From: a virus
Reading direction: 5' to 3' (one strand)
Length of the DNA: 64,000 nucleotides
UHGV virus genome: UHGV-0272730
The notes beneath the pieces were generated by a model that did no database searches, was not told the DNA's origin, and was given only the letters and a program-made list of their open reading frames with translations. How positions within the stretch are numbered: the first letter of the stretch is position 1; every line of letters starts with the position of its first letter. Below are positions 1-64,000 of this stretch, piece after piece. Made by a program: the position numbers and the translations under genes.

Positions 1-95
1 GGTCTATTATTCTTATCACGAGCTAGTCTGTGACCAATAACATCCACTAAGGTTCTAACTAGACCTTTTTCAAGTTCTGCTGTTTCTAACTGCAT
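1..95 (-). CDS. hypothetical protein, 3' part outside window (likely head/tail structural)
   Basis: Minus-strand ATG at 95..93 opens a frame (MQLETAELEKGLVRTLVDVIGHRLARDKNNR...) running past position 1; overlaps end of upstream ORF. Confidence 0.3.
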   Translation of the reverse strand, partial: MQLETAELEKGLVRTLVDVIGHRLARDKNNR

Positions 96-471
96 TCAGT
101 TTATCCCTTCTAATAATGATATATTCATAATGGGACGTATGGGCTAATTGCTGTGACCAATCCATAGTCATAAATACTTCATACTCATGACCATCAATCA
201 TAACAATATCAGACTCATTCCACTCTACATCATCTGAAGTTCTAAGTTTATATGTGGTATACAGGATTCTTGTATCGGTAAGCCTAATACCTTCCGGTAA
301 AGCAATCTGTGTACCATTCTTTACAGAACCTTTGATATATGGCTGGATATTACCTTTACAGTTAACCTCTACAACATCTTGTGAAGCTACCCAATCACCA
401 TCATCATTATAATAACCGTCTTCAGAGACTTTACGCTTTACTACAAAGCTGTGTCTGTTTAAGAGCCTCAT
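70..471 (-). CDS. hypothetical structural protein (head completion/connector region)
   Basis: 133 aa ORF co-oriented directly downstream of capsid genes; no motif recognised. Confidence 0.4.
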   Translation of the reverse strand: MRLLNRHSFVVKRKVSEDGYYNDDGDWVASQDVVEVNCKGNIQPYIKGSVKNGTQIALPEGIRLTDTRILYTTYKLRTSDDVEWNESDIVMIDGHEYEVFMTMDWSQQLAHTSHYEYIIIRRDKLNAVRNSRT

Positions 472-950
472 TTTTTAATACCCTTCTTAGTAGAAATTTT
501 ATAAGCAAGGTTATCCCTTAAGTCACCTGTCTCAACAAGAGGTGCATTAAAGCCTTTTTTCTTGACTGTGGAAGGTGCGTTAGGAGGGAGAATAGCAGAA
601 TTACCAAAACCTCTTTTAATTGCCTTTTGAGCATTCTTTGCAAATGCTTCTAAGGTATCTGAAGGGTCTGTGTTGAGACTGCTAAGTTGCTTATATAGAT
701 TCTTCTTAGTCTGCTCTAACAAGGTCTGTCTGTTTAGCATCATAGTGATTTCAAACAACCTACGATATACTTTACCAGAAGCTGAAGGAACCCCAATAAC
801 TTCTTGTAAATACATTAAAGCAGGATAAGAAAAACCAGAGCTATGTTGACCTTGTTCTTGAAAATACCCAACTTGAGCATTAGCCGTTTGCAAGTTCTTC
901 ATAGCCCCGACTAATTTTGCTCTAGCGGGGTGAATAACCCTTTTAACCAT
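468..950 (-). CDS. hypothetical structural protein
   Basis: 160 aa ORF, 4 nt overlap with neighbours (operon-like). Confidence 0.4.
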   Translation of the reverse strand: MVKRVIHPARAKLVGAMKNLQTANAQVGYFQEQGQHSSGFSYPALMYLQEVIGVPSASGKVYRRLFEITMMLNRQTLLEQTKKNLYKQLSSLNTDPSDTLEAFAKNAQKAIKRGFGNSAILPPNAPSTVKKKGFNAPLVETGDLRDNLAYKISTKKGIKK

Positions 951-1399
951 TATTCATCTCGCTCGATAATAAATACGCCATTAACACGGTTGCAGTAATC
1001 TCTGCCTTCGTATCTGGCAGCATCACCATATTCTGTGTATTTCTTGACAGAGCAAGGATTCTGACGACGCATGTCAATATCACACTGATTAATACCACCT
1101 GCATAGGGTAGTCCTGAAACAGAGCTTTTAACAAGGTCGTCATAAACAGCTTTCAGAGACTTGAATCTGGAAGAGTTACGTAAATAGACACCACCAACTT
1201 TCTCATCTCCCATCTTGGCTACTTGAAAGAGTAAATATTTAAGAGCTTTGATGGCTGCTTTCTTTTCATCCTTTCCAGATTCTAGATAGAACCACTCTAG
1301 CACAGACTGCTCAATAAGAATTTCATCATTATTGGTGTCTGTGCAGAGGATTCTTACTCTATCAAGAGGGTTATTGGCTGGGTCGCCTGTATAACACAT
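950..1399 (-). CDS. hypothetical structural protein
   Basis: 149 aa ORF between capsid gene and downstream structural ORFs. Confidence 0.4.
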   Translation of the reverse strand: MCYTGDPANNPLDRVRILCTDTNNDEILIEQSVLEWFYLESGKDEKKAAIKALKYLLFQVAKMGDEKVGGVYLRNSSRFKSLKAVYDDLVKSSVSGLPYAGGINQCDIDMRRQNPCSVKKYTEYGDAARYEGRDYCNRVNGVFIIERDE

Positions 1400-1420
1400 T
1401 CATAACCCTCCTTAAGAATA

Positions 1421-2533
1421 TTAGTCTGGTTTAGCGTCAGAACGAACGTCTACCAGCAACTGAGGACGTGTGCAGTATGGCAGCATGTAAGAGTGAGCTT
1501 CAAAGTCAATACCTTCGTCACGGTCTTTTTCGTATTCGAATACGTATAGTTCCTGACCAAGTGTATTCGCATAACCCATCTTAGGACATGGGCCATATGC
1601 CACTTCGAAGATGTTGTTTGCTTCACCCAGCATAGAAACGTTAGGGAAAGCATGTCCTACACCTACAGTTCCATCCTGAGTAACACCATCAATGCTCACC
1701 AGAGTGTGAACCTTACCACGCTTGTCTTTGAACTTACCGTTGTACTGGACAAACTTAACACCACCGTAGTAGAAAGTGTTCATGTGGGCCTGAACGCCGT
1801 CAGTACCACCAGTTCTCAGAGAACCAGTAATCTGCTGCCAAGCCAGTGGAGTCTGCTGTGCAAGATAAGCGTCACGAATCTTAGGATGCTTAACCAGTTT
1901 GCTGAAGAACACACGGTCAACAACTACGTGAATTTCTTCACCGTTGATTACAGTGCCAGTCTTAGCTTCGTCTTCCATGTGCATACGCAGTTCTTCAATA
2001 GAAGCGTCGATGTCAGCATTAGGGTTGTCAAGGTCGAAGTAAACAGTCTTCTTCTCAACGTCGAACTGCTTGTACAGGTCAGCATACAGAGTACCACGAG
2101 CATCAACAACTTTACCCTTCAGAGCTTGCATAAACAAGAACTCACGAGTAATATCGAACTTGGTACGAATCTTCATCAGCTTCTTAGCACGTACTACAGC
2201 TTCAGTAGTCAGTTCGTTTGCAGTGCCTGGCTGACGTACACCCTGAATCTCATCAGGAGTAATGCTTTCAACTTCTTTGAAGTACATCATTGGGAAGCTG
2301 ATTTGACGGACACGCTCAGGTGCGCTAGTCTCTGCTTTACGGCTATCACGGTCTACCGCATCAAGCAAGCTAACATCCCAATCAGTCAAGTCCATAAGGA
2401 AAGTAGTTTGGGTGATTGGTGCTGAACGGAACAGACCTAAGTTGGAAATATACCCATAAGTATTTGGGATAGACTGGACTTCACCAGTCAGGTCAGCAAG
2501 GAAAAATCTGCTTTTTTCAGAATTAGTCAACAT
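1421..2533 (-). CDS. major capsid protein (putative)
   Basis: 370 aa ORF placed after portal, protease-scaffold and decoration-like genes in canonical head-module order; size typical of HK97-fold capsid proteins. Confidence 0.6.
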   Translation of the reverse strand: MLTNSEKSRFFLADLTGEVQSIPNTYGYISNLGLFRSAPITQTTFLMDLTDWDVSLLDAVDRDSRKAETSAPERVRQISFPMMYFKEVESITPDEIQGVRQPGTANELTTEAVVRAKKLMKIRTKFDITREFLFMQALKGKVVDARGTLYADLYKQFDVEKKTVYFDLDNPNADIDASIEELRMHMEDEAKTGTVINGEEIHVVVDRVFFSKLVKHPKIRDAYLAQQTPLAWQQITGSLRTGGTDGVQAHMNTFYYGGVKFVQYNGKFKDKRGKVHTLVSIDGVTQDGTVGVGHAFPNVSMLGEANNIFEVAYGPCPKMGYANTLGQELYVFEYEKDRDEGIDFEAHSYMLPYCTRPQLLVDVRSDAKPD

Positions 2534-2566
2534 TGTAAAATTCTCCAGAATGTCTTATTATTGTTA

Positions 2567-2944
2567 TTACAGGCCAGTTGGTACGAAATCAATACCTTTA
2601 GCAGCCAGAGCTTTCTTGACGTTCTCAGCATTAACACCAGACTCAAGAGTAAGCATGTCTTTCAGTTCTGCGTCGCGGTAAATACCAACGACTTTCAACT
2701 GACCGTGGTAAGACAGTTGCAGGTCTGCATAAAAGTTAACGATACATACAGAATCAGCCTGAGCTTCTTCCCCTGCTGCAACTTTAGTACCATCTGCTTT
2801 CAGGACTTCACCTACACGGTATTCTGTTGAAGCAACTGGAGTGTACTCTTTGCGAGAGTGACCTGTTGGGGTAACCTGTTCCCAAAGAATGATATCATTC
2901 AGAGGTTCTCTTTTACCTAAGTGAGTAAAACCTTCATATGCCAT
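2567..2944 (-). CDS. head decoration-like protein (putative)
   Basis: 125 aa ORF between protease-scaffold and capsid genes, the usual decoration-protein position; beta-rich composition. Confidence 0.4.
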   Translation of the reverse strand: MAYEGFTHLGKREPLNDIILWEQVTPTGHSRKEYTPVASTEYRVGEVLKADGTKVAAGEEAQADSVCIVNFYADLQLSYHGQLKVVGIYRDAELKDMLTLESGVNAENVKKALAAKGIDFVPTGL

Positions 2945-2955
2945 TATTGTGTTCC

Positions 2956-4302
2956 TTATTTGATAAGAGATTTTAGAGCATTCTGGAGAGCCAGTTTGCG
3001 TTGTTCAGCGGTGTCTTCGGAAGCATTCTTAGCTGGTTCTTTTTCTTCTTCAACCAAATCAGCTTCGCCGTCATTACCCATTTCTTCCATAGCATTAGAA
3101 TGTTCAAGAACAGCACCAGCAGTTTCTTTCAGCTTGGTAATTTCTGATTCTTTTTCTTCCATTGCAGAAGCATGGGACGCGATAGTTTCATTAAGTTTCT
3201 GGTTAGCACCTTCCATAGCATTCATAAACAGAACGCTCAGAGGGTTATCAAGACCAGCACCTAAAATAGTCGTTGCAGCTTCTTTTGCATCAAACCCAAA
3301 AGCTTCAGCAGAAGCAGAAATCTTATTAGCCAAATCTGACAAAGCAGCTTCCTGTTCTTTAGCTTTCATTTGAGCAACCTGAAGACGCAAAGCTTCTAGT
3401 TCTTGCTTTTCTTGTTCAGTCATTTCTTCACCTGAATTGTTAACGTTTAAACTTACAGGAGCCTCTTCAGAACCTTGTAAGTAATTTAAGAAATCATCTT
3501 GAGACATGATTGAGTTAATTAAACCAAGTTCAAGAGCTTCCTGAGCAGAATAAACATTCGCCTCAGTATTCTTTACAGCTTCTTCAGAGAGATTACGAGA
3601 TTCAGCTACAAAACCTGTAAAGGTTGCGTAGGTATCATTAATTCTCTTTTGAAGTCTTTCTTTGCTTTCTTCTGAAAGTGCTTGGAATGGTGAACCCATA
3701 CCTTTAAACTCACCAGCTTTGATGACGTTAATTGTTACGCCATTCTTTTCAAATGCCTTAGTTAATTCCTGATGAACCATAATTACACCAATAGAACCAA
3801 CATCTGCATCTGGTGATGCAATAATTTCTTCAGCAGAAGATGCAAGAGCGTATGCAGCGGAACAAGCGAACTCATCTACATAAGCAATAATTTTCTTTTG
3901 GCCTCTTGAAGCCATAATGTGACGTGCTAATTCAAAGCAACCTGAAGCTTCACCACCACCAGAATCAATATGCAGAACGATAGTCTTAATTGACTCATCT
4001 GCTAAAGCTTCGTCAAAGCCTCTACGCAAACCTTCATAAGAGCTTAATCCACCTGTACACATTGCATCAATGAATGTCATACGATGGGTTAAACCACCCA
4101 TAATAGGGATAATAGCAATGTCATCTTTTACTTTTAAAAGACTTCTTGCTTCACCTTTGGGTTTATCAAAGTTTACTGCTGCTTGGACATCACCCAGCAA
4201 TCTGTTATTCACGTAAGTTGCTGCTGAGTGAGCTAATGATTCAGTGGCTAGTAAAGGTTGGTTGAATAATCTATCAGCAAGTCTGAAGATATTCGAACTC
4301 AT
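2956..4302 (-). CDS. prohead protease, S49/ClpP-like, with C-terminal scaffold-like coiled-coil domain
   Basis: 448 aa; N-terminal half resembles SppA/S49 peptidases (IPIMGGL..., IVLHIDSGGGEASG..., FACSAAYALAS); C-terminal half E/K/A-rich coiled coil. Confidence 0.7.
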   Translation of the reverse strand: MSSNIFRLADRLFNQPLLATESLAHSAATYVNNRLLGDVQAAVNFDKPKGEARSLLKVKDDIAIIPIMGGLTHRMTFIDAMCTGGLSSYEGLRRGFDEALADESIKTIVLHIDSGGGEASGCFELARHIMASRGQKKIIAYVDEFACSAAYALASSAEEIIASPDADVGSIGVIMVHQELTKAFEKNGVTINVIKAGEFKGMGSPFQALSEESKERLQKRINDTYATFTGFVAESRNLSEEAVKNTEANVYSAQEALELGLINSIMSQDDFLNYLQGSEEAPVSLNVNNSGEEMTEQEKQELEALRLQVAQMKAKEQEAALSDLANKISASAEAFGFDAKEAATTILGAGLDNPLSVLFMNAMEGANQKLNETIASHASAMEEKESEITKLKETAGAVLEHSNAMEEMGNDGEADLVEEEKEPAKNASEDTAEQRKLALQNALKSLIK

Positions 4303-4313
4303 TTTTACTCACC

Positions 4314-4646
4314 CTATTTGTTTAAATCTACAGAGACTGAAGAGATAACATAGATACCTTCTTCAGCAAAGAATTGAGGTTTGCTAAGAGCACCAGTTGC
4401 CACGCATTTATCGTTAGCATCCCACAAGCTATAGTGTGAGACCGTTGCAGAAGCTGGAACAGTAATGTTAACTGTGTCTTCTGAGGCAATTAAGCCATTA
4501 TCCGGTTCAGAAAAATAAATAGCCACTGGCTGAGTAACCTTATTTGCTGTAGGGTCTGCCGTTGGGTCTACATTGTGTAAAATAATAGTCGTTGGGGTTA
4601 GCGTGGCGAGGATTTTATTCTTACCATCAATAGTTAATGTTCCCAT
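4314..4646 (-). CDS. hypothetical head-module protein
   Basis: 110 aa ORF, start abuts upstream stop. Confidence 0.4.
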   Translation of the reverse strand: MGTLTIDGKNKILATLTPTTIILHNVDPTADPTANKVTQPVAIYFSEPDNGLIASEDTVNITVPASATVSHYSLWDANDKCVATGALSKPQFFAEEGIYVISSVSVDLNK

Positions 4647-5146
4647 TAATTAAACCTTACTTTTTGTTTAAGGACTGTTGAATGGTTACCAGATTCATCT
4701 ACCACATTTACAATCATATCATATACTTTACCTTTGACAAGTACTTTGTAATCATTTTGTGAAAAAATGTATTCAAGTCTGTCTGTTTCTTTATTAACTG
4801 CCATTGGAGATTGAAATGCAGTGTCGAGGGTAATGAAAGCGGCTTCAATGCTATTAACATTGATACGTTTATTCTCGCAGTTATATAACTTTACACCCAA
4901 AAGGCATGAACTGTCAAATGGAATTTTAACAATTTCACTACAATTTCCTAAAATAAACGGTTTTCCACTCATTGGAGCATCAAGTAACCTGCAAATAGTG
5001 AAAACGTCAGAGGCTCCACCATCACTTACATAACCTGAAAGGCTGACCCTTGAGCCAGCCTCTACAGATAATTTGTCAGTGATGATAAGAACACCTCTAT
5101 ACGAATGCACTCGTGTAGCATTTGAAATAGAGATAACTTCAGCCAT
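4646..5146 (-). CDS. hypothetical head-module protein
   Basis: 166 aa ORF between portal and protease genes. Confidence 0.4.
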   Translation of the reverse strand: MAEVISISNATRVHSYRGVLIITDKLSVEAGSRVSLSGYVSDGGASDVFTICRLLDAPMSGKPFILGNCSEIVKIPFDSSCLLGVKLYNCENKRINVNSIEAAFITLDTAFQSPMAVNKETDRLEYIFSQNDYKVLVKGKVYDMIVNVVDESGNHSTVLKQKVRFN

Positions 5147-6621
5147 TATTTATTTGCCTTATTTGCTGTGCTTGGGTCTTTCGCTGAAGGTGTCTTTGCA
5201 GTGCCTTCCCCAGCGGTCTTATAACCATCTCCTGAACGGCTTTGGCTATTTGGAGAAAGCTTTTCAGATACTGGCTGAGACTCATCAGCAGGAGGAAGAC
5301 CAATATGCTCTCTAAGCTTGTTAGATAGCTCTTTGTCAACTTCCAAAGCACCTACTGCAACAGTCTTCTGGATATAAGAACCAATTGCTTCAAGGTCTGG
5401 AGTTTCGATATCATCATATGTGATTTGTACATGTTCTTCATCATCCCACATATTAAGAGCATAAGTCTGTGCAACTAAATCACGGTTAATTACGTTCTTA
5501 ATTTGCTTCAGCAGAATATCTACTGACATTGCTAGTAAGCTTGTCTTAGAATCTGCAAGAGAGAATGAACCATATTTTGACTGACCCATAGCAAGAACAT
5601 CTGACATAAATGCCATCATAATCTGCTTGGAATATCTGTCAATAATAGAACCTGTATCGTATGCTTTAGCACCCTGTCTAGAAACTAATGAGAACTCGAA
5701 AATATCCTCTTTAGTATCTGGGTCGATATATCTAGGCCAGATTAAACCTGCTCTATCGTTAGCAATCATATCGTTAACAACAGTTTTGCAGTATTGTACG
5801 AAAGCTTTCTTTTCAGGTTCTGCATTTTCATCCAGATAATCTGGTGGTAAACCAATTTTTGGCATACCTACCAAGTCTCTTGAAACACCAACAGCTTCGT
5901 ACTCTTCAATCTGAACTTTATACTTCCACGGTACATAGGCATTGAGTAATGGTGAACGACCTTCTGGGTTTCCATATTCATCATCATACTTAAACAGCAT
6001 GAATTTAGCTCGTGGAAGTTTTCTTGTTAATGGTCTCTCTCCAAGATTAATTGCTCCAGCAATATGTGAAACATTTCTCAGATTCTGTCTGACACCAGTA
6101 ACTTTTCTAAAGTCTTCGTCAAAATACCACTTATCAAGTGTTGATTGGTTTCTGATTGGTAATTTAGCCCATCCAATTAGACCATCATCAAATTTTGACT
6201 GGTACTTTCCTTTTTTACCCTGTCGCTTCTTATAAACTTTCTCGTTAACACAGAACCCATAAGTGCAGAATGACATTACAGAATTAATAAAATCTGCCCA
6301 ATCATGCTCCATGTCATCCATTAAAGAATTAAAGAAGTCTGCTCTTTCAAGCATTTTAGGGTCTTGCTCTTTTCCCTTTGGAGGTACGAATCTCCAGTTG
6401 ACTTTTCTGACAAACATCTTAATAATATTTACAGATGCTGCTACAGCAGGGTCACGCATCATTAATTGGAAAGTTTTAATACTTTCAGGGAACCTTAGTG
6501 CCTGACGAGGTTCTTCATAGATTCTTCCATTCTTAACCTTCAGACCCAAAGAACCTACTTCACCCATTCTAAATGGTGGTAAGCTTTCTTGTGTTTCTGT
6601 AATTTCTGCCATTCTTCTCAC
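5146..6621 (-). CDS. portal protein
   Basis: 491 aa ORF immediately downstream of large terminase; size and position typical of portal proteins. Confidence 0.7.
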   Translation of the reverse strand: MRRMAEITETQESLPPFRMGEVGSLGLKVKNGRIYEEPRQALRFPESIKTFQLMMRDPAVAASVNIIKMFVRKVNWRFVPPKGKEQDPKMLERADFFNSLMDDMEHDWADFINSVMSFCTYGFCVNEKVYKKRQGKKGKYQSKFDDGLIGWAKLPIRNQSTLDKWYFDEDFRKVTGVRQNLRNVSHIAGAINLGERPLTRKLPRAKFMLFKYDDEYGNPEGRSPLLNAYVPWKYKVQIEEYEAVGVSRDLVGMPKIGLPPDYLDENAEPEKKAFVQYCKTVVNDMIANDRAGLIWPRYIDPDTKEDIFEFSLVSRQGAKAYDTGSIIDRYSKQIMMAFMSDVLAMGQSKYGSFSLADSKTSLLAMSVDILLKQIKNVINRDLVAQTYALNMWDDEEHVQITYDDIETPDLEAIGSYIQKTVAVGALEVDKELSNKLREHIGLPPADESQPVSEKLSPNSQSRSGDGYKTAGEGTAKTPSAKDPSTANKANK

Positions 6622-6628
6622 CTAGCTA

Positions 6629-8245
6629 TCAACGTCTAAGCCCCTCATATGGGTTTCCTCTCACTAAGTCTGTGTGAGCACCCATTGATGGCGGCTTGAA
6701 TAATTTAACTTCGTTAAGACTGTTGAAAGCATCACTGGTAGCATCCACTTGGTCATCTTTAGTTTTACCATCACCACAAAAGCCTTCAAGCTCTTGGAAG
6801 TAAGCTTCATTCCAACTACCTCTCAAGACTTTTACAAGTCCAGCTTCAGAAGCAGCAGAAAACCCCGCAAATCGGGTAACTTTATCTTTATTTGTTGGTT
6901 TAGCTCTTGCACGATAGCCTTTCTCGGCAAGTTTCCTGATGAGGGATGTCGCGTAGGATTTACCAGCAGCGCCTGGGTCTTGAGGGATAAAAATACCAGT
7001 TCGCTTACCGTCACTTTCAGCAGTCAAATTAATTTGTGTTTCGACTCCAGAGGGTCTATCTCTAAATCTTACTACATCAATGATATAATAGCAACCGTCT
7101 TTTTTAGATTTACCCATCTTAACACCTGCTGTCCAGTCTGGATTAGGGTTAATCTCAGATGGTAAAGTTGCTGCTAAGTCCCATGCTCTAACATCGAATA
7201 CATCTTCTGGGAGTGAATCAACAATCTCACACCATTGTCTTTGCCAATAGTTTGAACCTTCTGCACGAGCCTTCCAGTTACCGAAACGAAGTCTTGCAAC
7301 GTTTACAGGGGTGTTGTTTTCCAACTTACCACGGTACTTAGGCTCTAAGAAGTCAAGGATTGGGTTATCATCAATCGTACCAGAGATAAAGGTGTATGTT
7401 TGAGGAATCTCAAGAGGAAACATTTCAAGAATCTTGTCTCTCTCCCAATCAGAAACCATAACACCATCATTCATTACATACCAACGAATACGACCACACT
7501 TTTCAGGGTCTGGGTAACCTTCTTCATCTAAGAAGGGTTCTACCCAATCATAAATAAAGTGGTCTCTATCTGGGTTCATAGAAATCTTCATGTATGAGTC
7601 ACTTTCAGCACCAGAACGTAGACGAGTCTGTAGGTATGAAATCTGTGAAGCAGAGAAGTGTGTACCTTCGTCAAAGTAGATAGCTGAGTATTCAATACCC
7701 TGATGACCTTCAGCGTGCTTTTCAAGTTCTAGGTAGGTAAACTTGATAGTTGCCCCAGAAGGGAATGTGATAGTCATCTTCTGCTCATGAGGAACCCCAC
7801 CAAACTTACCAAATAGTTTCTTTGCAGCAGGCCATAAACCACCTTGTAACTGTGTTGTATTTTGACGGAAATATACAGCATTATAGTTAGGGTCTTCAAT
7901 AAACCTTAAAGAGTCCATTAATAATGCAGCAGTTTTACCAGCACCAGCAGCACCACCATAGAGAACCAAGTCAGCATTAGTATTTAAAAAGACCTCTTGA
8001 GAACCCGGCTGAGGGGCTACATAGTTCTTATCAGTCATCAATTTGAAGATAAGTCTAACTTGGTCTGGTGTGTATCTTAATAAAGTCAGAATTTGAGTTG
8101 GAAGGAATTTAGAGGGGTCTTTACCGTATGATTTGATAATTTCTTTTACTTCATCAGAAAGCCCCAACTCTCCAGCTAGGACTTTCCTAACATCTTCCAC
8201 TCGCTTCTGCTTAATAGCATTTAAGTCCATTAAGCACCTCCGCAA
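6629..8245 (-). CDS. terL: terminase large subunit
   Basis: 538 aa; N-terminal ATPase with Walker A-like VLYGGAAGAGKT and C-terminal nuclease-like half; directly precedes portal. Confidence 0.8.
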   Translation of the reverse strand: MRRCLMDLNAIKQKRVEDVRKVLAGELGLSDEVKEIIKSYGKDPSKFLPTQILTLLRYTPDQVRLIFKLMTDKNYVAPQPGSQEVFLNTNADLVLYGGAAGAGKTAALLMDSLRFIEDPNYNAVYFRQNTTQLQGGLWPAAKKLFGKFGGVPHEQKMTITFPSGATIKFTYLELEKHAEGHQGIEYSAIYFDEGTHFSASQISYLQTRLRSGAESDSYMKISMNPDRDHFIYDWVEPFLDEEGYPDPEKCGRIRWYVMNDGVMVSDWERDKILEMFPLEIPQTYTFISGTIDDNPILDFLEPKYRGKLENNTPVNVARLRFGNWKARAEGSNYWQRQWCEIVDSLPEDVFDVRAWDLAATLPSEINPNPDWTAGVKMGKSKKDGCYYIIDVVRFRDRPSGVETQINLTAESDGKRTGIFIPQDPGAAGKSYATSLIRKLAEKGYRARAKPTNKDKVTRFAGFSAASEAGLVKVLRGSWNEAYFQELEGFCGDGKTKDDQVDATSDAFNSLNEVKLFKPPSMGAHTDLVRGNPYEGLRR

Positions 8246-8251
8246 ATAGAA

Positions 8252-8452
8252 TTATTCAGAGTCTGTAGCAGTCTCTTCTTTCTTAACTTCGAACTTTGCA
8301 TCAACAGCATCAAGAAGTGCATCCATAGATGCTTCTTTAATATCAATACCTGTTGCTACAGATAGTCTGTCTGCAATTGCCATGATAGTATTCTGCATAA
8401 ACTCTAACTTCTTGTTAGCTTCATAAAGTTCTTTATAAACGTTCTCGCTCAT
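8252..8452 (-). CDS. hypothetical small protein upstream of terminase
   Basis: 66 aa ORF ending 7 nt before terL start; too small to assign as small terminase. Confidence 0.35.
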   Translation of the reverse strand: MSENVYKELYEANKKLEFMQNTIMAIADRLSVATGIDIKEASMDALLDAVDAKFEVKKEETATDSE

Positions 8453-8674
8453 TATGTTTTCTCCAAATAATTAATATTGTTTCCCCTTAAAAAAGACGGC
8501 ACAGAGACCGTCAAGGAGAAACCACAATGTACGTCAGAGACATACTGTATAAGCCTTCTTATAAAGTATAACTCTGTAAAAAAGCCCTGTCTAAAAATAC
8601 TCTTCGGTAGCGAAAGGAAGAATACTTATAGCAGGGCATTATTATTATTTTAATTGAGAGAGAGTAAAATAACT

Positions 8675-8750
8675 TGGAGAATCCGAAGGGACTCGAACCC
8701 TTATAAACCTGTTTTGCAGACAGGCACATAGCCATTTCTGTCACGGATTC
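8675..8750 (-). tRNA. tRNA-Cys (anticodon GCA)
   Basis: Cloverleaf parsed on reverse complement: acceptor GAATCCG/CGGATTC, anticodon arm CCTGT-CTGCAAA-ACAGG, T arm AAGGG-TTCGAGT-CCCTT, CCA encoded. Confidence 0.75.
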
Positions 8751-8754
8751 AAAT

Positions 8755-8847
8755 TGGAGGAAGATACCAGACTTGAACTGGTACACCGATTTCTCAGCTA
8801 CTGGCAGTTTAGCAAACTGCTCCCTTACCTTTTAGGGTTAATCTTCC
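8755..8847 (-). tRNA. tRNA-Ser (anticodon GCT), class II with long variable arm
   Basis: Acceptor GGAAGAT/ATCTTCC, anticodon arm GCAGT-TTGCTAA-ACTGC, about 21 nt variable arm, T arm ACCAG-TTCAAGT-CTGGT. Confidence 0.65.
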
Positions 8848-8848
8848 A

Positions 8849-9646
8849 TTATTTCTGTAATGCGTTCTTCATTTCTGGTGTTGCAATAGTGTCAATCACA
8901 CCAGTTTTACAAGCATCATCAAACCAGTCTGGTAAGATACCTGCTAAGAACCCATTGATATTCGTTTTAAGGTACTCTGCAATAAGAGCAGCTTCTTCTT
9001 CAATCATCTGCACAACTTCATCTGCATAAGCTGTAATTTTTGAAATACCTTCATTAATCTTACTAACAGCTTGCTCAGCTAAATCAGAAATAGTATCAAG
9101 ACCTTTGTCAATAGCATCTTGTAAGTCACTTAACACACCATTAACACTATCTAGTGCACTGTTAATCGTATCAATAGCTTTTTGACCATACTCTGTAGCA
9201 ACACCCATAATACCACTAAATGGTGTACAGCCAACTTGTTCACCTACTGCACCCATAACATTAGAGTAACCTTTTGCTACCTGCATACGTGATGAAAACT
9301 CATCAATGGACTTTTGACCATAGTCTGTTAAGGTCTTAGTAGTCGCTGTAGTGCTTGTAAGGCTTGTTGTAAAGCTGTTTAGAAGGACTGTTGTAAGTCC
9401 AGCAGCAACAAGTTTCTCCTTCATTGTAGGGTCTGTTACAGAGCTAATAGAACTTACAAGTGATGTAGAGGCAGCTACGGTTCCACCGAGAACTGCTGCA
9501 CCAGTAATAAGGGGATTGGAAAACCCTCTACCGGTTTTTAAGAGATTAAAAATCTCCTTACCTTGTTCTGTCATCTCTTTCATTAAGCACCTTTGAAATT
9601 GGTAGTCCAGTGGGATTTGAACCCTCTTCTCATGTTTTTCAGACAC
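8849..9646 (-). CDS. hypothetical protein embedded in tRNA array
   Basis: 265 aa ORF exactly filling the gap between two tRNAs; Ser/Thr/Ala-rich N-terminus and helical C-terminus. Confidence 0.45.
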   Translation of the reverse strand: MSEKHEKRVQIPLDYQFQRCLMKEMTEQGKEIFNLLKTGRGFSNPLITGAAVLGGTVAASTSLVSSISSVTDPTMKEKLVAAGLTTVLLNSFTTSLTSTTATTKTLTDYGQKSIDEFSSRMQVAKGYSNVMGAVGEQVGCTPFSGIMGVATEYGQKAIDTINSALDSVNGVLSDLQDAIDKGLDTISDLAEQAVSKINEGISKITAYADEVVQMIEEEAALIAEYLKTNINGFLAGILPDWFDDACKTGVIDTIATPEMKNALQK

Positions 9647-9676
9647 GCGCTTTAACCATATAAGCTACTTGGACTA
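9600..9676 (-). tRNA. tRNA-Phe (anticodon GAA), tentative
   Basis: Acceptor TAGTCCA/TGGACTA, anticodon arm CGTGT-CTGAAAA-ACATG, T loop TTCAAAT. Confidence 0.6.
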
Positions 9677-9681
9677 TAAAT

Positions 9682-9757
9682 TGGGGTGACCTACGGGATT
9701 TGAACCCGTATAGACCATGTTCACAGCATGGGTCATTACCATTTATGATAAGGCCAC
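9682..9757 (-). tRNA. tRNA-His (anticodon GTG)
   Basis: Anticodon arm CCATG-CTGTGAA-CATGG, T arm ACGGG-TTCAAAT-CCCGT, CCA encoded. Confidence 0.65.
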
Positions 9758-9788
9758 ATTTAAGGACTCTCGTAAGAATCCTTAGAAG

Positions 9789-9864
9789 TGGCAGCGGCAT
9801 AAGGATTTGAACCTTAATAGGACAGCTTCAGAGACTGTTGCATTGCCAGTTATGCTATACCGCT
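9789..9864 (-). tRNA. tRNA with anticodon CTG (Gln-type), tentative
   Basis: Acceptor AGCGGTA/TGCCGCT, anticodon arm ACAGT-CTCTGAA-GCTGT, T arm TAAGG-TTCAAAT-CCTTA, CCA encoded. Confidence 0.55.
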
Positions 9865-9869
9865 AAATT

Positions 9870-9948
9870 TGGTACTCCATATCGGATTCGAACCGATACA
9901 TAACACAGATTTTAAGTCTGGCCTCTCTGCCAATTGGAGTAATGGAGC
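9870..9948 (-). tRNA. tRNA with anticodon loop CTTAAAA (anticodon TAA, Leu-type) but short variable arm
   Basis: Acceptor GCTCCAT/ATGGAGT, T arm ATCGG-TTCGAAT-CCGAT; 79 nt, unusual for tRNA-Leu. Confidence 0.5.
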
Positions 9949-9950
9949 AT

Positions 9951-10026
9951 TGGCGGGGGATGTTGGAATTGAACCAACTTCTTCGATTTCAAAGACCGAG
10001 GTTTTAACCTTGTAAACTAATCCCCT
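9951..10026 (-). tRNA. tRNA-Gln (anticodon TTG), tentative
   Basis: Anticodon arm TCGGT-CTTTGAA-ATCGA, T arm GTTGG-TTCAATT-CCAAC, CCA encoded. Confidence 0.55.
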
Positions 10027-10034
10027 TTAAATCT

Positions 10035-10592
10035 TTACTTTCTCAGTGGATGAATAAAGAATGCCAACATAACTCTTTCCCTTGAGAATGCTCTTTCTTC
10101 TGGGACAACACTTTTTAGTTTCCATCCAATATAAATTCTCCAGTAAAACTGTTTACCAAAGACTTTAATTGATGGGATAAAGGCGAATAATCCCCAAGCA
10201 TTACTGTTCCACATTAGGAGGTAACCAGTCTGATTATCTTCAGGGTCAGAACTTACGTTGATATTACCTTTCCACTTAGTAACATCTTTTACATCTCTTC
10301 CTAATACATGGTAAGAGAAGTTATAAGCTTTGTTTCTCCAGAGCCATCCGACTCTTTGCATGTAGACGCCTAGTTTACCAATCCATCTAATATTAGCCCA
10401 TCTTTTAACGTGACCTTCATCACCATCAATTGGGTTGTCATATGTCTCCATCCATCTGAACCCGAAAGGTAAGTGTCCTTTCTTCTCACTGTAGAATGGA
10501 ACTACAAAAGGTGCTAAGATAACTGCTAAGATTGCTGCAAATGGCTCTAACAAAGCTAAGAAAATCCATGAAGCATACTTTAAGTATCTCAT
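10035..10592 (-). CDS. hypothetical membrane protein inside tRNA array
   Basis: 185 aa ORF with strongly hydrophobic N-terminus (WIFLALLEPFAAILAVILAPFVVPF) and W/R-rich remainder. Confidence 0.4.
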   Translation of the reverse strand: MRYLKYASWIFLALLEPFAAILAVILAPFVVPFYSEKKGHLPFGFRWMETYDNPIDGDEGHVKRWANIRWIGKLGVYMQRVGWLWRNKAYNFSYHVLGRDVKDVTKWKGNINVSSDPEDNQTGYLLMWNSNAWGLFAFIPSIKVFGKQFYWRIYIGWKLKSVVPEERAFSRERVMLAFFIHPLRK

Positions 10593-10831
10593 TGTCTAAT
10601 CCTCGTAAGGAGGTAAATGTTATTATTCGTTTCTAAACCTTCTGGTAAAACTGTCTCAAAAATAACACTCTTCAGATGTCTACCACCAAAACAATCACGT
10701 ATAAATCTTTCTACTCTAGCGGGGTCACATAAGTATCCCACTTTTAAGAAAATGTGGTGTTCAACACCAATGACCCTGACAAACTCAATACTCTCACAGT
10801 TTTCATGTTCAACTACTGTTAATGTTTGCAT
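10589..10831 (-). CDS. hypothetical protein
   Basis: 80 aa ORF overlapping downstream gene start by 4 nt. Confidence 0.35.
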   Translation of the reverse strand: MQTLTVVEHENCESIEFVRVIGVEHHIFLKVGYLCDPARVERFIRDCFGGRHLKSVIFETVLPEGLETNNNIYLLTRIRQ

Positions 10832-10848
10832 AGTATCACCTTTTTATC

Positions 10849-10924
10849 TGGCGCAGGATAAGGGATTCGAACCCCTATTAACAGCTTCGTAGACTGTTGC
10901 TCTTTCCATTTGAACTAATCCTGC
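10849..10924 (-). tRNA. tRNA-Arg (anticodon ACG)
   Basis: Acceptor GCAGGAT/ATCCTGC, D arm GTTC/GAGC, anticodon arm ACAGT-CTACGAA-GCTGT, T arm AGGGG-TTCGAAT-CCCTT, CCA encoded. Confidence 0.65.
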
Positions 10925-10929
10925 AAAAT

Positions 10930-11007
10930 TGGTGTTCCAAGACGGATTCGAACCGTCACTAATACAAGGTTTGAGCTTGCATCCTCTGCCAATTGGGATA
11001 CTGGAAC
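10930..11007 (-). tRNA. tRNA with anticodon loop CTCAAAC (anticodon CAA, Leu-type) but short variable arm
   Basis: Acceptor GTTCCAG/TTGGAAC, T arm GACGG-TTCGAAT-CCGTC; 78 nt. Confidence 0.5.
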
Positions 11008-11011
11008 ATGA

Positions 11012-11083
11012 TACTCACTAAAGGACTTGAACCTTTTTCTTCATCTTGTAAGGGTGATGTTTTACCATATAAACTAAGCGAGT
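11012..11083 (-). tRNA. tRNA-Val (anticodon TAC), tentative; CCA not encoded
   Basis: Acceptor pairs 7/7 with one G-U, anticodon arm TCACC-CTTACAA-GATGA, T arm AAAGG-TTCAAGT-CCTTT. Confidence 0.55.
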
Positions 11084-11179
11084 ATGAAAGAGGTCTGGAG
11101 TTGTGCCGCTAACTCAACTCCGTGGAATTTGTTACGGTCTTCAGTTGACTCAAAGCGGTCTTTCACTTGACCTCTGAAT

Positions 11180-11257
11180 TGGTGCTCCCACAAGGACTCG
11201 AACCCGCATCTCCATCCTTACAAGGGATGTGTAATAGCCAATTATACGAAAGCAGCA
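11180..11257 (-). tRNA. tRNA-like element with perfect Thr-type anticodon arm (TGT) but degenerate T and acceptor stems
   Basis: Anticodon arm CATCC-CTTGTAA-GGATG perfect; T stem GCGGG/CCTTG pairs poorly; 5' acceptor strand not complementary; abuts HNH gene stop at 11258. Confidence 0.3.
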
Positions 11258-11671
11258 TTAAACTTTTATGATACCAGCATGTACTTTTCTGTGACAGTTA
11301 GCGCACAAGACAATGCACTTTCTGATTTCATCTTTTAATCTTTTTGTGGAGTATGAATAAAGTGATGCAGGATTCAAATCTTTCTGGGAAGGGTCTGTAT
11401 GGTGTAAATCCAATGCAACTGGTTCTTTCTCACCACATATATGACATTTGCATAAAGCTTTGTACCTTCTAGCTAGAGTCTTGTTATACTCTCTCTTGAA
11501 GTTACGAGTGCTTTTAATAGCCTCTTTCCTTTTATCATTTGCTTGATAACTCTTTGCATCACGAAGTCTTGCACAGTCTTTGCATTGACTTTGAAGACCA
11601 TCTTTCTTGTTCTTATTCTTATGGAATAAGCTTTCATCTTTTGGTATTCTGCAAGTACTGCATATTTTCAT
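11258..11671 (-). CDS. HNH homing endonuclease
   Basis: 137 aa with Cys clusters and HNH core CHICGE...LDLHH...CANCH. Confidence 0.75.
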   Translation of the reverse strand: MKICSTCRIPKDESLFHKNKNKKDGLQSQCKDCARLRDAKSYQANDKRKEAIKSTRNFKREYNKTLARRYKALCKCHICGEKEPVALDLHHTDPSQKDLNPASLYSYSTKRLKDEIRKCIVLCANCHRKVHAGIIKV

Positions 11672-11685
11672 ATCACACCTTAATT

Positions 11686-11760
11686 TGGAGCATCCAGAGG
11701 GAATCGAACCCTCAACCTCAGTTTGGAAGACTGTAATTTTCCCGTTTAAACTATGGATGC
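11686..11760 (-). tRNA. tRNA-Gly (anticodon TCC)
   Basis: Acceptor TGGATGC/GCATCCA perfect, anticodon loop CTTCCAA, T arm GAGGG-TTCGATT-CCCTC, CCA encoded. Confidence 0.65.
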
Positions 11761-11766
11761 ACTAAT

Positions 11767-11842
11767 TGGTGGAGAAGCAGGGAATTGAACCCTGTACTTA
11801 AGTTTGCAAAACTTATGTTTTAACCATGTAAACTACATCCCC
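11767..11842 (-). tRNA. tRNA-Ala (anticodon TGC)
   Basis: Anticodon arm TAAGT-TTTGCAA-ACTTA perfect; G3-U70 wobble in acceptor stem (Ala identity element); T arm CAGGG-TTCAATT-CCCTG. Confidence 0.65.
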
Positions 11843-11848
11843 AATGTC

Positions 11849-11924
11849 TGGTACAGGTGGAGGGAATTGAACCCATCGTCTTACTGATTAAGAGTCAGCC
11901 GCATAACCATTTTGCTACACCTGC
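11849..11924 (-). tRNA. tRNA-Lys (anticodon CTT), tentative
   Basis: Anticodon arm GCTGA-CTCTTAA-TCAGT; close paralogue of tRNA at 13264-13339. Confidence 0.55.
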
Positions 11925-11931
11925 ATTAATT

Positions 11932-12009
11932 TGGTAGGAGACAAGGGATTCGAACCCTCAAACATCTCGTTCTAAGCGAGATAGGTTTACCAATTACCGT
12001 CAATCTCCC
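11932..12009 (-). tRNA. tRNA with anticodon loop CTTAGAA (anticodon TAG, Leu-type) but short variable arm
   Basis: Anticodon stem TCTCG/CGAGA perfect, T arm GAGGG-TTCGAAT-CCCTT; 78 nt. Confidence 0.5.
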
Positions 12010-12264
12010 ATTAAATCTTTTTAGAGAACTTCTAAGAACCTAAGCAACAAGGCTCCACAACAAGCTGTAATAACCTTAGAAGCCCTCTAAAAAGACCTAA
12101 ATAGGTCTTTGCATAGTCTTGTTTAATCCGGTGACTAGAACCTTTGGAGAGCTTGATATTATCTCTTCTCCGTGACACCTACTAGGTGCTTTGACAGTGT
12201 ACGACAATACACGAGGGATAAACCGACAATGCGAACAAGCATGGACGGAGTAAATCTTATTAGG
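12010..12264 (-). ncRNA. structured non-coding spacer in tRNA array (candidate stable RNA)
   Basis: 255 nt without convincing ORF; about 19 bp imperfect inverted repeat (12017-12036 vs 12074-12093) plus small hairpin AGACCTAAATAGGTCT. Confidence 0.3.
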
Positions 12265-12354
12265 CGGTAAGTAAAGGAGTCGAACCCTCACCGTATCTCT
12301 ACAGTGGCAACTGTTTTCAAGACAGTTTGGCTACCATTAGCCGCTACCTACCCC
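12265..12354 (-). tRNA. tRNA-Ser (anticodon TGA), class II
   Basis: Acceptor GGTAGGT/ACTTACC, anticodon arm ACTGT-CTTGAAA-ACAGT perfect, long variable arm, T loop TTCGACT. Confidence 0.6.
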
Positions 12355-12365
12355 TAATAAGACTT

Positions 12366-12448
12366 TGGCATGGGACGGAGGAGTTGAACCCCTTTGAAAC
12401 GGTTTTGGAGGCCGTTGCTCATGCCTTAGAGTCTTAACATCGTCCCAT
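12366..12448 (-). tRNA. tRNA-Trp (anticodon CCA), tentative, with enlarged D region
   Basis: Acceptor ATGGGAC/GTCCCAT perfect, anticodon arm ACGGC-CTCCAAA-ACCGT; 83 nt. Confidence 0.5.
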
Positions 12449-12460
12449 ATTATAATTCGA

Positions 12461-12489
12461 AGCTTACCCTGTTATCTCAACACTGTCAA
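12461..12489 (-). promoter_or_regulatory. candidate sigma70-like promoter upstream of tRNA at 12366-12448
   Basis: Minus strand TTGACA (12484-12489), 17 bp spacer, TAAGCT (12461-12466). Confidence 0.3.
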
Positions 12490-12590
12490 GCTTCTTCTCA
12501 GATTATTTACATGTTCTGGAAAACATGAGATACAGACCACCTCCTTACACGGAGACCCGATAAGGTCGTCTAAGCAATCTGCTAACTATT

Positions 12591-12667
12591 TGGTACACCC
12601 TACAGGATTCGAACCTGTAACTAACGATTTAGAAGACCGTTGCTCTATCCAATTGAACTAAGGGTGC
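12591..12667 (-). tRNA. tRNA-Arg (anticodon TCT)
   Basis: Acceptor GCACCCT/AGGGTGT, D arm GTTC/GAGC, anticodon arm ACGGT-CTTCTAA-ATCGT, T arm ACAGG-TTCGAAT-CCTGT, CCA encoded. Confidence 0.65.
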
Positions 12668-12987
12668 ATTAACATTTTAAAGGGTACTTATTGCATTTAA
12701 GCCAAGCCCCATAAGGGATACCCTTTAGAATGTTGCCCACCTTATTAATCATACCGTGGGCGAGTACGCCAAATTCTTTGATGAGGGATTGGAAGACCTC
12801 ACTGGTGTTTAGCCTATCAAGCTACTGCCAGAAAAACATTGTCGTTTGCATTTATTTTAAATTTTCAAAATAGACGCTACGCAACGAAAACTATTCAGAA
12901 TATGTACAACAAATTTCCCCACATTGTGTTACGTCTAACGCTCATGTATTGGTGTTTGAATTATACATATTATGAAGTGTTTTAGTT

Positions 12988-13016
12988 ACTATAAAGTAGT
13001 CACATCTCAATGTCAA
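12988..13016 (-). promoter_or_regulatory. candidate sigma70-like promoter within 360 nt tRNA spacer
   Basis: Minus strand TTGACA (13011-13016), 17 bp spacer, TATAGT (12988-12993). Confidence 0.4.
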
Positions 13017-13031
13017 CAACTTTATTGAAAT

Positions 13032-13107
13032 TGGTGCTGGTAGGTGGAATCGAACCACCGATGTTCCCTTATCAGGGGAGTGTTATAACCTTCTTAACTA
13101 TACCAGC
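13032..13107 (-). tRNA. tRNA-Ile (anticodon GAT)
   Basis: Acceptor GCTGGTA/TACCAGC, D arm GTTA/TAAC, anticodon loop CTGATAA, T arm GGTGG-TTCGATT-CCACC, CCA encoded. Confidence 0.65.
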
Positions 13108-13108
13108 T

Positions 13109-13185
13109 TGGAGGTTCAGATGGGAATCGAACCCACATTCATAGGGCTTATGAAACCCCTGCATTACCTTATCTGCGACTGAACC
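13109..13185 (-). tRNA. tRNA with anticodon CAT (Met, fMet or Ile2)
   Basis: Acceptor GGTTCAG/CTGAACC, anticodon arm GGGGT-TTCATAA-GCCCT, T loop TTCGATT, CCA encoded. Confidence 0.55.
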
Positions 13186-13263
13186 AGAATAAGTACCCTA
13201 GTTAGAGAAACTGTTGAGTGGGTGTTTCCAGCCGCGCAGGTGTTTCTCAGTTAAGGGTGAATT

Positions 13264-13339
13264 TGGTAGAAGTGGAGGGATTCGAACCCATCGCCTGTCA
13301 GATTAAAAGTCTGCCGCATCACCATTCTGCTACACTTCC
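13264..13339 (-). tRNA. tRNA-Lys (anticodon TTT)
   Basis: Acceptor GGAAGTG/CACTTCT, anticodon loop CTTTTAA, T loop TTCGAAT, CCA encoded. Confidence 0.6.
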
Positions 13340-13539
13340 ATTAAATTATCTTTGTAGATAAGCTACCCAGACTTGCTTAAGGTCTGTAGCGATGTGCCTT
13401 TTTGGGTTTAAATCTAGAATTTACCCTTTCACCCTTTGTGGTCGCATACTCACAGGTAAGCTTAATAACTTATCTACAAAGATAATTACCAGACCGTTGT
13501 TTATCATCTTAAGTGCTACCATTACACCAACTCGACATC

Positions 13540-13566
13540 TGCCGAGTGAAGGAATCGAACCTTCGC
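13540..13566 (-). other. tRNA-like 3' fragment (T arm plus acceptor strand only)
   Basis: GAAGG-TTCGATT-CCTTC T arm followed by ACTCGGC on the minus strand, but no complementary 5' acceptor strand or anticodon arm within about 100 nt. Confidence 0.3.
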
Positions 13567-13795
13567 CTTTTCTTTACCGAGAAATAGATTGTTTAAGTTT
13601 TGCTGTAAACGGTCTTCTGTAAATTTGTTGAGCCAGACCAAGTTTTAAATTTTTCAAAATTAAATTGGCTTGAAATTTTCATACGTTCTTGCTGTATTTG
13701 GTCTTCTGCTCCTTTAAAGGATACTCGTAAGAACCCTTTAAGGGAGGGGCTAAAATAGCCCTCTCAAACATCATTTTGAAATACTTATTATAATT

Positions 13796-13873
13796 TGGCG
13801 GTTACGAAGGGATTTGAACCCTCATCATCTCCCGTGACAGGGGAGTATTTTAACCAGATTAAACTACATAACC
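13796..13873 (-). tRNA. tRNA-Asp (anticodon GTC)
   Basis: Anticodon arm CTCCC-CTGTCAC-GGGAG perfect, T arm GAGGG-TTCAAAT-CCCTT, CCA encoded. Confidence 0.65.
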
Positions 13874-13879
13874 TTTATT

Positions 13880-13967
13880 TGGTGTGCCGTGTAGGAGTCG
13901 AACCTACCGAGTCTCAATGACAAGGGATTTACAGTCCCCACCGCTACCATCTACGGGATAACGACAC
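13880..13967 (-). tRNA. tRNA-Tyr (anticodon GTA), class II
   Basis: Acceptor GTGTCGT/ACGGCAC (one G-U), 3 bp D stem CCG/CGG, anticodon arm GGGGA-CTGTAAA-TCCCT, about 15 nt variable arm, T arm GTAGG-TTCGACT-CCTAC. Confidence 0.6.
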
Positions 13968-13976
13968 ATTTAAATT

Positions 13977-14053
13977 TGGCGGTTAGTCAGGGATTCGAAC
14001 CCTGTGCCATTCGCTTAACAGGCGACCGCACATACCTTATGTGCTTCCTAACC
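13977..14053 (-). tRNA. tRNA-Asn (anticodon GTT)
   Basis: D arm GCAC/GTGC, anticodon loop CTGTTAA, T arm CAGGG-TTCGAAT-CCCTG, CCA encoded. Confidence 0.6.
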
Positions 14054-14130
14054 TTAATACATTGCCAGACCGTGTTTTTTCTTTTATCCGCAAAAAGTAT
14101 TTTGTTGCTGAATACGGTCTTCTGCAAAAT

Positions 14131-14207
14131 TGGAGGCGGGTGCAGGAGTCGAACCTGCCGATACCATGCTAATGAGACATGTGAGACGCCCTTTCTCTAT
14201 ACCCGCA
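14131..14207 (-). tRNA. tRNA with anticodon CAT (Met-type; 1-72 mismatch hints at initiator)
   Basis: Anticodon arm CATGT-CTCATTA-GCATG, T arm GCAGG-TTCGACT-CCTGC, CCA encoded; first acceptor pair appears unpaired. Confidence 0.5.
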
Positions 14208-14298
14208 ATTCTTAATGACCAGACCAAATCTCTTCTTTGTCCGATTTACCTTCAGATGAATAAGATTAAGTTTGCTGTAATTGGTCTTCTGTCAAAAC

Positions 14299-14376
14299 TG
14301 GCGTTCCAGAAGGGATTTGAACCCTCAGATATCCACTTTGAAAGAGTGGTGACTTTACCATTTTGTCTACTGGAAC
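14299..14376 (-). tRNA. tRNA-Glu (anticodon TTC)
   Basis: Acceptor GTTCCAG/CTGGAAC perfect, anticodon arm CCACT-CTTTCAA-AGTGG perfect, CCA encoded. Confidence 0.65.
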
Positions 14377-14383
14377 ATTAATT

Positions 14384-14460
14384 TGGTCTCTGTTGGAGGA
14401 CTTGAACCTCCGGCCTTACCGCCCCAAACGGAACGCTCTACCAAGCTGAGCTAAACAGAG
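14384..14460 (-). tRNA. tRNA-Pro (anticodon TGG)
   Basis: Acceptor CTCTGTT/AACAGAG perfect, D arm GCTC/GAGC, anticodon loop TTTGGGG, T arm GGAGG-TTCAAGT-CCTCC, CCA encoded. Confidence 0.65.
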
Positions 14461-14486
14461 ATAAACTTTTCAAACTCTATGTAACC

Positions 14487-14516
14487 ACTTTAACATTATT
14501 TTTTAGTGGTTGTCAA
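14487..14516 (-). promoter_or_regulatory. candidate promoter at head of tRNA array
   Basis: Minus strand TTGACA (14511-14516), 18 bp spacer, TGTTAAAGT extended -10-like (14487-14495), about 25 nt upstream of first tRNA 5' end. Confidence 0.35.
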
Positions 14517-14582
14517 GAACTTTTTTAAAATATTTTTCAGTATCTTAGAAAAGCTCTCATTTCGTTTCTATGTAGAACATAT

Positions 14583-14622
14583 TAAAGGGTATTAAACACA
14601 TTGTCAATACCCTTTTTAAAAC
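14583..14622. terminator. hairpin with flanking T/A tracts (possible bidirectional terminator)
   Basis: GGGTATTAAACACATTGTCAATACCC followed by TTTTTTAAAA on plus; lies just downstream of minus gene ending at 14626. Confidence 0.4.
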
Positions 14623-14625
14623 TTT

Positions 14626-16041
14626 TTACCAGATGTAACGGTCAATCATTACTGCTTTGAGCATTACGCTGGTTGGGTCAAACTTCTCACCACCAAGCAG
14701 AGCTTTTAAAGTGGCTGGAGAGAACCCTGATACCATTGCTACACCGTTATCCTTAACAGATACTTCGCAAGTACCACTACGGTTTGCTAAGTACCAGAAT
14801 ACCAGTTGTGGCATTTCGTATCCAGCTTTTTTGTACTTACTACGAATTGCTTCAAAGTTTGTACGACCATTTGCACCGTCAACCTGATTGAACTCCATAT
14901 CAGAGAAGATGATAAGCTTACTTGGCATATCTTTCTGAGTCAAGTTGTTTCTCTTACCTGTCTCAAGAATGCGGTCAAAAGCTGCTTGTAAGTTAGTTGA
15001 ACCGTATTCAACATGACGCATTACCTGACGATGACGGTTTCGTAAATCACCACTCAGTTCAATGAAGTGAGGGTTTGTTGAATAAACCATCAACTCATTC
15101 TTAAAGCAACCTGTATTACGTTCTGCTACATACAATGCAAGTGAAACACCAATATCAAGAGCAGTAATTGAACCAAAATTCACCCAAGACATTGAACTTG
15201 AAACATCAGACATACATAGAATGTTTTCACCCTCTGCCATCCAGTTTGGTAGTGCTTTCCACTGCTCATTAGCAACATCTGCATTACCATACTTAACAGA
15301 TTTAATCACATCGTATGGGTAAACAGCACCAGCATTAATCTTAGTCTTACCCTTTGATAAGGACTCGATGTAAGCTTTGTAGCGCTCTCCATCTTTACGG
15401 TTAAACAGTTTTTGGTAACGTGCAGCAGCAAGTGAAGGAATCTTGCTGTAATCAATCTTACCAAACTCATTAGCAGAGATTTTTTGCTCAACTGTATCAG
15501 ATAGTGCAGACAACAGTGTGCGGTACTCTTTCTCACTCAAGTTGGCAAACTTGCAGAAACGTTTTACAAACTGTTTGTGGCGTGGTTTTACTCGTGGCAA
15601 CCACTTAGCTGCTAAACCTGCTGTTGCAGGGTCTAGTAATGCTGCTTCTAAATGTTTGAAGGCATCTGTCTCGAAACGAGTACCTACGAAGATTTTGAAG
15701 TCATCAAAACGACCAAGTTCTGCAATCTTATCCATAATGCGAAGAACCTGTGTAGGTTCTAAAACTTTATCTTCAATCGCTTGAAGCAAAACAGTTCTGA
15801 AGGCTTTACGCTCACCCATACCTTCTCGTACATCTCGCATATGCAGTAAAATACGAACTGCAACATCAACATCCTCACGCAAAGCTTTGTAGAACAAGTC
15901 TGGTAAGATTTCTACATTGCTACGGCTTGAACCAGCAGCTTTGTAAAAATCTACAAGAGCAGACATTGATGAAGTATGGTTTACAGCACCATTTTCAGTT
16001 CGACCTGCATGAAGGTGCGCATGTTTAAATAACTCGCTCAT
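14626..16041 (-). CDS. vWA-domain protein (MIDAS motif), possibly Ro60/TROVE-like architecture
   Basis: 471 aa; DVSSSMS matches the D-x-S-x-S MIDAS motif of vWA domains; helical N-terminal 250 aa; sits immediately upstream of the tRNA array. Confidence 0.5.
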   Translation of the reverse strand: MSELFKHAHLHAGRTENGAVNHTSSMSALVDFYKAAGSSRSNVEILPDLFYKALREDVDVAVRILLHMRDVREGMGERKAFRTVLLQAIEDKVLEPTQVLRIMDKIAELGRFDDFKIFVGTRFETDAFKHLEAALLDPATAGLAAKWLPRVKPRHKQFVKRFCKFANLSEKEYRTLLSALSDTVEQKISANEFGKIDYSKIPSLAAARYQKLFNRKDGERYKAYIESLSKGKTKINAGAVYPYDVIKSVKYGNADVANEQWKALPNWMAEGENILCMSDVSSSMSWVNFGSITALDIGVSLALYVAERNTGCFKNELMVYSTNPHFIELSGDLRNRHRQVMRHVEYGSTNLQAAFDRILETGKRNNLTQKDMPSKLIIFSDMEFNQVDGANGRTNFEAIRSKYKKAGYEMPQLVFWYLANRSGTCEVSVKDNGVAMVSGFSPATLKALLGGEKFDPTSVMLKAVMIDRYIW

Positions 16042-16122
16042 ATTTTACTCTCTTCTCTCATTTGTTGTTTGATGTGACAGACTTTAGAGCAACTTTGTAG
16101 AGTCTGTCAACACCTTTTAAAA

Positions 16123-16494
16123 TTATTTTTTGAGAGTCGCTACAGCAGAGAACGTTGGTTTGTTATCTGTCTGTGGCTGACCACCATTATCAGGGGTCTT
16201 CTTAGTGTCTGCTGCAATTGCTTTCATCTCACCTGCTGAGTGAGTCATGATAGTTTTACCGACCTCAATCATACTCTTGATGGTTACGTCATCTGTGTTT
16301 AACCCGAACTCTGCAAGCTTAGCAGCATCCCTTGTAACAATCGCCTCAAACAGCTTTGCAGCAAACTCAGCAGAATTATCAATGGTCAGTTGAGCTTTTA
16401 CGAGTGAGCTTTTGTTACGAGAGCCTTTTGGTCTTCCAGATGGGTTTCCAGACTGGCCTTTTTTAAACTGGCCTTTGTTTGTTCTGTTTTTCAT
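16123..16494 (-). CDS. hypothetical protein with basic GNPSGRPKG N-terminus
   Basis: 123 aa ORF; KKGQSGNPSGRPKG motif then helical domain. Confidence 0.45.
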   Translation of the reverse strand: MKNRTNKGQFKKGQSGNPSGRPKGSRNKSSLVKAQLTIDNSAEFAAKLFEAIVTRDAAKLAEFGLNTDDVTIKSMIEVGKTIMTHSAGEMKAIAADTKKTPDNGGQPQTDNKPTFSAVATLKK

Positions 16495-16722
16495 TGGTAT
16501 GCCTCTTATAAGACCTCTTAAAAGGCTTTTAAGATAAAAGATAGATATCCAGAAAGATATCTGTTTAAATAGCCTTTTTAGAGGAACCTTTTAAGTTATC
16601 TTCTAAGTATTTATAAGCCTACACCTTGTCAAGTACTTTGTCAACAACTTTTTTAACTTGCAATAGTTCTTGACTTGTTGTATGGATTACTGTACCATCT
16701 TAGTTAAAGCTGTAGGTCTGCC

Positions 16723-16905
16723 TTGTTCTACAAAGGAGACTTAATGAGAAAATCAAATAAACCGAAGAAAGGTAAGAATACCAATCACTGTAAGGAATCA
16801 AAAAGGGTAGAGTTAATCTACTATTCATCCTCTGAAATTGGTCTGTACCTGTTCTTTCAAAATTACAGAAGACAAGAGGATTATCTATGTGTAGTTCCCA
16901 ATTAG
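16723..16905 (+). CDS. hypothetical small basic protein
   Basis: 60 aa ORF, first on plus strand after divergent intergenic region; AGGAG-like SD upstream. Confidence 0.3.
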   Translation: MFYKGDLMRKSNKPKKGKNTNHCKESKRVELIYYSSSEIGLYLFFQNYRRQEDYLCVVPN

Positions 16906-17120
16906 AAATCGCAGATATTATAGATTTATATCAAACTGCAAAGAGTCATGGCTATATAACCTCAATTGGAAAGAATAGTCACTATGATGCTTTGACTGGA
17001 ATGTATTTCAGGGCAATGGCTCAATCTAGTGAACAACACTTAATGGTTTCTTCCAGTGAGTTTACTTCGTTTCTCTATTGCAGCAAAATTATAAATCGCA
17101 GGAGAACTGAAAAATGTTAA
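16887..17120 (+). CDS. hypothetical protein
   Basis: 77 aa ORF, operon-like overlap with neighbours. Confidence 0.35.
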   Translation: MCSSQLEIADIIDLYQTAKSHGYITSIGKNSHYDALTGMYFRAMAQSSEQHLMVSSSEFTSFLYCSKIINRRRTEKC

Positions 17121-17704
17121 CAGTAAGTTTTAATTACAATAGTGATGGCTCTGTATCAATTAATTCACCATATGCAAATGACCTTCTTAAAGAGCTAGTC
17201 AATCAGTGTGATAGAGGTCTTCACTATGTTCAAAATTCTTTTAAACAGAAGACTATTGCTAATAACTTGATGCGTGTAACAGTGACGGCATCTAATCCAA
17301 ATTATGACTTTGATAGTGAAAGTCCGTATTCATTAGTTGCGCTTGGAGAGAGCAGCCAATTCAAACTTGTTTGCCACGACTCAGAAACATTCCTTAAGGT
17401 ATTTTCCAACCTTATCCATAATAATAAGTACAGCTACGTTGATGGTAGTGTAAATTTCTATCCAGCAAACTATACATGTTTGTTGGTTGATAATATGAGA
17501 AAAAGTAAGCAAGAGCCTACGGAAATTTCATTTGATGTGAACTCTAGTCCAGATGCAGAAACAAGTAAGAACTTTGATATGAGTTACGCATTGTCACTCA
17601 GTAAGAAATCCGAGTTCATTGATTATGTCAATGGATTTGGTTTTAAGTTTGATGAGAGTATGAATCTTAAAAAACTTAAGAACCTACTTAAGACCAAAGC
17701 TTAA
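17114..17704 (+). CDS. hypothetical protein
   Basis: 196 aa ORF. Confidence 0.45.
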   Translation: MLTVSFNYNSDGSVSINSPYANDLLKELVNQCDRGLHYVQNSFKQKTIANNLMRVTVTASNPNYDFDSESPYSLVALGESSQFKLVCHDSETFLKVFSNLIHNNKYSYVDGSVNFYPANYTCLLVDNMRKSKQEPTEISFDVNSSPDAETSKNFDMSYALSLSKKSEFIDYVNGFGFKFDESMNLKKLKNLLKTKA

Positions 17705-17751
17705 GTGTGAATAGGGGCTTATGCCCCTTTAACTATTTATAAGGATATTTA

Positions 17752-18123
17752 ATGAAAGCTAAGAGTGCAAAAGACTTTTATTGCTTCCTACAATCCTATA
17801 TCAATTCCGTGCAAAATGGTGAAAGGTACAACCTTAATGATGTTATCCCAACACCTTTGACATGGAGACTCAGTAAATGGCCTGAAGAAGATATTACACC
17901 AACAATCGAACAGCGTACCTACAAACCTGAAATCAATATTCCAGACTCTGATAATCTATTATACCCAATGTTCCATATTGTTGGTCTTGGAAGATTCCTT
18001 ATGGATATCCAGTATGTAATTGGTAAAGGTTATAAGGTTAAAGGTATTGTCGTTGGTGATGTATCTCCGAATCACAAAGGTTATTTTAGACTAAACGCAC
18101 ATTTAGAGGCTGAAAAGAAATGA
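17752..18123 (+). CDS. hypothetical protein, paralogue of N-terminus of next gene
   Basis: 123 aa; shares RY-(N/D)...W-PE-DI...YKP...LLY...FMD-QY-I motifs with 18120..19004 product. Confidence 0.45.
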   Translation: MKAKSAKDFYCFLQSYINSVQNGERYNLNDVIPTPLTWRLSKWPEEDITPTIEQRTYKPEINIPDSDNLLYPMFHIVGLGRFLMDIQYVIGKGYKVKGIVVGDVSPNHKGYFRLNAHLEAEKK

Positions 18124-19004
18124 TTAAAGCAAAGACTTACCCAGACTTCAAAGAGTTTGTGAAGGGCTTCATTGCAAACGTAAAGGCTGGTAAGAGATAT
18201 GATTTTAGAACATATCAAGAGGCTATTTTACCACTTACCTATAGTTCATATTGGCCTGAAGCTGATATTGCAGAAGTTGAGAAGTTTGACTACAAACCAG
18301 ACTACAAAGTCCCATTTAGTGATGAGTTGCTTTACAGCGTTGGTGCTCAAATGAGAACTTCTGACTTCTTCATGGACTTACAATATGCAATTATCAATGG
18401 TAAAGATGTTGATACAGTTTATTGTGAATGGCTGGCAAGGGTTAAACCATTCTCAATGTTGAATGCTAAGTTGAAGGATGCTATCAAGCCACCAGCAATT
18501 ACTCAGCAGCCAACAGGTCAAACAGTTAATGAGGGTGGCACACTTACTCTAACCATTCTAGCAACTAACGCCACTGGATATCAGTGGAAAAAGGATGGTG
18601 AGGACATCCCTAGTGCCAATTCTGCAACTTACACAAAACAGTCAGTAGCACCTTCTGACGCTGGTTCATACACTTGTGTTGTATCTGGAGAAGGTGGAAC
18701 AAGTGTTACCTCAGATGCAGCAACAGTGACTGTGAACGCACTACCTGTGATTACCAAGCAACCTTCTAACCAGACTATTAATGAAGGTGGAAACATCAAC
18801 TTAGCAGTTACTGCAACAGGTGCAACAGGTTACCAGTGGAAGAAAGGTGAGGAAGATATCCTTGATGCAACCGCTGCAACTTACACTAAAGAAGGTGCAA
18901 CCGCTGCTGATTCAGGAAGCTACACCTGTGTAGTTACTGGTGCAGGTGGCTCTGTAACATCTAATGCAGCAACAGTTACAGTTAACCCAGCAGGGGAGGC
19001 ATAA
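18120..19004 (+). CDS. protein with two tandem Ig-like repeats
   Basis: 294 aa; C-terminal half has two roughly 90 aa repeats (...TGYQWKK(D/G)(G/E)EDI...ATYTK...GSYTCVV(S/T)G...ATVTVN). Confidence 0.5.
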   Translation: MIKAKTYPDFKEFVKGFIANVKAGKRYDFRTYQEAILPLTYSSYWPEADIAEVEKFDYKPDYKVPFSDELLYSVGAQMRTSDFFMDLQYAIINGKDVDTVYCEWLARVKPFSMLNAKLKDAIKPPAITQQPTGQTVNEGGTLTLTILATNATGYQWKKDGEDIPSANSATYTKQSVAPSDAGSYTCVVSGEGGTSVTSDAATVTVNALPVITKQPSNQTINEGGNINLAVTATGATGYQWKKGEEDILDATAATYTKEGATAADSGSYTCVVTGAGGSVTSNAATVTVNPAGEA

Positions 19005-19468
19005 TGCAACTCTCAAGAAAAGGTTTAGAGGCTATTAAGTTCTTTGAAGGTCTGAAGTTAGAGGCTTACGAAGACTCTGCCGGAATCCCAACAATCGGGT
19101 ATGGGACAATCCGTATTGACGGAAAACCTGTTAAGATGGGTATGAAAATTACTGCTGAACAAGCTGAACAGTATCTTCTTGCAGATGTTGAGAAGTTCGT
19201 TGCAGCAGTGAATAAAGCTATCAAGGTTCCAACTTCTCAGAACGAGTTCGATGCACTTGTAAGTGAAACATACAACATCGGTATCACAGCTATGCAGGAT
19301 TCTACATTTATCAAGCGCCACAATGCTGGTAATAAGGTCGGTTGTGCAGAAGCTATGCAGTGGTGGAACAAGGTTACAGTCAAAGGTAAGAAGGTCACTT
19401 CAAACGGCCTGAAAAACAGACGTAGAATGGAAGCTGACATTTATCTTGACAGTGTATATCCAAAGTAA
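19004..19468 (+). CDS. lysozyme (GH24-like endolysin)
   Basis: 154 aa; N-terminal GLEAIKFFEGLKLEAYEDSAGIPTIGYGT matches the catalytic EG...Y.D..G..TIGYG region of phage lysozymes. Confidence 0.8.
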   Translation: MQLSRKGLEAIKFFEGLKLEAYEDSAGIPTIGYGTIRIDGKPVKMGMKITAEQAEQYLLADVEKFVAAVNKAIKVPTSQNEFDALVSETYNIGITAMQDSTFIKRHNAGNKVGCAEAMQWWNKVTVKGKKVTSNGLKNRRRMEADIYLDSVYPK

Positions 19469-19478
19469 TATCTTCATA

Positions 19479-19504
19479 GGCTCCTTCGGGAGCCTTTTTT
19501 ATTT
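19479..19504 (+). terminator. rho-independent terminator after lysozyme
   Basis: GGCTCCTTCGGGAGCC hairpin followed by TTTTTTATTTT. Confidence 0.6.
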
Positions 19505-19519
19505 TCTAAGGAGAAAATT

Positions 19520-19918
19520 ATGAAACTTTGGGCTAGTGACTTTGGAACTTTTAAGTACACTCGTAATGGCTCGCTTGTACGCATTGTCGGGAACAATGTG
19601 GTTTCAAGAGGTGACAAAGTATATACACGGTTTACTGTAGAGCTTGTTGAACTGTCACCTATTGAGTCTGTGAACAATGGCCTGTTCAAGTTTGAGACTT
19701 ACAATGTCAACGAACATGGACAATTCAACCCTCTTGGCGAAAGTGGACTTGATATTATTTCAGAGCACCCATTGACAAAAGAGCAACTCGCAAGTTATTA
19801 TAAAACTGTTCTGGAAAGGCAGTTAGCAACACATGAACAAGAAGCTAACTATCATTTACAACATTGCGAAGCTTTAAGAGCAAAAATAGAACAAGCAGAG
19901 AGAGGTTTTTATGAATAA
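19520..19918 (+). CDS. hypothetical protein
   Basis: 132 aa ORF with GGAG SD upstream. Confidence 0.45.
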   Translation: MKLWASDFGTFKYTRNGSLVRIVGNNVVSRGDKVYTRFTVELVELSPIESVNNGLFKFETYNVNEHGQFNPLGESGLDIISEHPLTKEQLASYYKTVLERQLATHEQEANYHLQHCEALRAKIEQAERGFYE

Positions 19919-20300
19919 AGAGATTCAAGTAAAAGTTGACACCTTTGGCCATGATGGTCGAGAAGATGCTGGACTTGCTGAAGCAGTGATTTTTGAGTGT
20001 AATGGGAATATTAGTCTTCGCTTTACAGGCTCAGGTAGCACCCTTCGCAGAATGCGAGATGATGCAGATGGTTGCCCTGTATTTGGCTGGTATGACATGG
20101 AGTTTCCTCTTTACGCCATCCATTATCCAGATGGTGGAGAAGACTGGACAACTCAATCAATCCGCGATGAGCTTAATGGCATTCCAGTTGAGCAAGAAGA
20201 GCAAGAGCCTGTTGAACTCACCTTCACTTTTATCAAAGAAGAGAAAGTTGGTGATTTGTCTGTAACTGAAGCAATTCAAGTCTCACAGGTTGTTCGTTAA
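19911..20300 (+). CDS. hypothetical protein
   Basis: 129 aa ORF, overlaps neighbour (operon). Confidence 0.45.
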   Translation: MNKEIQVKVDTFGHDGREDAGLAEAVIFECNGNISLRFTGSGSTLRRMRDDADGCPVFGWYDMEFPLYAIHYPDGGEDWTTQSIRDELNGIPVEQEEQEPVELTFTFIKEEKVGDLSVTEAIQVSQVVR

Positions 20301-20593
20301 TGAGTAAAGTACAGGTTGTTTTCCCTATTTGTGACTTCTCACTAGAGCGTGAACTTGACCTGTACGAAGAAATTACTGACGAAATTATCTGGTCTGTTGT
20401 AGAAGAGGCTATCAAGAAGCTGTATGGTGGCCTCTTAAATCCATCAAGTAAGAAGTTAAGCACTAAGCAAGTAGCTGACCCATATGTTTCATACGATGCC
20501 TGCAACAAGCCTTTTGAAAATACCTGCTTTGACCTTATGGTAGGTAATAACAAAGTCAACTATTTCTTCGTCAGAGAGTTTAACGATGAGTAA
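20300..20593 (+). CDS. hypothetical protein
   Basis: 97 aa ORF. Confidence 0.4.
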   Translation: MSKVQVVFPICDFSLERELDLYEEITDEIIWSVVEEAIKKLYGGLLNPSSKKLSTKQVADPYVSYDACNKPFENTCFDLMVGNNKVNYFFVREFNDE

Positions 20594-20930
20594 GCTCCAT
20601 GTCACAGTTTACAAAAACTTCTCAGATATCAAAGAGTCTTTAACAAACAAGCTTGATATGCAACGGAAAAGACTCTTTTTAATGTATGACATAGACAACT
20701 ACAACCATCCTAAAGAGTTTAACTACAAAGATGGTACAAAGGTTGTTGAGTTTGAAGATTCTGTGACGGTGTATGTAAAATATGACTTACCAGCAAAGTA
20801 TATAGGGATGTTAGAGTACTACATATTCAAACATACTGGTATGCGTGGTGAGTCTGTCAAGATATCTTCTATAGAAGTTTTTGAGAAACCTAACACACAA
20901 CTTAAAAAGTATTTAATGAGGAAACTGTAA
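20586..20930 (+). CDS. hypothetical protein
   Basis: 114 aa ORF. Confidence 0.4.
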   Translation: MSKLHVTVYKNFSDIKESLTNKLDMQRKRLFLMYDIDNYNHPKEFNYKDGTKVVEFEDSVTVYVKYDLPAKYIGMLEYYIFKHTGMRGESVKISSIEVFEKPNTQLKKYLMRKL

Positions 20931-21511
20931 TGTCCGAAGAGCAACAGAATATCACGCCACAAGTAACACTGGTACAGCATTTTGGAAATATTGAAGGGTG
21001 TATTGCACTTTTTCAACCAAATATCAACTCTCCTGTAAAAGTTTGTAAGTTGACTATGAATGTTAACAACATCAGTGTTTGCCTTGTTGAAGAAGTTCAA
21101 TATTTCAAGTTCAATGACAGAGAGGTTGATGCCGCACTATTGAAGTATCGAGCAAACCTCGAAAAAGACATTGACCACAAAGAGCTTGTAACACTGTTTG
21201 GTGACCTTCACAAGCTTCTTGAAAAGGTTATGAAGCGCACATACTACATGAACAACGGTTCAATCATCACCACTTTGATTTCACCATGTATTTCAGAGCC
21301 AATTTTAACTGATGACGGTGGATACTACGTGGTAGCATCAGCAGATTCTGATTGGTGGATGAAAAATACAGCACTGAAAACGGTGATTGAAGCCATTCGT
21401 GAGCATATCCCTTCATTCAGCCCGTGGAAAGGTAAAAGTGATGATTTCATTGCACTATTGAGTGAAGAGAGTAACAAGCGCAGTGCATTGCTGCCTAAAA
21501 AATACTCTTGA
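20930..21511 (+). CDS. hypothetical protein
   Basis: 193 aa ORF. Confidence 0.45.
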   Translation: MSEEQQNITPQVTLVQHFGNIEGCIALFQPNINSPVKVCKLTMNVNNISVCLVEEVQYFKFNDREVDAALLKYRANLEKDIDHKELVTLFGDLHKLLEKVMKRTYYMNNGSIITTLISPCISEPILTDDGGYYVVASADSDWWMKNTALKTVIEAIREHIPSFSPWKGKSDDFIALLSEESNKRSALLPKKYS

Positions 21512-21583
21512 CCGAGTATACAATATTGACTATGATGGGAGCTATCGAGAGGTAGTTCCCTTTTTAGTTTCTGGAGAATAGTT

Positions 21584-22129
21584 ATGGCTAAAGTGAAAGA
21601 GCACGATAAAATTATTTTGTATGTTAAACAGAATCCTTCAAAGAGTGTTGAGGCTGTTGTAACACACATCTCACACAATGGTACAGTTTATTTCCGACCA
21701 CTGAAGAACTTAGACTTTGACACAACACCAAACCACACATTCAGTACTTCTGCAAGACTGTGTGCAGGTACTGTATACTCAACTGCTGAGATTGATTCCT
21801 TATCTTTCACAGGTGCTTACAAAAACTTTATAGGGATTGCCCTAAAGGACTCTGAAGAATCTTTTAAATTTTTCATGGAGACTAATAAAGGTTGCTACGC
21901 ACATGTTATGCCAGTCTATAAGAAAGTTGACACAGAGCTTACCAGTAAGTGCGAAGAGATTAGTAGTGACCTGAAGGAGCGCAAAACAGCTATTCAGAAT
22001 GCCATTTACATCATTGAGAGGAACCATTTAGAAGTTCTTTTCAGAGATATGCTAAAAGCAGGGTTTACCCCAAACGAAATTACAAGAGAAACACAACGCC
22101 AGTTCAGAAACGCTATGGTGAAAGAATGA
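21584..22129 (+). CDS. hypothetical protein
   Basis: 181 aa ORF. Confidence 0.45.
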   Translation: MAKVKEHDKIILYVKQNPSKSVEAVVTHISHNGTVYFRPLKNLDFDTTPNHTFSTSARLCAGTVYSTAEIDSLSFTGAYKNFIGIALKDSEESFKFFMETNKGCYAHVMPVYKKVDTELTSKCEEISSDLKERKTAIQNAIYIIERNHLEVLFRDMLKAGFTPNEITRETQRQFRNAMVKE

Positions 22130-22344
22130 AAAAACTAACTACAGTTGAAGACTACTACAAACTGTCCCTGTTAGAGCAGTATCGTAGGAGCCAGAATATC
22201 AGAAAATGCTACGGTAAACACGCTGAAGGTGACTTTTACCGTTGCTACGATGCAGATTTAAAAGGTGTAACACCTAGAGGGAAAGTCCTGCAAAGACTTG
22301 TTGACCTTGAGTGGAACAAACGATTGAGAGGGGTTGGGAAATGA
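22126..22344 (+). CDS. hypothetical protein
   Basis: 72 aa ORF. Confidence 0.35.
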   Translation: MKKLTTVEDYYKLSLLEQYRRSQNIRKCYGKHAEGDFYRCYDADLKGVTPRGKVLQRLVDLEWNKRLRGVGK

Positions 22345-22844
22345 TTTACGAAGAAAGATACAAGATAGATTATCAGAAGACTGGTCATCATACTTCACTA
22401 AGAGTAACCAAACCAAATGGGGATACTGGTATCATAGCACATTTTGGTGGTGATTATTGGTACGGTACAGGTTGCTTTGAAGGCTACACTCAAGAATACT
22501 TAAAAGCTTTCTACAGAGACTTTACAAATGACTACAACAGGGTTGTTGAAGAGAAGAATAAGTGCATTAAGCATGAATACCATGCTAGAGGTTGTCTGAA
22601 TATTGTTATGATACTGGTTTTCTTCTTAGCAACATTACTAGCTGTATCAGCAATCAGCTACATAGCTCAAGACTTGACCATTACACAGATTACTGCAAAG
22701 TTGCATGATGTCTGGTACTTGTATGTTGTTCCTTTAGCTGGTATCATCATCTCACTAATGAGGTTCAGAGTTCATAAGAAACGACTTAAGGATTCTGAGG
22801 TTAAACTTGAAGAGGTAAGTAAAGAATGCAACCTACAATTATAG
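22311..22844 (+). CDS. hypothetical membrane protein (two C-terminal TM helices)
   Basis: 177 aa; IVMILVFFLATLLAVSAISYIA and WYLYVVPLAGIIISLM hydrophobic segments. Confidence 0.45.
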   Translation: MEQTIERGWEMIYEERYKIDYQKTGHHTSLRVTKPNGDTGIIAHFGGDYWYGTGCFEGYTQEYLKAFYRDFTNDYNRVVEEKNKCIKHEYHARGCLNIVMILVFFLATLLAVSAISYIAQDLTITQITAKLHDVWYLYVVPLAGIIISLMRFRVHKKRLKDSEVKLEEVSKECNLQL

Positions 22845-22920
22845 CTGTATGTATTCGTTTTGCAATCGCTGAAATGATTAACAAGGCAATCTTAAAAGAT
22901 GCCTATGGAGAGACTAAGTA

Positions 22921-23145
22921 ATGATTAAGACACCTGTACCAATTTTTGGATTTCCTTCTATAGAAGAGTTCAAAGTTTATCTTGACAAAAACTTCTACAA
23001 CGAGCAGCCTGTTACTTTGCTGAAGAGTGACTTATCAGAGCTTCTTGATATGGTTATCAAGGCAACTTCTGAGAAGGAGCCTGAACAGAAAGCTGAGAAG
23101 AAGACTAGTAAGAAATCCGATAAGAAGACTGAAAAGTCTGAGTAA
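22921..23145 (+). CDS. hypothetical protein with lysine-rich tail
   Basis: 74 aa ORF. Confidence 0.35.
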   Translation: MIKTPVPIFGFPSIEEFKVYLDKNFYNEQPVTLLKSDLSELLDMVIKATSEKEPEQKAEKKTSKKSDKKTEKSE

Positions 23146-23198
23146 TAGCTTGAGGGGTTACTTGATAGCCCCTTTGTAGGAACTTAGAAGGTAGCGAA

Positions 23199-23621
23199 AT
23201 GAAAGAGCTTATTGGTAAAAGATTGACAGTTTACTGCTCTAAAACAAAGAAACCACTTACTTCTGTGAAGGTCTTTGATGTTGACACCACTGGTGTAGAG
23301 TACCCAATCCAATGCACAATAATTACTCCATTCCATGCAGATGATATGGATTTTAAAGAGTGTGAAGTGATATCTTTTAATGCTGATGGGTATTGGAGAG
23401 GTAAGTTAAACAAGCAATCAGAAGATTTTGATATGCAAATCCTTATCAATGAAGGCTATATCGGTGTAAAAGATATCCTCGTAGAAGCCTATGAAGAAGG
23501 TATAATTGATATTGTGCATGATGTTGAAAAAGCTTTAAAGCTTGTTATGCCGCATTTAGAATCTGGAAAGCTGACTTTAGAGATGCTTAATAGGGTTATT
23601 CGGAGAGCTTATGAAAATTAA
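23199..23621 (+). CDS. hypothetical protein
   Basis: 140 aa ORF with GGTAGCGAA SD region. Confidence 0.45.
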   Translation: MKELIGKRLTVYCSKTKKPLTSVKVFDVDTTGVEYPIQCTIITPFHADDMDFKECEVISFNADGYWRGKLNKQSEDFDMQILINEGYIGVKDILVEAYEEGIIDIVHDVEKALKLVMPHLESGKLTLEMLNRVIRRAYEN

Positions 23622-24075
23622 AGAAGTAGTTCAAAGAGCAATGCTTGACAATTCTACTAAAGATGAGATGTACACAGAAATTTGTGATAAGTTGAACTGC
23701 TCAAGACATGCTGCTAAGGTTCTTGTACACTGTTTTATCTGGGAATGCTCAGAAGCTTATATGAAACACGTAGCTTTTGAGAGTTCTCATTTACTCGGTG
23801 ATGCAAAAATAGGTGTAGCACTAAAAGAGCCTGAGATGAAAACAGTACCTAAAGTTGGTAATGTGTATAAACTAAAAAATTTTATTACAGGCGAGATTGT
23901 TGCAGAAGGTGAAGTGCAACAGGTTTATCATGATGGTAAATATCTGTTTAAGATATTCGAGTATGATAGTCGTTACAGACACTTATGTGGTATTACATTT
24001 TTAGTTTCAGAGGATGACCTCATCAAGAACAATAGTAATAAATTCGCAGTACCAGAATATCAAGTTTTACGATAA
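23611..24075 (+). CDS. hypothetical protein
   Basis: 154 aa ORF. Confidence 0.45.
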   Translation: MKIKEVVQRAMLDNSTKDEMYTEICDKLNCSRHAAKVLVHCFIWECSEAYMKHVAFESSHLLGDAKIGVALKEPEMKTVPKVGNVYKLKNFITGEIVAEGEVQQVYHDGKYLFKIFEYDSRYRHLCGITFLVSEDDLIKNNSNKFAVPEYQVLR

Positions 24076-24088
24076 TGGTGTGATAGAT

Positions 24089-24637
24089 ATGGAAAAAGAT
24101 AACTTAAAAGAAGTTGAAGGTAACTACTTAGTACTTGACTGGAAGGATGTTCGGGAAGCACTCTCCGAAGAAAATCTTGACTGGTTCGAACAAATTATCT
24201 TTGCAGTACGGCATAACCGAGAAGTTGAAAATGGTAAAGAGCCACTTGAAGGAATCTTTGTAGAAAGGTCTTATCCGTTCTATGAAGACACTTTGCAGAA
24301 AGTTAAGATGTACTTTAAACAGAAGAACCGTAAAGTGGTCACTATGGTATCTCTTGGTGGACAGAGTATGTCTGTGATGGAAGATATCAACCCTAAGAGA
24401 CCGAGTAAAGGTGTTTGTATAAAAATCACAGGACATGAAGAGTATATCTCAGTGGCTGACTTTAGTGCATTCTGTAGTGGTTCTTGTGTCTTTAATGGTT
24501 TTCACTATGATATCCGAGTGTACCCAATCAAGGGAGATGCTGTTATGATGCAGATATTCGATAACAATAATGGATTTACTCATTTTTATCAGACAACCAA
24601 GTCATCCCTAAAAACAGTTCTGGAAACACTGATTTAA
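24089..24637 (+). CDS. hypothetical protein (start moved to internal ATG)
   Basis: Track ORF 24014..24637 overlaps upstream gene; ATG at 24089 lies 14 nt after upstream stop. Confidence 0.4.
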   Translation: MEKDNLKEVEGNYLVLDWKDVREALSEENLDWFEQIIFAVRHNREVENGKEPLEGIFVERSYPFYEDTLQKVKMYFKQKNRKVVTMVSLGGQSMSVMEDINPKRPSKGVCIKITGHEEYISVADFSAFCSGSCVFNGFHYDIRVYPIKGDAVMMQIFDNNNGFTHFYQTTKSSLKTVLETLI

Positions 24638-24647
24638 AATATCTTAA

Positions 24648-24673
24648 GAGCCTCCTTAATCGGGGGCTTTTTA
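24648..24673 (+). terminator. rho-independent terminator ending plus-strand block
   Basis: GAGCCTCCTTAATCGGGGGCT hairpin followed by TTTTT. Confidence 0.55.
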
Positions 24674-26262
24674 TTGAGTAAAATTTACGAAATTTATATT
24701 TTTTATAAAATTTTATCGGTTGTCCCAACCTCTGGGTCACCATCATATGTGAATAAAATATCTACCCTTCTTAACAACCTTCTTAATCTTACTCTCTATA
24801 TAGTTATATAGTACTATATAGTATCTTAGTAACTATCTAGTGGTCTTAATAGCCCTCTGTATAGCCCTTCTAAATAGCCCTCTAAACACTCTTCTAACAA
24901 GCCTTCTTAACAACCTATACAATCACCTTAACCATCTCTCTACACTCTCTTAGAAGCTCCTATACACCTCTTAATCTCTATGTCAGCTATGATACTCTCT
25001 ATAGGTGTTCACTAGGTGCTACTAAGCCTCTATATAGACTGTTTTAACAAACTTAACAGGAATATCTTTACAGACCTTATCTCACAAGGTCTAACACGGT
25101 ACTAACAAGGTATCTTATAAGCCTGTTATTACCTGTATTTTAGAAAGACTGTATAGGTAATTATTCAGATTTTTAAAATTTTTATAAAATAGGACTATCA
25201 AGTCATTTTTTAGGGTCTTTGAAGGAACTGAAAAATATCTGTAGAAGATGTATATCTGCTTGGTAGCCCTTAACAGCTCCCTTACAAGTACTTTGCAAAA
25301 TTTTAAAATATCCTTAACAATCTCTTAACAGCTCTAACACCTTCTTAACAACTCTTCAAAGGTCTTAACAGATTCTTAACAGAACTAACAAGAGCGTAAC
25401 AGTTTCTTAACAGTTGATACATAGGCTTTACAGAATCTTAACAGATGACTAACAAGAGCTAACAAGTTAATTTTTAAGAGTTATTTTGTTAAGATAATTA
25501 ACAAGTCTCTAACAAGTGTTTAATCTTTTTAACAAGCTATTAACATGGTCACTACTCTTTCTTATCGTTCCCTTTCCCTTCTTAGTGATTCTTTAAACAT
25601 ACCTCTTAAAAGCTCTCTATAGCTCTTTATAGCCTCTTTTAAGCCTCTTCCTAGTAGTTACACCCCAACTGTACAGATACCTCTTTATAGAGCTTTACAG
25701 GAGCTTTTAAGGCTATGTCAAAGACTCTTACAAGGCTTTTACGTGGCCTTAACAGAGATTTAACAAGGGGCTAACAAGTCTCTAACAAGTGCCTTAAAAG
25801 CATAACTATGTAGGGATTGTTAAGAAATTGTTAAGAGAATGTTAAGGGGGCTAGCATTTACGTAACTTTATAGCCCCTTTTACGTAACTTTTAAGCTACT
25901 TCAAAGTAACTTTATAGCCCCTATAACATACTTTTAAGACACTAACAAGCCCTTTTTAGATATTCACAAGAATACTAATGAGATGATAAAGCTTACACCC
26001 TTATAAGATTCTTTTAAGTCTCTGGGAAGCTTTATAAAGGGCTTTTAAGGGTGAGGTAATGCAATCCCTTAAGTTAGGTTGATAAGGCTGTTATAGAGCT
26101 TTATAGAGCGTTTAAATGGGCCATCCCCTTTCTGGGGTTATTGGCTTTTATTTAAGTTGATTTGATAAGAGGTTATAGAGTAGACTATAGAGTTATTGCT
26201 TTTAAGGTCTGATAAGATTCTGGAAAGGTGAGGGAAAGGGATTGTATAAGGATTCGATAGAC
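24674..26262. repeat. ORF-free repeat-rich region with iterated TTAACA(A/G) motifs
   Basis: No ORF of 60 aa or more on either strand; more than 20 copies of CTTAACAG/CTAACAAG, densest 25260-25800 at roughly 10-11 bp spacing; CTATATAG-type palindromes at 24800-25030. Confidence 0.6.
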
Positions 26263-26288
26263 GTAAAAAAGCCCCTTTAAATAGGGGC
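26263..26288 (-). terminator. rho-independent terminator ending minus-strand early block
   Basis: Minus strand hairpin GCCCCTATTTAAAGGGGC followed by TTTTTT. Confidence 0.55.
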
Positions 26289-26327
26289 TGTTCAGGTATC
26301 TGGGGCTATTTAGCCCCGCTGCGTCGA

Positions 26328-26576
26328 TTAGTTATAATCTTGCTTGTTGTAGTACAGGGAGACAATTTTTTCTCCCCAGTAGTGGTAGTGATATTCCTCG
26401 TTTATGGCTTCTTTTACAGCGTCCTTCCAAAAGTCATCGGTAGGGTTATAATCTGGTAGCACCTGCTGAATCAGCATTTTGATAAGGTCAAAGGTGTTAT
26501 TTGTTCCACCGATATCGAATTTTGCATCAAGTTCGTGGCAGCCATAAGCATTAACAGTTACGCGGATAGTTGACAT
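26328..26576 (-). CDS. hypothetical early protein
   Basis: 82 aa ORF preceded by conserved intergenic cassette with GGAG SD. Confidence 0.45.
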   Translation of the reverse strand: MSTIRVTVNAYGCHELDAKFDIGGTNNTFDLIKMLIQQVLPDYNPTDDFWKDAVKEAINEEYHYHYWGEKIVSLYYNKQDYN

Positions 26577-26640
26577 AATTTAGATTCTCCAGTTTAGGAC
26601 TTTACTTAGTGGGGGAGGTCATCCCCCGTTAATTAGTAAT

Positions 26641-26904
26641 TTACTGCATATTGGCGTATGTTGCAAGCCTTTTTTCGTTGTATTTTGTAAGAATCTCACA
26701 AGATACAACATCATACTTTGTGACAGCGTTGCCTTTATCGAGGTCAAAAAAGCCAAACGCTTTACCATCTTTGAATCCGACAACTTCGTAAGATTCTTTG
26801 ATGATTTCACCATTGAACAAATCACTTTCGATACGGTGAAATAATGCTACATCTTCTTTGTCGGTTGCAATTTGTAAAAGTGTGGTTAATTCTACGTTTT
26901 CCAT
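26641..26904 (-). CDS. hypothetical early protein
   Basis: 87 aa ORF preceded by cassette. Confidence 0.45.
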   Translation of the reverse strand: MENVELTTLLQIATDKEDVALFHRIESDLFNGEIIKESYEVVGFKDGKAFGFFDLDKGNAVTKYDVVSCEILTKYNEKRLATYANMQ

Positions 26905-26970
26905 CTTGATAACTCCAGTTTAGGATTTTATTTAGTGGGGAAGGCCATTCCCTCCCCGTTGATTGACAAT

Positions 26971-27501
26971 TTACAGACTTTTAATTGTCTCGTCAATATC
27001 TTTTTCAATGTCTTTTAAAGTTTTTTCTAAGTTCTTGATATTAAAGGATAAACCTTCACCAAGAGTCTTAGAGTAACCACTAGGACGTAAATTATACAGT
27101 TTAATTTCTTCCACTTTAAAGAGACTAACTAACTCACCGTTTACATCATAAGCCATTGAAACAGTATTTGCAGGTGCATTGTAAAACTTGTTTAAGGACT
27201 TGATAGAACGTTCATAAGCCATTTTATAACCATTTAAAAGGTTTTTAACGTGATTGTGAACGTTTTTACACTCATCTAAGTAAAGACCTAAAAACATCGG
27301 GAGAAGTTCCGCGACAGCTTGCATAAAGTGAGAAACTACAACAGTAGAAACATTACGACGATGGACGTAATAAGCTCCGTTTTCTGATTTAGTGATGGTT
27401 GCAAAGTGTACACCATTGCAACGAAATTCATAGGTATCTTTAACAGGCTTTGACATTACAGCATTTGAACGAATGAAGTTGATAGCTTGAAATTTGTTCA
27501 T
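26971..27501 (-). CDS. hypothetical early protein
   Basis: 176 aa ORF preceded by cassette. Confidence 0.45.
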   Translation of the reverse strand: MNKFQAINFIRSNAVMSKPVKDTYEFRCNGVHFATITKSENGAYYVHRRNVSTVVVSHFMQAVAELLPMFLGLYLDECKNVHNHVKNLLNGYKMAYERSIKSLNKFYNAPANTVSMAYDVNGELVSLFKVEEIKLYNLRPSGYSKTLGEGLSFNIKNLEKTLKDIEKDIDETIKSL

Positions 27502-27727
27502 TTTAGAATCTCCAGTTTAGGATTTTATTTAGTGGGGAAGGCCATTCCCTCCCGTTGATTAGTAATTTACTTGTTTTGATTTCTGATTGCAAGTAATTTT
27601 TTTTTTTTAAGTTTATCTATAAAGAATCTTTTAAGTTAATCCCTTTAAGATAAACCCCCTCGAACAAAGTTACCAATGTCAATGGGTATTGTCAACACTT
27701 TTTTGAAAGTTTTTTGTAAGTTATTGA

Positions 27728-28069
27728 TTAACTGATGAATATTTTTTCAGGTTTTACATAGCTGATACGCTGACTTTTTAGCAGGTCATCCCAGATTAAC
27801 GCGGCGATATGGGCATAACCGGATTCACGTAAAAGTTTCATTGTTTTACTTCTCGTTTCAAAACGGCTTGCATAGTACTCACTATTCAGCGTCGTTTTAT
27901 TCCCTTCGTTGTCTACATGGATAATCTGCATCACTTGAAAGGGGCTTGTGTCCTCGCCTTTATTCCACTGTTCAAAGTATTTTAGGCACTGCATAGGTGA
28001 CATCTTATCACTGACCTGAGTTGACCATGATGCGCCAGCTTTATCGGTAATTACGGTTACATAAGCCAT
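27728..28069 (-). CDS. hypothetical early protein
   Basis: 113 aa ORF preceded by cassette. Confidence 0.45.
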   Translation of the reverse strand: MAYVTVITDKAGASWSTQVSDKMSPMQCLKYFEQWNKGEDTSPFQVMQIIHVDNEGNKTTLNSEYYASRFETRSKTMKLLRESGYAHIAALIWDDLLKSQRISYVKPEKIFIS

Positions 28070-28159
28070 TTTTAGATTCTCCAGTTTAGGATTTTATTTA
28101 GTGGGGAAGGTCATTCCCTCCCCGTTGATTGACAATTTACAGATTTTTATCAGGCTTGT

Positions 28160-28393
28160 CTAGTCTTTTTCAATGATAATTTCATACTGGCCATCTACGC
28201 TGTCAAAATAGACACCGTCTTCATCTTCTGTCTTAAAGTAGCATTGAATATCATCACTGGCGGGATAGTCTTGCCTTGCTATCTGGCAAACTTGAATAGC
28301 ATTTTCTTTACTTCCTGTAAACTCTTCAAGCCCTTTAAAGTCACATGAATGGCCATTACAGATGGAAAGGATGAGGTAAATGGTTGTAAGCAT
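28160..28393 (-). CDS. hypothetical small secreted or lipoprotein-like protein
   Basis: 77 aa; hydrophobic N-terminus MLTTIYLILSICNG with Cys near predicted cleavage site. Confidence 0.4.
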   Translation of the reverse strand: MLTTIYLILSICNGHSCDFKGLEEFTGSKENAIQVCQIARQDYPASDDIQCYFKTEDEDGVYFDSVDGQYEIIIEKD

Positions 28394-28459
28394 GATTTAA
28401 GCCCTCTAAAAGCCCCTACAAGGGGCTGATTAGTGTTTATAAGGTGATTGCATAGGTTT

Positions 28460-29002
28460 TTAGAAAAAGCTCTTTAAATCCTCTTCTGCAATGTTTCCTG
28501 TCAGTGTATCCATGATGTCACAAAAAACCTGAATACTGTCCGACTGTTGAACACTTTTAGCAAGAAGCTCCAGAGACTCATCAAGATAGTTTAAATTTGG
28601 GTTATCCAATGAAGGAAGACAAAAAGGTGAATACATAGCGTTAAACTCTGTTGTATAGACCTTTTTAATCCAATTTACATCAAAGTACTCTGTAAAACTT
28701 GCTACACTCGACATATTATCACAAGAATAATCATCGTTTAGCTCATCCTCTGGAATATCGAGTTCTAAGATAACAATATTTTGAGTCTTCATCTGAAAAG
28801 CTGCGGTGATAGTGGCATTGCCTAGAGCTTGCTGAATACCTTCCGATGTTATCTCTTCATCATCGTCGCCATAGATTTTATTTTCTGGATACACGTAAAA
28901 ATTGCCGTCCATATCCGAACAATTCCATGCGCCTGATGGTTTATCACCGTTATTAATCAGGTTGAGGAAATTTTCTTGAGTAGTTCCGTGATAGCATTTC
29001 AT
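28460..29002 (-). CDS. hypothetical early protein (acidic)
   Basis: 180 aa ORF preceded by cassette. Confidence 0.45.
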   Translation of the reverse strand: MKCYHGTTQENFLNLINNGDKPSGAWNCSDMDGNFYVYPENKIYGDDDEEITSEGIQQALGNATITAAFQMKTQNIVILELDIPEDELNDDYSCDNMSSVASFTEYFDVNWIKKVYTTEFNAMYSPFCLPSLDNPNLNYLDESLELLAKSVQQSDSIQVFCDIMDTLTGNIAEEDLKSFF

Positions 29003-29089
29003 TTTTGAATCTCCTAGTTTAAGGATTGAGTGGTAAAGCTCTTTATCTGGGGCTTACTTTATCGAACTATAAGCCCCTTGTAAAGTGCT

Positions 29090-29338
29090 TTATTTAACTT
29101 TCTTTGAGAAAACTAGTTTGACTGCAACTGTAGGAATCTCGCCAGCAGTTGTAACCAGCATTACTTTTTGAGTAACCAACCTATAGCCGTTCTTTGCAGC
29201 GTATGCGGTGAAACGGTTAACATTGTAACTATAAGTTTTTGCCGTGTTATCTGGCATGTGGTAAATGAAAGGTTTACCCAAATTTTCTTCTTGTGTCAAT
29301 AATCTACAGGTATCGGGAATGTTAAAGTAGTTCATCAT
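29090..29338 (-). CDS. hypothetical early protein
   Basis: 82 aa ORF preceded by cassette. Confidence 0.45.
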   Translation of the reverse strand: MMNYFNIPDTCRLLTQEENLGKPFIYHMPDNTAKTYSYNVNRFTAYAAKNGYRLVTQKVMLVTTAGEIPTVAVKLVFSKKVK

Positions 29339-29424
29339 TTTTAGAATCTCCAGTTTAGGATTTAGTGGTAAAGCTCTTTATCTGGGGCTTAAGTTATCAA
29401 CTTTTAAGCCCCTTGTAAAGTACT

Positions 29425-29628
29425 TTATTTGTTATTTTTGACAACTTTTAAAACTGCAAGATAGCCTAAGCAATAAGAATCACCGAAGAGAGTCCTACCC
29501 ATGAAAGAATCCTCTTTGATATCCTTTGCAGTGACAGTTTTTTCTACGCCGTGGGAAAGGACTATATCGCCAACTTTGATATCTTTGATGTGTGTAGTTT
29601 CAATGGTTAAATCATTAATAATAGCCAT
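29425..29628 (-). CDS. hypothetical early protein
   Basis: 67 aa ORF preceded by cassette. Confidence 0.4.
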   Translation of the reverse strand: MAIINDLTIETTHIKDIKVGDIVLSHGVEKTVTAKDIKEDSFMGRTLFGDSYCLGYLAVLKVVKNNK

Positions 29629-29732
29629 TTTTTGAATCTCCTAGTTTAAGGACTTTACTTAGTGGGGAAGGTCATTCCCTCCCCGTTGATGTGTAATTTA
29701 ATCTATCTAAAAACCAGTGTCAACAAAATTTT

Positions 29733-30137
29733 TTAGAGTTCTGCATAAATTGCATCACAGATATCGCGGAAGTCATGATTAGTCAAATTACGCTGCAACC
29801 AAGTGGCGAAAAAGTCAGCGATTGCAAAGTTAGCATCATACTCGACAGATAGCCACACTTTAACAGCAAATCGGAACATTTTCAAATCTAACTCTTTATT
29901 CATTACCTTAGATTTGCCTAACATGTCGGACATTTCATATTGCGCACCGTCTAGTGTGATACCTGCTGCAACGTCAGCCAATGAATTTTTTACGCTTTCA
30001 ACGTCTAAGATAACACTTTGAATCTTCCCAATAATGTTTTGCAGTGTTTCATCTGGTGCTGATGACGTGATAACATTAATCCGGTTAACGGTCAAACGTG
30101 CTTTTAAAATTGATAATTCACGGTTATTAATAGCCAT
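29733..30137 (-). CDS. hypothetical early protein (start set to ATG; track used upstream TTG)
   Basis: Cassette GGAG sits 9 nt upstream of ATG at 30137..30135. Confidence 0.45.
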   Translation of the reverse strand: MAINNRELSILKARLTVNRINVITSSAPDETLQNIIGKIQSVILDVESVKNSLADVAAGITLDGAQYEMSDMLGKSKVMNKELDLKMFRFAVKVWLSVEYDANFAIADFFATWLQRNLTNHDFRDICDAIYAEL

Positions 30138-30223
30138 TTTTAAGTTCTCCAATTTAGGATTTAGTGGTAAAGCTCTTTATCTGGGGCTTACTTTATCGAA
30201 CTATAAGCCCCTTGTAAAGTACT

Positions 30224-30496
30224 TTACATTAAATGCAGTTTTTTGCCTTTTACTATAATGTAACTCGATGTGCTATTGCTTTGCACATCTTGATAAATTC
30301 TGCGCAAACGGCCTTCATAGTGTACTTTCCAGCTAGTTGGAATCTTTTTCCCGTATCCGGTAGCAGTTTTTTGGAGTCCTGCTACTTGCCAATCTAAGAT
30401 GTGTTGCTCAGCTTGTAAATCATCAAAGCACATTACACCATCAACATAGTGACGTAGAGTGACATTTAAAGTACGACCGTTGTTAGTAGTATACAT
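30224..30496 (-). CDS. hypothetical early protein
   Basis: 90 aa ORF preceded by cassette. Confidence 0.45.
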   Translation of the reverse strand: MYTTNNGRTLNVTLRHYVDGVMCFDDLQAEQHILDWQVAGLQKTATGYGKKIPTSWKVHYEGRLRRIYQDVQSNSTSSYIIVKGKKLHLM

Positions 30497-30585
30497 TTTT
30501 GAATCTCCTAGTTTAAGGACTTTATTTAGTAGGGAGGTTATTGCCTCCCCGTTGATGTGTAATTTAATCTATCTAAAAATCAGTG

Positions 30586-30918
30586 TCAACAGTTTTGTTT
30601 TCGTTTGCTCAATTCTTGAACAATTACAGCGTGATAATCTTTTAAGTCACTAATATTTAAAGCATTTATCAGAGAATTATAATCATCGACTAATTGAAAA
30701 TTATCTTTGAAAATGTCACTGATTTGATAAGTTCTCGCCCTGAATCTAAAGCTCATTTCTAGCCGTTTTAATTGTTCATCACTTAAACGCTCTAGAAAGC
30801 TCATTACAAGGTTATTATTAACCTGCTGTGTGATTGCCTTATTTGCTAGATTATAGGCTTTATATGCCTTATATAGCGCGAAAATGGCAATGATTGCAGT
30901 GATACCAGTCATTAACAT
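30586..30918 (-). CDS. hypothetical membrane-anchored early protein
   Basis: 110 aa; N-terminal TM helix GITAIIAIFALYKAY. Confidence 0.4.
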   Translation of the reverse strand: MLMTGITAIIAIFALYKAYKAYNLANKAITQQVNNNLVMSFLERLSDEQLKRLEMSFRFRARTYQISDIFKDNFQLVDDYNSLINALNISDLKDYHAVIVQELSKRKQNC

Positions 30919-31208
30919 GGTGTTTCCTCTTTACGTGATACTTTGCCATTTACAGTTATCTCATAGGATTCTAATAAATCGCTTTTAGACTTTACAGGAC
31001 TTTTAAAAGTATCATCATAAATATTGACTTGCAATACAGGTTTTTTATACTCCCTGTAACTGTTCCATAAGCAAATCACTACACGACGGCCTTTGATTTT
31101 TCCGTGTAACCATTCCATAACATCATGACTATTCCTTGATGTTTCAATGAAATCAATTTTATTAAGTAACTTGCTTAAATTTTCACGGACTTTATTTGAT
31201 AATTTCAT
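30912..31208 (-). CDS. hypothetical early protein
   Basis: 98 aa ORF preceded by cassette. Confidence 0.45.
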   Translation of the reverse strand: MKLSNKVRENLSKLLNKIDFIETSRNSHDVMEWLHGKIKGRRVVICLWNSYREYKKPVLQVNIYDDTFKSPVKSKSDLLESYEITVNGKVSRKEETPC

Positions 31209-31300
31209 TTTAGAATCTCCTAGTTTAAGGGTTGATTTGAATAAAGCTCTTTATCTGGGGCTATCTTATCAGTCTGATAACCCCGTGTAAAGAAATCTAT

Positions 31301-31813
31301 TTAGTTCTTAAAGATATTCATCACTGAGTCTTTCAACGATTCCAAACGTTCTAATACTTCAGATTCTGCGTCTGCGTTGTTCACCTCTTCTTTTAGTCTA
31401 TCCTCTAAATCATCGCCGTCACGATAGCACCAATCGAAAGCATAACCAAGATAAAAACTTTCTAAAACCGTGCTACCGTTTGCATCCACAACTTTCGCGG
31501 CAAGGTTATACTCTGAAGCCTCTAAATCTCTTTCTAGTTCTTTCTGTAAGCTCGTGTAAGCCTCTTTCGATGGATTCTCACGGCCTTGTTTTGCATAGTC
31601 ACTTGAAAGCTGTTTAAGGCTGTAATGTAAAGGGATTGCATATTTAAATTCATTACGCTGACAGTTAGGATTTTTAATCGTCACACCGCCTCGATGGTCA
31701 TCTGTAAACTTCCAATTATCAAGATTATGGCTTGCTTCAAAGCAATTTACCGCTTCGTAGATAATAGTGAATTTTTCTTTTACAACTTCAAAGGTAGCGT
31801 CTACAGTTTTCAT
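31301..31813 (-). CDS. hypothetical early protein
   Basis: 170 aa ORF preceded by cassette. Confidence 0.45.
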   Translation of the reverse strand: MKTVDATFEVVKEKFTIIYEAVNCFEASHNLDNWKFTDDHRGGVTIKNPNCQRNEFKYAIPLHYSLKQLSSDYAKQGRENPSKEAYTSLQKELERDLEASEYNLAAKVVDANGSTVLESFYLGYAFDWCYRDGDDLEDRLKEEVNNADAESEVLERLESLKDSVMNIFKN

Positions 31814-31898
31814 TTTTGAATCTCCAGTTTAGGATTGAGTGGTAAAGCTCTTTATCTGGGGCTTAAGATATCAACTTTTAAGCCCCCTGTAAAGTACT

Positions 31899-32192
31899 TT
31901 ATTTGTTAATTTTCAGCTTTGCATAACTTCTCATTGTACGAATGGGGGATGTTAATGCTACGCGTCTAATATATGCCTTTTTCGTGTATACACTTGTCTT
32001 CCCGATAGTGTTTACACATGTAAAAAGGTTTATCGGTGAATTTTTTAACTTCAACTGCTTATCAACCTTCACGCCCCACCTTACAGCAGATTGTTTTCCG
32101 TTGTCAACCACTTTCCCGCATAACTTTTTAGCCATGATACGAGCGTCATCACGAGTCTTTGCGGTAATTACAACGTTTTTGATAATAGCCAT
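31899..32192 (-). CDS. hypothetical early protein (start set to ATG)
   Basis: Same cassette/start arrangement as 29733..30137. Confidence 0.45.
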   Translation of the reverse strand: MAIIKNVVITAKTRDDARIMAKKLCGKVVDNGKQSAVRWGVKVDKQLKLKNSPINLFTCVNTIGKTSVYTKKAYIRRVALTSPIRTMRSYAKLKINK

Positions 32193-32278
32193 TTTTAAGT
32201 TCTCCAATTTAGGATTTAGTGGTAAAGCTCTTTATCTGGGGCTTACTTTATCGAACTATAAGCCCCTTGTAAAGTACT

Positions 32279-32662
32279 TTATTTGTTAATTTTGAAGATA
32301 GTTACATAACCATCACTACCGATTATTTGAGACACTCCAGCTTTTTCTACTTTATAGCCCATATTTTCAAGATGATAAACAGCATCATCATAACCATATG
32401 CGCCACCCTGATAACGTCTCTTATCACATTTTATCAGGTTTTTACCACGTCCAGCAAGTGCATGTAAAATGGCTTTTTCACTTGAAAGAGTACCATCTAA
32501 CATGGTTGCCGTGTAATGGTTGATTCTATTCCCGTTTACATCATACTTAAAATTGAATGCGTGAACAATGATAATGTTACCTTTAAAATTTTCATCAAGT
32601 GACTTCTCCAGTGCGTTGCGAAAGTTGTCCTTGTTGATGAATTTAGGTGCACGATAAGCCAT
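32279..32662 (-). CDS. hypothetical early protein (first gene of early block)
   Basis: 127 aa ORF; preceded by cassette and candidate promoter. Confidence 0.45.
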   Translation of the reverse strand: MAYRAPKFINKDNFRNALEKSLDENFKGNIIIVHAFNFKYDVNGNRINHYTATMLDGTLSSEKAILHALAGRGKNLIKCDKRRYQGGAYGYDDAVYHLENMGYKVEKAGVSQIIGSDGYVTIFKINK

Positions 32663-32725
32663 TTTTGAATCTCCAGTTTAGGACTTTATTTAGTGGGGAA
32701 GGTCATTCCCTCCCCGTTGATGCAA

Positions 32726-32754
32726 ATATTAGATAACCACACTCAAAGAGTCAA
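32726..32754 (-). promoter_or_regulatory. candidate strong sigma70-type promoter for early gene block
   Basis: Minus strand TTGACT (32749-32754), 17 bp spacer, TAATAT (32726-32731). Confidence 0.45.
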
Positions 32755-32920
32755 GAAAAATTTTAAAAATATTTTTGGCAAAACTGTAATGAAACGGGCG
32801 CACACGACTACCACAAAACAGAACACAAATCAAGAATTATTTTTCAATCCGCTACAAATTTTTCTCTTGACTTTTAGGGAGAGGGGGAGAGGGGTTGGTC
32901 TGGCTCTCTATAAAAACCTA

Positions 32921-33065
32921 CCTGCACAATTCTAAAATGATTTTTCTTGCCCGACCTGAGCGGGGTCTGCACGTTTTGAAAATGATTTTTCTATCCGGCT
33001 ATGAGATTTTTTGGGATATCTGTACAGACCCCTACAGATACCTGCACAAATTGAAAATGAAAAAG
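32921..33065. repeat. three direct repeats of a roughly 27 bp element
   Basis: CCTGCACAATTCTAAAATGATTTTTCT (32921-32947), TCTGCACGTTTTGAAAATGATTTTTCT (32967-32993), CCTGCACAAATTGAAAATGAAAAAG (33041-33065). Confidence 0.55.
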
Positions 33066-33138
33066 GCCGCCTTACCTTAAATTTTTCAATGGGTTAGGCA
33101 GCCTTCTTAGATGATTTGTAGATACTATGAAGTGCTAA

Positions 33139-33918
33139 TCAGCTTATGAATTTGAACTTTTTAGAATACAGCAAGTAGTGAACTTCATCCTGATTTGTTG
33201 TGTAGATGTATGCTGCTGGGTAGTTATCAAAGAACACCCCTTCATATCTTCCAAACGGGTCAACTGGGAACATTTCACTGTTACACATACCCATCTCACT
33301 AACCAGAGGGTAACTAACCTCAACCTTGCCATCAACAAGCTGATAGAGGGTAACTTGATTAGTCTTCCCGTCACTTAGCACGACACCATCATAGAATTGT
33401 GGTGCTGAGGTAGCATACTTAGGGGTAACTACACTTGCCATTGCTTCATCATAGACGTAGAGGTACACATCAACGTTATACATAACACTATTAATGAGGC
33501 TTTTCACAGCTTGTGCATCTAAACCGCCTATACCTGCCCCAATCATGGGTAAACCAATCTTACGAATGTTGTGCAGCCAGCAAAATTTACGGAGTTTTTC
33601 TAGTGACTCCACTAAGTATCGGTATGATGCACACTTCCCAACATCCAACTGTGTATATAGGTTAAAAATGTAACCATACTCCGTTCGAGCATGTGACACC
33701 TCACCAACCATCTGGTATCCGATATCATGAGCACTGTAGCCAAACTTTTTATGGAATTTCCGGTCAGCTTCTTCAGCTTTTGGGAAAATCTTAGCAATTT
33801 TTTGAGCGATTCCAGCACCCATGAGGTTACGACAGTTGCAACCATGAGCAATTAACTCAATATCTGTGTTTTTGAAGGCAGCCAGTAAGTTACCTTTTAC
33901 AACTTTTACAATACCCAT
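33139..33918 (-). CDS. macrodomain protein (TARG1/DarG-like ADP-ribosyl hydrolase fold) with C-terminal domain of unknown function
   Basis: 259 aa; N-terminal 150 aa carries IAHGCNCRNLMGAGIAQKIAKIFP and GLPMIGAGIGGLD, matching TARG1/OARD1-type macrodomain signatures as I recall them; C-terminal 110 aa unassigned. Confidence 0.55.
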   Translation of the reverse strand: MGIVKVVKGNLLAAFKNTDIELIAHGCNCRNLMGAGIAQKIAKIFPKAEEADRKFHKKFGYSAHDIGYQMVGEVSHARTEYGYIFNLYTQLDVGKCASYRYLVESLEKLRKFCWLHNIRKIGLPMIGAGIGGLDAQAVKSLINSVMYNVDVYLYVYDEAMASVVTPKYATSAPQFYDGVVLSDGKTNQVTLYQLVDGKVEVSYPLVSEMGMCNSEMFPVDPFGRYEGVFFDNYPAAYIYTTNQDEVHYLLYSKKFKFIS

Positions 33919-34119
33919 TTAACATCTCTCCCAAGATTCTTTATCTTCTGAAGGTTTTACACGTTGTCCTTCGTGGTCTACCCAGATACACCCGCAACCT
34001 TCACAGATTACTGGCATTGCATAGCCAGCTTTAAAGTCATCTTCAGTGATAAGACCTTTTAAGTCACCTGTATCACGTCCGAACATTTCGATAGAACAGT
34101 CTTTGCAGAAGTCAGCCAT
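33919..34119 (-). CDS. small Cys-rich (zinc-ribbon-like) protein
   Basis: 66 aa with CKDC...CEGCGC; start abuts macrodomain gene. Confidence 0.4.
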   Translation of the reverse strand: MADFCKDCSIEMFGRDTGDLKGLITEDDFKAGYAMPVICEGCGCIWVDHEGQRVKPSEDKESWERC

Positions 34120-34131
34120 ATAATATACACC

Positions 34132-34359
34132 TTATAGTTCAGTTTCTCGTAATTCTTTGCCTTCATCATAGAAGCATTTATAAAATGTATCTATAGAAAT
34201 TCTGGCAAAGGTGAGGTCTTCAAAGTATTCTTCTGGAGTTATCCCTGTGAAACTAAAGTTATCGAGATTGTAAAACGGTATCACTGTGTCGTCACTAACG
34301 AAAACACATGCTGATGTAACTTCTCCAGTGTCTTTATCAATTACCTCTAGAGCTTTCAT
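34132..34359 (-). CDS. hypothetical protein
   Basis: 75 aa ORF. Confidence 0.35.
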   Translation of the reverse strand: MKALEVIDKDTGEVTSACVFVSDDTVIPFYNLDNFSFTGITPEEYFEDLTFARISIDTFYKCFYDEGKELRETEL

Positions 34360-34666
34360 AGTTTACCTTCTCAGTTAGCTCATATAAATCAACATGCTCA
34401 ATACTGTCAATGTTGATATCAATCTTTTTGAAACGTTCTATCACTTCGTTGTCAGTCATCCATATCAGACACCAATGATTCTGGATGGATTCTTCAAGAA
34501 GGTCAACACAATCTTTAAAAGTTTTTGTATCACTTCTTGTTCCAACTACTGCGATTGTCCCATACAACCACTTACCATTGCCATAAGATACTTGTGCTAC
34601 GCCAACTTCTTTATCTTTCTCGTAGTAAACGGCTACAAAGTCTCTTCCATTAATCTGCATAGTCAC
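34337..34666 (-). CDS. hypothetical protein
   Basis: 109 aa ORF. Confidence 0.4.
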   Translation of the reverse strand: MTMQINGRDFVAVYYEKDKEVGVAQVSYGNGKWLYGTIAVVGTRSDTKTFKDCVDLLEESIQNHWCLIWMTDNEVIERFKKIDINIDSIEHVDLYELTEKVNYESSRGN

Positions 34667-34935
34667 TTCCTCGTTTTAAGAACTGCTAAGATTTCTTTAG
34701 AGTCTGGTAAGAACCATGTGTAGTGATTCTCTTTGATTTCTGGATGAGTGTCAACCTTTATTTTGCACTCTTTACCAACATGCTTAAGCTGTGCTGTGAT
34801 ACCTTGCATAAAGATGTGACACATTACATTATCCATAATCGTAGGTAAGAAATCAATCCTCATGTAAGTATCTTTCGGTCTCGGTAGAAGTAAGTAACCT
34901 TCTGTGTAGAAAGTTTCATCATTACTTTGTGTCAT
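34663..34935 (-). CDS. hypothetical protein
   Basis: 90 aa ORF. Confidence 0.4.
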   Translation of the reverse strand: MTQSNDETFYTEGYLLLPRPKDTYMRIDFLPTIMDNVMCHIFMQGITAQLKHVGKECKIKVDTHPEIKENHYTWFLPDSKEILAVLKTRK

Positions 34936-35201
34936 TACTGCTTATTCCCTAATAAAATCATATCAATAAGGTTATTAGCTTTGATTGTGCACTGGTAAAA
35001 TCCATCACGATAGAACTCAAGGGCTGCTGCCACATCACTACCAGTATTACCTTTGATAGTAAATCTTGAATCTTCTTGAGTGTACTTATCACCCTCACTT
35101 ACTTGGGAGTTTTTGAATGTACTGTTCACTTTGTTCGTTGAACACCCTGACATAATTATCAGTAACACAAACATTATAAAACTCTGGCTTAGTTTTTTCA
35201 T
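34935..35201 (-). CDS. outer-membrane spanin (o-spanin, Rz1-like lipoprotein), putative
   Basis: 88 aa; signal peptide with lipobox-like IIMSGC; gene starts inside the upstream i-spanin-like gene in another frame. Confidence 0.5.
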   Translation of the reverse strand: MKKLSQSFIMFVLLIIMSGCSTNKVNSTFKNSQVSEGDKYTQEDSRFTIKGNTGSDVAAALEFYRDGFYQCTIKANNLIDMILLGNKQ

Positions 35202-35442
35202 ACGTTAGTACCTCTTTTGTGTGCTTATTCTTAGCAAGCACATCTTTCAAATCATTTTTGTAATTAGTGCTCAGTGTAGCTAATCCTTCCTGATAAGCAT
35301 CTTTAGCAACACTTATCAGCTTCTCATTATTTAGCTCAGTTTCAGCAACTTGGTAGTCTCTGTAAGAGTATCCTCCCCAGACACCTGCCCCAACTAAGAA
35401 AACAATTATGAAAGTAGCTTGACAGAACTCTTTAAATGTCAT
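35095..35442 (-). CDS. inner-membrane spanin (i-spanin, Rz-like), putative
   Basis: 115 aa; N-terminal TM helix FIIVFLVGAGVWGGY then helical periplasmic domain; overlaps o-spanin gene. Confidence 0.5.
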   Translation of the reverse strand: MTFKEFCQATFIIVFLVGAGVWGGYSYRDYQVAETELNNEKLISVAKDAYQEGLATLSTNYKNDLKDVLAKNKHTKEVLTYEKTKPEFYNVCVTDNYVRVFNEQSEQYIQKLPSK

Positions 35443-35460
35443 TTAACAATCTCCTAAAAT

Positions 35461-35482
35461 GAAAAAGGCTCCCGAAGGAGCC
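35461..35482 (-). terminator. rho-independent terminator
   Basis: Minus strand hairpin GGCTCCTTCGGGAGCC followed by TTTTT. Confidence 0.55.
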
Positions 35483-35494
35483 TGTATCTTAACC

Positions 35495-35959
35495 TTAACC
35501 GAGGACTTTAGCAAGGATATTCGCAGCCATCGAAGAAGCTTTTGCAGCAGCAACTACGCCAGCTTTGACAGTGCTATCCTTAATAGCAGATACCGTTGCA
35601 GCATCAGTAAAGAGATAAGTGATTGTTTTGGAACCACTTGTAAAGGAAAGCATAAGGGTAGTTTCCAGATTGAAAGAGCGATACGGAGCACCTTCTTTAA
35701 CGATACCTTCAGCACCTAACTCTGAAGCCTTACCCATATCATAGATAGTCATCAGGTTTTCTTTGTGTGCAGTCGTTGAACCAACACCTTTTACGTGCTT
35801 CTTAACGTTCAACAATGCACGATATTCACGAATGCTGCCATCAGCTTTTACATTAACAGCACGGAAAATTTTACCTTCAAAGTTACCTTGAATCATTTTA
35901 CGAACTACTTCAGATTTGTTTGCCGTATCGTCCAGTGCTACCGTAATGATATTGTTCAT
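35495..35959 (-). CDS. hypothetical protein
   Basis: 154 aa ORF. Confidence 0.45.
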   Translation of the reverse strand: MNNIITVALDDTANKSEVVRKMIQGNFEGKIFRAVNVKADGSIREYRALLNVKKHVKGVGSTTAHKENLMTIYDMGKASELGAEGIVKEGAPYRSFNLETTLMLSFTSGSKTITYLFTDAATVSAIKDSTVKAGVVAAAKASSMAANILAKVLG

Positions 35960-35969
35960 AAGTTTTCTC

Positions 35970-36665
35970 TCAATGTTTAACTAACATGGTTTTAATGTGT
36001 GGAAGGATTCTGTTCACCTTCTGCACATTCTTCTCTGTATCTTCTATAAAACATACTATATTAAAGTAAGGAAGAATGCAAGACTGAATCATCCTCACTT
36101 TCAAACTTTCTGCATTTATAGAGTTAGTTCCAAAACCACGCATAAAAAGCATGTAATCATGCTCTATGTAATGCCTTAAAAACATCTCAGTAGGGATTCT
36201 CTGAGATTCACCTCTAGCTGTCAAGAGTCCAATGGCAGCATGATTAGCAATTGCATCAATGATATTGAAAACATACGTCGGCTTTGCACTTACAGAGTCA
36301 AGCAAATTAGTGTACTGTGAAAATGACCCATCAATCAATTCCGTTGAGTAATCTTCGTGATTAAAATTTGTAAGAACACCATCAATGTCTGCTAAGATAA
36401 GGTTACCTTTTTCTACAAGGTCTTTATTGACTATGACTAAGCTGTCACGCCTTACACCTACAGTTTGTCCAGTCTCTTTGTCCACAACGCTCACAATTGG
36501 TTCTGATGTGTGGAACTCTTCAAGTGAACATACAACTTCTCTTGCAGTATCTTCAAAATCCCTGCACTGTTCTGGAGTCCATACACAGGAATCAAGACCT
36601 AACTCATGAGGGTGCAAGTTGTAAGCATGGCACAGTACTTCATCAGACTTTCTTAATTTTTTCAT
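35970..36665 (-). CDS. HAD-superfamily phosphatase (possibly nucleotidase)
   Basis: 231 aa; LILADIDGVLTNF matches HAD motif I (DxDG[TV]). Confidence 0.5.
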   Translation of the reverse strand: MKKLRKSDEVLCHAYNLHPHELGLDSCVWTPEQCRDFEDTAREVVCSLEEFHTSEPIVSVVDKETGQTVGVRRDSLVIVNKDLVEKGNLILADIDGVLTNFNHEDYSTELIDGSFSQYTNLLDSVSAKPTYVFNIIDAIANHAAIGLLTARGESQRIPTEMFLRHYIEHDYMLFMRGFGTNSINAESLKVRMIQSCILPYFNIVCFIEDTEKNVQKVNRILPHIKTMLVKH

Positions 36666-37191
36666 GGTTTACCTTAGAAATGTTTGTTGCAAATTCACAT
36701 TGAGCGATAACTTTCATATTGTTATAGACATCTTGAGAGTATTTCTTAGCTTTAGGGATTCTATACGAATACCCAGCATTATATGATGCTAAAACTTTTT
36801 GTAAAGTCTTCTTTGACTTTGGGTGACCATGTACCTTCGTCCAAAACTCAAGCTCTTTATGTGTTTCTTTTGCGGCATAGTCAAAATCTTTTAAGAGTTT
36901 CTTTTTAGCAACATTAGGACTAATTTTGTTACGCTTTACAACAGTCTTCAAGTGATTCTGGAAGATACCATAGTCATGGGTCTTTTTATTTTCTACCTTC
37001 AGACCTAACTCTGACTCTTGTAAGGCTATAGCTGCTAGAGTGATACCCCAACCTTTACCCATGTTGTTCTCACCATACTGGTAAGCTTTTAACATGTTTA
37101 CTTTTTGGCTAATTGATAGCTCTGGGCAGTCAACTGCATAAGATAATTGTGCTGTAAACATTAAGCACAAACCTAGAATCAATTTCTTCAT
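36643..37191 (-). CDS. secreted lytic transglycosylase (SLT domain), putative
   Basis: 182 aa; signal peptide MKKLILGLCLMFTAQLSYA; SLT-like motifs ALQESELG, YGIFQ, SYNAGYSY. Confidence 0.55.
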   Translation of the reverse strand: MKKLILGLCLMFTAQLSYAVDCPELSISQKVNMLKAYQYGENNMGKGWGITLAAIALQESELGLKVENKKTHDYGIFQNHLKTVVKRNKISPNVAKKKLLKDFDYAAKETHKELEFWTKVHGHPKSKKTLQKVLASYNAGYSYRIPKAKKYSQDVYNNMKVIAQCEFATNISKVNHEKIKKV

Positions 37192-37250
37192 TGGTTCTCC
37201 TGTTTAGTTTATCGTGACAACAATTATACAGCACTCTGCACAAAATACAA

Positions 37251-37276
37251 ATAAAAAAGGCCGCCGGAGCAGCCTT
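37251..37276 (-). terminator. rho-independent terminator (flanking tracts on both strands)
   Basis: GGCCGCCGGAGCAGCC hairpin with AAAAAA before and TTTT after on plus. Confidence 0.5.
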
Positions 37277-37291
37277 TTAAGGAATTACTTA

Positions 37292-38401
37292 TTAGATTTC
37301 ACGTTTACGTTGAGAGATGAGTTCACCAGCAGTGCCAACGATGACATGCAAAGCTTCAGTCTTACCATCCCACGCTTTCAGCACTTTACGCTGATTATCA
37401 ACGATTGCTGCAACTTCATAACGGGATGAACGCATCTTCATATCGTTGTAATCAGTTGGAACAGATACAACATCTCGTGGATGGACACGAACCTTCAGGA
37501 TTGTATCACCTGAGAAGCAACGAACGTAATCCCAAGCACCAACATGAAGACCTTGAGAACAAGTTACGTTGCGGTTGTTATCAACCATCCAACGTGGCAT
37601 TTCTACAATGTTACCCAAATCATTAGGCACTTTGTAGGTGTGGGAGTCAACCAGCTTGCCTTCACGAGTAGAGACTTTCTTCCAACCAATGATGTAGCCT
37701 TCCTCATCAATTTCGACATCAAGGTGAGATACGAAGCCCCAAAGTTGTTCTACAGAGTCTTTAGATGGGTTTTCCATCAGTTTTTCGAAGAACATCACAA
37801 GCCGTTCAAAACCTTTATCACCAGTCTTCATCATGTGAAGAATACGGTCAACCAGAGTAGAACGCATCTCAACAGCACCGTAGAATAGCTTGTCACCTTT
37901 GATTGTGATAGCGCCCTGAGTGAAGTTTTCGATAGACTTACGAATGTTCATCAGTTCAAAGGCTTTCTTAAACTCACCTTTCACAACATGAACTACAATC
38001 TCTTGATAGTTCGGATGAGTAGATTCAACAATTTCAGACTCTGAACCGTAAGTCATAATTACAGAGTCACCAGTAATCATGTACTCAATCTTGTCATCTT
38101 TCTGCATAGCTTCATGCAGTTTATTTACTGGAGCTTTCTGTACAGCCTCTTTAACAACCTTTTCAACTGGTTTGCCAGTTTTCTTTTTAACTGACTTAGC
38201 AACTTGCTTTAGGGTCTTCTTAGCTGGCTTAGAAGTTGCCTTTTTCTTACCTTTTAAGGTTGCTTCATGACGCTCTACAGCACGACCAACTGAACGGGTT
38301 GAAGTATTGAACTTCTGTGCGATAGCTGTTTTAGTCAGCTTACCTTCTTTAACCAGTTTGTAAATTTCTGCGTCAATCTGTGCTTTAGTTTTAGTAGTCA
38401 T
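37292..38401 (-). CDS. rIIB-like protein (putative)
   Basis: 369 aa directly downstream of rIIA-like gene; lysine-rich N-terminus with HTH-like segment. Confidence 0.4.
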   Translation of the reverse strand: MTTKTKAQIDAEIYKLVKEGKLTKTAIAQKFNTSTRSVGRAVERHEATLKGKKKATSKPAKKTLKQVAKSVKKKTGKPVEKVVKEAVQKAPVNKLHEAMQKDDKIEYMITGDSVIMTYGSESEIVESTHPNYQEIVVHVVKGEFKKAFELMNIRKSIENFTQGAITIKGDKLFYGAVEMRSTLVDRILHMMKTGDKGFERLVMFFEKLMENPSKDSVEQLWGFVSHLDVEIDEEGYIIGWKKVSTREGKLVDSHTYKVPNDLGNIVEMPRWMVDNNRNVTCSQGLHVGAWDYVRCFSGDTILKVRVHPRDVVSVPTDYNDMKMRSSRYEVAAIVDNQRKVLKAWDGKTEALHVIVGTAGELISQRKREI

Positions 38402-38480
38402 CTTATTACTCTCTCTTGTTAGTTAATAAATCATTTTGTGATGCTATTTTAAGGGGCTTTGAAGCCCCTTGTCAAACACT

Positions 38481-40847
38481 TTAATCGTAAATTGTAGTCC
38501 CTTCTGGAACACACTTCACATCAAAGCCTAAGAACTTACTCACTTCGATGGGTGACACTTTATTCCAATCTAAATGAGAAAGCAAGAAGTTTTCTTGTTT
38601 TCTTTTTGAAAGGTAGTTTGTCACCTTAATGACCATACGGTCACCAGCTTTCTTAATTTTCTTGTACAGCTTTGTATCATTGTCAAGGCAGTCTTTCAAA
38701 GTTTGCAACCTACTAATAGTGTAAGTATATGCAAACGGTGCAGCAACGTATTGGATTTTACCAAACATTGCCTCTACAGCATCTTCATTGCCTTCTAAGA
38801 AGATAGTTTTGTTTGTATCCCGTGAATAACAATAGCCACGAGAAATCTTCCTGTTATTGAACGTAAAGTTTCTGGCAATAATCCAACTGCTTGTAAGGTC
38901 GAGGACACCATTCATATAGATACGTGTCATATACCTGTTATGATTAATCCAATGAACATCAGTTAAGCTGTCGTTCAAGAGCTTCTCATCTACTTCAATC
39001 CAGTCTTCTGGTATCTTTTTCCAATTTGCTTTTCGGAAAACATAGACTGTCTTTCCAATAACATTAGCAACTGACTTAGCTACATCTTCTGGGGATGAGC
39101 AAAAACATTCACCATCAACTGTGTCACCAATTGCCTTAATGTAAAGCTGAGGTTCTTCAATTGTGTCTAAGTCCTCTGACACCTCTTTGTAGGAGGCTAC
39201 ACCTTCTGCTGGAACAGCTTTCCAGAGTTTTACAACACCTCTTACAGCTTCTTTACGCTGGTAATGGTGTTCCTTATCAGACATTTTCACAATCTTTAAC
39301 AAGCTTTTATCAAGTTTGTGCAGATTGATTAAGTCATCTAACTCTTTTTCAGTCGAGAATACAAAGACAATACCATTGTATCTGTGAAACAGACTTGACT
39401 CACTGGCATAGTCTCGACATGCACCACGCAAGATTTGGTTGCGTCCTACAGTCTTCTCAGTACCATTTTTATTGTGACGGTCATTTATAACAAACAAAAA
39501 CTGTTCAATTTGGCTTTTACGCATTGCGCCAAAGATATTGAACATACTTGCCTCTTGAGTGTAGGAAAGTGCTGTTGCACGAATCTTACTCTCTAAAGAG
39601 TTGAACTTGACATAAGCAACTGGGTCATAAAGATAATCTACTTTAGGGATGTTGTTTCCGTTCCTATCAACCTTAATATTACCTTTACCGTCACGTTCAT
39701 AAATGACTGAGCCGTCTTCTGCGTAGATAATTCCACGACGAATGTTTAGTAATTCTTCTTCCAGAGAATCAAGCTTAACGCCTCCCCACTCTAACTTTGG
39801 ACACACAGCATTAAACATCTCTCGTGAGTTCAAACGTAACTCAGCATAAGCCTGTGCAGCATCCATGAGTGTAGGTTGACTGTTAACTTTCTTGATAACA
39901 TCCTTTGTAATTGCTTCAGTTATCTTTTTAGTAGCCTCAATGATAACATTTTTTGTCGTGTCATTCATCTGCAATGCTTCACGAGAAGCTGCAATAGCGA
40001 CTGAACCAATAGGCATGTAGATGTTTACAAGGTCTACGCTCCTACGGAAAAATTCTGGTAATACTTTGAAGAAATCATCACCAAGTAATGCTTCCATGTT
40101 AACAGGGTAGGCAATGTTACCCATCACCACATTAAACTCTGTCCTGTTATCACTAGAACGCCAGCTGTGCTTATGAATCATGGCATCATAAACACCTTCT
40201 TCACGGGCAATGACGTTCATATCTGCTAATACATCGTCGTACTCAATATTACTTTCTGGTTTTACAGTGAAGTATGAGTACACATTCCCAGCTTCTTCAA
40301 AGAACTTTGAGATACGGTGGTCAGCAACCGCCACACGTACAGCTAAACCATTAGGTTCTTTTGTTGGGTTAGTTGTCAGCTTAGTTACTTGAGGGATACC
40401 ATTCTCAAGATAAACAGAGTACTTATTAACAACACCATCAACATAGCTAGATACTGTGAATGACTGAGCAATTGCAAATGGTGACTTTGAGCCGATACCC
40501 ATTGCACCAATGTAGTCATTAGAGTCATTCTTCGTAGAAGCTCCATAGTTTAGGTACAAACTCATAACTTTATCATGAGTCAATCCAGTTCCAAAATCAC
40601 GAACTTCGAAGTAAGGCTCAAAACGAGTAGGTAAATGCACATGGAATGGGATGTTCTCTTTTCCAGCTTCTTTCTGAGCATCTACTGCGTTACATGACAG
40701 TTCACGAATCACTGCCCTTTCTTTAAAGGTATATACACCAGAACTCAAAAGGCTGAACATCTCAGGTGTCATTGTAATCTGTGCTTGAGACGTCTCTAAA
40801 GAAGTTGAACTCTTAATCACTTCTGCGTGGTCATTTACCATGCGCAT
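38481..40847 (-). CDS. rIIA-like protein with N-terminal GHKL-type ATPase motifs
   Basis: 788 aa; RELSCNAVDAQ (N box), VRDFGTGLTHD (DxGxG), GAMGIGSKS (G2 box); size matches phage rIIA. Confidence 0.55.
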   Translation of the reverse strand: MRMVNDHAEVIKSSTSLETSQAQITMTPEMFSLLSSGVYTFKERAVIRELSCNAVDAQKEAGKENIPFHVHLPTRFEPYFEVRDFGTGLTHDKVMSLYLNYGASTKNDSNDYIGAMGIGSKSPFAIAQSFTVSSYVDGVVNKYSVYLENGIPQVTKLTTNPTKEPNGLAVRVAVADHRISKFFEEAGNVYSYFTVKPESNIEYDDVLADMNVIAREEGVYDAMIHKHSWRSSDNRTEFNVVMGNIAYPVNMEALLGDDFFKVLPEFFRRSVDLVNIYMPIGSVAIAASREALQMNDTTKNVIIEATKKITEAITKDVIKKVNSQPTLMDAAQAYAELRLNSREMFNAVCPKLEWGGVKLDSLEEELLNIRRGIIYAEDGSVIYERDGKGNIKVDRNGNNIPKVDYLYDPVAYVKFNSLESKIRATALSYTQEASMFNIFGAMRKSQIEQFLFVINDRHNKNGTEKTVGRNQILRGACRDYASESSLFHRYNGIVFVFSTEKELDDLINLHKLDKSLLKIVKMSDKEHHYQRKEAVRGVVKLWKAVPAEGVASYKEVSEDLDTIEEPQLYIKAIGDTVDGECFCSSPEDVAKSVANVIGKTVYVFRKANWKKIPEDWIEVDEKLLNDSLTDVHWINHNRYMTRIYMNGVLDLTSSWIIARNFTFNNRKISRGYCYSRDTNKTIFLEGNEDAVEAMFGKIQYVAAPFAYTYTISRLQTLKDCLDNDTKLYKKIKKAGDRMVIKVTNYLSKRKQENFLLSHLDWNKVSPIEVSKFLGFDVKCVPEGTTIYD

Positions 40848-40875
40848 AATACTTTCCTCTTAGTTTACTGTTAAA

Positions 40876-41052
40876 TTACTTATTAAACATTTTACCAGAA
40901 CCACCACAAATAGGGCAACAACCTGCTCTTGTATACCCTTCTCCGTTACAGTAGTCACACTTTTTGTGTTCTGCAAAGTACTTACAAAGAAGGCAAACAA
41001 ATATTGCTACACTACCAAGTGACAGTAAAATTTCTATCCAATATGCTTGCAT
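40876..41052 (-). CDS. small membrane protein with C-terminal zinc ribbon (not in ORF track, under 60 aa)
   Basis: 58 aa frame from ATG at 41052: MQAYWIEILLSLGSVAIFVCLLCKYFAEHKKCDYCNGEGYTRAGCCPICGGSGKMFNK. Confidence 0.3.
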   Translation of the reverse strand: MQAYWIEILLSLGSVAIFVCLLCKYFAEHKKCDYCNGEGYTRAGCCPICGGSGKMFNK

Positions 41053-41369
41053 GACTCACCTCTCATGTTTTTGTAAAGGATAAAGCTTCTGTCATGAACG
41101 ATACTTGTAGATACTGCAAAGTTACTTTCAAGCATCTGTTTGTTTGGATTGTAGAAGCTTTTTTTAAACTCGTCAAGCGCAAACTGGTGATGTTGTGGAA
41201 GACCTTTTACACAAACCTTTATTGTGATTGCTGCTGCAACCTTTCCAGTCAGTTCTTCTTTAGCTGCTACTAAAATTTTGTTGAGGAACTTATGACCATC
41301 TTCAGTCTTCTTGATGTTCTCCCAACGTTCTTCTAAGACAATGTTGATGTTCATTTCTTTGATTTTCAT
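41034..41369 (-). CDS. hypothetical protein
   Basis: 111 aa ORF. Confidence 0.4.
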   Translation of the reverse strand: MKIKEMNINIVLEERWENIKKTEDGHKFLNKILVAAKEELTGKVAAAITIKVCVKGLPQHHQFALDEFKKSFYNPNKQMLESNFAVSTSIVHDRSFILYKNMRGESCKHIG

Positions 41370-41383
41370 AGTCTTCTCCAGAA

Positions 41384-41406
41384 ATTAAAAAGGCTCCCGT
41401 AGGAGC
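41384..41406 (-). terminator. rho-independent terminator downstream of NAMPT-like gene
   Basis: Minus strand hairpin GGCTCCTACGGGAGCC followed by TTTTTAATTT. Confidence 0.55.
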
Positions 41407-41422
41407 CTCTTATCATATACTT

Positions 41423-43204
41423 TTAAAGCTGCTTGTCAATATTATTTCGAATATCACCAAGAGTTGTGTAACCAAACTGCTCAGAGTCACTAAAGACTAA
41501 ACGTAAAGCACAAGCTGGGTGGTCAAGTACATCTGCAAAACTCTGGAATCCATAGCCATCTACAGCTTTCAGCTTATCACCATCCCACATAGGTGCTACA
41601 CCACCAAAGGCAGATTTCTTAACACCACTATCTGTTTTAGGGTCTTTTGCAAGCATAATCTCTTTACCACCAATGCTTGCAAGAGTTGCTTTGACAGCAA
41701 ATGCAAAGGTGTCACGAGTCATGTACTGGTAAGTGTAAGAGCCTACACCAAACACTACGTTAGAGCTTGCAAAACCCATTTCATACAGACGCTTCAGGAT
41801 TTCGTTTGCACGTTCCAGAGTGATAGAGTCACCATAGATAAGGCCGATATGCTCATCCAGTACCTTAAACCCTTTAGAGTTAATAGTTCCACCAAAGATG
41901 TTGTACAGTGTCTTAATAGCTCCATCAATCTCAGCTACAGGACGTGTTACAACGTTTGCAGAACCAACCATATAAGCATTTTTCAACATCACTGTATCAG
42001 CAACTTCAAAGTCTTCTCTGTCAACAACCATTTCGTAGCCTTCTGACAGTAGCCATCCAGCAATACCATAGTTGATGTTCTCAAGCTTCATGTTCAGAAC
42101 AGCATTCAACATTGTGTCACTGGCTTCCAGCTTGCTTAGGTGCTCGTAATAAGCCTTCTTAGCACATTCTAAGTGGATTGCTTTATAACCTGTGACAATA
42201 TGTACAGGGTCTCCAGAGTCAGGGCGAATTACCAGTTTGCCATCACGTTCCATAATTTCTTTACGAAGTGCTGGTAAGATTTCTGACACAGTTCTCCAGA
42301 AGTTATAAGTATCTGAAACAATGCTTGCAATACCTGTTGGGTAAGTTTCTGTTAAGAAACGACGGAAGGTTTGTAACTCACCTTTAAAGCGTCTTTCTTC
42401 TTCAATCAACTCATTACCACCTTCCCAAGCAATGTTTGCACACATTACAGAGTGCTCAGTGGCTGGTACAGAACTACCAATATCAGAGATTGGGTAGGAC
42501 TGTCCATAGATTCGTTTAGCCGTGTATACAGCAGGGAAGCTATCAGTCCCTTTAAAGCTGGTTAAGTGACCTACAGCGTTAAATGCGTCATCAGTAAAGC
42601 CGGACATACCACGCATAGCAAAATCATGGCACTGATAAGGTAAATGTAAGTCATTGTCACAAGTAAGGTCAGCCCACTTCTTACAGATGCGTTTGTAATG
42701 CAATGCAATAGTTGCAATGGTGCAAGCCTTCCAAATTTCAGCAGAGAAAGCATCTTCCAGATAACCTGCTACCCAATGAAAACCTGAAACAGTGTTCTGA
42801 AAGACAATCATCGGGACACGCATTGGAACAACTGTGCCTTCTTCTACAGCGTATACTTCAACTGGTAGATAACCTAAGTCGTGAAGTGCTTCCCAATGCT
42901 CTCGACCGATAGCATCTTTACCCAGAACACCATTCATGACTTCTAAGATTTCATCAATGGCTTCTTTTTTATCACGTTCAAAGAAAGTGGCATTCCAGTG
43001 GTCTATCAAGTAATCTTTAACAAAACGTTGAATACCAAAAGCCACTACACCGTCAATTGCTAAGGGGCTGTTAAACCATTTATCACTGCGTGGTGTCAGG
43101 TTCAACATAAGATATTGCGTAGCATCTGGATACTGATATATATGTGATGCCTTGTAAGCATCTGCATTAAGACCTGCTGTTACTGCGTAAAGTGACTTAC
43201 TCAT
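41423..43204 (-). CDS. nicotinamide phosphoribosyltransferase-like (NAMPT/NadV family) enzyme
   Basis: 593 aa; NAPRTase-family motifs SFKGTDS, VIRPDSGDP, IYGDSIT; longer than typical NAMPT. Confidence 0.65.
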   Translation of the reverse strand: MSKSLYAVTAGLNADAYKASHIYQYPDATQYLMLNLTPRSDKWFNSPLAIDGVVAFGIQRFVKDYLIDHWNATFFERDKKEAIDEILEVMNGVLGKDAIGREHWEALHDLGYLPVEVYAVEEGTVVPMRVPMIVFQNTVSGFHWVAGYLEDAFSAEIWKACTIATIALHYKRICKKWADLTCDNDLHLPYQCHDFAMRGMSGFTDDAFNAVGHLTSFKGTDSFPAVYTAKRIYGQSYPISDIGSSVPATEHSVMCANIAWEGGNELIEEERRFKGELQTFRRFLTETYPTGIASIVSDTYNFWRTVSEILPALRKEIMERDGKLVIRPDSGDPVHIVTGYKAIHLECAKKAYYEHLSKLEASDTMLNAVLNMKLENINYGIAGWLLSEGYEMVVDREDFEVADTVMLKNAYMVGSANVVTRPVAEIDGAIKTLYNIFGGTINSKGFKVLDEHIGLIYGDSITLERANEILKRLYEMGFASSNVVFGVGSYTYQYMTRDTFAFAVKATLASIGGKEIMLAKDPKTDSGVKKSAFGGVAPMWDGDKLKAVDGYGFQSFADVLDHPACALRLVFSDSEQFGYTTLGDIRNNIDKQL

Positions 43205-43220
43205 ATTTTATCTCTCTCTC

Positions 43221-43712
43221 TTAGTTATGTCTTGCAAACTCACCATGAAGTTCTATTCGCTTTTTAATTACAGCTTCTTTTGCTTCTTCTACCGTTTTAA
43301 ATCTTCCACAAAAGTATTCTTTATGGTAAAGCATGACTCTTGCTTTGTAAAGACCTGTTTGTTTACAAAAACTTACACCCTTCACACCAGTTTTATTATT
43401 CTTGTATATACCCCTATTCCTCTGATTTTGTGACTTTGTGCTAAGTCTTAAATTATCCAACTTATTATTAGATTTATCAAGGTCTATGTGGTCTATCTCA
43501 TATCCACTTGGTATCTCACCTCCAGACATAATCCATGCAATATTATGTGCATAGTACCTCTTCTTATTTATCTGGACTTGGATATAACCCTTCTTAGACC
43601 TTGTGCCAGCCACATTACCAGCAATAGCGGTACTGCAAAGGGTTACTCTCCAAATTAATAAACCTGTATCTGGTTCATATATTAGGTATCTTTCAAAATA
43701 ACCCTTATTCAT
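43221..43712 (-). CDS. HNH homing endonuclease with AP2 DNA-binding domain
   Basis: 163 aa; IDHIDLDKSNNKLDNLRLSTKSQNQRN (HNH) and GVKGVSFCKQTGLYKARV (AP2-like). Confidence 0.65.
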   Translation of the reverse strand: MNKGYFERYLIYEPDTGLLIWRVTLCSTAIAGNVAGTRSKKGYIQVQINKKRYYAHNIAWIMSGGEIPSGYEIDHIDLDKSNNKLDNLRLSTKSQNQRNRGIYKNNKTGVKGVSFCKQTGLYKARVMLYHKEYFCGRFKTVEEAKEAVIKKRIELHGEFARHN

Positions 43713-43720
43713 ACTGTTAC

Positions 43721-44623
43721 CTAATCAATGGTTGCTACAGTCACTTGACCGTAATGTGTTAAGCCACGGTCTTTAGCTTCACCTAAAGTGTTTGTAGTGT
43801 AGATATGGTCAATACCATTGTCAAGTAAGCTTTCAACACCTTTAGAGAAAATGCCATGAGTTACATAGAGTTCCACACGTTTTGCACCTGCTTCACGAAG
43901 ATGTTTAGCTGCTTCTATGAAGGTTCGACCGCCATCACAGATATCGTCGAGAATCATAACAGTTTTATCGGTCAAATCAACATCATCAAGGATTCGCATA
44001 CCAGTAATTTCACCAGTCTTAAGGTTACGCATTTTAGACATTGTGATATATGGTTTATCCACCTCTTTAGCAGTCTCTTCAGTCTTCTTAGCTGCACCTG
44101 CATCTGGGGCTACCAAGAAATCAATGCGTGGGTCACTTGCAAAGTGTGCTGCTACATCTTTTTGCTTCATGCCCTGAAAGCACTTAAATAAGTTTTCTGC
44201 AACATTGCTGTGAGGGTCAAGAGCACATACTGCATCAAAGCCCATTGCATTAACGAGGTTGGCAAAAGCTTTCAGTGCTGCTGAATCACCTTTGAACATA
44301 TGTCGGTCATATCGAGCATTCGGTAAGAACCCGAAAACAACGGTTTTCATCGCTGATTTATGTGGAACAAGACTGTCAACGGCATCCTTAGCCAAAGCTA
44401 ATGCAAACAGTGTATCTTTATCATATCCCTGCACAGTAAGTATAACATTGTCAATCTTACCAGCATTACGCTCAGTAAACTTAACAAAATCTTCAGAGAA
44501 GTTTCCACCAATTTCTCCAGATGGGAATTGGATGATATTAAATTTTTCTGTGTGGAAGAATTTCTCTTGTGCGGTGACAACGACTTCAATAACAGTTTTC
44601 ATAGTTTTCTCTCTCTCAATCAA
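43721..44623 (-). CDS. ribose-phosphate pyrophosphokinase-like (PRPP synthetase family) enzyme
   Basis: 300 aa; NARYDR (Prs YARQDR-like) and PRTase motif ILDDICDGGRT. Confidence 0.65.
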   Translation of the reverse strand: MIEREKTMKTVIEVVVTAQEKFFHTEKFNIIQFPSGEIGGNFSEDFVKFTERNAGKIDNVILTVQGYDKDTLFALALAKDAVDSLVPHKSAMKTVVFGFLPNARYDRHMFKGDSAALKAFANLVNAMGFDAVCALDPHSNVAENLFKCFQGMKQKDVAAHFASDPRIDFLVAPDAGAAKKTEETAKEVDKPYITMSKMRNLKTGEITGMRILDDVDLTDKTVMILDDICDGGRTFIEAAKHLREAGAKRVELYVTHGIFSKGVESLLDNGIDHIYTTNTLGEAKDRGLTHYGQVTVATID

Positions 44624-44894
44624 AGGTTATGTTTGTTACTGCCATTGCAGATTTGCATTTTGCAGGGTCTACAACGTGATAAAGTACACTACAGTTACCT
44701 GTGCTGTCTGGTACAGGTTTAACCCATTGTTGCTTGACAGTTGGTTCGCCTAAGTCTTTGTAAGAACCATCTGTAAAGTTGTTTACCATCTCAAGTGCAA
44801 TTGGCTCTGGAACATGACCACGTATCATGTACATTTCACAACCATTACCTCCTTCACTGACTAATGGTAAAATCTCCCACTTTTCTTTAGCCAT
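44616..44894 (-). CDS. hypothetical protein
   Basis: 92 aa ORF overlapping downstream gene start. Confidence 0.4.
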   Translation of the reverse strand: MAKEKWEILPLVSEGGNGCEMYMIRGHVPEPIALEMVNNFTDGSYKDLGEPTVKQQWVKPVPDSTGNCSVLYHVVDPAKCKSAMAVTNITFD

Positions 44895-45402
44895 TATAAG
44901 TTGCCCTATAAACTGTCTCGAACTTCAACAGGAGAGATATTGCCAAATCTGTATAGTTGTTGTCAAGCACATCTGGCATATTATTTTTGATATATTTCTC
45001 TTGCTCTTCATAGGTCATCTTAGGGATACTTAGGAGGCTATCTCCTTGCTTCTGGTTATCAGTTTTAGTTTGGATAAACCAGTTTGCACAGTGATATTCA
45101 CCACCTTTTGTAACAGGTTTGTGATGACCTAATGTAAATGTTTGCTTACCCGTATACCTGCAAAGATTGTTCAGTGTTGCAATGGTGTTCTTCACAACAC
45201 ACCATTCATACAGGTTATCTATTGTGTAGTGTGGGTAATAACGGACAAGTGCTCTTTCACGGAAGTTATCACGATTCCAAAGAACCATGTGATTAGAATT
45301 TGAAGGGTCATATTTGTGGGAGTCTATAAACTCTTGACGCTCATCAAAGCTGAGTCTTAGAACTGACATTGCAACCGAACGTTTCAGGTTTGACAGATAC
45401 AT
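44887..45402 (-). CDS. possible HNH-family endonuclease
   Basis: 171 aa; GHHKPVTKGGEYHCANWF segment. Confidence 0.35.
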   Translation of the reverse strand: MYLSNLKRSVAMSVLRLSFDERQEFIDSHKYDPSNSNHMVLWNRDNFRERALVRYYPHYTIDNLYEWCVVKNTIATLNNLCRYTGKQTFTLGHHKPVTKGGEYHCANWFIQTKTDNQKQGDSLLSIPKMTYEEQEKYIKNNMPDVLDNNYTDLAISLLLKFETVYRATYNG

Positions 45403-45453
45403 TTTACCTCCAAAATAAAAAGGGAACCTTTACAGTCCCCTTATAGTATCTGT

Positions 45454-45774
45454 TTACTGAGCTACTTTCAAGATGCTTGTGAATGAAATATCACTCTCAT
45501 CCATAAACTCTTTTGCTTCTCCAGTAACTTTCACAAAGTTATCTAGGCAGATAATCTTCTTATCTTTCTTGCTGTAGGTTAGCTTAACCTTTTCAATATC
45601 TTTCTTAGAGCTTTTCTCTTCATTAAAGAGTTTTACAGCTTCTTTGAATGGGAGGTATGAGCCATCATCATCGCTAATAAAACCTGTACCACAATAGTAG
45701 AAGTTGTATTCTTTAGCCATAAACTGGCACAGTACGAAAATCTGTAATTTACGAGTGTTATAAACTTTGCTCAT
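45454..45774 (-). CDS. hypothetical protein
   Basis: 106 aa ORF. Confidence 0.4.
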   Translation of the reverse strand: MSKVYNTRKLQIFVLCQFMAKEYNFYYCGTGFISDDDGSYLPFKEAVKLFNEEKSSKKDIEKVKLTYSKKDKKIICLDNFVKVTGEAKEFMDESDISFTSILKVAQ

Positions 45775-45776
45775 GG

Positions 45777-46043
45777 TTATTTAACCTTCTTGTTACGTTT
45801 ACGGTTACGAGCTTTCTTAGCTGCTCGTTTAATAGCTGCTGCACCAGATTGGCGGTGGGCTTGTTTCTTACCACCTTTACCACGTCCTACGTAGATGTAA
45901 GGCTGCTGTTCAATTTGGCTTGCAAGAACCTGTGCAACCGCTGAAGCATCTACACCGACCTGCTTTCCAGTCATAGAAACAATTGCTGCTGCTTTTTCCA
46001 GTGCCTTCAAGAATCCAGCTTTCATATTACCTAAAATTCCCAT
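45777..46043 (-). CDS. hypothetical basic protein
   Basis: 88 aa; Lys/Arg-rich C-terminal tail. Confidence 0.4.
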   Translation of the reverse strand: MGILGNMKAGFLKALEKAAAIVSMTGKQVGVDASAVAQVLASQIEQQPYIYVGRGKGGKKQAHRQSGAAAIKRAAKKARNRKRNKKVK

Positions 46044-46139
46044 TTTTAGTCTCTCTCATTAAAGTTTAATACAGAACTTATGAAGTTCTTCTTCAGTGAT
46101 ACCAATTGGAGTTATACCTTAGTCCATTTGCCAGAATAA

Positions 46140-46625
46140 TCACTCTGCTCTCCACTGACAATCACCTTGCCATCCGTACTCTTTTCTCCAGAGGTTTTGG
46201 TTATCTGAACCACGATACGGTTTAACTGTTGGTTTAGATGAATCATACTTACCATCAATCACCACGTCAACATATTTCATCACATCAAGGTGAATTTTTT
46301 CATGTAACTGAAAACCTGTCCAGAGCCAGATAGATTTTTCTGGGTAAACGGTTTTAATACGTTTGCATATGTTGGTAACCTCTTGAATGTTTCTATCATC
46401 CAGAGGTTCTCCACCAAGTATTGACAGCCCACTGATGGCATTATCATCCATTAACTTAATGATGCCATAAAGGTTTGCATAAGTGAACTCTTTACCAGCA
46501 TTAAACTTCCAAGATTCCTTATTAAAGCAACCTTCACAGTGATGCTTACAACCAGCTACGAATAGGCTTACACGAACCCCTTCACCATTAGCTGTGTCAA
46601 ATGGTCGAATCTCCATGTAATTCAT
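46140..46625 (-). CDS. nrdG: anaerobic ribonucleotide reductase activating protein
   Basis: 161 aa; radical-SAM CxxxCxxC (CKHHCEGC) near N-terminus; adjacent to nrdD. Confidence 0.75.
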   Translation of the reverse strand: MNYMEIRPFDTANGEGVRVSLFVAGCKHHCEGCFNKESWKFNAGKEFTYANLYGIIKLMDDNAISGLSILGGEPLDDRNIQEVTNICKRIKTVYPEKSIWLWTGFQLHEKIHLDVMKYVDVVIDGKYDSSKPTVKPYRGSDNQNLWRKEYGWQGDCQWRAE

Positions 46626-46634
46626 CTAGTTACC

Positions 46635-46934
46635 TCACCAATACATATAAGTGTTCTTAGCGGCTTTCTTTGGAGACTTGCTATCAATATCAAAATCTTC
46701 ATCTAAGAAGGATGTCTTAGAAAGCTGCCTTATTTGTGTTCTTGTAAGACGTTTAGTGGCCTTCTTAATCTCTCTACAAGGCTGGCTTGTGAAGTCGTAA
46801 GAGCCACCTTTTCTGGACATCATATCAGAATGGAAGTAGACATCTGAAGCATTTTCTCTGTTACGTACCTCATTTCTCCACTCATAGAGTCCATGAACGT
46901 TCTTTAAACCTTTTCTTCGAATTGTTTTACTCAT
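46635..46934 (-). CDS. hypothetical protein
   Basis: 99 aa ORF. Confidence 0.4.
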   Translation of the reverse strand: MSKTIRRKGLKNVHGLYEWRNEVRNRENASDVYFHSDMMSRKGGSYDFTSQPCREIKKATKRLTRTQIRQLSKTSFLDEDFDIDSKSPKKAAKNTYMYW

Positions 46935-47326
46935 TCAAACACCACCTGACAAGGAACCTGTTTAGTAATAAATTCTTCGCAGTGTTCTTTAATGAAGTTT
47001 TGTAATGGCACACAATCTTGTGCACAAGTCATTAGTATAATGTACTCTGGATTCATAATGTTTTCAAGAGTGTAGAAGACAACATCGTTAGATAATTCAT
47101 GACCGTCTTCTTCAGACCAAGTTCCAGAGACTACAGCTAATTTGTCAAGCAATTCATTAGGTAACGCTACACCATCTTCTACGGAATCACTTAGAACGTT
47201 GTCGCTGAGGTACAATGTGAAGGTCGTATGGAATGTTGAATATCTTACGTGATTCTTTTCGCAAGAGCCACACTCTGAGGCATAATCTTTAATCCACTCT
47301 AACTGTTTTTTGTTCAACTTAATCAT
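46931..47326 (-). CDS. hypothetical Cys-containing protein
   Basis: 131 aa ORF. Confidence 0.4.
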   Translation of the reverse strand: MIKLNKKQLEWIKDYASECGSCEKNHVRYSTFHTTFTLYLSDNVLSDSVEDGVALPNELLDKLAVVSGTWSEEDGHELSNDVVFYTLENIMNPEYIILMTCAQDCVPLQNFIKEHCEEFITKQVPCQVVFE

Positions 47327-47523
47327 AATTTCACCTTAGTTGGCAATGCACTGAATGCTATAGCTAACCCTAAAAATGGTTTGAAGCATGACCATAAATC
47401 CATCTGACCATGATATGAGAAACTCCATTGTGGGTCTGAAAAACCCCATACCATAACACTAACCCCAAAGAAGAAGACTAGAATATGGAGTATGTATATC
47501 AACGCTTTTGATATCTTAAACAT
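47323..47523 (-). CDS. hypothetical small membrane protein
   Basis: 66 aa with two hydrophobic segments. Confidence 0.35.
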   Translation of the reverse strand: MFKISKALIYILHILVFFFGVSVMVWGFSDPQWSFSYHGQMDLWSCFKPFLGLAIAFSALPTKVKL

Positions 47524-47677
47524 TTTAACTTACCTTTCAATTCACAATAAGAGAGCCCTAAAAAGAACCCTAGTAAGACAGAACCTATGAACAACCCAAT
47601 AATACTCTCTGCCATATCTAACATCCAATAAAAAAGGTGATGTAAGCCTATCAAGACTCACACCACCTTGTCAAGTT

Positions 47678-49822
47678 TTACATAGAAACTCTGTCACGAA
47701 TCTCAGCAATTTTTGCATCGTTCATTCGGGATTCACCTTTAATCTTAGTCCATCCAAGATACCCGCACACCCTGTTAATCACAGAGATATCGTGTGAATG
47801 GCAAACCTCACATTCTTCAACATCAGCCTTTGGTCTGTTACCACAATGTTCACAGATTGCTAAGTCAAAGTTAAGTCCCTGATAGAAACCTTTCAACATC
47901 CCTCTGGTAATACAACTTTTAAGTGCTGATAAGTTTTCTGGGTTAGCTACTCTTACATACTGGATTCTACCGCCTCTACAGATATGGAAGAATGGTTCTT
48001 CTAAGTCCTGCTTCTCAAATGGTGAGATGTCTGCTGCAACATTCATATGGAAACTGTTTGTAAAGTATTCCTTGTCAGAAACGCCTTTGATAACGCCAAA
48101 CATATCTCTGAACTGTTTCAACTGAGTTCCACAAAGTGATTCCGCTGGAGTGCCATATACCGCATACAGGAAGCCATCTTCATTCTTAAACTCTTCAGTT
48201 TTCATGTTAATGTATGCCAGAACATCGTATGCAAAACTAGAACTTCCAACTTCATGAAGTCGTTTACCTTCAGCAAGAACAGATAGTTCATCAAGCGCAG
48301 TAACACCAAAAGAAGCTGTGAAGGACTTCACAATATCCCAACCAACCTTGTCAGTAGGTTTCTTAGTTCCTTTGTACAGACCACCTTGTGTGAACGCAAG
48401 AGGGTTAGAACTTGCTGGCATATTAGCAATCATTTCGTAGCGTTTCTTGTGGAAGTTGCGAATCATCTCTAGGTACTTATCAAGCTCTTTCCAGAAATCT
48501 AAACCATTCTCTTTAGAGTACTGGTAAATCATTGGCAAGTTCAAAGATACAGCACCAATGTTAGCACGACCAACGTAAAACTCTTCCCCATACTCGTTAA
48601 AATATGGAGATAAGAAGGCTCTGCAACCCATCGGTGAAATTACCTTGCCAGAACGCTCAAAAGCCTCTGCTACAGCACCATGACCAGATACGCTTAAGAA
48701 ATCTGGATACATTGCTTTAGAGCAACACTCAATAGCTTTACTGTACAGGTGACCTTGACAGATATTCTCATCATGTCTCTTCTGGTCATAAATATAAACC
48801 AGTTTAGGGAATACAACAGGTTTTTTGCTCTTGCCTTGTCCATTCATACGAACATCTAGGAGAGTACTTGCAATCATGTATTGTAGTCGATTATCCTCAT
48901 TAGACATATCTGAGTCAAGTAAACCAAATGTTAAAGTTGTGAATGCAAAATCACCACGGCTACAAGGTACGGTATTTAGTTTCATCTCAAGTGACTGAAA
49001 ACCTTGAGTCAGTTCAATTTGTAACTGCTCCATTACATAATTGTGGTAATGCTCTTTAGGAATACCATAAGATGATGCTTTCTCAGCATGATAGCGTAGA
49101 GACTTCTTAGCATACGGTACAAGTACCTTATCAATCTCTGCTAAAGTAAAACCACCAAATTGCTGTGCAGTTGCTGAAAGTACTACGTCACCAATAACCT
49201 GCAACGCTGACAGTACAGATTTAGGTTCACAGTACTCAATGCCGGACATTTCAAAGCCACCTTTCAGGACTTTACCAATGTCAAACAGGCAACAGTTAAT
49301 ACCACCAAAAATCAGGTCTCTTAAATCATGGATATAGATAAAGCCTTTCTCAATGGCTTCAAGTTCCTCTGGTGTTAGATGGTATTGTTTAAAGATTTCT
49401 TTAGTCAGATAGCCACGAATAATTGAACCTTTTGTAGAAATTAAACTGCTGTCAAAGTTAGCATTTTCACGGTCACCTAAGAAGAGTGTATCTTTAGTCT
49501 TCTGGTAGAGTTCATCCCAATTTTGAGCAACCTCTTTACGGTAATTTCTATATGTTGAGTAAGACTCATAAATCTCGTGATTGACTTCTGCCAAAGCACC
49601 CTCAACAATACTGTGAATATCATTTACCGAAATTAGCAAATTATTCTGCTTAGTGGACTTTACCAGAATCCTCATAAATGCTGACTCAAGAGCTTGAGTA
49701 ACATCTGGTGGAAGCTCTTTATAACCAACTCTGTTAGCTGACTTTGTGACTGCTGCTAAAACTTTTTTGATATCAGGTTCTTCAAGTGAGCCATTCTTTT
49801 TAATAATCTGTACTTTGTTCAT
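47678..49822 (-). CDS. nrdD: anaerobic ribonucleoside-triphosphate reductase
   Basis: 714 aa; C-terminal Cys cluster and glycyl-radical motif RVCGYLG. Confidence 0.8.
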   Translation of the reverse strand: MNKVQIIKKNGSLEEPDIKKVLAAVTKSANRVGYKELPPDVTQALESAFMRILVKSTKQNNLLISVNDIHSIVEGALAEVNHEIYESYSTYRNYRKEVAQNWDELYQKTKDTLFLGDRENANFDSSLISTKGSIIRGYLTKEIFKQYHLTPEELEAIEKGFIYIHDLRDLIFGGINCCLFDIGKVLKGGFEMSGIEYCEPKSVLSALQVIGDVVLSATAQQFGGFTLAEIDKVLVPYAKKSLRYHAEKASSYGIPKEHYHNYVMEQLQIELTQGFQSLEMKLNTVPCSRGDFAFTTLTFGLLDSDMSNEDNRLQYMIASTLLDVRMNGQGKSKKPVVFPKLVYIYDQKRHDENICQGHLYSKAIECCSKAMYPDFLSVSGHGAVAEAFERSGKVISPMGCRAFLSPYFNEYGEEFYVGRANIGAVSLNLPMIYQYSKENGLDFWKELDKYLEMIRNFHKKRYEMIANMPASSNPLAFTQGGLYKGTKKPTDKVGWDIVKSFTASFGVTALDELSVLAEGKRLHEVGSSSFAYDVLAYINMKTEEFKNEDGFLYAVYGTPAESLCGTQLKQFRDMFGVIKGVSDKEYFTNSFHMNVAADISPFEKQDLEEPFFHICRGGRIQYVRVANPENLSALKSCITRGMLKGFYQGLNFDLAICEHCGNRPKADVEECEVCHSHDISVINRVCGYLGWTKIKGESRMNDAKIAEIRDRVSM

Positions 49823-49840
49823 TATTGCCCCTTTACATGC

Positions 49841-49862
49841 TAAAAAGGTCTCCGAGGAGACC
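49841..49862 (-). terminator. rho-independent terminator just upstream of nrdD
   Basis: Minus strand hairpin GGTCTCCTCGGAGACC followed by TTTTT. Confidence 0.5.
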
Positions 49863-49870
49863 CTTTCATT

Positions 49871-50077
49871 TTAAATCTTTTTAGAAAACTTAGAAACGAG
49901 TTTTCTCAGTTTTTCAGTGATGCCTAGCTGTATCTCTAATATTTCAAAGATAACCCATAGTAACATGGCCCCAAACAATGAACCTTGTTCAAAATCAGTA
50001 AATAGGTTAACAATCAGCATACCAATCACAATAGCTGGTGCATCGACAACCAAACCTTCCCAAATGCGTTTAAGCAT
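49871..50077 (-). CDS. hypothetical small membrane protein
   Basis: 68 aa, hydrophobic. Confidence 0.35.
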   Translation of the reverse strand: MLKRIWEGLVVDAPAIVIGMLIVNLFTDFEQGSLFGAMLLWVIFEILEIQLGITEKLRKLVSKFSKKI

Positions 50078-50312
50078 TATTCACCTCTGCCATAAAATTC
50101 TGTAGCGTCCCAACAGGTTTTAGGTTTTGTCCATCAGTTTTCATGATGAATGGCATCTGACGAACTGGCATCTGTGCAATATCCATCAGGTCTGACAGTT
50201 CATAGTCCTGCCCTAACATTCTCACAACATGGTCAATACCACGAGCTTTTGCAAAATTCTTTGCAGTCTCACACTGAGGGCATCCAGTTTTGGAGTAAAT
50301 CACATAAGTCAT
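50070..50312 (-). CDS. glutaredoxin/NrdH-like redoxin
   Basis: 80 aa; CPQC active site at residues 11-14. Confidence 0.7.
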   Translation of the reverse strand: MTYVIYSKTGCPQCETAKNFAKARGIDHVVRMLGQDYELSDLMDIAQMPVRQMPFIMKTDGQNLKPVGTLQNFMAEVNNA

Positions 50313-51385
50313 TAAGGAACCTCTAAAAATCCACTATTCAAATCATCTACAACAGTATTCAACAGGTACGCACCGTTCTGTTGCTCCTGATTAGCATTCT
50401 GCTCTTTATCAATTTCCATCTTCTTAATCATATACTTCAAAGGTGGTTCTTTAGGAGCTACAAAATCTCTGGGAATGCCAAACATATCATACAGTGGGGC
50501 AGCATTATAGTAAACCCACTCATGAAGAAGTTTTGTATTTAAGCCAACTACAGCACGTCCTTCGGAGAAGATATAATACGACCATTTCTCTTCACTTTCA
50601 ACTACTTCATCTAAGATTACTTTAATCTCTGGAAGAATTTGTTGAAAAGCTTTCTGCCACTCATCATCTCTTAAAGTTTCTTTTAAAACTTCAATATCAA
50701 TCTTGGTGTGAAGGATTTCATCAAGCATAATTTTCTGGACAGCTTGAGCAATACCCTGAAATTTATCCTGAGCATCAAGTGCAAAGGTACATGCAAAGGA
50801 TGCCATGAAGGAAATACCTTCAAGTGCAGTCACTGCAAACAGCCCTTTCAGAATCACTTTATGGAAGTGCAAAGGGTCTTTATCCAGAAGTGAGTCACGG
50901 ACATAACTCAGTCGATAGTTTATACCTTCATCCAGTAATTCTTCAAGAACACGATTCACAGTTTTTAATCGGTCTTGTACAGCAATGTTCTGGTTAATCT
51001 CATCTAAGATTGTTTCAGGATTTTTAATACACTGTCTTACAATCTCCGAGTAAGTAAGAGCATGTAGGTTTTCAATCTCAGACTGCTTCATAATTGCAGT
51101 TGCATAAATGTCATCAGAGATGAATGGTGCAAAAGCAAACGCTAAACTCTTAGCAACTTGGGTATCTGCTTCCCACTGCCACTTAAGAATCTCAAGCATT
51201 ACACCTGACATTGATGCTGGTACACTCTCAAAATCAAGACGTGATTGTTCAAAAGGGAACTCATCTTCTGACCAGTCTTGTGCTTTTTGTTGTTTATAGA
51301 GTTCAAAGATTTTTGGGTAGTGCTTGTTAAGTGAGTCAAATGTCTTTCTCTCACCACCTAAAAAGATTGGGTGTTGGTTAATCAT
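50312..51385 (-). CDS. nrdB: ribonucleotide reductase small (beta) subunit
   Basis: Ferritin-like diiron protein; start set to ATG at 51385 (MINQHPIF...) preceded by AGGAGA SD; track start 51445 overlaps upstream ORF. Confidence 0.8.
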   Translation of the reverse strand: MINQHPIFLGGERKTFDSLNKHYPKIFELYKQQKAQDWSEDEFPFEQSRLDFESVPASMSGVMLEILKWQWEADTQVAKSLAFAFAPFISDDIYATAIMKQSEIENLHALTYSEIVRQCIKNPETILDEINQNIAVQDRLKTVNRVLEELLDEGINYRLSYVRDSLLDKDPLHFHKVILKGLFAVTALEGISFMASFACTFALDAQDKFQGIAQAVQKIMLDEILHTKIDIEVLKETLRDDEWQKAFQQILPEIKVILDEVVESEEKWSYYIFSEGRAVVGLNTKLLHEWVYYNAAPLYDMFGIPRDFVAPKEPPLKYMIKKMEIDKEQNANQEQQNGAYLLNTVVDDLNSGFLEVP

Positions 51386-51723
51386 AGCGTGATTTCTCCT
51401 TTCTTTATCATCTCTAAGGCTTGTTTTCTGTCTAAAACTTCCCAATTTTCTTTGTTAAACATGTCATAAGGTCTTGCATAGATTTTACCATCTGCTGTAG
51501 AGATGTAAGAGACACCATCGACCCATGAGTCATCATTTTGTTTTATCATCATGTCTGTGCTACTCACATAGTACATCGTTTTCCGAGGTTTGTGGAACAA
51601 GTATATGGGCCATTCGTGATTTGCTATTAAGTCTTTCATAGTCTCTCCAAAGTTAATTTTAGAGGGTCTTTTACGACCCTCATAGTTATTAAAACTAAAC
51701 ACCACAACCCTCGCAATAAGCAT
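51382..51723 (-). CDS. hypothetical protein between nrdA and nrdB
   Basis: 113 aa ORF; ATGA stop-start overlap with nrdB. Confidence 0.4.
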   Translation of the reverse strand: MLIARVVVFSFNNYEGRKRPSKINFGETMKDLIANHEWPIYLFHKPRKTMYYVSSTDMMIKQNDDSWVDGVSYISTADGKIYARPYDMFNKENWEVLDRKQALEMIKKGEITL

Positions 51724-53929
51724 CTTGCAGTGCAGATTTACCTACACCAATGCGACTGTTAAGGTAGTACATAGTTTTCATACCTACTGAGTTAGCATAA
51801 ATCATGTACTTCAAAGCTTGAGCCAATGATACCTTCTTAGCTTTTGCGTAGTCAACATAGAAATCTGAAGAGATAGCTTGACCAGTGAACTTTTGAACAA
51901 TTGCATAACAATCAATCAGGTCAAAGGTGTCAATATCCCAAGCAATTTCATAGACATACTTCAACTCTTCGTAATCTGGAACAATAAACAGTACGTTACC
52001 AGTTGCAGACTTTTTAGTTAAAATAAAGTCACGAATTGGGTACAAGCCGTTTGTCGTATTAGTTGCCAGTGAAGAACTCTCATTAGGCATGTAAGCCTCT
52101 AATACAGAGTTACGGATTCCACCATTTTCTTTAATACGTTGTGCTAAGTCATCCCAATCATAACGAAGTTTTGCATCATGCTTCTCATCAATCTTCTTGT
52201 TAGCTGTCTTTGGAGGAACCCAGCCTTCAGGATACTTAGTGAACTGCATATACTCAGGTACACCACGTTCTTTAGCAAGTCTTAAAGAAGCTTCGTGTAA
52301 GTAGTAAGAGTGCATTTCAGCAAGCTCATGAAGCTTCGTCTTACCTGCTCTTGAAGAGTAGTTCACGTAGTTTTTTGCAAGGTAATGAGCCACATTTGTA
52401 AGGCCAATACCAACAGAACGACGCTTCTGAACATGGTTACGCATCGACGGATACGGATAATCCATAAGGTCAATAACGGAGTCAACCATTGCAAGAGCAT
52501 AATAAGCAACGTCAGCGTATTCATCTTCTGAAATTCTCCCTGCAACCAAACTAGCTAGGAAGCAAAGAGCTACCTCACCATCCTCTTTCACAGCATCATC
52601 TCTGTAAAGGTCTGTCTCTTTCTCAAAGCCGTACACTGGCAACACAATTTCCATACAAAGATTTGACATCTTCAAAGGTTCTTTAAATGGCGTATGTGTG
52701 TTTGCATTATTCGTGAAGAATGGGTACACACGGCCTGTTGCATAACGCTGCTGGATAAACAGTTTAGCAATTTCACGAGCCTTTACTCGTCTGTGCTTAA
52801 CACCTGAATGGACTGCGTGACCAACTGCCATAGCAAACTCATCAGCAGATGCTGTGTAGAACATGTCATAGAGTTTTGGTGCATCCTTGTAAGAGAATAG
52901 CAACCAGTCTGTATCATATTGAACACACTGCCAGAAATAATCATTTGTACCAAATGAGTAGTCCATCTCGTTAATACGTTTCGAAGGAACCGTTGTAGGG
53001 TGCTTCAAACGCAGTAAATCTTCAATCTGCGGGTCTAGAGCAGTATAGAAGTTGTTAGCTGAACCACCACGACTCTTCTGTTTGTTTGCCTCTACAGATG
53101 AACGTACAAGCTTGTAATAAGGTAGCTTACCCATGTGTTCAATAGTATTTTGACGGATACCATCACCAATAGTGCGAGTCTCCATCAGCATCCCGATACC
53201 AGCTTGCTTTGTAGTCATATCATAAGCAACCTTTGCAGCAATACCGAGAGATTCAGCGGTATCATTCGCCTTAATCAAACAGCATGACGCATAACCTGAT
53301 TTAGTGGCTCTTAAACCATTCAGGTAAGGAGTAGGAGCGTTAATCTTCAGGTCAGATAGGTAAGTGTACAGCTTGATAACATCTTGCAGTCTACGGTGCT
53401 TTGGTTGCTTCTCAAAGGCTTTCATAGCCATACCCATAAACATAAATTGTGGTGACTCAAAAAGTCTTCCCGTTTTAATATCACGGATACCATACTTGTC
53501 TCTGAACTGTTTCAGGACTGCATAACCATAAGAGATATCTTTTGAGTGCACAATGTACCCTTGCAGGTATTCAAGCTCTTCCTGAGAATAGTCCATCTTC
53601 TCCCAAAGTCCTGCTCTCTCCATATTTTTAACGAAGGTAACCAGCGTAGGAACCTTAGTAAAACCTCCAAAGGCTTCTTTGTAGATAATTCCCAGAAGTA
53701 GCCGTCCAGCCATATCTGAGTACTCTTGAGTTTGTTTATCAACACAAACATCAATCATGGCTTGGTGCATCTCTTTTGTAGTGCAACCTTCATAGACACG
53801 TTTCATGGCTTCCATAGTGACTTCTGACCAGATGATTCCGCGCTTATCTGCCCATGATGCCCACTTATTCAGTCTTTCTGGGTCAAAGCTTACTACTGTA
53901 CCGTTTGATTTTTTAATTGTCTTAATCAT
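51695..53929 (-). CDS. nrdA: ribonucleotide reductase large (alpha) subunit
   Basis: 744 aa; N-terminal ATP-cone-like region, active-site NLCMEI, C-terminal Cys pair CEGCG. Confidence 0.8.
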   Translation of the reverse strand: MIKTIKKSNGTVVSFDPERLNKWASWADKRGIIWSEVTMEAMKRVYEGCTTKEMHQAMIDVCVDKQTQEYSDMAGRLLLGIIYKEAFGGFTKVPTLVTFVKNMERAGLWEKMDYSQEELEYLQGYIVHSKDISYGYAVLKQFRDKYGIRDIKTGRLFESPQFMFMGMAMKAFEKQPKHRRLQDVIKLYTYLSDLKINAPTPYLNGLRATKSGYASCCLIKANDTAESLGIAAKVAYDMTTKQAGIGMLMETRTIGDGIRQNTIEHMGKLPYYKLVRSSVEANKQKSRGGSANNFYTALDPQIEDLLRLKHPTTVPSKRINEMDYSFGTNDYFWQCVQYDTDWLLFSYKDAPKLYDMFYTASADEFAMAVGHAVHSGVKHRRVKAREIAKLFIQQRYATGRVYPFFTNNANTHTPFKEPLKMSNLCMEIVLPVYGFEKETDLYRDDAVKEDGEVALCFLASLVAGRISEDEYADVAYYALAMVDSVIDLMDYPYPSMRNHVQKRRSVGIGLTNVAHYLAKNYVNYSSRAGKTKLHELAEMHSYYLHEASLRLAKERGVPEYMQFTKYPEGWVPPKTANKKIDEKHDAKLRYDWDDLAQRIKENGGIRNSVLEAYMPNESSSLATNTTNGLYPIRDFILTKKSATGNVLFIVPDYEELKYVYEIAWDIDTFDLIDCYAIVQKFTGQAISSDFYVDYAKAKKVSLAQALKYMIYANSVGMKTMYYLNSRIGVGKSALQDAYCEGCGV

Positions 53930-53946
53930 TTTTGAATCCTACAGAT

Positions 53947-53969
53947 GAAAAGAGCCTCCGAAGAGGCTC
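53947..53969 (-). terminator. rho-independent terminator just upstream of nrdA
   Basis: Minus strand hairpin GAGCCTCTTCGGAGGCTC followed by TTTTC. Confidence 0.5.
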
Positions 53970-53975
53970 CCTAGT

Positions 53976-54311
53976 TTAAATCTTGAAAATTTGCTCATTC
54001 TGCCACATATCGTAAAACTTATCACTTACTTTTGTGACTGAAGAGGCGTGCATACAATTTAGGAACCATGACGGTGTACTAGCATCCATAATTGTTTCAA
54101 GTTTTTGTGTGACATTCACATCCATGTCTGCAACAACGTAATTGCCTCGCATCTTGCAAACAATTCTTCCAAACAAGATTGCACTTCTGCCTCTTCTGTC
54201 GTCACAGTACATAACTGTGTCTCCGTGCTTAACATCTTGTCCGATACTATCAACACCTAATTTAGCACCTGAGATAATGTCATCATAAGATAGCTTTTTT
54301 GCTTTAGACAC
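53976..54311 (-). CDS. hypothetical protein
   Basis: 111 aa ORF. Confidence 0.4.
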   Translation of the reverse strand: MSKAKKLSYDDIISGAKLGVDSIGQDVKHGDTVMYCDDRRGRSAILFGRIVCKMRGNYVVADMDVNVTQKLETIMDASTPSWFLNCMHASSVTKVSDKFYDMWQNEQIFKI

Positions 54312-54636
54312 GGTATTTCTCCAAGTTTCTTTTTAGATATAACCAACCATAGTCAGTTCTTTCTACACCCATGAAGAGTGGAGCCATTACAACTTTACCA
54401 AAAGTATTCCTGTGTTGACAGATTTCAAAAGAATACTCTTTCTCAATATCAATCCCGTATTTGTACAGGACTGCTTTTAAAACTTGTTCATTATCCAGAA
54501 GTGTATCTGGAGTCTCACCATACTTCTCAAGTAACGGGTCATTCATAAACACCGTCATAGAGATATTGTAGTTTGAGAAGTGGCTCTTCTGAGCCACACC
54601 TTCTTTATTAATGTTCTGTGAATCCATTATAACCAA
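54304..54636 (-). CDS. hypothetical protein
   Basis: 110 aa ORF. Confidence 0.4.
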   Translation of the reverse strand: MVIMDSQNINKEGVAQKSHFSNYNISMTVFMNDPLLEKYGETPDTLLDNEQVLKAVLYKYGIDIEKEYSFEICQHRNTFGKVVMAPLFMGVERTDYGWLYLKRNLEKYRV

Positions 54637-55363
54637 CCCCTTTTAACCAGCACTTCAGGTTATTAGCATCATAATTCAGTTTCGGGTATGAGGTTACATG
54701 GAACTGCTCACCATCATAGTAGACAATATCTGCAATCCATAGTCCATTCTCTTTACAGAAGTCTTTATCTGCTTTAGAGGTAATTGGATTAACTTCTACA
54801 AAACCATCTACACCCAAATCCTTTAAGCTACATACAATACCTTTGCAGATAACGCATGTGTCAGATACTACCACAAAAAGTTCTTGGCTTTCAAGTTCTA
54901 CAATGTATTCACCAAGCTGAACTTTAGGGAGATTAGATTGCTTCATAACCTTCCCATCGGCTGCGCGAACAATTGCATACCACTCTTTACCATCAACTAC
55001 TGACATTCTGATGATACACTCTTGACCAGTACGCTTCTCAATATCTGCAAGACGTTTTAAAGCTTCTTCATAGTCGTCTGTGTACTTCAGGTCATTATTA
55101 TGGCAAACAGCTTTCATAGCACCGTTATGGTCATGTTGTGACAGGTAAATCAAACCGTCAAGAACATATTGCAAATCTGCCTGAGCATCCAGTGTTTCAA
55201 TGGGGTCTTTCTCTTCAATTGCTTTTACAAGCTCTTTTGCTTCTTCAAGCATACACAGAGATTGAGATTTCAAAGATTCCCAATACTCATTACTGTAAGG
55301 TTGTTTTTGAGTGTTTCCACAACGAAGATTCCAGTTTTTTACTGATTCTCTTGAGTTAAACAT
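54608..55363 (-). CDS. hypothetical protein, possible MazG-like NTP pyrophosphohydrolase N-terminal domain
   Basis: 251 aa; LEEAKELVKAIEEKDPIETLDAQADLQYVLDGL resembles MazG-type helical motifs (weak). Confidence 0.35.
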   Translation of the reverse strand: MFNSRESVKNWNLRCGNTQKQPYSNEYWESLKSQSLCMLEEAKELVKAIEEKDPIETLDAQADLQYVLDGLIYLSQHDHNGAMKAVCHNNDLKYTDDYEEALKRLADIEKRTGQECIIRMSVVDGKEWYAIVRAADGKVMKQSNLPKVQLGEYIVELESQELFVVVSDTCVICKGIVCSLKDLGVDGFVEVNPITSKADKDFCKENGLWIADIVYYDGEQFHVTSYPKLNYDANNLKCWLKGVGYNGFTEH

Positions 55364-55602
55364 TTTGGCTCCTTAAAATATCTGTTAACCTTTAGCTCTC
55401 GTGTTTCGATATATTCTAGATGCTCACGTAGCTCTTGACGTTTAAGCATTAGGTGTTGCATTTGAGATTCAACAGCTTCAACTTCTTTAATTATTGACTC
55501 TCTAGCATTTGCAAGAATGCGCTCAAGTTCTTCAATCTTGCTGTCAACTTTTGCTACATGACTCACAGCTTTGCTTTTGTTAAACATTTTATTCTCTCTC
55601 AA
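55339..55602 (-). CDS. hypothetical coiled-coil protein
   Basis: 87 aa ORF. Confidence 0.4.
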   Translation of the reverse strand: MRENKMFNKSKAVSHVAKVDSKIEELERILANARESIIKEVEAVESQMQHLMLKRQELREHLEYIETRELKVNRYFKEPKCLTQENQ

Positions 55603-55608
55603 TAGTTA

Positions 55609-56106
55609 TCAAGCATAATTTGCTTTCATTACCTTATGGATTCTTTTTTCAGCATCTTCATAAGTTTCTTTAGTAATAAACTTAATTGCTGCAATATTGG
55701 CATTGTAGAAGAGCCTGAGCTTCGAGTCAATCCTTTTTGTCATTACATCGAATTTATGTTGAAGGTTTGCTTCACCATAGACTAGACCACCTTTTGTGTA
55801 GTAGGTTTGAATAATGTAAAAATCAAAAGATTCTTTTCCAAAGCTTTCAATATCTTTTTTAATATACTCAGAAGAGGTTTCGTAAGTCACCCAATCACTC
55901 TCCTTAGTGACTACCTTCTTCCGAGTCTTCCCAGCAACTTTTCTTTTTGTCACACTGTTAAGCTGTTTCTTTCCGATATAATATTGTCCAGTCTTCTTAC
56001 AGTGCACTAAATAGACAAAGCCAAAATGTTTAGTGGGGTCAACTTCCCCACATAAAGATACCCAATGACCGTAGGTAGGGCAATTGCCAAATCCTTTAAT
56101 CTTCAT
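55609..56106 (-). CDS. GIY-YIG-type homing endonuclease (putative)
   Basis: 165 aa; FVYLVHCKKTGQYYIGKK resembles the GIY-(10)-YIG motif. Confidence 0.45.
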   Translation of the reverse strand: MKIKGFGNCPTYGHWVSLCGEVDPTKHFGFVYLVHCKKTGQYYIGKKQLNSVTKRKVAGKTRKKVVTKESDWVTYETSSEYIKKDIESFGKESFDFYIIQTYYTKGGLVYGEANLQHKFDVMTKRIDSKLRLFYNANIAAIKFITKETYEDAEKRIHKVMKANYA

Positions 56107-56627
56107 TCATAAGCTTCTCCGTGATTTGAAAACTCTTTATGTAGTTCTTCTCTTTTCTTTTTGACAACTGATTCAGCCTCAGTGATAGAGTCAAATAAAC
56201 CTAGATGGTAGCATACTTTATTATGCTTGACTTGTGCAGCCCATCTACCTCTTTGCTTGTGGTAATATACACCCTTCACACCAGACTTATTATCTTTTCT
56301 TTTGACTGCATTGCAGTTGTTGTCTGACCTGCTACACTCTCTCAAATTGTCGAACCAGTTGTCGTGCCTGATACCATTCTTGTGGTCAACAAATTTTGGG
56401 AGGTAGCCTTTCATATACAAGAATGCCAGTCTGTGTGCTGCATATCTTTTTCCGAAGAGTTTTATATAGATATAACCACTATGGTGTTTAAGACCTGCTA
56501 CTGAGCCAGCTTTGGCCTTACCTCTTCTACCAACTAACCAAGTAAAGACCCCTGTTTCGGGGTCATAGTGCAGGTATTCTTTAAGAGTTTGTTGAGTTAA
56601 CATTTGGTGTCCACCCATACTTATCAA
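56103..56627 (-). CDS. HNH homing endonuclease with AP2 domain
   Basis: 174 aa; VDHKNGIRHDNWFDNLRECSRSDNNCN and GVKGVYYHKQRGRWAAQV; paralogue of 43221..43712. Confidence 0.6.
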   Translation of the reverse strand: MISMGGHQMLTQQTLKEYLHYDPETGVFTWLVGRRGKAKAGSVAGLKHHSGYIYIKLFGKRYAAHRLAFLYMKGYLPKFVDHKNGIRHDNWFDNLRECSRSDNNCNAVKRKDNKSGVKGVYYHKQRGRWAAQVKHNKVCYHLGLFDSITEAESVVKKKREELHKEFSNHGEAYE

Positions 56628-57627
56628 AAGTGAAATCGTCTTTCTTGTTTCTTTCCTGATAAGCTAAGAAAAAGTGTTGCTGCATTAACTCTAAAGGTGT
56701 TCTGGTAATTGTTTGACCATCCCATGATACATAAGTGTATGACTCTTTCTTAGCATAAAGTTCATAGATAGCATCAAGACACTCTTTATAAGTATTTTTA
56801 CCTTCAAGGGCTTTCATTACAGTAGCCTTACCAACACCCTTTAAACCAAAATAATTATCAGCATTGTCACCAGCCACAGCTTGATAACAAAGGAATTTAA
56901 AACCTACACCAACTGTCTTCTTAGCTTTTGGTGTTGATTTTATTGGGCAATCCCAAATTTCACCTACGTTGTTGTCAGCAATGAAAATCAAAGGCGACTT
57001 TTCATAGGTCATATCAATGCAGTAAGTCCCTTCAGCTTGGCGAAGGTCTTTATCAATACTCATCAAGGCAGCCTTTTTACCCATCTTTTCAGCTTTAGCA
57101 ATAACGATAGAATCGGCTTCAAATCCATCAAGAATTAGTTTGAACTCTGGTCTTGACAGAAGATACTCACGACAAGCAACTAAGTGTGTTGGTGTGACAG
57201 CATCTTTACGGTTACCTTGATATTGGTGCTCAAGACCTTTAATGTCTTTATGTTTATGTACACCTTTCTCTGTTAAATAGCCTACCCAAGTTCTCTCTTT
57301 CCCAACAACCTTAAGCCATTCCTGAAGCACCTGTTGAGTAGCCATGATAGCTTCTTTTTCACTCTTAGCTTCTTTCCAAGTCTGTCTTTCCCATTCATCT
57401 TCATCAAATGTCAGGCCAAGCTCTTCCACAAGGATTCTCTGGTCTGCTAACCATCTTGCAGCATCTTTCGCATTATCAAATGGTTCAGATTCTTCTGCTG
57501 TGAGTTTATTAACGTATTTATATTTTGCTTTCTCAACTACACAAGCACCTTTATAGGCAATGCTGTCAGAGTCAATAAAGACATGTGTAACTGAATCGGG
57601 AAGCTTTGTTAATGTGTACTTCTCCAT
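56581..57627 (-). CDS. 5'-3' exonuclease / RNase H (FEN-like)
   Basis: 348 aa; N-terminal VFIDSDSIAYKGA and central ALMSIDKDLRQA resemble FEN/T4 RNase H motifs. Confidence 0.55.
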   Translation of the reverse strand: MEKYTLTKLPDSVTHVFIDSDSIAYKGACVVEKAKYKYVNKLTAEESEPFDNAKDAARWLADQRILVEELGLTFDEDEWERQTWKEAKSEKEAIMATQQVLQEWLKVVGKERTWVGYLTEKGVHKHKDIKGLEHQYQGNRKDAVTPTHLVACREYLLSRPEFKLILDGFEADSIVIAKAEKMGKKAALMSIDKDLRQAEGTYCIDMTYEKSPLIFIADNNVGEIWDCPIKSTPKAKKTVGVGFKFLCYQAVAGDNADNYFGLKGVGKATVMKALEGKNTYKECLDAIYELYAKKESYTYVSWDGQTITRTPLELMQQHFFLAYQERNKKDDFTFDKYGWTPNVNSTNS

Positions 57628-57689
57628 TATGGCTCTCCATATGAAAAAGCCCCATACTAAGTACAGGGCTTTAAAGTAACTTTTAGAGA

Positions 57690-58547
57690 TTAATCTTCTG
57701 TATCGAAGTCTTCATCTTCTTCGTCATCTGGGTCTGGCAAGTCTTCATCATCACCATCATCAGAATCATTCGAAGGTTTATGGTCTGTTGCGTCTTCTTC
57801 AGTGATTTCACCGTTATCTTCAACACCATCAAGACCAAGCATAGCCAGTTCATCTTCATCCAGTTCAGGTTCACCATTAGCACCGTTACCACCAGTGTAA
57901 GGTACAAGAGTATCAATGATAAACTGTTCCTGAATAGGTTTTGTCAGAACATTGTTCTCAAAAGTGTAGAAGTGAGTAGAAAGAATCACACTACCAAAAG
58001 AGCCGTTACCAACTGCAATATCTGGATGAATTACATCATAGTTCTTATCATCTTCATGTTTGTCAGATGCTTGAGCTTTGATTTTCTTCATCGGCTGCTT
58101 AACAGCTACACGCTTACCATTTACTTCTTCAATCAGCATCACAGGGAATGACTGTTTAGCTGTCCATACAGCACCGTCTTTATAAGCTGCTGCACGACTT
58201 ACTTTCAAGATGTAGTAAGTGTCTGCTTCAAAAGGTGGTTTACAACCAAACTTCTCTTCGAAGTCGTCTGCATCAACTGCTTCAGTAGTAACTTTATCCC
58301 ATCCTTCTGGATTTTTCTTAGACTTAGTAAACTCTTTAAACAGTTTGTTACCGTCTTCTGCCAGAATTGATACGCTGTAGTTACAATCTTTTCCTGGGAA
58401 TTTCTTATCAATAGACTTACCTTTTCCCGGACGTGGTGAAGTATTCAGGTAATAAAACCAGACATCTTTCAGCAGGTAACGCAGAGTTTGACGTTCAGTA
58501 CCGTTGTACTTCTCTACCGGAGCTTTCATTTTAACAACTTTAGACAT
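57690..58547 (-). CDS. acidic-tailed protein, possible ssDNA-binding protein
   Basis: 285 aa; extreme acidic C-terminus (DDGDDEDLPDPDDEEDEDFDTED); lies in replication block. Confidence 0.3.
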   Translation of the reverse strand: MSKVVKMKAPVEKYNGTERQTLRYLLKDVWFYYLNTSPRPGKGKSIDKKFPGKDCNYSVSILAEDGNKLFKEFTKSKKNPEGWDKVTTEAVDADDFEEKFGCKPPFEADTYYILKVSRAAAYKDGAVWTAKQSFPVMLIEEVNGKRVAVKQPMKKIKAQASDKHEDDKNYDVIHPDIAVGNGSFGSVILSTHFYTFENNVLTKPIQEQFIIDTLVPYTGGNGANGEPELDEDELAMLGLDGVEDNGEITEEDATDHKPSNDSDDGDDEDLPDPDDEEDEDFDTED

Positions 58548-58765
58548 TATTTAAACCTCTATCTCAATTTATGAAGAGTACCAATTCTAATTTGTTGATA
58601 CTCTATTGTCAAACATTAATTACTGGAAGTTGTGCTTATCTTTAGAAGCTGCTTTACGTGCAGTTTTTCCAGTTCTTACACGTTTTTCTTCATAGTATTT
58701 TGCTGGTTTTCCAGCAGTGGCTTTTAAAGAGTCCCCAAAAACTTTTTCAAATGCTTTAGAGTGTT

Positions 58766-59059
58766 TCATGATATTCTCCGATATACTTGATATTCAAACA
58801 CATTTTCTTTCATTATAAACAGCCAACCAATATTATGCTGAGGCAGTGTAATGATGACTGTAATCATACTTTGATGGAACTGTTGTTCTATTTCAACTTC
58901 TCCATCGCATTTCATGTGGAGCATTCTATAGAACCTATCAATCTTTGTCAAACACTCTTCATGAAATTTATTTAAACTTTTTTCTTCAAAGAAGGGTGTG
59001 AACCCCTCTCTTTTATAGCTATCACTCAGTTTCGAACGGGCAGTCATCTGCATCCTCAC
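58766..59059 (-). CDS. hypothetical protein
   Basis: 97 aa ORF overlapping primase-helicase 3' end. Confidence 0.35.
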   Translation of the reverse strand: MRMQMTARSKLSDSYKREGFTPFFEEKSLNKFHEECLTKIDRFYRMLHMKCDGEVEIEQQFHQSMITVIITLPQHNIGWLFIMKENVFEYQVYRRIS

Positions 59060-61013
59060 TTAATACAGGTGGAATCGTTGAGCTTTGACGCTGCTCTTCA
59101 GTATAGACTTCACCAGTCTCACGGTCAAACACTTCATCCTCATAATGTGGCAAAGAGTCATCGTAATGGTCTTCAGCTTCACCAATACCAAACTGCTGGC
59201 GAATGTTTTCTGCTGCACCATCAATGTCAACTCCACAACCAGAGGCTTTAATGAGACGTCCTGTATCTGGATTGTACCAAGTATGACCAGCAATACCTGT
59301 CGACTTACCGTGACGACGGCATTTAGTTAACTTGATTTTTGTCAAGTTTTTCTTAACAGGGTCTGGGTCAACCTTGTTACGCATTAACAGAATGTTATTC
59401 ATAGAAATCTGAAAATACGCACCAGAACCTTTGATATCCTCTTCAGAGATATCTCCACCTTCAGAGTTAGCTTTCTGACCACCTGCACTCTTACGAACAT
59501 GACATACGTTTACCTGCGCATACTGGTAGCGTTTGCAACGACGCAATAGCTCAGACAAAACTTCCTCTTCATCCGTATCTGAACGTGACAGAGCCAACGT
59601 AATAGGGTCAAGAATAATAATCTTACAGTCTAAGCTGTTAACAAGATAGTCAACAAACTCCAGCAAGTTATCTTGGTCAATTGCCCCTTGATGGTCAACG
59701 ATGTGGATACGACGACCTTTAGACAGTTCTGCGTGTGCCTTCTTCAATTCATCCCAATCACGTTCGTCATAAGGAATCTCAGAAATCTGCTTGCTCAGGT
59801 GGATTGCACAGAGCATCTCCATCAACTCTTCATAGGTATCTTCTACAGGAATTACACCAATATTGTAATCGGTATCTTTCCAAGCAGTATAAATCATTTC
59901 ACGAGTGTATGCAGATTTACCCACTGAAGATGGTGCTGCCAGAGTTGTAATCTCACCTAAACCGTAACCACCATAAGTCAGTCTGTTCAAATCTCCGAAA
60001 GATTCTGGGAAAGGAATCAATGGAATCTGACCACGATTCTTCATTGCCTCAAAACCATCTGCGAAGTTCTTGATACCAGCAGGGCAGTAACGAGGTGCGT
60101 TGTAGATACGCTGCTTAAATCCTTCCAGAACTGTGTCTTTCTCTTTATAGAACTTTGTCCACCATTCGTTAAGGTCTTTTACACCCTCTGGATACTGGAA
60201 TAAACGAACCTTCTCAATAGGTAAGATACCAGCAGCCTCTTTGGTAGCTTTAGCACCTGCTTCATCGTTATCAAAGCACAAGTAAATTTCATCAAATGAT
60301 GTGATGTACTGATAGTTATCTTTGATAGACTTGATGTTTGCACCTGACGGAACAGATACATGACAGTAATTCTTACGACGAGATTTGTCCTTAATCGCAA
60401 GAGAAGTCATATAGATTGCTGTCGCACATTCCATCTCACCTTCCCAGATGAATAGACGGTTACCACCTTCTGGAGCAATCCATGAACCGAACATTGCCAG
60501 TTCACCTTTAATGTCTCCAACACCACCAGAAAAGTCTTTTAACTTACCTCGTAGGTGCTCTTTTGGATGGTCTTCTGGGTAACGGTGACGAACACGGTAG
60601 CCAACATGCTCTAGCTTGCCATCTTCATTGCGTTTGTAAGTTGGGTAGAAATGCGCGTCAATTTCACCATCACTGTCAATGTCAACCTTGATACCCAAAC
60701 GCTCAAGAACTTTTGCAGGAATCTTCCTGTCCTTTAAGTCCATTGCTTCAAGGTTTTCTTTCACATCGTCTAAATCCATTCCACGGAAAGTACGGTTTTT
60801 ATTGTCTGAACCAGTAGAATAAGTGCTCACGATTTGTCCTTTATCAAAATCCCACTCTGGGAAACCTTTGTTACAACTAAAGCAAGTCATTGAATAAGAA
60901 CCATCGTCATGATGATAGATTGAACCAGCATCTGATGAACCACAACGTGGACATGCGCAATGACCAACAAACTGACCAGCCTCTTTCAATTTACGACCCT
61001 TAGACATTAGCAC
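59022..61013 (-). CDS. DNA primase-helicase (T7 gp4-like bifunctional)
   Basis: 663 aa; N-terminal zinc finger CACPRCGS...CFSCNKG; C-terminal helicase Walker A AAPSSVGKS. Confidence 0.7.
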   Translation of the reverse strand: MLMSKGRKLKEAGQFVGHCACPRCGSSDAGSIYHHDDGSYSMTCFSCNKGFPEWDFDKGQIVSTYSTGSDNKNRTFRGMDLDDVKENLEAMDLKDRKIPAKVLERLGIKVDIDSDGEIDAHFYPTYKRNEDGKLEHVGYRVRHRYPEDHPKEHLRGKLKDFSGGVGDIKGELAMFGSWIAPEGGNRLFIWEGEMECATAIYMTSLAIKDKSRRKNYCHVSVPSGANIKSIKDNYQYITSFDEIYLCFDNDEAGAKATKEAAGILPIEKVRLFQYPEGVKDLNEWWTKFYKEKDTVLEGFKQRIYNAPRYCPAGIKNFADGFEAMKNRGQIPLIPFPESFGDLNRLTYGGYGLGEITTLAAPSSVGKSAYTREMIYTAWKDTDYNIGVIPVEDTYEELMEMLCAIHLSKQISEIPYDERDWDELKKAHAELSKGRRIHIVDHQGAIDQDNLLEFVDYLVNSLDCKIIILDPITLALSRSDTDEEEVLSELLRRCKRYQYAQVNVCHVRKSAGGQKANSEGGDISEEDIKGSGAYFQISMNNILLMRNKVDPDPVKKNLTKIKLTKCRRHGKSTGIAGHTWYNPDTGRLIKASGCGVDIDGAAENIRQQFGIGEAEDHYDDSLPHYEDEVFDRETGEVYTEEQRQSSTIPPVLSEDADDCPFETE

Positions 61014-61200
61014 CTCTTCGTTGTAGTTCTGCCTTCAATCCATTTTCAATCTTGTCCAGTTCATGAATTTCATCTGCAATCTCTTTCCTTCTTGATTCAA
61101 CTCTCTTAAGACGTTCAATCATTACCTCATTGGAAAGAGATGAGAGTTCCACTAAACGGTGGTCAATAACTTTAAAATTGTCTTTTACTCTCATCTTCAT
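61000..61200 (-). CDS. hypothetical coiled-coil protein
   Basis: 66 aa ORF. Confidence 0.35.
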   Translation of the reverse strand: MKMRVKDNFKVIDHRLVELSSLSNEVMIERLKRVESRRKEIADEIHELDKIENGLKAELQRRGANV

Positions 61201-61208
61201 TCTCTCTT

Positions 61209-61952
61209 TTAAACTTTAATGATGGCTCTTAGCTTGTTCTCAAGGTCTGCAAGAGTACCATTATTATGAATAATGTCACGCTCATATTTTGTAGAAATCC
61301 CATTTTCTGAAACATGTGATGAAACTTTGTCCACATTGTCTCTTTTTACTTCAATAGTTTGGTGTGCAAATCTACTCAGCCATTCAGCTTCAGAGTCAAA
61401 TCTTAAATCACTGATTAAGACAAAACCATATTGATTTCTAAGTGAGCACATTTCATGGAATCTAACCATTCTTTTTTCAAGGTCTTTAGACCAGAACTTG
61501 TCGCCCATTACTTTACGGACAACTTCAGTACCCCAAATCTGTTGAATTTGTCTTGATGAGAATTTATACTTTTTACTAAATCCCAGACGTGTTAATAGGG
61601 TAGGTTTAGCAACCTTCTTAAGCTCCATGATTAATCGTCCGGTTAACTCTGACATAAGCTTGAAGTCCATATGGTAACGTTCATCTCTGAAGGTGAACTC
61701 CATAGCTTCCGTAACTTTAAACATCAGTTCAGGATATGATAAGTCAAATACCTGTGGAGTCTCTTTAGTTTCACCACACAGGTCATTCCAAGTCAGGTCA
61801 AATATCTTTGATGCAGACAGTTTAAGGTTGTCTGCAAAGGCCATTACAGCAACATTGTAGCCGTACTCATCCTCTAAGATGTTCTTCACAATAGAACATG
61901 AGGTGTCTTTTCCAGAGCGTGCCTTTCCAGTAAATGCGATAATATTACTCAT
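61209..61952 (-). CDS. deoxynucleoside monophosphate kinase (putative)
   Basis: 247 aa; N-terminal P-loop FTGKARSGKDT. Confidence 0.5.
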   Translation of the reverse strand: MSNIIAFTGKARSGKDTSCSIVKNILEDEYGYNVAVMAFADNLKLSASKIFDLTWNDLCGETKETPQVFDLSYPELMFKVTEAMEFTFRDERYHMDFKLMSELTGRLIMELKKVAKPTLLTRLGFSKKYKFSSRQIQQIWGTEVVRKVMGDKFWSKDLEKRMVRFHEMCSLRNQYGFVLISDLRFDSEAEWLSRFAHQTIEVKRDNVDKVSSHVSENGISTKYERDIIHNNGTLADLENKLRAIIKV

Positions 61953-62013
61953 TTTATCTCCCTTAATTACTAAAAAGCCCCCAACTAAGGAGGCTTGTAA
62001 GATTTATAAAGAC

Positions 62014-62814
62014 TTAGTGCAGTTGCTCAGCAGACTCTTTTTCAGCCATAGCTGAGATTTGCTTCACAAAATCATCACCAAAGTTAATGCGAAGCTTCTC
62101 TTCAATGATTGAAGCACCAATGCTCACCAGAACATCATTGATTGCTTGCATACTAACACCACCAGTCATACTCTCAATGAACTCAATGCTTGTGCCCATC
62201 ATCTGTGAAAGCTGGATTAGTGCAACGATATTCATCATCGTAGAGATGGCTGGAATCATCAATGCAACTTTCACCTGAAGTGGTTCTATGTCAGCTACAG
62301 AATCATTTTTTACAGCTTCTTCCAAAGAATCTTTGGTTTGCTGGATAATCTCTTTGATTCGTGGGTTTAATTCCTCTACACCCCAATCAAGCTTTTCATA
62401 TCGTGACAGCTTCTCTTCCATTCGCTTCTCAAGAGCAGCCATAACAGCACTCGTTGATGAGATAAGCGTATCAATAATGAAATCTGTGTCCTTAGTCAGC
62501 AACAGTTCCTTATCTTCGTCTGACATCCTGATATAGTCATTCTTTTGCATTTCATAAAAAATGAACTCAGCAAGTGCATCAACACCAACCGCAATAGATG
62601 CCAGAGCAAGTGTAGTGTCTGTCAACATCATATTAACCTGTTCTGCAAAAGCACCGTTATCAGACTTGTATTCAGGCAAGTTATAGCTTGCAGGCATAAA
62701 CTGTTCTGTGTAGTTATTACCACGAAGAATCATAGCCATGCTTTCTACGGCATTGATTAAGAATGCTTCATCAACACCTTTCTCTTCAAGCATCTTTTCT
62801 ACATCGATATTCAT
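62014..62814 (-). CDS. hypothetical protein
   Basis: 266 aa ORF. Confidence 0.45.
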   Translation of the reverse strand: MNIDVEKMLEEKGVDEAFLINAVESMAMILRGNNYTEQFMPASYNLPEYKSDNGAFAEQVNMMLTDTTLALASIAVGVDALAEFIFYEMQKNDYIRMSDEDKELLLTKDTDFIIDTLISSTSAVMAALEKRMEEKLSRYEKLDWGVEELNPRIKEIIQQTKDSLEEAVKNDSVADIEPLQVKVALMIPAISTMMNIVALIQLSQMMGTSIEFIESMTGGVSMQAINDVLVSIGASIIEEKLRINFGDDFVKQISAMAEKESAEQLH

Positions 62815-62815
62815 A

Positions 62816-63238
62816 TTATTTCTCTCTCAGTTGGTTAAGTTTCTTTCTAGAACATTTTAAGTTTTCAGATGAAGAAAAGTCAAGTGTCTTTTCAGAACGT
62901 GGATAATAGTGCCTATCCCAAGAAGTTTCAACATCGTTAATCAGTGATGCTAGATTACACAGGTCTGTACCACTTTGCAACCTCTTTTTAAGAGAATCTA
63001 GTAAAGCAACTGTGTCTTTAGCTTTACGTCTCGCTGTAGCAACATCTTTCATATGCTCAAATACAGAGCATTTTAAGTCATCTTCATAGTCTTCAGACAA
63101 CTCTATTTCATGTTGTATATCAACCATTCTCCTGTGATGGTGAGCATATTCCCGTTGAGCAGCAATGTCAAGTTCTTCCAACTTCTGCAAAGCTCTAACA
63201 AAGTCAGCTATGTCTGGGTGAACAAACATTTTCTGCAT
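62816..63238 (-). CDS. hypothetical protein
   Basis: 140 aa ORF. Confidence 0.45.
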   Translation of the reverse strand: MQKMFVHPDIADFVRALQKLEELDIAAQREYAHHHRRMVDIQHEIELSEDYEDDLKCSVFEHMKDVATARRKAKDTVALLDSLKKRLQSGTDLCNLASLINDVETSWDRHYYPRSEKTLDFSSSENLKCSRKKLNQLREK

Positions 63239-63495
63239 GTAAGCCTCTTTTAAGTAGCTATTAAGTTTTAATCTTTTATCTTAACGTATTCTATACGTTA
63301 TACTTTAAAGCTTTTTAAAAGCTATTAAATAATCTTTTAAGAGTTTTAAAGTATCTGTATAGTTAAACTGTTAAGTAACCTTTTAAGTAAAAACCCACTT
63401 CGCAAAGATTAACACCTTGTCAAGTGCATTGTCAACTTGCTTTTTATAATTTTTTGCAGTAATGTATGAGGTTAATGATTTTAGAGGGAGTAAAA

Positions 63496-64000
63496 ATGGA
63501 AAACGTAGATTTTAAAAACTTACATTTAGTTGGTGATACAGAAACTGATGGTTTACTCCTTGAGTTCACTAAAGTGCACGTAATGGCTTTCGCAGACTAT
63601 AAATCTGACGATGAAGAGCCACCTGTATGGGTCTTTACAGATGAGCCTATCCTCGGTCACAAGTACACTAAGTACATCAAGGGTGGTTTACGTGAAGGTG
63701 TTGAGTTTGCGTTAAAGGCAAAACGACTTTGCATCCATAACGGCCTCGGTTATGACTGGTGGGTTTTCAATCACATTGCACCTGATTTATGGAACTTTGA
63801 TAATCCAAAGTGTAAACCGTGGAGTAATTTCTTTCAGGATTCTCTTATCCAGTCTCGTGTTCAGTGGATGGATAGACCAACTCCAAAGGGTTATAAAGGT
63901 GCTCATGGTTTGGCTGCATGGGGTGCTCGTGTTGGTGTTCGTAAACCAGAGATTGAACATTGGGGTGTGTGGAATGCAGAAATCTTCACTCGTGTTGTAG
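63496..64000 (+). CDS. DNA polymerase, N-terminal 3'-5' exonuclease domain (runs past window end)
   Basis: ATG at 63496 with GAGGGAG SD; open to window end; Exo I-like DTETDG and Exo II-like HNGLGYDWWVF (DnaQ-like); not in ORF track because no stop in window. Confidence 0.55.
   Translation, partial: MENVDFKNLHLVGDTETDGLLLEFTKVHVMAFADYKSDDEEPPVWVFTDEPILGHKYTKYIKGGLREGVEFALKAKRLCIHNGLGYDWWVFNHIAPDLWNFDNPKCKPWSNFFQDSLIQSRVQWMDRPTPKGYKGAHGLAAWGARVGVRKPEIEHWGVWNAEIFTRVV

What the first reader, a model, noticed from the sequence alone, without database searches (positions are those of the whole stretch)
26577..32720. At least 14 copies of a conserved stem-loop/SD cassette punctuating about 15 small early genes
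Nearly every intergenic gap in the early block holds one of two variants of a 65-90 bp element: a GC-rich hairpin (type A GGGGAGGGAATGACCTTCCCC, type B GGGGCTTAAAAGTTGATAACTTAAGCCCC), an AT-rich spacer, and a fixed ribosome-binding region (CTAAACTGGAGATTCTAAAAATG). Type B also contains a possible TTTACA-N17-TAACTT promoter overlapping the hairpin. This resembles the promoter-early-stem-loop (PeSL) cassettes reported in T4-type phages as mediators of modular gene shuffling, but in a different phage lineage. The small genes they flank are all of unknown function and are prime anti-defence or host-takeover candidates.
Basis: seen in the sequence. Interest (0 to 1): 0.65.

Follow-up and report, generated by a model that had tools for sequence, protein, structure and literature searches.

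The report
Repeated promoter–hairpin–RBS cassettes between phage genes
In this Felix O1-type phage, 13 of 15 small genes of unknown function are each preceded by one of two near-identical 90-base cassettes (host-type promoter, GC-rich hairpin, ribosome-binding site), and related phages have gained, lost and swapped genes at these cassettes, as with the "PeSL" cassettes so far reported only in T4-type phages.

Summary
There are 7 type A and 6 type B cassettes, all on the minus strand between 26,574 and 32,754, and none elsewhere in the 64 kb. The window is a Felixounavirus, 98% identical to Escherichia phage ECML-1.

- **Type A:** TTGACA-like box, 17 nt, TAAATT, 10 nt, then an 8-bp G-rich hairpin, then the ribosome-binding site.
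- **Type B:** TTTACA, 17 nt, TAnnnT, all embedded in a roughly 60-nt, 20-bp three-helix hairpin. Compensatory changes support its stems. Its unpaired -10 bases are invariant in 43 distinct copies.

G·U wobbles indicate the hairpins fold in sense-strand RNA. None is followed by a U-tract.

Fourteen relatives from four Ounavirinae genera carry the same arrays with different gene content. Of 66 homology breakpoints, 49 fall inside cassettes, which make up 21% of the array. Deletion junctions are chimeric cassettes. Stem variants are shared by every copy within a genome, which points to concerted evolution.

This is a PeSL-like system in a non-T4 lineage. Promoter, terminator and processing activities were not tested.

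The parts
32660..32754 (-). Cassette A15, the first of the array. -35 TTGACT 32749-32754; -10 TAATAT 32726-32731; hairpin GGGGAGGGAATGACCTTCCCC 32695-32715; GGAG 32671-32674; ATG 32660-32662.
32190..32282 (-). Cassette B14. Long hairpin 32222-32282, which contains the upstream stop codon TAA. -35 TTTACA 32268-32273; -10 TAAAGT 32245-32250; upper stem-loop 32238-32266; GGAG 32202-32205; ATG 32190-32192. Identical over 99 nt to B9.
31811..31902 (-). Cassette B13. Long hairpin 31842-31902; -35 31888-31893; -10 TATCTT 31865-31870; GGAG 31822-31825; ATG 31811-31813.
31206..31300 (-). Cassette B12, the short-stem subtype GGGGTTATC...GATAGCCCC. Long hairpin 31241-31300; -35 31286-31291; -10 TAAGAT 31263-31268; ATG 31206-31208.
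30494..30589 (-). Cassette A10. -35 TTGACA 30584-30589; -10 TAAATT 30561-30566; hairpin GGGGAGGCAATAACCTCCCT 30531-30550; ATG 30494-30496.
30135..30227 (-). Cassette B9. Long hairpin 30167-30227; -35 30213-30218; -10 TAAAGT 30190-30195; ATG 30135-30137.
29626..29723 (-). Cassette A8. -35 TTGACA 29718-29723; -10 TAAATT 29695-29700; hairpin 29664-29684; predicted +1 at about 29686-29687; ATG 29626-29628.
29336..29428 (-). Cassette B7. Long hairpin 29368-29428; -35 29414-29419; -10 TAACTT 29391-29396; predicted +1 at about A 29383; ATG 29336-29338.
29000..29093 (-). Cassette B6. Long hairpin 29033-29093; -35 29079-29084; -10 TAAAGT 29056-29061; ATG 29000-29002.
28067..28162 (-). Cassette A4. -35 TAGACA 28157-28162; -10 TAAATT 28134-28139; hairpin 28103-28123; ATG 28067-28069.
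27499..27592 (-). Cassette A3. -35 TTGCAA 27587-27592; -10 TAAATT 27564-27569; hairpin 27534-27553; ATG 27499-27501.
26902..26996 (-). Cassette A2. The -35 TTGACG (26991-26996) lies inside the upstream ORF. The -10 TAAATT (26968-26973) includes that ORF's stop codon. Hairpin 26937-26957; ATG 26902-26904.
26574..26666 (-). Cassette A1. The -35 TTGCAA (26661-26666) lies inside the upstream ORF. The -10 TAAATT (26638-26643) includes the stop codon. Hairpin GGGGGATGACCTCCCCC 26611-26627; ATG 26574-26576.
32279..32662 (-). Cargo gene w4, 127 aa, phrog_4495, unknown function. Follows a type A cassette here but type B in 8 relatives. Absent from ASO1A and Felix O1.
31899..32192 (-). Cargo gene w5, 97 aa, phrog_5089. 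Tandemly duplicated in Michonne and absent from Felix O1.
31301..31813 (-). Cargo gene w6, 170 aa, phrog_4190 (Felix O1 ORF16, maximal at 5 min).
30912..31208 (-). Cargo gene w7, 98 aa, phrog_4401.
30586..30918 (-). Cargo gene w8, 110 aa, phrog_4375. It overlaps the end of w7 and has no cassette of its own.
30224..30496 (-). Cargo gene w9, 90 aa, phrog_3436.
29733..30137 (-). Cargo gene w10, 134 aa, phrog_4327 (Felix O1 ORF20, maximal at 5 min).
29425..29628 (-). Cargo gene w11, 67 aa, phrog_3623. Absent from Michonne, SUSP1 and Felix O1.
29090..29338 (-). Cargo gene w12, 82 aa, phrog_9030. The gene-plus-cassette unit is absent from finno, MBP4696116, SeKF_63, Felix O1 and ESCO45. It follows type A in Michonne and SUSP1.
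28460..29002 (-). Cargo gene w13, 180 aa, phrog_3303.
28160..28393 (-). Cargo gene w14, 77 aa, phrog_4640. It is preceded by a non-cassette spacer (28394-28459) with the hairpin AGCCCCTTGTAGGGGCT and TTTTAGAGGG.
27728..28069 (-). Cargo gene w15, 113 aa, phrog_4318. It follows type A here and type B in Michonne and SUSP1.
26971..27501 (-). Cargo gene w16, 176 aa, phrog_4725.
26641..26904 (-). Cargo gene w17, 87 aa, phrog_7022. Absent from Felix O1.
26328..26576 (-). Cargo gene w18, 82 aa, phrog_4559. Last gene of the array.
26270..26289 (-). Canonical intrinsic terminator (AGCCCCTATTTAAAGGGGCT followed by TTTTTT) that closes the array. It corresponds to Felix O1 t23.
33056..33105 (-). Terminator-like hairpin plus T-run after the macro-domain/phosphatase gene (33139-33918). 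It resembles Felix O1 t13 and separates the array from upstream transcription.
   Evidence: read from sequence; Felix O1 Table 2; the pattern scan did not call it
27667..27695 (-). Extra sigma-70-like promoter TTGACA-N17-TAACTT in the 226-nt spacer upstream of cassette A3. Not part of a cassette.
   Evidence: annotated as a promoter in ASO1A

Best explanation
The 13 elements are composite regulatory cassettes. Each supplies the stop-codon context for the gene before it. For the gene after it, each supplies a host-RNA-polymerase (sigma-70) promoter, a GC-rich RNA hairpin and a near-consensus ribosome-binding site.

Type A. The hairpin starts 10 nt after the -10 box. Transcripts made from the cassette's own promoter should therefore begin 2-3 nt before an 8-bp stem. 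That arrangement would protect the 5' end of the mRNA (inferred).

Type B. The whole promoter sits inside a roughly 60-nt, 20-bp interrupted hairpin.
- The hairpin's 5' arm begins at the upstream gene's stop codon.
- The hairpin is complete only in RNA read through from upstream.
- There it most likely acts as an intercistronic 3' stabiliser, attenuator or processing site, while the embedded promoter re-initiates transcription just after the upper stem (inferred).

Consequence of repetition. The cassettes are long, co-oriented and nearly identical, so they serve as sites of homologous recombination. Genes are deleted, inserted, duplicated and re-paired with cassettes as cassette-bounded units, and the copies within a genome homogenise each other. 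The comparative pattern is shown here; the enzymology is inferred. In anatomy and in evolutionary behaviour this matches the PeSL cassettes of T4-type phages, but in the Ounavirinae.
For: Promoters
- Type A: in 64 distinct copies from 15 genomes the -10 is always TAnnnT (TAAATT in 50). The hexamer exactly 17 nt upstream matches TTGACA at 4 or more of 6 positions in 62 of 64 copies (background 5.5%), even where it lies inside unrelated upstream ORFs. The 22 nt upstream are 77% A+T against 63% overall. The -10-to-stem distance is fixed at 10 nt.
- Type B: CTTTACA and the T, A and T of TAnnnT are invariant in 43 distinct copies. The T and A lie in the unpaired apical loop, and the C and A of TTTACA lie in an internal loop. 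G at -14 is conserved in at least 90% of copies (an extended -10). Spacing stays at 17-18 nt across the length variants.
- The consensus scan flags 10 of the 13 cassettes.

Hairpins
- Type B upper stem: 91% of cells paired against at most 54% when the partner is slid. There are 27 double-change cells against 11.3 in shuffles (0 of 500). GC changes to UA at one pair, and another pair shows six pair types.
- Full three-helix fold: predicted in 67 of 68 distinct copies and by RNAalifold. 98.6% of cells are paired, against at most 60% when slid. Energies are -24 to -27 kcal/mol, z-scores -2.9 to -4.6.
- U·G and G·U wobbles occur only in the sense orientation. Sense folds are about 2 kcal/mol more stable than antisense folds.

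Shuffling
- Arrays of 8-17 cassettes occur in Felixounavirus, Mooglevirus and Suspvirus, and 4 type B copies in Kolesnikvirus.
- Nineteen protein families sit directly behind cassettes, and four of them follow type A in some genomes and type B in others.
- The w12 deletion leaves a chimeric type B cassette, with different crossover points in finno and MBP4696116.
- The 4-gene gap in Felix O1 is bridged by a chimeric type A cassette.
- 49 of 66 homology breakpoints lie inside cassettes, which cover 21% of the array (p = 3e-20).
- Lineage-specific stem variants, including a compensatory double change, are shared by all copies in a genome.

Context
- All 13 copies lie in one 6.2-kb block of genes of unknown function.
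- The SUSP1 homologues are all 'Not Fit' in a knock-down screen.
Against: - No transcript data exist for any member of this subfamily in the searched literature. Promoter use, start sites, termination and processing are all unverified.
- In type B, the -35 and part of the -10 are also stem positions, so part of their conservation could come from the fold alone.
- The lower helices of type B are almost invariant. Only one pair shows a compensatory change, in 4 sequences.
- None of the hairpins is followed by a U-tract, so a terminator role, part of the PeSL definition, is doubtful here.
- Nearly every spacer in the array is a cassette. Breakpoints 'in cassettes' therefore cannot be fully separated from breakpoints 'between genes' that survive selection. 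The 66 breakpoints are also not phylogenetically independent.
- Felix O1 RT-PCR places several array genes at 25 min rather than 5 min.
Confidence: 0.75

Rival explanations
1. The array is one polycistronic operon driven from the first cassette. The repeats are purely RNA elements. Type B would be an RNase III-type processing site, as between the phage T7 early genes. Type A would be a stabilising hairpin at processed ends. The promoter-like hexamers would be by-products.
For: - Type B folds into two roughly 10-bp stems around a 3x3 internal loop, about 20 bp in all, between cistrons.
- The wobble pattern points to sense RNA as the folded molecule.
- There is no U-tract.
- The T7 comparison rests on my own knowledge of T7 RNase III sites.
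Against: - Unpaired bases that matter only for sigma-70 recognition are invariant: T and A of the -10 in the apical loop, C and A of the -35 in the internal loop, and G at -14.
- The 17-nt spacing is kept through indels.
- Type A has a TTGACA-like box at exactly 17 nt in 62 of 64 copies, although it lies in unrelated sequence.
- The type A stem is only 8 bp, too short for RNase III.
- Processing and promoter functions could also coexist, which would fold this rival into the main explanation.
Confidence: 0.12
2. The hairpins are ordinary rho-independent terminators, as annotated in some GenBank relatives, each followed or preceded by an independent promoter.
For: KhF1 and ASO1A annotate type A hairpins as terminators, and ASO1A annotates three adjacent promoters.
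Against: - No run of T follows any cassette hairpin on the gene strand (the tails are ACTAAATA and AGATAAAG), and the scan calls none of them.
- KhF1 annotates them on the non-coding strand.
- TransTerm did not list them in Felix O1, where only t13 and t23 flank the array.
- In type A the hairpin lies downstream of the promoter, so it would terminate that promoter's own transcript.
Confidence: 0.04
3. The two palindromes TAAAGnnCTTTA that flank the type B core are operators for a dimeric phage-encoded regulator, which would switch all type B promoters on or off together.
For: - Eleven of the 12 exact matches to the palindrome in the window lie in type B cassettes. With one mismatch allowed there are 30 matches against 5.5 expected.
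- One palindrome overlaps the -35 and the other overlaps +1 to +14.
- Genome-wide uniformity of variants could reflect co-evolution with a trans-acting factor.
Against: - In four copies, at two cassette positions, G to U in the first palindrome is matched by C to A in the second. That keeps the long RNA stem but destroys both palindromes.
- U·G wobbles make no sense for a DNA operator.
- Type A has no such sites.
- No DNA-binding protein was identified.
Confidence: 0.05
4. The repeats are passive relics of ancient tandem duplication of gene-plus-leader units and play no part in gene exchange.
For: The array is tandem and co-oriented. Michonne has one recent tandem duplication of w5.
Against: - The 15 cargo proteins fall into 15 different families. 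The only apparent paralogy, w9 with w11, was a clustering artefact.
- Non-adjacent cassettes are 100% identical over 99 nt, while their cargo is unrelated.
- Junction cassettes are chimeric.
- Variants are homogenised within genomes.
Confidence: 0.03

Closest known systems
PeSL (promoter-early stem-loop) cassettes of T4-type phages (Arbiol et al. 2010, PMC2839356; Comeau et al. 2014, PMC4122927)
   Same: - Order of parts: upstream stop codon in an AT-rich stretch, sigma-70-like promoter (T4/PST type TTTACW-N17-TAYWAT), Gn-loop-Cn stem-loop, Shine-Dalgarno sequence and ATG.
- The stem-loop lies between -35 and -10 and overlaps -10 (as in type B), or just after -10 (as in type A).
- The cassettes are dense among small non-essential genes of unknown function.
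- Indels and replacements between relatives have junctions inside the cassettes, with crossovers between the hairpin and the ATG.
   Different: - Different virus subfamily (Ounavirinae), and the family is recognisable by sequence only within it.
- Only two sharply defined, highly conserved classes, against five loose positional subclasses.
- All copies lie in one array rather than in several hyperplastic regions.
- Type B extends into a roughly 60-nt three-helix hairpin that encloses the whole promoter.
- No U-tract.
- Promoter and terminator activity and mini-circles, shown for PeSLs, are untested here.
RNase III processing sites between phage T7 early genes (own knowledge; not in Rfam)
   Same: Intercistronic hairpins of about 60 nt in a phage early operon, with two stems of about 10 bp around an internal loop. 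Cleavage there would leave a 3' hairpin on the upstream mRNA.
   Different: T7 sites carry no promoter and are not sites of gene exchange. Cleavage here is untested. Type A is too short.
Intergenic repeats of halovirus HF2 that carry promoters (PMC8707807; abstract seen)
   Same: Two classes of conserved repeat placed between viral genes and acting as promoters.
   Different: An archaeal virus with archaeal promoters. Going by the abstract alone, no hairpin or RBS module and no link to gene shuffling is reported.
5'-terminal stabilising stem-loops such as the ompA leader (own knowledge)
   Same: Type A would place a stable stem 2-3 nt from the predicted 5' end.
   Different: The start site is only predicted, and the same hairpin also occurs inside read-through RNA.
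Direct repeats noted in the Felix O1 genome paper (Whichard et al. 2010, PMC3185647)
   Same: The 57-bp repeat (genes 15/16 and 19/20) is the type B core. The 39-bp repeat (genes 18/19 and 20/21) is the type A promoter segment.
   Different: They were reported only as two pairs of repeats, with no structure, function or comparative interpretation. The cassette promoters were not among the promoters that paper listed.

Membership tests
PeSL cassettes | Sigma-70-like promoter (-35, about 17 nt, -10) | tested here: met
   Sequence level only. Type A has TAnnnT in 64 of 64 copies and a TTGACA-like box at 17 nt in 62 of 64. Type B has invariant TTTACA and TAnnnT with 17-18 nt spacing in 43 distinct copies. 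Ten of 13 are flagged by the scan.
PeSL cassettes | AT-rich stretch upstream of -35 that holds the upstream gene's stop codon | tested here: met
   77% A+T against 63% overall. Stop codons lie 5-30 nt upstream of -35 in type B, and inside or near the -10 in some type A copies.
PeSL cassettes | Stable Gn...Cn stem-loop overlapping or adjacent to the promoter | tested here: met
   Folds of -8 to -17 kcal/mol in all copies. Covariation in type B. Positions match two published PeSL subclasses.
PeSL cassettes | Shine-Dalgarno sequence and start codon at the 3' end | tested here: met
   GGAG lies 8-10 nt before the ATG in all 13 cassettes. 158 of 169 copies in 15 genomes have an ORF start directly downstream.
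PeSL cassettes | Concentrated in a plastic region of small non-essential genes | tested here: met
   All 13 copies lie in 6.2 kb. The cargo is of unknown function. Gene content varies among 15 genomes. SUSP1 homologues are 'Not Fit'.
PeSL cassettes | Indel and replacement junctions between relatives lie inside the cassettes | tested here: met
   Chimeric junction cassettes. 49 of 66 breakpoints lie in 21% of the sequence. Caveat: the cassettes are nearly all of the intergenic space.
PeSL cassettes | Demonstrated promoter and terminator activity (reporter assays) | not testable with these tools
   No transcript or reporter data were found for Ounavirinae.
PeSL cassettes | Formation of cassette-bounded mini-circles during infection | not testable with these tools
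   This needs inverse PCR on infected cells.
PeSL cassettes | Resident in a T4-type genome | tested here: not met
   The window and all carriers are Ounavirinae. So this is an analogue in another lineage, not a member by descent.
Intrinsic (rho-independent) terminators | GC-rich hairpin immediately followed by a run of U | tested here: not met
   No cassette hairpin is called on the gene strand. Only 26270-26289 qualifies. The tails are ACUAAAUA and AGAUAAAG.
RNase III processing sites (T7 early type) | About 20 bp of interrupted double-stranded RNA between cistrons | tested here: met
   Type B only: helices of 5-7, 5 and 9 bp with a 3x3 internal loop. Type A has only 8 bp.
RNase III processing sites (T7 early type) | Cleavage by host RNase III | not testable with these tools
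   This needs a comparison of rnc mutant and wild-type hosts.
Rfam RNA families | Match to a curated covariance model | tested here: not met
   Only one sub-threshold chance match, to mir-980 on the opposite strand.

The most novel reading that the evidence does not exclude
The type B element would be a dual-use switch in which one 60-nt sequence is both a promoter in DNA and a processing or stability hairpin in read-through RNA. Its base would be opened by the ribosome terminating at the embedded stop codon. Expression of each gene would then be coupled to translation of its upstream neighbour. In this reading the cassettes, kept uniform within each genome, would also work as an integron-like capture platform, perhaps with a dedicated phage factor that recognises the hairpin.
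Probability: 0.2. Interest if true: 0.7.

Novelty: new member of a known kind. Interest (0 to 1): 0.5.

Why it matters
PeSL cassettes have been put forward as the physical basis of modular gene shuffling, but so far only in T4-type phages. An independent and very cleanly defined counterpart in the Felix O1 subfamily suggests that 'regulatory cassette as recombination linker' is a convergent, general solution in large virulent phages. Felix O1-type phages are widely used for Salmonella and E. coli typing and biocontrol.

The cassettes also have practical uses:
- They mark the accessory-gene locus of about 250 sequenced phages.
- They explain much of the gene-content variation there.
- They give defined sites for inserting or swapping payload genes with built-in expression signals.
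- They warn that tools aimed at ribosome-binding regions, such as CRISPRi-ART guides, will cross-react among genes in the array.

Tried and rejected
- **Mini-ORF in the type A hairpin.** GGAGGGAATGACCTTCCCCACTAAATAA would encode MTFPTK. The ATG is missing or out of frame in many copies, and the spacing from the Shine-Dalgarno-like bases is only 3 nt. Rejected.
- **T4 MotA-type middle promoter in type B** (GCTTTA-N11-TAAACT). A start there would remove the Shine-Dalgarno sequence, and type A lacks the box. Rejected.
- **Alternative type B promoters** (TTGATA...TAAAGA; TTTACC...). The spacings of 14 and 23 nt are wrong.
- **Paralogy of w9 and w11.** First-pass single-linkage clustering suggested it. 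BLASTP finds no alignment, and stricter clustering separates them.
- **Palindromic operator reading.** See the rival explanations; the covariation pattern disfavours it.
- **Rfam scan.** Nothing relevant.
- **IMG/VR scan with a 16-mer**. Multi-hit contigs are all genomes of about 85-90 kb. The covariance model recovers none of the single hits in unrelated contigs among its listed strong matches, so they look like chance. There is no evidence for the family outside Ounavirinae.
- **First covariance model, R1**. It was built with a mis-registered structure string and discarded. R2 was used instead.
- **Literature.** Searches for transcript maps of Felix O1-like phages, or for PeSL-like cassettes outside T4-type phages, found none. 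A 2026 preprint on promoter-terminator coupling could not be opened.

Full report
**Identity and layout**

The window is a Felixounavirus (subfamily Ounavirinae). The region is 98% identical to Escherichia phage ECML-1 and matches 259 phage records, all Felix O1-like apart from two records whose names point elsewhere. The genes of the finding lie on the minus strand: 15 ORFs of 67-180 aa from 32662 down to 26328. A canonical terminator at 26270-26289 closes the block. This terminator is Felix O1 t23. A terminator-like hairpin with a T-run after the macro-domain/phosphatase gene resembles Felix O1 t13 and separates the block from upstream genes.

**Checking the observation**

Repeat finding, a core-motif scan and nhmmer profiles agree on exactly 13 cassettes. 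Seven are type A and six are type B. Each ends at an ATG, and there are none elsewhere in the 64 kb. ECML-1 has 7 + 6 places in its whole genome.

One gene overlaps its upstream neighbour, and one is preceded by an unrelated hairpin spacer. The quoted sequences and the shared tail CCTAAACTGGAGAttCtAAAAATG are correct.

**Anatomy of type A**

Aligned in gene sense, type A reads as follows:
- an A-rich stretch;
- a TTGACA-like hexamer;
- 17 nt;
- TAAATT;
- 10 nt ending in CAAC;
- a hairpin, GGGGAGGG-loop-CCTTCCCC;
- ACTAAATAAAGTCC;
- TAAACTGGAG, then ATG.

Across 64 distinct copies from 15 genomes:
- The -10 is always TAnnnT.
- The hexamer 17 nt upstream matches TTGACA at 4 or more positions in 62 of 64 copies, against 5.5% for background hexamers.
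- The -10-to-stem distance is always 10 nt.

The -35 boxes sit in unrelated sequence, and in copies A1 and A2 they lie inside the upstream ORFs. Their conservation therefore cannot be inherited repeat sequence.

A start 7-9 nt after the -10 would leave 2-3 unpaired nucleotides before the stem (inference). The first cassette (A15) follows a terminator-like hairpin and about 330 nt of non-coding DNA, yet it still has the hairpin. That argues the type A hairpin serves the downstream transcript rather than stopping an upstream one.

**Anatomy of type B**

In 43 distinct copies, CTTTACA and the T, A and T of a TAnnnT located 17 nt (18 nt in two 1-nt-longer Erwinia-phage copies) downstream are invariant. 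G at -14 is at least 90% conserved.

The GC hairpin lies between the two boxes and overlaps the -10. Its stem is well supported:
- 91% of cells are paired, against at most 54% when partners are slid.
- Double-change cells number 27, against 11.3 in shuffles (0 of 500).
- One pair switches GC to UA in nine sequences.
- The pair that includes -10 position 5 shows six pair types.

The invariant T and A of the -10 are in the unpaired loop, so the fold cannot explain them.

The conserved segment after the hairpin (AGATAAAGAGCTTTA) pairs with the -35 region and the end of the upstream ORF (ATAAAGTACTTTACA). The result is a roughly 60-nt structure of three helices, 5-7 + 5 + 9 bp, with a 3x3 internal loop. 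Energies are -24 to -27 kcal/mol and z-scores are -2.9 to -4.6.

Support for this long fold:
- It is predicted in 67 of 68 distinct copies and by RNAalifold.
- 98.6% of cells are paired, against at most 60% when slid.
- The lower helices are nearly invariant, so covariation is thin: one pair changes G-C to U-A in four copies, at two cassette positions.

That one change matters. Each flank is also a palindrome (TAAAGnnCTTTA), and the change preserves the long stem while breaking both palindromes. This favours an RNA stem over paired DNA operators.

**Which molecule folds**

U·G and G·U wobbles are common and always acceptable on the sense strand only. Sense folds are about 2 kcal/mol more stable than antisense folds for both types. 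The hairpins are therefore selected in sense RNA.

For type B the complete hairpin can exist only in RNA read through from the upstream gene, whose stop codon lies in the basal helix. A transcript made from the embedded promoter would start just after the upper stem and carry only the 3' arm.

No cassette hairpin is followed by a U-tract, and TransTerm did not list them in Felix O1. The 'terminator' annotations in KhF1 (placed on the wrong strand) and in ASO1A are therefore doubtful. Attenuation, 3'-end protection or RNase III-type processing are the plausible roles. The type B architecture recalls the RNase III sites between T7 early genes (my own knowledge), but this cannot be tested here. 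Rfam has nothing comparable.

**Relatives and gene exchange**

I fetched the homologous block from 14 phages in four genera.
- Arrays of 8-17 cassettes occur in Felixounavirus, Mooglevirus and Suspvirus.
- Erwinia and Hafnia Kolesnikviruses have four type B copies with a different ribosome-binding tail.
- BLAST finds type A in 244 phage records and type B in 289, essentially all Ounavirinae.
- A covariance model recovers about 230 sense-strand copies in the loci held, all from genomes of about 85-90 kb.

Gene content differs in cassette-bounded units:
- w12 is absent from five genomes.
- Felix O1 lacks w4, w5, w11-w14 and w17.
- f28 is inserted in ASO1A and finno.
- w4 alternates with f22 + f17.
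- Michonne has a tandem w5 duplication with two back-to-back type B cassettes.
- Gene order is rearranged in the Erwinia phages.
- Four gene families follow type A in some genomes and type B in others.

Junctions are chimeric cassettes. The w12 deletion joins the upstream part of one type B cassette to the downstream part of the next, with different crossover points in finno and MBP4696116. The four-gene gap in Felix O1 is bridged by a type A chimera that crosses over just before the ATG.

Of 66 internal homology breakpoints, 49 lie in cassettes, which occupy 21% of the array (p = 3e-20). These events are not independent, and cassettes make up nearly all of the intergenic space.

Lineage-specific stem variants are shared by every copy in a genome:
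- Michonne 10 of 10;
- SUSP1 7 of 7;
- ESCO45 4 of 4, with the compensatory pair GGTG/CACC;
- the Erwinia and Hafnia phages 8 of 8.

This indicates concerted evolution through recombination among copies, or co-evolution with a trans-acting factor. Non-adjacent copies B9 and B14 are identical over 99 nt although their cargo is unrelated.

**Cargo**

All 15 proteins match PHROG families of unknown function and have no Pfam domain. Their SUSP1 homologues (agp097-agp108) are all 'Not Fit' in a dCas13d knock-down screen. In Felix O1, RT-PCR found ORFs 16, 20, 21 and 22 maximal at 5 min and ORFs 14, 17, 19 and 23 maximal at 25 min. The anti-defence idea remains untested.

**Comparison with what is known**

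The anatomy and behaviour match the published definition of PeSLs point by point. This includes the two stem-loop positions and crossovers between the hairpin and the ATG.

The differences are:
- the lineage;
- two sharply conserved classes confined to a single array;
- the extended type B hairpin that encloses the promoter;
- the lack of any U-tract.

The Felix O1 genome paper listed two pairs of these repeats without interpretation. I found no paper that describes PeSL-like cassettes outside T4-type phages, and no transcript map for this subfamily.

I therefore file this as a new member of a known kind. It is of moderate interest. The evidence is solid at the sequence and comparative level, and every biochemical step is still inferred.

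Noticed in passing
window 24690-26270: About 1.6 kb with no credible ORF lies between two convergent terminators. It is packed with degenerate repeats of 10-12 bp period. These include about 13 copies of CTTAACAGnnn at 25313-25446, CTATATAGTA at 24796-24841, a 22-bp unit repeated three times at 25857-25922, and TATAGAGCTTTA near-palindromes. Some relatives' GenBank records start inside this region, so it may hold the genome end or an origin.
   Followed up: partly
window 8675-14460: A cluster of 26 tRNA genes, all on the minus strand.
   Followed up: no
window 32780-33060: The non-coding leader upstream of the first cassette holds three direct repeats of about 39 nt (32922-32960, 32967-33005, 33042-33080). 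It also holds a C/T-rich run, CCCCTCTCCCCCTCTCCC, on the minus strand. Function unknown.
   Followed up: no
window 28394-28459: The one spacer in the array that is not a cassette. It has a different hairpin, AGCCCCTTGTAGGGGCT, followed by TTTTAGAGGG and the ATG. This is a terminator-like stem running straight into a Shine-Dalgarno sequence.
   Followed up: partly
window 27603-27695: The 226-nt spacer upstream of cassette A3 has an extra TTGACA-N17-TAACTT promoter (27667-27695, minus strand) and an A12 run.
   Followed up: no
window 32279-32295, 31899-31915, 29425-29441: Three unrelated upstream proteins (w4, w5, w11) end in almost the same residues (K-I/N-N-K, then stop). The A-rich 5' edge of the type B cassette reaches 12-15 nt into their coding sequence.
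   Followed up: partly
L008 (Citrobacter phage Michonne) 5093-5268: Two type B cassettes lie back to back with no gene between them, beside a tandem duplication of gene w5. This looks like a fresh recombination product.
   Followed up: partly
L009 (phage SUSP1) array genes agp097-agp108: The published CRISPRi-ART guides target ribosome-binding regions, which in this array are repeated cassette sequence. Guides may therefore hit several genes at once. All of these genes scored 'Not Fit'.
   Followed up: no

What the first reader, a model, noticed from the sequence alone, without database searches (positions are those of the whole stretch)
32726..33138. Leader region of the early block: strong sigma70-like promoter plus three 27 bp direct repeats
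A TTGACT-N17-TAATAT promoter (minus strand) sits upstream of the first early gene. Further upstream are three direct repeats CTGCAC-N-TTGAAAATGA-TTTTTCT (32921-33065) and a G-rich run GGGAGAGGGGGAGAGGGG (32877-32894). Their regular spacing suggests a binding array for a host or phage regulator, or tandem promoters.
Basis: seen in the sequence. Interest (0 to 1): 0.45.

Follow-up and report, generated by a model that had tools for sequence, protein, structure and literature searches.

The report
Conserved repeat array before early promoter
This is the non-coding control region at the head of the small early genes of a Felix O1-type phage: a terminator, three copies of a 19-base motif that related phage genera keep in the same place and that probably binds an unidentified protein, and a host-type promoter that is one of seven near-identical promoter-hairpin cassettes.

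Summary
The window is a Felixounavirus (Felix O1-like) genome. The finding is the 476-bp gap between a macro-domain "phosphatase" gene and a 127-aa gene, both on the minus strand.

**Promoter:** the TTGACT-N17-TAATAT promoter is real in sequence. It is one of seven dispersed cassettes, each with an A/T-rich upstream tract, -35/-10 hexamers, a GGGG..CCCC 5' hairpin and a Shine-Dalgarno site. They resemble the PeSL cassettes of T4-type phages.

**Repeats:** these are better described as a bipartite 19-nt core, TCATTT-N7-GTGCAG on the gene strand.
- The core occurs exactly three times in 64 kb, all in this gap and on one strand.
- Copy 3 overlaps the U-tract of a strong intrinsic terminator.
- Most relatives carry four copies. 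Erwinia phages of another genus and an unclassified contig carry four or five at the same syntenic spot.
- Core columns are 43/48 invariant against 54/146 for flanks.
- The repeats are not sigma-70 promoters, show no coding signal, form no conserved RNA fold, are not at the genome terminus, and in this phage are not DnaA boxes.

**Best reading:** a DNA-level binding array for an unidentified protein at the boundary of the early block. A replication origin is the main rival.

**G-run:** variable. Its long form is a G-quadruplex motif at which assemblies break.

The parts
33053..33108 (-). Intrinsic (rho-independent) terminator of the upstream macro-domain/phosphatase gene. The GC-rich stem is 33103..33065 and the U-tract TTTTTCATTTTC is 33064..33053.
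   Evidence: The RNA fold gives -23.3 kcal/mol, z = -4.4, with 0 of 200 shuffles as stable. The only Rfam signal in the region is a sub-threshold ctRNA hit on this hairpin. The hairpin plus T-tail is retained in both divergent alleles and in the Erwinia phage. The consensus scan missed it because its loop exceeds 8 nt.
33042..33060 (-). Gene-strand core is TCATTTTCAATTTGTGCAG, and its left half is part of the terminator U-tract.
   Evidence: An orthologous copy A follows the terminator in all 23 aligned loci.
32967..32985 (-). Core is TCATTTTCAAAACGTGCAG. Homology to the common four-copy allele resumes here.
   Evidence: Many relatives' BLAST matches end at window ~32985.
32922..32940 (-). Core is TCATTTTAGAATTGTGCAG, preceded by GGTCGGGCAAGAAAAA.
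   Evidence: The 40-nt unit is 34/40 identical to unit E3 of Erwinia phage vEam_PM_6.
32877..32894 (+). Homopurine G-run, C-rich on the gene strand. This is a variable tract. This phage has a short form with three G3+ runs.
   Evidence: Relatives have a form 12 nt longer, GGGGAGAGGGGGAGTAAGAGGGGGAGAGGGG, with four G-runs, or an unrelated ~55-nt allele. A C-rich tract follows the repeats in the Erwinia phage too. Five IMG/VR contigs begin or end inside this tract, three of them fused to Nextera adapter sequence.
32830..32875 (-). Most conserved non-coding block: AAAAGTCAAGAGAAAAATTTGTAGCGGATTGAAAAATAATTCTTGA. It is A-tract rich and its function is unknown. It carries an inverted copy of the promoter's -35 region.
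   Evidence: It is nearly invariant in 23 loci. An exact degenerate pattern finds one copy per Felixounavirus contig. It forms inverted repeat I1 with the promoter region.
32755..32778 (-). A/T-rich tract directly upstream of the -35: CCAAAAATATTTTTAAAATTTTTC. It looks like an UP element.
   Evidence: The sequence is. It is conserved in relatives, and an A-rich tract is present in the consensus of 64 cassette copies. The match to the UP-element consensus rests on my knowledge of Estrem et al. 1998 and was not tested.
32726..32754 (-). Sigma-70-type early promoter: TTGACT - 17 nt - TAATAT. The start site is predicted at about 32718-32721.
   Evidence: One search found the site. The same architecture occurs at a fixed distance from the leader hairpin in 7 window copies and 64 distinct copies overall, with consensus cTTGAc-N17-TAAATT-N7-ATCAACGGGG. 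Felix O1 ORFs 16, 20, 21 and 22, downstream of the homologous promoter, peak at 5 min.
32663..32722 (-). Conserved 5' leader: an 8-bp hairpin GGGGAGGG-AATGA-CCTTCCCC (32715..32695), a spacer, the Shine-Dalgarno GGAG (32674..32671), then the ATG at 32662.
   Evidence: This is a dispersed repeat with copies upstream of the gene starts at 26576, 26904, 27501, 28069, 29628 and 30496. The fold gives -17.9 kcal/mol. Forty-one distinct hairpin sequences sit at the same place; nearly all are predicted to fold into a stem of 4 to 8 bp, a few only weakly.
32279..32662 (-). First gene served by the promoter in this phage: 127 aa, PHROG 4495, unknown function.
   Evidence: In relatives, one or two extra small ORFs are inserted between the promoter and this gene.

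Best explanation
The finding is the conserved non-coding control region that separates the rIIA/rIIB-to-phosphatase operon from the block of small early genes of a Felix O1-type phage. Read 5' to 3' on the gene (minus) strand, it has five parts.

1. **Terminator.** A strong intrinsic terminator ends the upstream operon.
2. **Repeat array.** Three direct copies of a bipartite 19-bp site, TCATTTY-N5-YGTGCAG, follow. Most relatives have four copies. The array occurs only at this locus and is under purifying selection as DNA. I take it to be the binding platform of a sequence-specific DNA-binding protein, more likely phage-encoded than host-encoded. I infer that several protomers form a boundary or regulatory complex about 170-225 bp upstream of the early promoter. 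That complex would insulate the early block from read-through, or modulate the promoter after the early phase.
3. **Variable tract.** A pyrimidine/purine tract of unclear role follows. On the gene strand it is C-rich and G-poor, so it could serve as a Rho loading site for transcripts that escape the terminator.
4. **Conserved block.** An almost invariant A-tract-rich block comes next.
5. **Promoter cassette.** An UP-like tract and a sigma-70 promoter produce a transcript that begins with a stable 5' hairpin followed by a strong ribosome-binding site. This cassette is one of seven near-identical copies and works like the PeSL cassettes of T4-type phages.

**Shown:** the sequence features, their copy numbers, their conservation and their synteny.

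**Inferred:** protein binding, the identity of the binder, and the effect on transcription.
For: **Uniqueness of the array**
- The exact 12-nt core occurs 3 times in 64 kb, all here and on the same strand. Shuffles give 0.2 matches even when one mismatch is allowed.
- There is one array per related contig in IMG/VR.
- No comparable array was found in 185,579 bacterial species genomes.

**Selection on the DNA sequence**
- In 21 four-copy loci the core columns are 43/48 invariant, with 98.7% mean pairwise identity.
- The internal N7 is 8/28 invariant (83.8%) and the spacers are 46/118 invariant (85.5%). Fisher p = 1e-10.
- Information content peaks at TCATTT and YGTGCAG, with a trough between them.

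**Deep synteny**
- Erwinia phages (Kolesnikvirus) share only 36% identity in the upstream protein.
- They still show macro-domain gene, terminator, four repeats (TCATTTY-N5-YGTGCATAG, spacing 37/37/39), C-rich tract, and A/T tract with TTGACT-N17-TATATT.
- One 40-nt unit is 34/40 identical between the two genera.
- A third lineage (L078) has five copies after its macro-domain gene.

**Alternatives tested and not supported**
- Not promoters.
- Not coding: variable columns number 11/40, 11/39 and 12/39 by codon position.
- No conserved RNA fold: z = -2.3 on the gene strand and -0.8 on the plus strand, and the helices use allele-specific sequence.

**Other parts**
- Terminator.
- Promoter cassette family.
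- Early expression of the downstream homologues in Felix O1.
- PeSL definition for comparison.
Against: - No binder is identified. None of the 19 neighbouring and early-block proteins scanned has a recognisable DNA-binding domain.
- Spacing differs between lineages and is not helically phased: 45/75, 73/39/45 and 37/37/39 bp.
- The array lies far from the -35 (about 170-225 bp) for a classical operator.
- Copy A's left half doubles as the terminator U-tract. An orphan copy at 37236 also abuts a terminator. Part of the similarity could therefore come from a shared terminator module.
- Concerted evolution by recombination between copies could inflate the apparent conservation.
- The right half-site differs between genera (GTGCAGGTA against GTGCATAG). 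This fits a co-evolving phage protein but is not proof.
- There are no experimental data on transcription starts, protein binding or phenotype for this region in any Felix O1-like phage in the searchable literature.
Confidence: 0.55

Rival explanations
1. The array is the iteron part of the phage's origin of replication. An initiator protein binds the direct repeats. The adjacent A/T-rich block or purine/pyrimidine tract melts or forms an R-loop. Transcription from the neighbouring strong promoter helps activation.
For: - The array has three to five same-orientation repeats of about 19 bp. It is unique in the genome, lies in a roughly 0.5-kb non-coding region and is conserved across genera.
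- A/T-rich conserved blocks and a strong promoter lie nearby.
- No origin has been described for Felix O1-like phages in the papers read.
- The Erwinia-phage version carries six same-strand one-mismatch DnaA boxes in about 260 bp.
Against: - No initiator-like or DNA-binding gene is adjacent.
- The replication genes are elsewhere in the genome.
- There are no DnaA boxes in this phage's region.
- Cumulative GC skew shows no inflection here.
- The G-rich strand of the variable tract flips between alleles, so a fixed R-loop polarity is not conserved.
- Spacing between repeats is irregular.
Confidence: 0.15
2. The repeats have no function of their own. They are tandem duplicates of the terminator tail and its downstream sequence. 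They persist as linker or microhomology sequences where modules are exchanged, as proposed for PeSLs and lambdoid boundary sequences.
For: - Copy A overlaps the terminator U-tract. B- and C-type copies are preceded by GAGCTTTTT, which resembles the terminator's 3' arm plus tail.
- An orphan copy at 37236 also follows a similar terminator.
- Mosaic junctions fall at the repeats. The two ~41%-identical phosphatase alleles rejoin at copy C, and the two alleles of the variable tract diverge right after copy D.
Against: - Neutral duplicates should decay evenly. Instead the 12 core positions are 43/48 invariant while the N7 between them and the flanks vary.
- Copy number and order are kept across genera whose flanking proteins are only 36-42% identical.
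- One unit is 34/40 identical between genera.
Confidence: 0.1
3. The repeats act in RNA. They would be transcribed by read-through of the terminator or from the opposite strand, and would serve as repeated binding sites for an RNA-binding protein or as part of a small RNA.
For: - The gene-strand fold of the array is slightly more stable than shuffles (z = -2.3).
- An inverted copy of the -35 region (TTGACT, 32868-32873) faces the array on the plus strand. In one allele it has TAGCCT 17 nt downstream.
Against: - The array lies downstream of a strong terminator.
- The plus-strand -10 is absent in this phage and not conserved between alleles.
- The predicted helices use sequence present only in this allele.
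- The plus-strand fold is not better than shuffles (z = -0.8).
- There is no Rfam match.
Confidence: 0.05
4. The repeats are the coding sequence of a small plus-strand protein with a repeated YLHxxKM motif. Several GenBank records annotate such a gene.
For: - An open frame crosses copies D, C and (where present) B in most loci examined. It is 61 aa here (32895-33080, TTG start).
- It is annotated as Phi87_49/50 in UAB_Phi87. BPS17L1 gp012 is a different, overlapping plus-strand ORF.
- The D-C and C-B spacings (45 and 39 bp) are multiples of three in most loci.
Against: - Variable columns are spread evenly over codon positions: 11/40, 11/39 and 12/39.
- Synonymous positions of CTG, CAC and AAA are invariant, while the residues between them change freely.
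- Start codon, N-terminus and C-terminus differ between alleles, and there is no Shine-Dalgarno site.
- Spacing is 41 bp, or the frame changes, in distant relatives.
- The Erwinia-phage spacing of 37/37/39 bp is not in frame.
Confidence: 0.04
5. The array is a cluster of DnaA-type boxes that works like the injection stop signal proposed for phage T5. It would hold the first-entering ~8-9% of the genome, which carries the early genes.
For: - In T5-like phages the stop signal at 7.9% of the genome holds eight DnaA or DnaA-like boxes.
- Here the array lies about 7.1 kb from the inner edge of the terminal repeat as mapped from Pr103Blw. That is about 7.7 kb from the physical end, roughly 8-9% of an ~88-kb genome.
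- The genes between the array and the end are small ORFans behind strong sigma-70 promoters.
- The Erwinia-phage copies read CTATGCACA or TTATGCACG, one mismatch from TTWTNCACA.
Against: - This phage's region has no TTWTNCACA site at one mismatch or fewer, against a background of 2.95 per kb. The common Felixounavirus allele has one, and it lies outside the repeats.
- The conserved left half, TCATTTY, is not explained by DnaA.
- The terminal repeat is only ~0.6 kb, not ~10 kb as in T5.
- Upstream genes are also expressed early.
- Two-step transfer has never been reported for Felix O1-like phages in the papers found.
Confidence: 0.04
6. The repeats are tandem promoters.
For: - Each plus-strand copy contains TTGAAA or CTAAAA, which resembles a -35 hexamer.
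- Copy D is followed by TATAGA at an 18-nt spacing from TTTAGA (read from the sequence).
Against: - No site in 32880-33138 passes even a lenient sigma-70 scan on either strand.
- The candidate -10 sequences are not shared between copies or alleles.
- The motif is not found upstream of any other gene in 64 kb, so it is not a phage-specific promoter class.
Confidence: 0.03

Closest known systems
PeSL (promoter-early stem-loop) cassettes of T4-type phages (Arbiol et al. 2010, PMC2839356; Comeau et al. 2014, PMC4122927)
   Same: - Both have a strong sigma-70-like promoter with an A/T-rich tract upstream.
- Both have a stem-loop built from a G-run and a C-run. One PeSL subclass places it downstream of the -10, as here.
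- Both end in a Shine-Dalgarno site and an ATG.
- Both have many near-identical copies dispersed among small ORFans.
- In both, indels between close relatives are bounded by the cassettes.
   Different: - The phage subfamily is different (Ounavirinae, not T4-like).
- The hairpin here is not followed by a U-tract. It sits 3-6 nt from the predicted 5' end, so it looks more like a 5' mRNA stabiliser than a terminator.
- Neither promoter strength nor mini-circle formation has been tested.
- The PeSL concept covers the promoter cassette only, not the upstream TCATTT-N7-GTGCAG array.
Iteron arrays of plasmid and phage replication origins, such as lambda ori/O protein and P1 or F Rep iterons (from my knowledge of these systems)
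   Same: Both have three to five direct repeats of about 19 bp in one orientation. Both lie at a single locus in a non-coding region with A/T-rich sequence nearby. In both, core positions are conserved and spacers are variable.
   Different: There is no adjacent initiator gene and no DnaA boxes in this phage. Spacing is irregular (37-75 bp) rather than about 22-bp phased. No replication data exist.
DnaA-box cluster of the T5 injection stop signal (Davison 2020, bioRxiv 10.1101/866236)
   Same: Both are conserved repeat-rich non-coding regions about 8-9% from a genome end, bounding a block of small early genes with strong host-type promoters. The Erwinia-phage copies are one mismatch from a DnaA box.
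   Different: The window's copies are three mismatches from the DnaA consensus, and the region has no site at one mismatch or fewer. T5 boxes are arranged in pairs within inverted repeats, not as direct repeats. The terminal repeat is short here.
UP-element-assisted strong sigma-70 promoters, such as rrnB P1 and T5 early promoters (from my knowledge)
   Same: The -35 matches 5/6, the spacer is 17 bp, and an A/T-rich tract (AAAAATATTTTTAAAATTTTT) abuts the -35.
   Different: The -10 matches only 4/6 (TAATAT here, TAAATT in most sister cassettes). Strength has not been measured.
5'-terminal stem-loop mRNA stabilisers, such as the ompA leader (from my knowledge of Emory, Bouvet and Belasco 1992)
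   Same: A stable 8-bp hairpin lies within a few nucleotides of the predicted 5' end and is followed by an unstructured ribosome-binding region.
   Different: The transcript start is not mapped and no half-life data exist. PeSL authors read similar hairpins as attenuators.

Membership tests
Sigma-70 promoter | A -35 and a -10 hexamer close to TTGACA and TATAAT, separated by 16-18 bp | tested here: met
   TTGACT-17-TAATAT matches 9/12. Hexamer matches at this level are frequent in this A/T-rich DNA (12 found against 5.5 expected).
Sigma-70 promoter | Conservation of the hexamers and their position relative to the transcribed region | tested here: met
   Sixty-four distinct cassette copies aligned on the hairpin give cTTGAc-N17-TAAATT-N7-ATCAACGGGG. 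The promoter is conserved in 23 orthologous loci.
Sigma-70 promoter | Transcription starts 5-9 nt downstream of the -10 in vivo or in vitro | not testable with these tools
   No 5'-end data for Felix O1-like phages were found. RT-PCR timing of downstream homologues is early.
PeSL-type regulatory cassette | Composite of a sigma-70 promoter with an A/T-rich upstream tract, a G-run/C-run stem-loop, a Shine-Dalgarno site and a start codon in one ~100-bp unit | tested here: met
.
PeSL-type regulatory cassette | Multiple dispersed copies among small ORFans in a plastic region | tested here: met
   There are seven promoter-type and four promoterless leader copies between 26576 and 32662. Sixteen of the proteins encoded there have no Pfam match.
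PeSL-type regulatory cassette | Indels between close relatives bounded by the cassettes | tested here: met
   One or two extra ORFs lie between the promoter and the 127-aa gene in finno, phiWec172 and several IMG/VR loci. Each has its own leader variant.
PeSL-type regulatory cassette | Measured promoter and terminator activity, and mini-circle formation | not testable with these tools
   This requires reporter fusions and inverse PCR.
Intrinsic terminator | GC-rich hairpin immediately followed by a U-tract, downstream of a stop codon | tested here: met
   The fold gives -23.3 kcal/mol with z = -4.4, and the U-tract is TTTTTCATTTTC. The hairpin core starts 36 nt after the stop codon.
Iteron-type replication origin | Three or more direct repeats of about 17-22 bp in one orientation at a single locus | tested here: met
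Iteron-type replication origin | Adjacent A/T-rich unwinding element | tested here: inconclusive
   A/T-rich blocks at 32755-32778 and 32830-32875 exist, but they are short and also serve as promoter-upstream sequence.
Iteron-type replication origin | Cognate initiator (DNA-binding protein) encoded next to or around the iterons | tested here: not met
   Only a Macro domain was found in the upstream gene. The other 18 neighbouring and early-block proteins scanned had no Pfam hit, and the ten also run against PHROGs were assigned no DNA-binding function. Remote homology was not explored.
Iteron-type replication origin | Replication initiates there | not testable with these tools
   GC skew shows no inflection, but skew follows transcription direction in this genome.
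DnaA-box cluster (oriC-like or T5 iss-like) | Several TTWTNCACA boxes with at most one mismatch | tested here: not met
   There are 0 sites in the window's 476-bp region, against a background of 2.95 per kb. The common allele has 1 and the Erwinia-phage region has 6.
Genome terminus or packaging site | Coincides with the physical end or terminal repeat | tested here: not met
   The PhageTerm-defined 581-bp terminal repeat of Pr103Blw maps to window ~25271-25851, 7 kb away. Contigs that break in the G-run carry no second copy of the flanking block.
Known RNA families (Rfam 15) | Match at or above the gathering score | tested here: not met
   The only match is ctRNA_p42d at 21 bits against a gathering score of 50 (E = 0.32), on the terminator hairpin.

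The most novel reading that the evidence does not exclude
The TCATTTY-N5-YGTGCA array, with the adjacent invariant A-tract block and purine/pyrimidine tract, is the so far unmapped replication origin of Felix O1-like phages (Ounavirinae). An unrecognised phage initiator protein would bind the iteron-like repeats next to a strong early promoter. A still more remote reading is a T5-like DNA-entry pause site, because the array lies about 8-9% from the genome end.
Probability: 0.15. Interest if true: 0.6.

Novelty: new member of a known kind. Interest (0 to 1): 0.45.

Why it matters
**Gap in knowledge.** Felix O1 is a classical Salmonella typing phage, and its relatives are widely used in biocontrol and therapy. 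The genome paper states that the temporal regulation of its transcription is not known. No origin of replication was described in any of the papers found.

**What this work adds.**
- The direct repeats that the genome paper listed without comment form a PeSL-like family of early promoter-hairpin cassettes. That explains both early expression and the gene-content plasticity of this region.
- A second, undescribed cis element was found: a 19-bp bipartite site repeated three to five times, conserved in place across at least two genera.

**Why it is useful.** The array is a precise, testable handle for finding an unknown DNA-binding protein. It can also be used to test whether the locus is a regulatory boundary or the replication origin.

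**Practical points.**
- The plus-strand ORFs annotated over the array in several GenBank records are probably spurious.
- The G-quadruplex-type tract is a recurrent assembly break point.

Tried and rejected
- **Genome terminus or packaging site.** Three IMG/VR contigs start in the G-run and two end in it; three of the five are fused to Nextera adapter sequence. However, the mapped terminal repeat lies 7 kb away, and those contigs carry no duplicated flank. I read the breaks as coverage loss at a G-quadruplex/homopurine tract.
- **Plus-strand protein gene over the repeats.** There is no codon periodicity in the variation, and the starts are inconsistent.
- **DnaA boxes.** The resemblance is good in Erwinia phages but absent in this phage.
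- **Tandem sigma-70 promoters or a phage-specific promoter class.** No hexamer pairs are found, and the motif is absent elsewhere.
- **Conserved RNA structure or a known RNA family.**
- **Host chromosomal counterpart of the array.** A two-copy pattern scan of 185,579 species genomes returned only unrelated tandem repeats and nothing from Enterobacterales. Extra IMG/VR hits were coding repeats, and L062 was a chance duplication.
- **Candidate binder among neighbours.** Pfam and PHROGs gave nothing.
- **Replication signal in base composition.** There is no skew inflection.
- **Experimental data for the region.** The Bas63 PhageMaP supplement holds gene-level data only. The UAB_Phi87 record is not opened at its physical end, so it could not be used to place the terminus.
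- **Hand comparison with other motifs.** I compared the repeats from memory with CRP, Fur, OmpR, IHF, sigma-54, sigma-32 and sigma-28 motifs, and with lambda O, P1 RepA and F RepE iterons. Only partial matches appeared, in the variable N7 or in a few positions. None is claimed.
Full report
**Context**

The window carries 26 tRNA genes. The region around the finding is 98.6% identical to Salmonella phage BPS17L1 and matches 227 phage records, nearly all from the Felix O1-like genus Felixounavirus. Genes here run on the minus strand. The finding is the 476-bp intergenic region 32663-33138. It lies between a 259-aa macro-domain "phosphatase" gene (33139-33918) and a 127-aa gene of unknown function (32279-32662).

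**The observation**

The hexamers TTGACT-17-TAATAT are at 32754-32726 on the minus strand. The G-run is at 32877-32894. The direct repeats exist, but they are two good ~27-nt copies plus a partial third.

What all three share is a bipartite core. On the plus strand it reads CTGCAC-N7-AAATGA, and on the gene strand TCATTT-N7-GTGCAG. That exact core occurs three times in the 64-kb window, all here and on one strand. Allowing one mismatch adds only 37236, whereas shuffles give 0.2. Spacing is 45 and 75 bp, so it is not regular.

**The promoter is one of a family**

An internal BLAST showed that the 60 nt between the promoter and the ATG are a dispersed repeat. Eleven gene starts between 26576 and 32662 share the ribosome-binding leader.

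- Seven of the eleven also have a -35/N17/-10 pair. Exactly 7 nt further on comes ATCAAC and a GGGGAGGG..CCTTCCCC hairpin.
- Across the window and related loci there are 64 distinct copies. Their consensus is an A-rich tract, then cTTGAc-N17-TAAATT-N7-ATCAACGGGG.
- There are 41 distinct hairpin sequences at this position, and nearly all are predicted to fold into a stem of 4 to 8 bp, a few only weakly. The copy in the finding folds at -17.9 kcal/mol.
- The tract directly upstream of the -35 (CCAAAAATATTTTTAAAATTTTTC) resembles the UP-element consensus. That comparison rests on my own knowledge.

The Felix O1 genome paper listed parts of these cassettes as 39-bp and 57-bp direct repeats without interpretation. 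It did not include them among its predicted promoters, and it stated that temporal regulation is unknown. Its RT-PCR table puts ORFs 13, 16, 20, 21 and 22 in the 5-min class. ORF13 is the phosphatase, and ORF16 onward lie downstream of the homologous promoter.

The cassettes fit the published definition of PeSLs in T4-type phages. That definition is a strong sigma-70 promoter, an A/T-rich upstream tract and a G-run/C-run stem-loop (in one subclass downstream of the -10). A Shine-Dalgarno site and an ATG complete the unit, which is dispersed among ORFans and bounds indels. In line with this, relatives have one or two extra small ORFs inserted between this promoter and the 127-aa gene. None of the early-block proteins has a Pfam match.

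**The third repeat sits on a terminator**

On the gene strand, 33108-33053 folds into a long GC-rich hairpin followed by TTTTTCATTTTC (-23.3 kcal/mol, z = -4.4). The left half of repeat copy A is that U-tract. The only Rfam signal in the region is a sub-threshold match on this hairpin.

**The repeats are conserved, and as DNA**

- In 23 aligned loci, comprising 22 IMG/VR Felixounavirus loci and the window, the usual state is four copies. They lie 74, 147, 186 and 231 nt after the upstream stop codon.
- This window belongs to a minority with a very different phosphatase allele (about 41% identity; only 13 records carry it). This minority has three copies.
- Within the four-copy loci the 12 core positions are 43/48 invariant. 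The N7 inside the repeats is 8/28 invariant and the spacers 46/118 (Fisher p = 1e-10).
- The information profile is bipartite.
- In Erwinia phage vEam_PM_6 (genus Kolesnikvirus) the phosphatase is only 36% identical. The same order is still found: macro-domain gene, terminator, four repeats (TTTTTCATTTYNNAWWYGTGCATAG, spacing 37/37/39), a C-rich tract, then an A/T tract with TTGACT-N17-TATATT and small genes.
- One 40-nt unit is 34/40 identical between the two genera.
- Two more Erwinia-phage contigs and an unclassified 88-kb contig (L078, five copies) show the same arrangement.
- A two-copy pattern finds no other viral group, apart from coding repeats and one chance hit. It finds no Enterobacterales genome.

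**What the repeats are not**

- *Promoters.* No hexamer pair passes the scan in 32880-33138 on either strand, and the motif does not precede other genes.
- *A protein-coding sequence.* A plus-strand ORF reads the repeats as YLHxxKM, and some records annotate it. However, variation is flat across codon positions (11/40, 11/39, 12/39). Synonymous sites in the core never vary. Starts and ends differ between alleles.
- *A conserved RNA structure.*
- *The genome end.* Felix O1-like phages have ~0.6-kb direct terminal repeats. The repeat annotated for Pr103Blw maps to window ~25271-25851.
- *DnaA boxes in this phage.* The Erwinia-phage copies are one mismatch from TTWTNCACA, and six such sites share a strand within ~260 bp. 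This window's region has none at one mismatch or fewer, and the common Felixounavirus allele has one, outside the repeats. That weakens the analogy with the DnaA-box cluster of the T5 injection stop signal. The array does, however, lie about 8-9% from the genome end.

**The G-run**

The G-run is the short form of a variable tract.

- Many relatives have GGGGAGAGGGGGAGTAAGAGGGGGAGAGGGG, four G-runs that make a canonical G-quadruplex motif.
- About half have an unrelated ~55-nt allele that is G-rich on the other strand.
- The Erwinia phage also has a C-rich tract at this place.
- Five IMG/VR contigs start or stop inside the tract, three of them fused to Nextera adapter. I attribute this to coverage failure.
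- On the gene strand the tract is C-rich and G-poor, so a role as a Rho loading site for read-through transcripts is possible. This is inference only.

Next to the tract lies the best-conserved block of the whole region (32830-32875). Its function is unknown.

**Mechanism proposed**

*Shown:* a terminator, a unique conserved direct-repeat array, a variable tract, an invariant block and a promoter cassette, in that order.

*Inferred:* the array is bound by several copies of a sequence-specific DNA-binding protein. The binder is probably phage-encoded, because the right half-site differs between genera (GTGCAGGTA against GTGCATAG) while being fixed within each. The complex would form a boundary or regulatory element about 170-225 bp upstream of the first early promoter.

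The main rival is an iteron-type origin of replication. The repeat architecture fits it. Against it are the absence of an adjacent initiator gene, of DnaA boxes and of any skew signal. A neutral-scar origin for the repeats explains their resemblance to the terminator tail and their position at mosaic junctions. It does not explain the bipartite conservation or the cross-genus retention.

**Novelty and score**

- The promoter cassette is a new member of the PeSL kind, in a phage group where it has not been described.
- The repeat array is an undescribed cis element of a familiar general kind.
- No paper in the searchable library mentions the array.
- Interest is moderate. The element is clearly real and conserved and gives direct experiments, but its function remains inferred.

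Noticed in passing
window 24640-25851: A ~1.2-kb non-coding region is packed with short CTTGTTAAGA / CTGTTAAGA / TATAGAGAG-type motifs. The 581-bp direct terminal repeat annotated for phage Pr103Blw maps to its right part (window ~25271-25851). The physical genome end therefore lies here, between the plus-strand and minus-strand gene blocks.
   Followed up: partly
window, upstream of the gene starts at 29002, 29338, 31208 and 31813 (minus strand): A second, promoterless leader type follows the stop codon directly. It reads ..AAATAAAGTACTTTACA-GGGGCTTAA..TTAAGCCCC-AGATAAAGAGCTTTACCACT.. and is then followed by the shared Shine-Dalgarno region. It has no U-tract, so it could be an intercistronic processing or stabilising hairpin. 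It corresponds to the 57-bp direct repeat listed in the Felix O1 paper.
   Followed up: no
L037, L040 and L046 starts; L058 and L059 ends (homologous to window 32877-32894): Independent IMG/VR assemblies from one sample break inside the G-run. Two contig starts (L037, L040) and one contig end (L059) are fused to untrimmed Nextera adapter sequence. This is probably a sequencing drop-out at a G-quadruplex/homopurine tract and a contamination issue in those public contigs.
   Followed up: partly
window 33139-33918: The macro-domain 'phosphatase' gene exists in two alleles only ~41% identical at the protein level. The window's allele is found in only 13 of over 250 full-length phage matches. The exchange junction lies in the repeat array.
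   Followed up: partly
window 37236-37290 (minus strand): An orphan near-copy of the repeat (TTATTTGTATTTTGTGCAG) abuts the U-tract of a second, similar terminator (GGCTGCTCCGGCGGCCTTTTTT). It overlaps a possible promoter, TTTGTA-N17-TATAAT.
   Followed up: no
window 32693-32935 and 32895-33080 (plus strand); L005 2891-3206; L001 4321-4548: Plus-strand ORFs across the promoter and repeat region are annotated as hypothetical proteins in UAB_Phi87 and BPS17L1. The ORF that reads through the repeats shows no coding signature and is probably spurious. The overlapping BPS17L1 gp012-type ORF was judged only from single-base indels in the alignment.
   Followed up: yes
L078 460-1170 (reverse strand): In an unclassified 88-kb IMG/VR contig the five-copy array is followed by a tract rich in TTAACA / TTAACAA motifs. 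These resemble the motifs of the Felixounavirus terminal-repeat region, which hints at a link between the two repeat systems.
   Followed up: no
window 8675-14460: Twenty-six tRNA genes lie in clusters on the minus strand, including two tRNA-Met.
   Followed up: no
window 33006-33051: An imperfect palindrome (GGTATCTGTA..TACAGATATCC), and an 11-nt arm pairing GGGGTCTGTAC with GTGCAGACCCC, are present only in this minority allele between copies A and C.
   Followed up: partly

What the first reader, a model, noticed from the sequence alone, without database searches (positions are those of the whole stretch)
33139..33918. TARG1/DarG-like macrodomain fused to an unknown C-terminal domain
The N-terminal 150 aa carry signatures I recognise from TARG1/OARD1-type macrodomains (HGCNC..MGAGIA and GLPMIGAGIGGLD), the fold used by DarG antitoxins to remove ADP-ribose from DNA. 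A phage copy could reverse defence-associated ADP-ribosylation (DarT-type DNA modification or protein ADP-ribosylation). The C-terminal 110 aa (YDGVVLSDGKTNQVTLYQLVDGKVEVSYPL...) has no motif I can place. A small zinc-ribbon ORF (33919-34119) is translationally coupled upstream.
Basis: partly seen in the sequence, partly recalled or inferred. Interest (0 to 1): 0.7.

Follow-up and report, generated by a model that had tools for sequence, protein, structure and literature searches.

The report
Phage anti-DarT macrodomain with orphan tail
This Felix O1-like phage gene encodes an ADP-ribose-removing enzyme of the kind recently shown in phage T4 to defeat the bacterial DarTG2 defence, here carrying an extra, fast-swapping tail domain with no known relative.

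Summary
Window 33139-33918 (-) encodes a 259-aa protein in a Felixounavirus genome. Residues 1-157 form a macrodomain: it passes Pfam's Macro cutoff, the AF2 model is confident, and the top fold matches are TARG1 and DarG. Its closest characterised relative is T4 Tk.4, renamed AdfM in 2025 after a knockout made T4 sensitive to DarTG2. The phage anti-DarT idea is therefore already published for this family; for this protein it rests on homology only. Like T4 AdfM, it keeps the active-site Asn (N28) but has an invariant Gln (Q90) where TARG1, DarG and PhiKZ AdfM have the catalytic Lys. TARG1 Asp125 is Gly. It is therefore not a canonical TARG1 or DarG. Residues ~172-259 form a confidently predicted β-rich domain with no sequence or fold relative. 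It occurs only in Ounavirinae-like phages, always fused to this macrodomain, and is unrelated to DarG's DarT-binding domain. The new finding is that this locus is exchanged by recombination. The whole gene is a diverged cassette in Felixounavirus, and the tail core alone is swapped between near-identical phages while under purifying selection. The upstream Cys-rich ORF abuts the start codon but is not a conserved partner. Verdict: a new variant of a known kind, of moderate interest.

The parts
33139..33918 (-). Complete CDS (259 aa plus stop): macrodomain fused to an orphan C-terminal domain
   Evidence: ORF list and sequence; PHROG 335 over the full length at E=1e-85; AF2 mean pLDDT 87.3, pTM 0.85
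33448..33918 (-). Macrodomain, residues 1-157 (T4 Tk.4/AdfM-type; TARG1/DarG/Poa1p-like clade)
   Evidence: Pfam Macro at 28.9 bits, above the cutoff of 22; profile vs TARG1 at E=7e-14; Foldseek TARG1 E=3.5e-9 with TM 0.78, and TaqDarG E=1.8e-8; PADLOC DarG E=2.9e-16; 34% identity to T4 Tk.4
33805..33846 (-). ADP-ribose-binding loop 1, H25-G-C-N28-C-R-N-L-M-G-A-G-I-A38. N28 aligns with DarG N22 and PhiKZ AdfM N23; H25 aligns with Poa1p H23 and TARG1 H32.
   Evidence: Alignments; residues invariant across 21 homologs
33649..33663 (-). Invariant N-L-Y-T-Q motif (residues 86-90). Q90 occupies the position of the catalytic Lys (TARG1 K84, DarG K80, PhiKZ AdfM K78).
   Evidence: HMMER alignments; MAFFT alignment A3; T4 AdfM has the same NLYTQ
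33517..33555 (-). Diphosphate-binding loop 2, G122-L-P-M-I-G-A-G-I-G131-G-L-D134. G131 occupies the position of TARG1 D125.
33142..33405 (-). Orphan C-terminal domain (residues ~172-259): six or seven β-strands plus a terminal helix. It starts at the conserved P173-x-x-F/Y-D-G178 junction.
32987..33918 (-). Diverged allelic cassette relative to the common Felixounavirus allele: the whole macro gene plus 153 nt downstream, terminator included
   Evidence: Sliding DNA identity is 95-97% up to 33921, 38-70% from 33920 to 32987, and 93-98% from 32986 onward. Only 13 phage records carry this allele at 95% identity or more; all the rest are below 60%.
33050..33108 (-). Terminator-like hairpin (13-bp outer stem) followed by a U-tract, ending the transcription unit after the macro gene
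   Evidence: RNA fold -27.4 kcal/mol, z=-2.9 against shuffles. The simple consensus scan did not flag it because of its long loop.
33919..34119 (-). 66-aa Cys-rich ORF (C5xxC8 ... C39xxC42xC44) whose stop codon abuts the macro ATG. It is a neighbour, not a demonstrated component.
   Evidence: PHROG 2210, unknown function, E=3e-41; adjacency is not conserved outside Felixounavirus

Best explanation
The gene encodes the Felixounavirus counterpart of the phage anti-DarT factor AdfM. AdfM is a macrodomain ADP-ribosyl-glycohydrolase that strips the ADP-ribose which the host DarT2 toxin attaches to thymidines in phage ssDNA, so that replication and packaging can proceed in DarTG2-carrying hosts. Shown here: the N-terminal 157 residues are a macrodomain of the TARG1/DarG/Poa1p clade, they share the T4 Tk.4/AdfM signature motifs, and both ADP-ribose-binding loops and the active-site Asn are invariant. 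Inferred: the substrate and the anti-DarT2 role, by homology to T4 AdfM (genetics) and PhiKZ AdfM (biochemistry). The chemistry must differ in detail from TARG1 and DarG, because the catalytic Lys is replaced by an invariant Gln, as in T4 AdfM. The additional C-terminal β-rich domain is a folded, selected module specific to this lineage, and it is exchanged between phages by recombination. My reading is that it acts as a specificity or targeting module, binding a variable partner such as the host toxin or a phage or host replication component. That step is conjecture.
For: Macrodomain identity. The best curated profiles are DarG: PADLOC E=2.9e-16 and NCBIfam antitoxin_DarG E=2.3e-15. Homology to T4 Tk.4: 34-36% identity and the shared motifs HGCNC, NLYTQ and P-x-IGAGIG; both have PHROG 335 as best family. 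T4 Tk.4 is AdfM and is required against DarTG2. PhiKZ AdfM de-ADP-ribosylates T-ADPr ssDNA, and its N23A mutant is inactive; the equivalent N28 is invariant here. Strong purifying selection acts on the macro domain (dN/dS about 0.05). The locus behaves like an arms-race gene: a cassette bounded at the gene itself in Felixounavirus, and a mosaic C-terminal domain. The C-terminal domain is functional: pLDDT about 90 and dN/dS about 0.17 inside the swapped patch. There is no DarT or ADP-ribosyltransferase partner in the window, so the enzyme acts on a modification made by something else.
Against: No experiment exists for this protein or for any Felixounavirus, and no paper in the library links the two. 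Q90 replaces the Lys that is essential in TARG1 and DarG, and G131 replaces TARG1 D125. For T4 AdfM, which has the same Gln, enzymatic removal is only assumed in the preprint. The window protein is only 21% identical to the biochemically characterised PhiKZ AdfM. PHROG 335 is broad, and genuine DarG also falls in it, so family membership does not fix the substrate. The N-terminal motif (HxCNC) is shared with the Poa1p ADP-ribose-1''-phosphatase. A published survey argues that most phage macrodomains act on small ADP-ribose derivatives (PMC9503650). The role of the C-terminal domain is unsupported by any homology.
Confidence: 0.55

Rival explanations
1. It processes small-molecule ADP-ribose derivatives, for example as an ADP-ribose-1''-phosphate phosphatase or O-acetyl-ADP-ribose deacetylase, or by degrading an ADP-ribose-based immune signal or toxin. 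In this view it works alongside the phage's NAD+ salvage and RNA-repair genes rather than acting on DNA.
For: The HxCNC...GxGIA N-terminal motif matches Poa1p at E=1e-5, and Foldseek gives Poa1p TM 0.72. Database annotations read 'phosphatase', 'Poa1p-like' or 'O-acetyl-ADP-ribose deacetylase'. The same leftward gene block encodes polynucleotide kinase, NAMPT, ribose-phosphate pyrophosphokinase and an 'NAD synthetase'. [quoted passage not shown] The Lys-to-Gln change departs from the DNA and protein glycohydrolases.
Against: The closest characterised homolog, T4 Tk.4, has a DarTG2-specific phenotype. The sequence match to Poa1p covers only the first ~60 residues, whereas TARG1 and DarG align over the whole domain. 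The annotations are transferred by homology and were never tested.
Confidence: 0.2
2. It reverses ADP-ribosylation of proteins or RNA, imposed by other host defence ADP-ribosyltransferases or by a phage-encoded one, rather than DarT2 marks on DNA.
For: TARG1, the top structural and profile hit, is a protein (Glu/Asp-linked) ADP-ribosyl hydrolase. Macrodomains are versatile in substrate (PMC9503650). The divergent alleles and the swapped C-terminal domain could reflect different macromolecular targets.
Against: The TARG1 catalytic pair K84/D125 is absent. No ADP-ribosyltransferase gene is seen among the neighbouring ORFs or in the annotation of the syntenic 45 kb of phage BPS17L1. The T4 homolog's only reported phenotype is against DarTG2.
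Confidence: 0.15
3. It is a non-catalytic ADP-ribose binder (a reader or sponge). The Lys-to-Gln change would have inactivated hydrolysis, and the C-terminal domain would supply the effector or scaffold function.
For: Q90 and G131 replace the catalytic residues of TARG1 and DarG. Some GenBank records call it a 'high-affinity ADP-ribose binding module'.
Against: Q90 and the whole NLYTQ motif are invariant, and N28 is retained, which points to a conserved active site rather than decay. T4 AdfM has the same Gln and is functional in vivo against an enzyme that modifies DNA catalytically, which a stoichiometric binder would counter poorly.
Confidence: 0.07

Closest known systems
T4 Tk.4 = AdfM (anti-DarT factor Macrodomain; HIDEN-SEQ preprint 10.1101/2025.11.20.689424)
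   Same: Same macrodomain sub-clade: 34-36% identity and the shared motifs HGCNC, NLYTQ (Gln at the catalytic-Lys position) and P-x-IGAGIG. Both have PHROG 335 as best family. Both are encoded by lytic enterobacterial myoviruses with no DarT partner gene.
   Different: T4 AdfM is a stand-alone protein of about 155 aa. The window protein carries an extra ~100-aa orphan domain. T4's small downstream genes are unrelated to that domain. Function has been shown for T4 only.
PhiKZ gp104 = AdfM (Morgan et al., Cell Rep 2026, PMC13309987)
   Same: A phage macrodomain with the DarG-like fold. The active-site Asn is conserved (N23 in PhiKZ, N28 here).
   Different: Only 21% identical. PhiKZ AdfM keeps the catalytic Lys (K78), has no C-terminal domain and is imported into the phage nucleus.
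DarG antitoxin of DarTG2 (T. aquaticus 5M31/5M3E, M. tuberculosis 5M3I; NCBIfam NF048014)
   Same: Best-scoring curated profile family, with a similar macro fold (TM about 0.77). The overall layout, macrodomain plus a C-terminal domain, is the same.
   Different: The C-terminal domains are unrelated (hhalign probability 0.1%; only the macro half of the profile matched). There is no adjacent DarT. The catalytic Lys is Gln here. The score of 56.7 bits is far below the equivalog cutoff of 250.
Human TARG1/OARD1 (4J5Q/4J5R/4J5S)
   Same: Top sequence-profile and Foldseek hit: E=7e-14 and TM 0.78.
   Different: The catalytic residues K84 and D125 are Q90 and G131 here. TARG1 is a eukaryotic protein de-ADP-ribosylase with no extra domain.
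Yeast Poa1p ADP-ribose-1''-phosphate phosphatase (6LFQ-6LFU)
   Same: Shares the N-terminal H-x-C-N-C...G-x-G-I-A motif (E=1e-5); Foldseek TM about 0.7. This match is the source of the 'phosphatase' and 'Poa1p-like' annotations.
   Different: Sequence similarity is confined to the first ~60 residues. The substrate is a small metabolite.

Membership tests
Macro domain superfamily (Pfam PF01661) | Profile match above the curated gathering score | tested here: met
   28.9 bits against a cutoff of 22, residues 25-140
Macro domain superfamily (Pfam PF01661) | α/β/α macro fold | tested here: met
   AF2 pLDDT 87, pTM 0.85. All of the top 50 Foldseek PDB hits are macrodomains or designs built on one, with TM 0.7-0.79 to the target.
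Macro domain superfamily (Pfam PF01661) | Glycine-rich ADP-ribose and diphosphate-binding loops | tested here: met
   MGAGIA (residues 33-38) and IGAGIGG (residues 126-132) are invariant or nearly so across 21 homologs
TARG1/OARD1-type glycohydrolase | Catalytic Lys84 and Asp125 | tested here: not met
   Q90 and G131 occupy these positions in three independent alignments
DarG antitoxin (NCBIfam NF048014 equivalog) | Whole-protein score above the equivalog cutoff | tested here: not met
   56.7 bits against a cutoff of 250; only profile positions 2-153 of 338 matched
DarG antitoxin (NCBIfam NF048014 equivalog) | Active-site Asn (N22) and Lys (K80) | tested here: not met
   The Asn is present (N28), but the Lys is replaced by Q90 (catalytic residues as named in PMC13309987)
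DarG antitoxin (NCBIfam NF048014 equivalog) | C-terminal DarT-binding domain | tested here: not met
   hhalign of the C-terminal profile against the C-terminus of a genuine DarG gives probability 0.1%. The second half of the DarG profiles is not matched.
DarG antitoxin (NCBIfam NF048014 equivalog) | Adjacent DarT (DUF4433) toxin gene | tested here: not met
   tblastn with DarT finds nothing in the 64-kb window, and the neighbouring ORFs have no Pfam hits
AdfM (phage anti-DarT factor, T4 Tk.4 type) | Homology to T4 Tk.4 with shared signature motifs | tested here: met
   tblastn to T4 at E=3e-14, 34% identity; HGCNC, NLYTQ and IGAGIG are shared; both have PHROG 335 as best family
AdfM (phage anti-DarT factor, T4 Tk.4 type) | Protects the phage against DarTG2 | not testable with these tools
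   Needs plaque assays. Shown only for T4 and for PhiKZ and PhiPA3.
AdfM (phage anti-DarT factor, T4 Tk.4 type) | Hydrolyses thymidine-linked ADP-ribose on ssDNA | not testable with these tools
   Shown biochemically only for PhiKZ AdfM
AdfM (phage anti-DarT factor, T4 Tk.4 type) | Single-domain architecture (about 155-162 aa) | tested here: not met
   259 aa, with an additional folded domain at residues ~172-259
Poa1p-like ADP-ribose-1''-phosphatase | N-terminal His-containing motif (Poa1p H23) with full-length similarity | tested here: inconclusive
   H25 aligns with Poa1p H23, but the sequence match covers only residues 4-60. Foldseek TM is 0.68-0.72, lower than for TARG1 and DarG. Activity is not testable here.

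The most novel reading that the evidence does not exclude
The orphan C-terminal domain is a partner-binding specificity module, for example one that binds and blocks the host DarT2 toxin itself. That would make this protein a convergent, two-pronged mimic of DarG: an enzymatic eraser plus a stoichiometric toxin binder, built from an unrelated fold. On this reading, phages swap tail variants by recombination to keep up with divergent host toxins.
Probability: 0.15. Interest if true: 0.65.

Novelty: new variant of a known kind. Interest (0 to 1): 0.42.

Why it matters
Phage macrodomains were recognised as anti-DarTG2 factors only in 2025-2026, and only as single-domain proteins. This locus extends the family to Felix O1-like phages, which are widely used as Salmonella and E. 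coli biocontrol and therapy agents. There the enzyme carries an additional, selected, recombinationally exchanged domain of unknown fold. If that domain sets target specificity, allele typing at this locus could predict which DarTG-carrying hosts a therapeutic Felixounavirus can infect. The invariant Lys-to-Gln change shared with T4 AdfM also raises a question. The Lys thought essential for DarG/TARG1-type catalysis is missing from a clade that works in vivo, so how is thymidine-linked ADP-ribose removed? That question can be tested directly by mutagenesis.

Tried and rejected
1. C-terminal domain as a diverged DarG C-terminal (DarT-binding) domain: rejected. hhalign probability is 0.1%, and the second half of the DarG profiles is unmatched.

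3. C-terminal domain as a free-standing or otherwise-fused domain elsewhere: rejected. The exhaustive profile search found only macro fusions. P0035 is a truncated gene call of the same allele. The long multi-stretch hits are repeat proteins (a retroelement polyprotein, a PQQ-type β-propeller).

4. A T4 counterpart encoded as a separate small gene downstream of tk.4: rejected.

5. The hypervariable patch as DGR or targeted hypermutation: rejected. Synonymous sites are saturated, most differences fall at third codon positions, and there is no adenine bias.

6. The Zn-ribbon ORF as an obligate partner: rejected. It is two genes away in L006, replaced by an unrelated CxxC protein in L008, and absent from L009 and T4.

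7. My first estimate of the cassette boundary (inside the gene at about codon 48) was an artefact of blastn extension. Sliding identity places it at the start codon.

8. A DarT or other partner gene nearby: none found.

Full report
**Observation.** The window is a Felixounavirus (Felix O1-like myovirus) genome. It is 98.4% identical to Escherichia phage ECML-1 and about 96% identical to Salmonella phages BPS17L1 and pSJ21 over the 4 kb tested. The ORF at 33139..33918 on the minus strand encodes 259 aa, with the quoted motifs at residues 25-38 (HGCNCRNLMGAGIA) and 122-134 (GLPMIGAGIGGLD). It lies in a long leftward gene block: rIIA, rIIB, lysin, polynucleotide kinase, spanins, several small ORFs, then this gene. 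A strong hairpin plus U-tract follows it at 33050-33108 (-27.4 kcal/mol, z=-2.9). The upstream 66-aa Cys-rich ORF (33919..34119) ends in a TAA that directly abuts the macro ATG, with GGGAGA about 8 nt upstream.

**The N-terminal domain is a macrodomain of the TARG1/DarG/Poa1p clade.**
- Pfam Macro is matched above its gathering score (28.9 against 22 bits).
- The best PDB sequence matches are TARG1 (E=5e-8 for the single sequence, 7e-14 with a 21-sequence profile), M. tuberculosis DarG (4e-10) and T. aquaticus DarG (3e-8).
- The best curated profiles are DarG: PADLOC at 2.9e-16 and NCBIfam antitoxin_DarG at 2.3e-15. In both, only the macro half of the profile is matched, and the 56.7-bit score is far below the equivalog cutoff of 250.
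- An AF2 model built on 21 homologs is confident (mean pLDDT 87.3, pTM 0.85). Its top Foldseek PDB hits are TARG1 (E=3.5e-9, TM 0.78), TaqDarG (1.8e-8) and Poa1p.

**The family is already characterised.** tblastn finds the macro domain in 2748 phage records. These include T4, where the homolog is Tk.4 ('contains A1pp phosphatase motif'). A 2025 preprint found tk.4 as the single T4 gene depleted on a DarTG2 host. A clean knockout sensitised T4 to DarTG2, and the gene was renamed adfM; enzymatic removal of ADP-ribose from DNA was proposed but not shown (10.1101/2025.11.20.689424). Independently, PhiKZ gp104 was also named AdfM. It removes thymidine-linked ADP-ribose from ssDNA in vitro, its N23A mutant is inactive, and it protects chimalliviruses against DarTG2 (PMC13309987). 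The window protein is 34-36% identical to T4 AdfM and shares its three signature motifs: HGCNC, NLYTQ and P-x-IGAGIG. It is only 21% identical to PhiKZ AdfM. All of them, and a genuine Burkholderia DarG taken from a DarT-DarG operon, have PHROG 335 as best family. That family is therefore broad and does not fix the substrate. No paper in the library links Felixounavirus with DarTG or AdfM.

**Catalytic residues.** Three independent alignments agree.
- N28 aligns with DarG N22 and PhiKZ AdfM N23.
- The catalytic Lys (TARG1 K84, DarG K80, PhiKZ AdfM K78) is replaced by Q90. This Gln is invariant within the NLYTQ motif in all 21 two-domain homologs and is also present in T4 AdfM.
- TARG1 D125 corresponds to G131.
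- H25 is shared with Poa1p H23 and TARG1 H32.

The protein therefore fails the defining-residue tests for TARG1 and DarG. It belongs to a Gln-bearing phage clade that is nevertheless functional in vivo in T4. How that clade catalyses hydrolysis is unknown.

**The C-terminal domain is an orphan.** Residues ~172-259 are predicted at pLDDT of about 90, both in the full model and in a domain-only model. The fold is six or seven β-strands plus a terminal helix. Searches returned nothing:
- no Pfam family;
- no PDB sequence match;
- in BFVD, only its own SUSP2 ortholog;
- no relation to DarG's C-terminal domain (hhalign probability 0.1%);
- no relation to T4's small genes downstream of tk.4.

An exhaustive profile search of 1.84 billion representative proteins found only about five genuine clusters. 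All are macro fusions apart from one truncated gene call, and the remaining hits were repeat-protein artefacts. Every divergent homolog whose context I examined sits at the same syntenic position (rIIB, lysin, PNK, small ORFs, Macro) in phages of about 85 kb. The two-domain protein is thus an ortholog group restricted to Ounavirinae-like phages. The only strictly conserved feature of the tail is the junction motif P173-x-x-F/Y-D-G178. Its charge varies widely between alleles (pI 4.5-10.2), and the window allele is acidic (pI 4.5, net charge -5). That argues against a generic DNA-binding role.

**What is new: recombinational exchange at this locus.**
- *Whole-gene cassette.* Against the common Felixounavirus allele (O157 typing phage 11 / wV8 type), DNA identity is 95-97% up to position 33921. 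It drops to 38-70% exactly at the macro start codon and recovers to 93-98% at 32986. The diverged cassette is therefore the gene plus its terminator. Only 13 phage records carry the window allele at 95% identity or more; all others are below 60%. Amino-acid identity between the two alleles is 51-60% in the macro domain and 22% in the tail.
- *Faster tail divergence.* Across all homolog pairs the tail diverges much faster than the macro domain.
- *Tail-core swap.* In the most informative pair (contigs L011 and L012), flanks and macro domain are 98-100% identical in DNA. Codons ~185-245 of the tail fall to 56-76% identity, and identity then returns to 98-100%. Inside the patch dS is saturated (about 1.9, against 0.06 in the macro domain) and dN/dS is about 0.17. 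Differences fall mostly at third codon positions, with no adenine bias.

This pattern is a recombinational import from a diverged lineage, not hypermutation or DGR activity. The tail is under purifying selection, so it is a functional, exchangeable module. Such mosaicism is typical of genes at the phage-host interface.

**The small Cys-rich ORF.** It is 100% identical and abutting in both Felixounavirus allele backgrounds. In L006 it is 71% identical but two genes away. In L008 an unrelated 63-aa CxxC...CxxC ORF overlaps the macro start instead. It is absent from L009 and T4. Translational coupling is plausible from the geometry, but a functional partnership is not supported.

**Mechanism.** The most likely function (confidence about 0.55) is AdfM-like removal of DarT2-installed ADP-ribose from phage ssDNA. 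Shown here: the fold, the clade, the conserved binding loops and Asn, and purifying selection. Inferred: the substrate, and the role of the tail as a specificity or partner-binding module. The rivals are:
- processing of small ADP-ribose derivatives, supported by the Poa1p-like N-terminal motif, the nearby PNK and NAD+ salvage genes and the argument of PMC9503650;
- reversal of protein or RNA ADP-ribosylation;
- a non-catalytic ADP-ribose binder.

**Verdict.** The central idea is now published for homologs, and the macro domain is already annotated in GenBank records of this phage group. The residual novelty is the orphan, recombinationally exchanged C-terminal domain and the allelic cassette. 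I rate it a new variant of a known kind, with interest 0.42.

Noticed in passing
window 41423-43204 (-) and 43721-44623 (-): By synteny with BPS17L1 gp027 and gp028, these encode nicotinamide phosphoribosyltransferase and ribose-phosphate pyrophosphokinase. An 'NAD synthetase' (gp049) lies further along the same leftward block. Together they look like an NAD+-reconstitution set, so this phage may invest in several NAD/ADP-ribose counter-defences.
   Followed up: partly
window 8675-14460 (-): A cluster of 26 tRNA genes covering most amino acids, including two tRNA-Met, two Gln, two Lys, two Arg, two Ser and three Leu.
   Followed up: no
window 32190-32295, 31808-31913, 31203-31302, 32657-32722: Repeated intergenic elements of about 65-105 bp lie between the small minus-strand genes. 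They match many intergenic sites in other Felixounavirus loci at 76-97% identity and are probably repeated promoter/terminator units of the early region.
   Followed up: no
L008 3810-4001 (Logan SRR31860690 contig): In a divergent relative, an unrelated 63-aa CxxC...CxxC mini-protein overlaps the start of the macro gene, at the position where Felixounavirus has its 66-aa Cys-rich ORF. This could be convergent pairing with a small zinc-ribbon protein, or coincidence.
   Followed up: partly
L011 1390-1575 vs L012 1460-1645: Two metagenomic phage contigs are 98-100% identical over about 1.7 kb, except for a patch of about 180 nt (56-76% identity) inside the C-terminal domain of the macro protein. 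This is a very short recombination tract with conserved anchors (PRKFDGAI and DIRKDLY).
   Followed up: yes
L006 8715-8846 and L007 6544-6675: An ocr-like gene (PF08684, anti-restriction DNA mimic) lies about 4 kb downstream of the macro gene in a divergent Ounavirinae-like phage. This suggests that the region collects anti-defence genes.
   Followed up: no
window 32693-32935 (+): A small opposite-strand ORF (80 aa, GTG start) lies in the 476-nt gap downstream of the macro gene. It is annotated as a hypothetical protein in BPS17L1 (gp012), and typing phage 11 also carries an opposite-strand ORF in this gap. It has no Pfam hit.
   Followed up: partly
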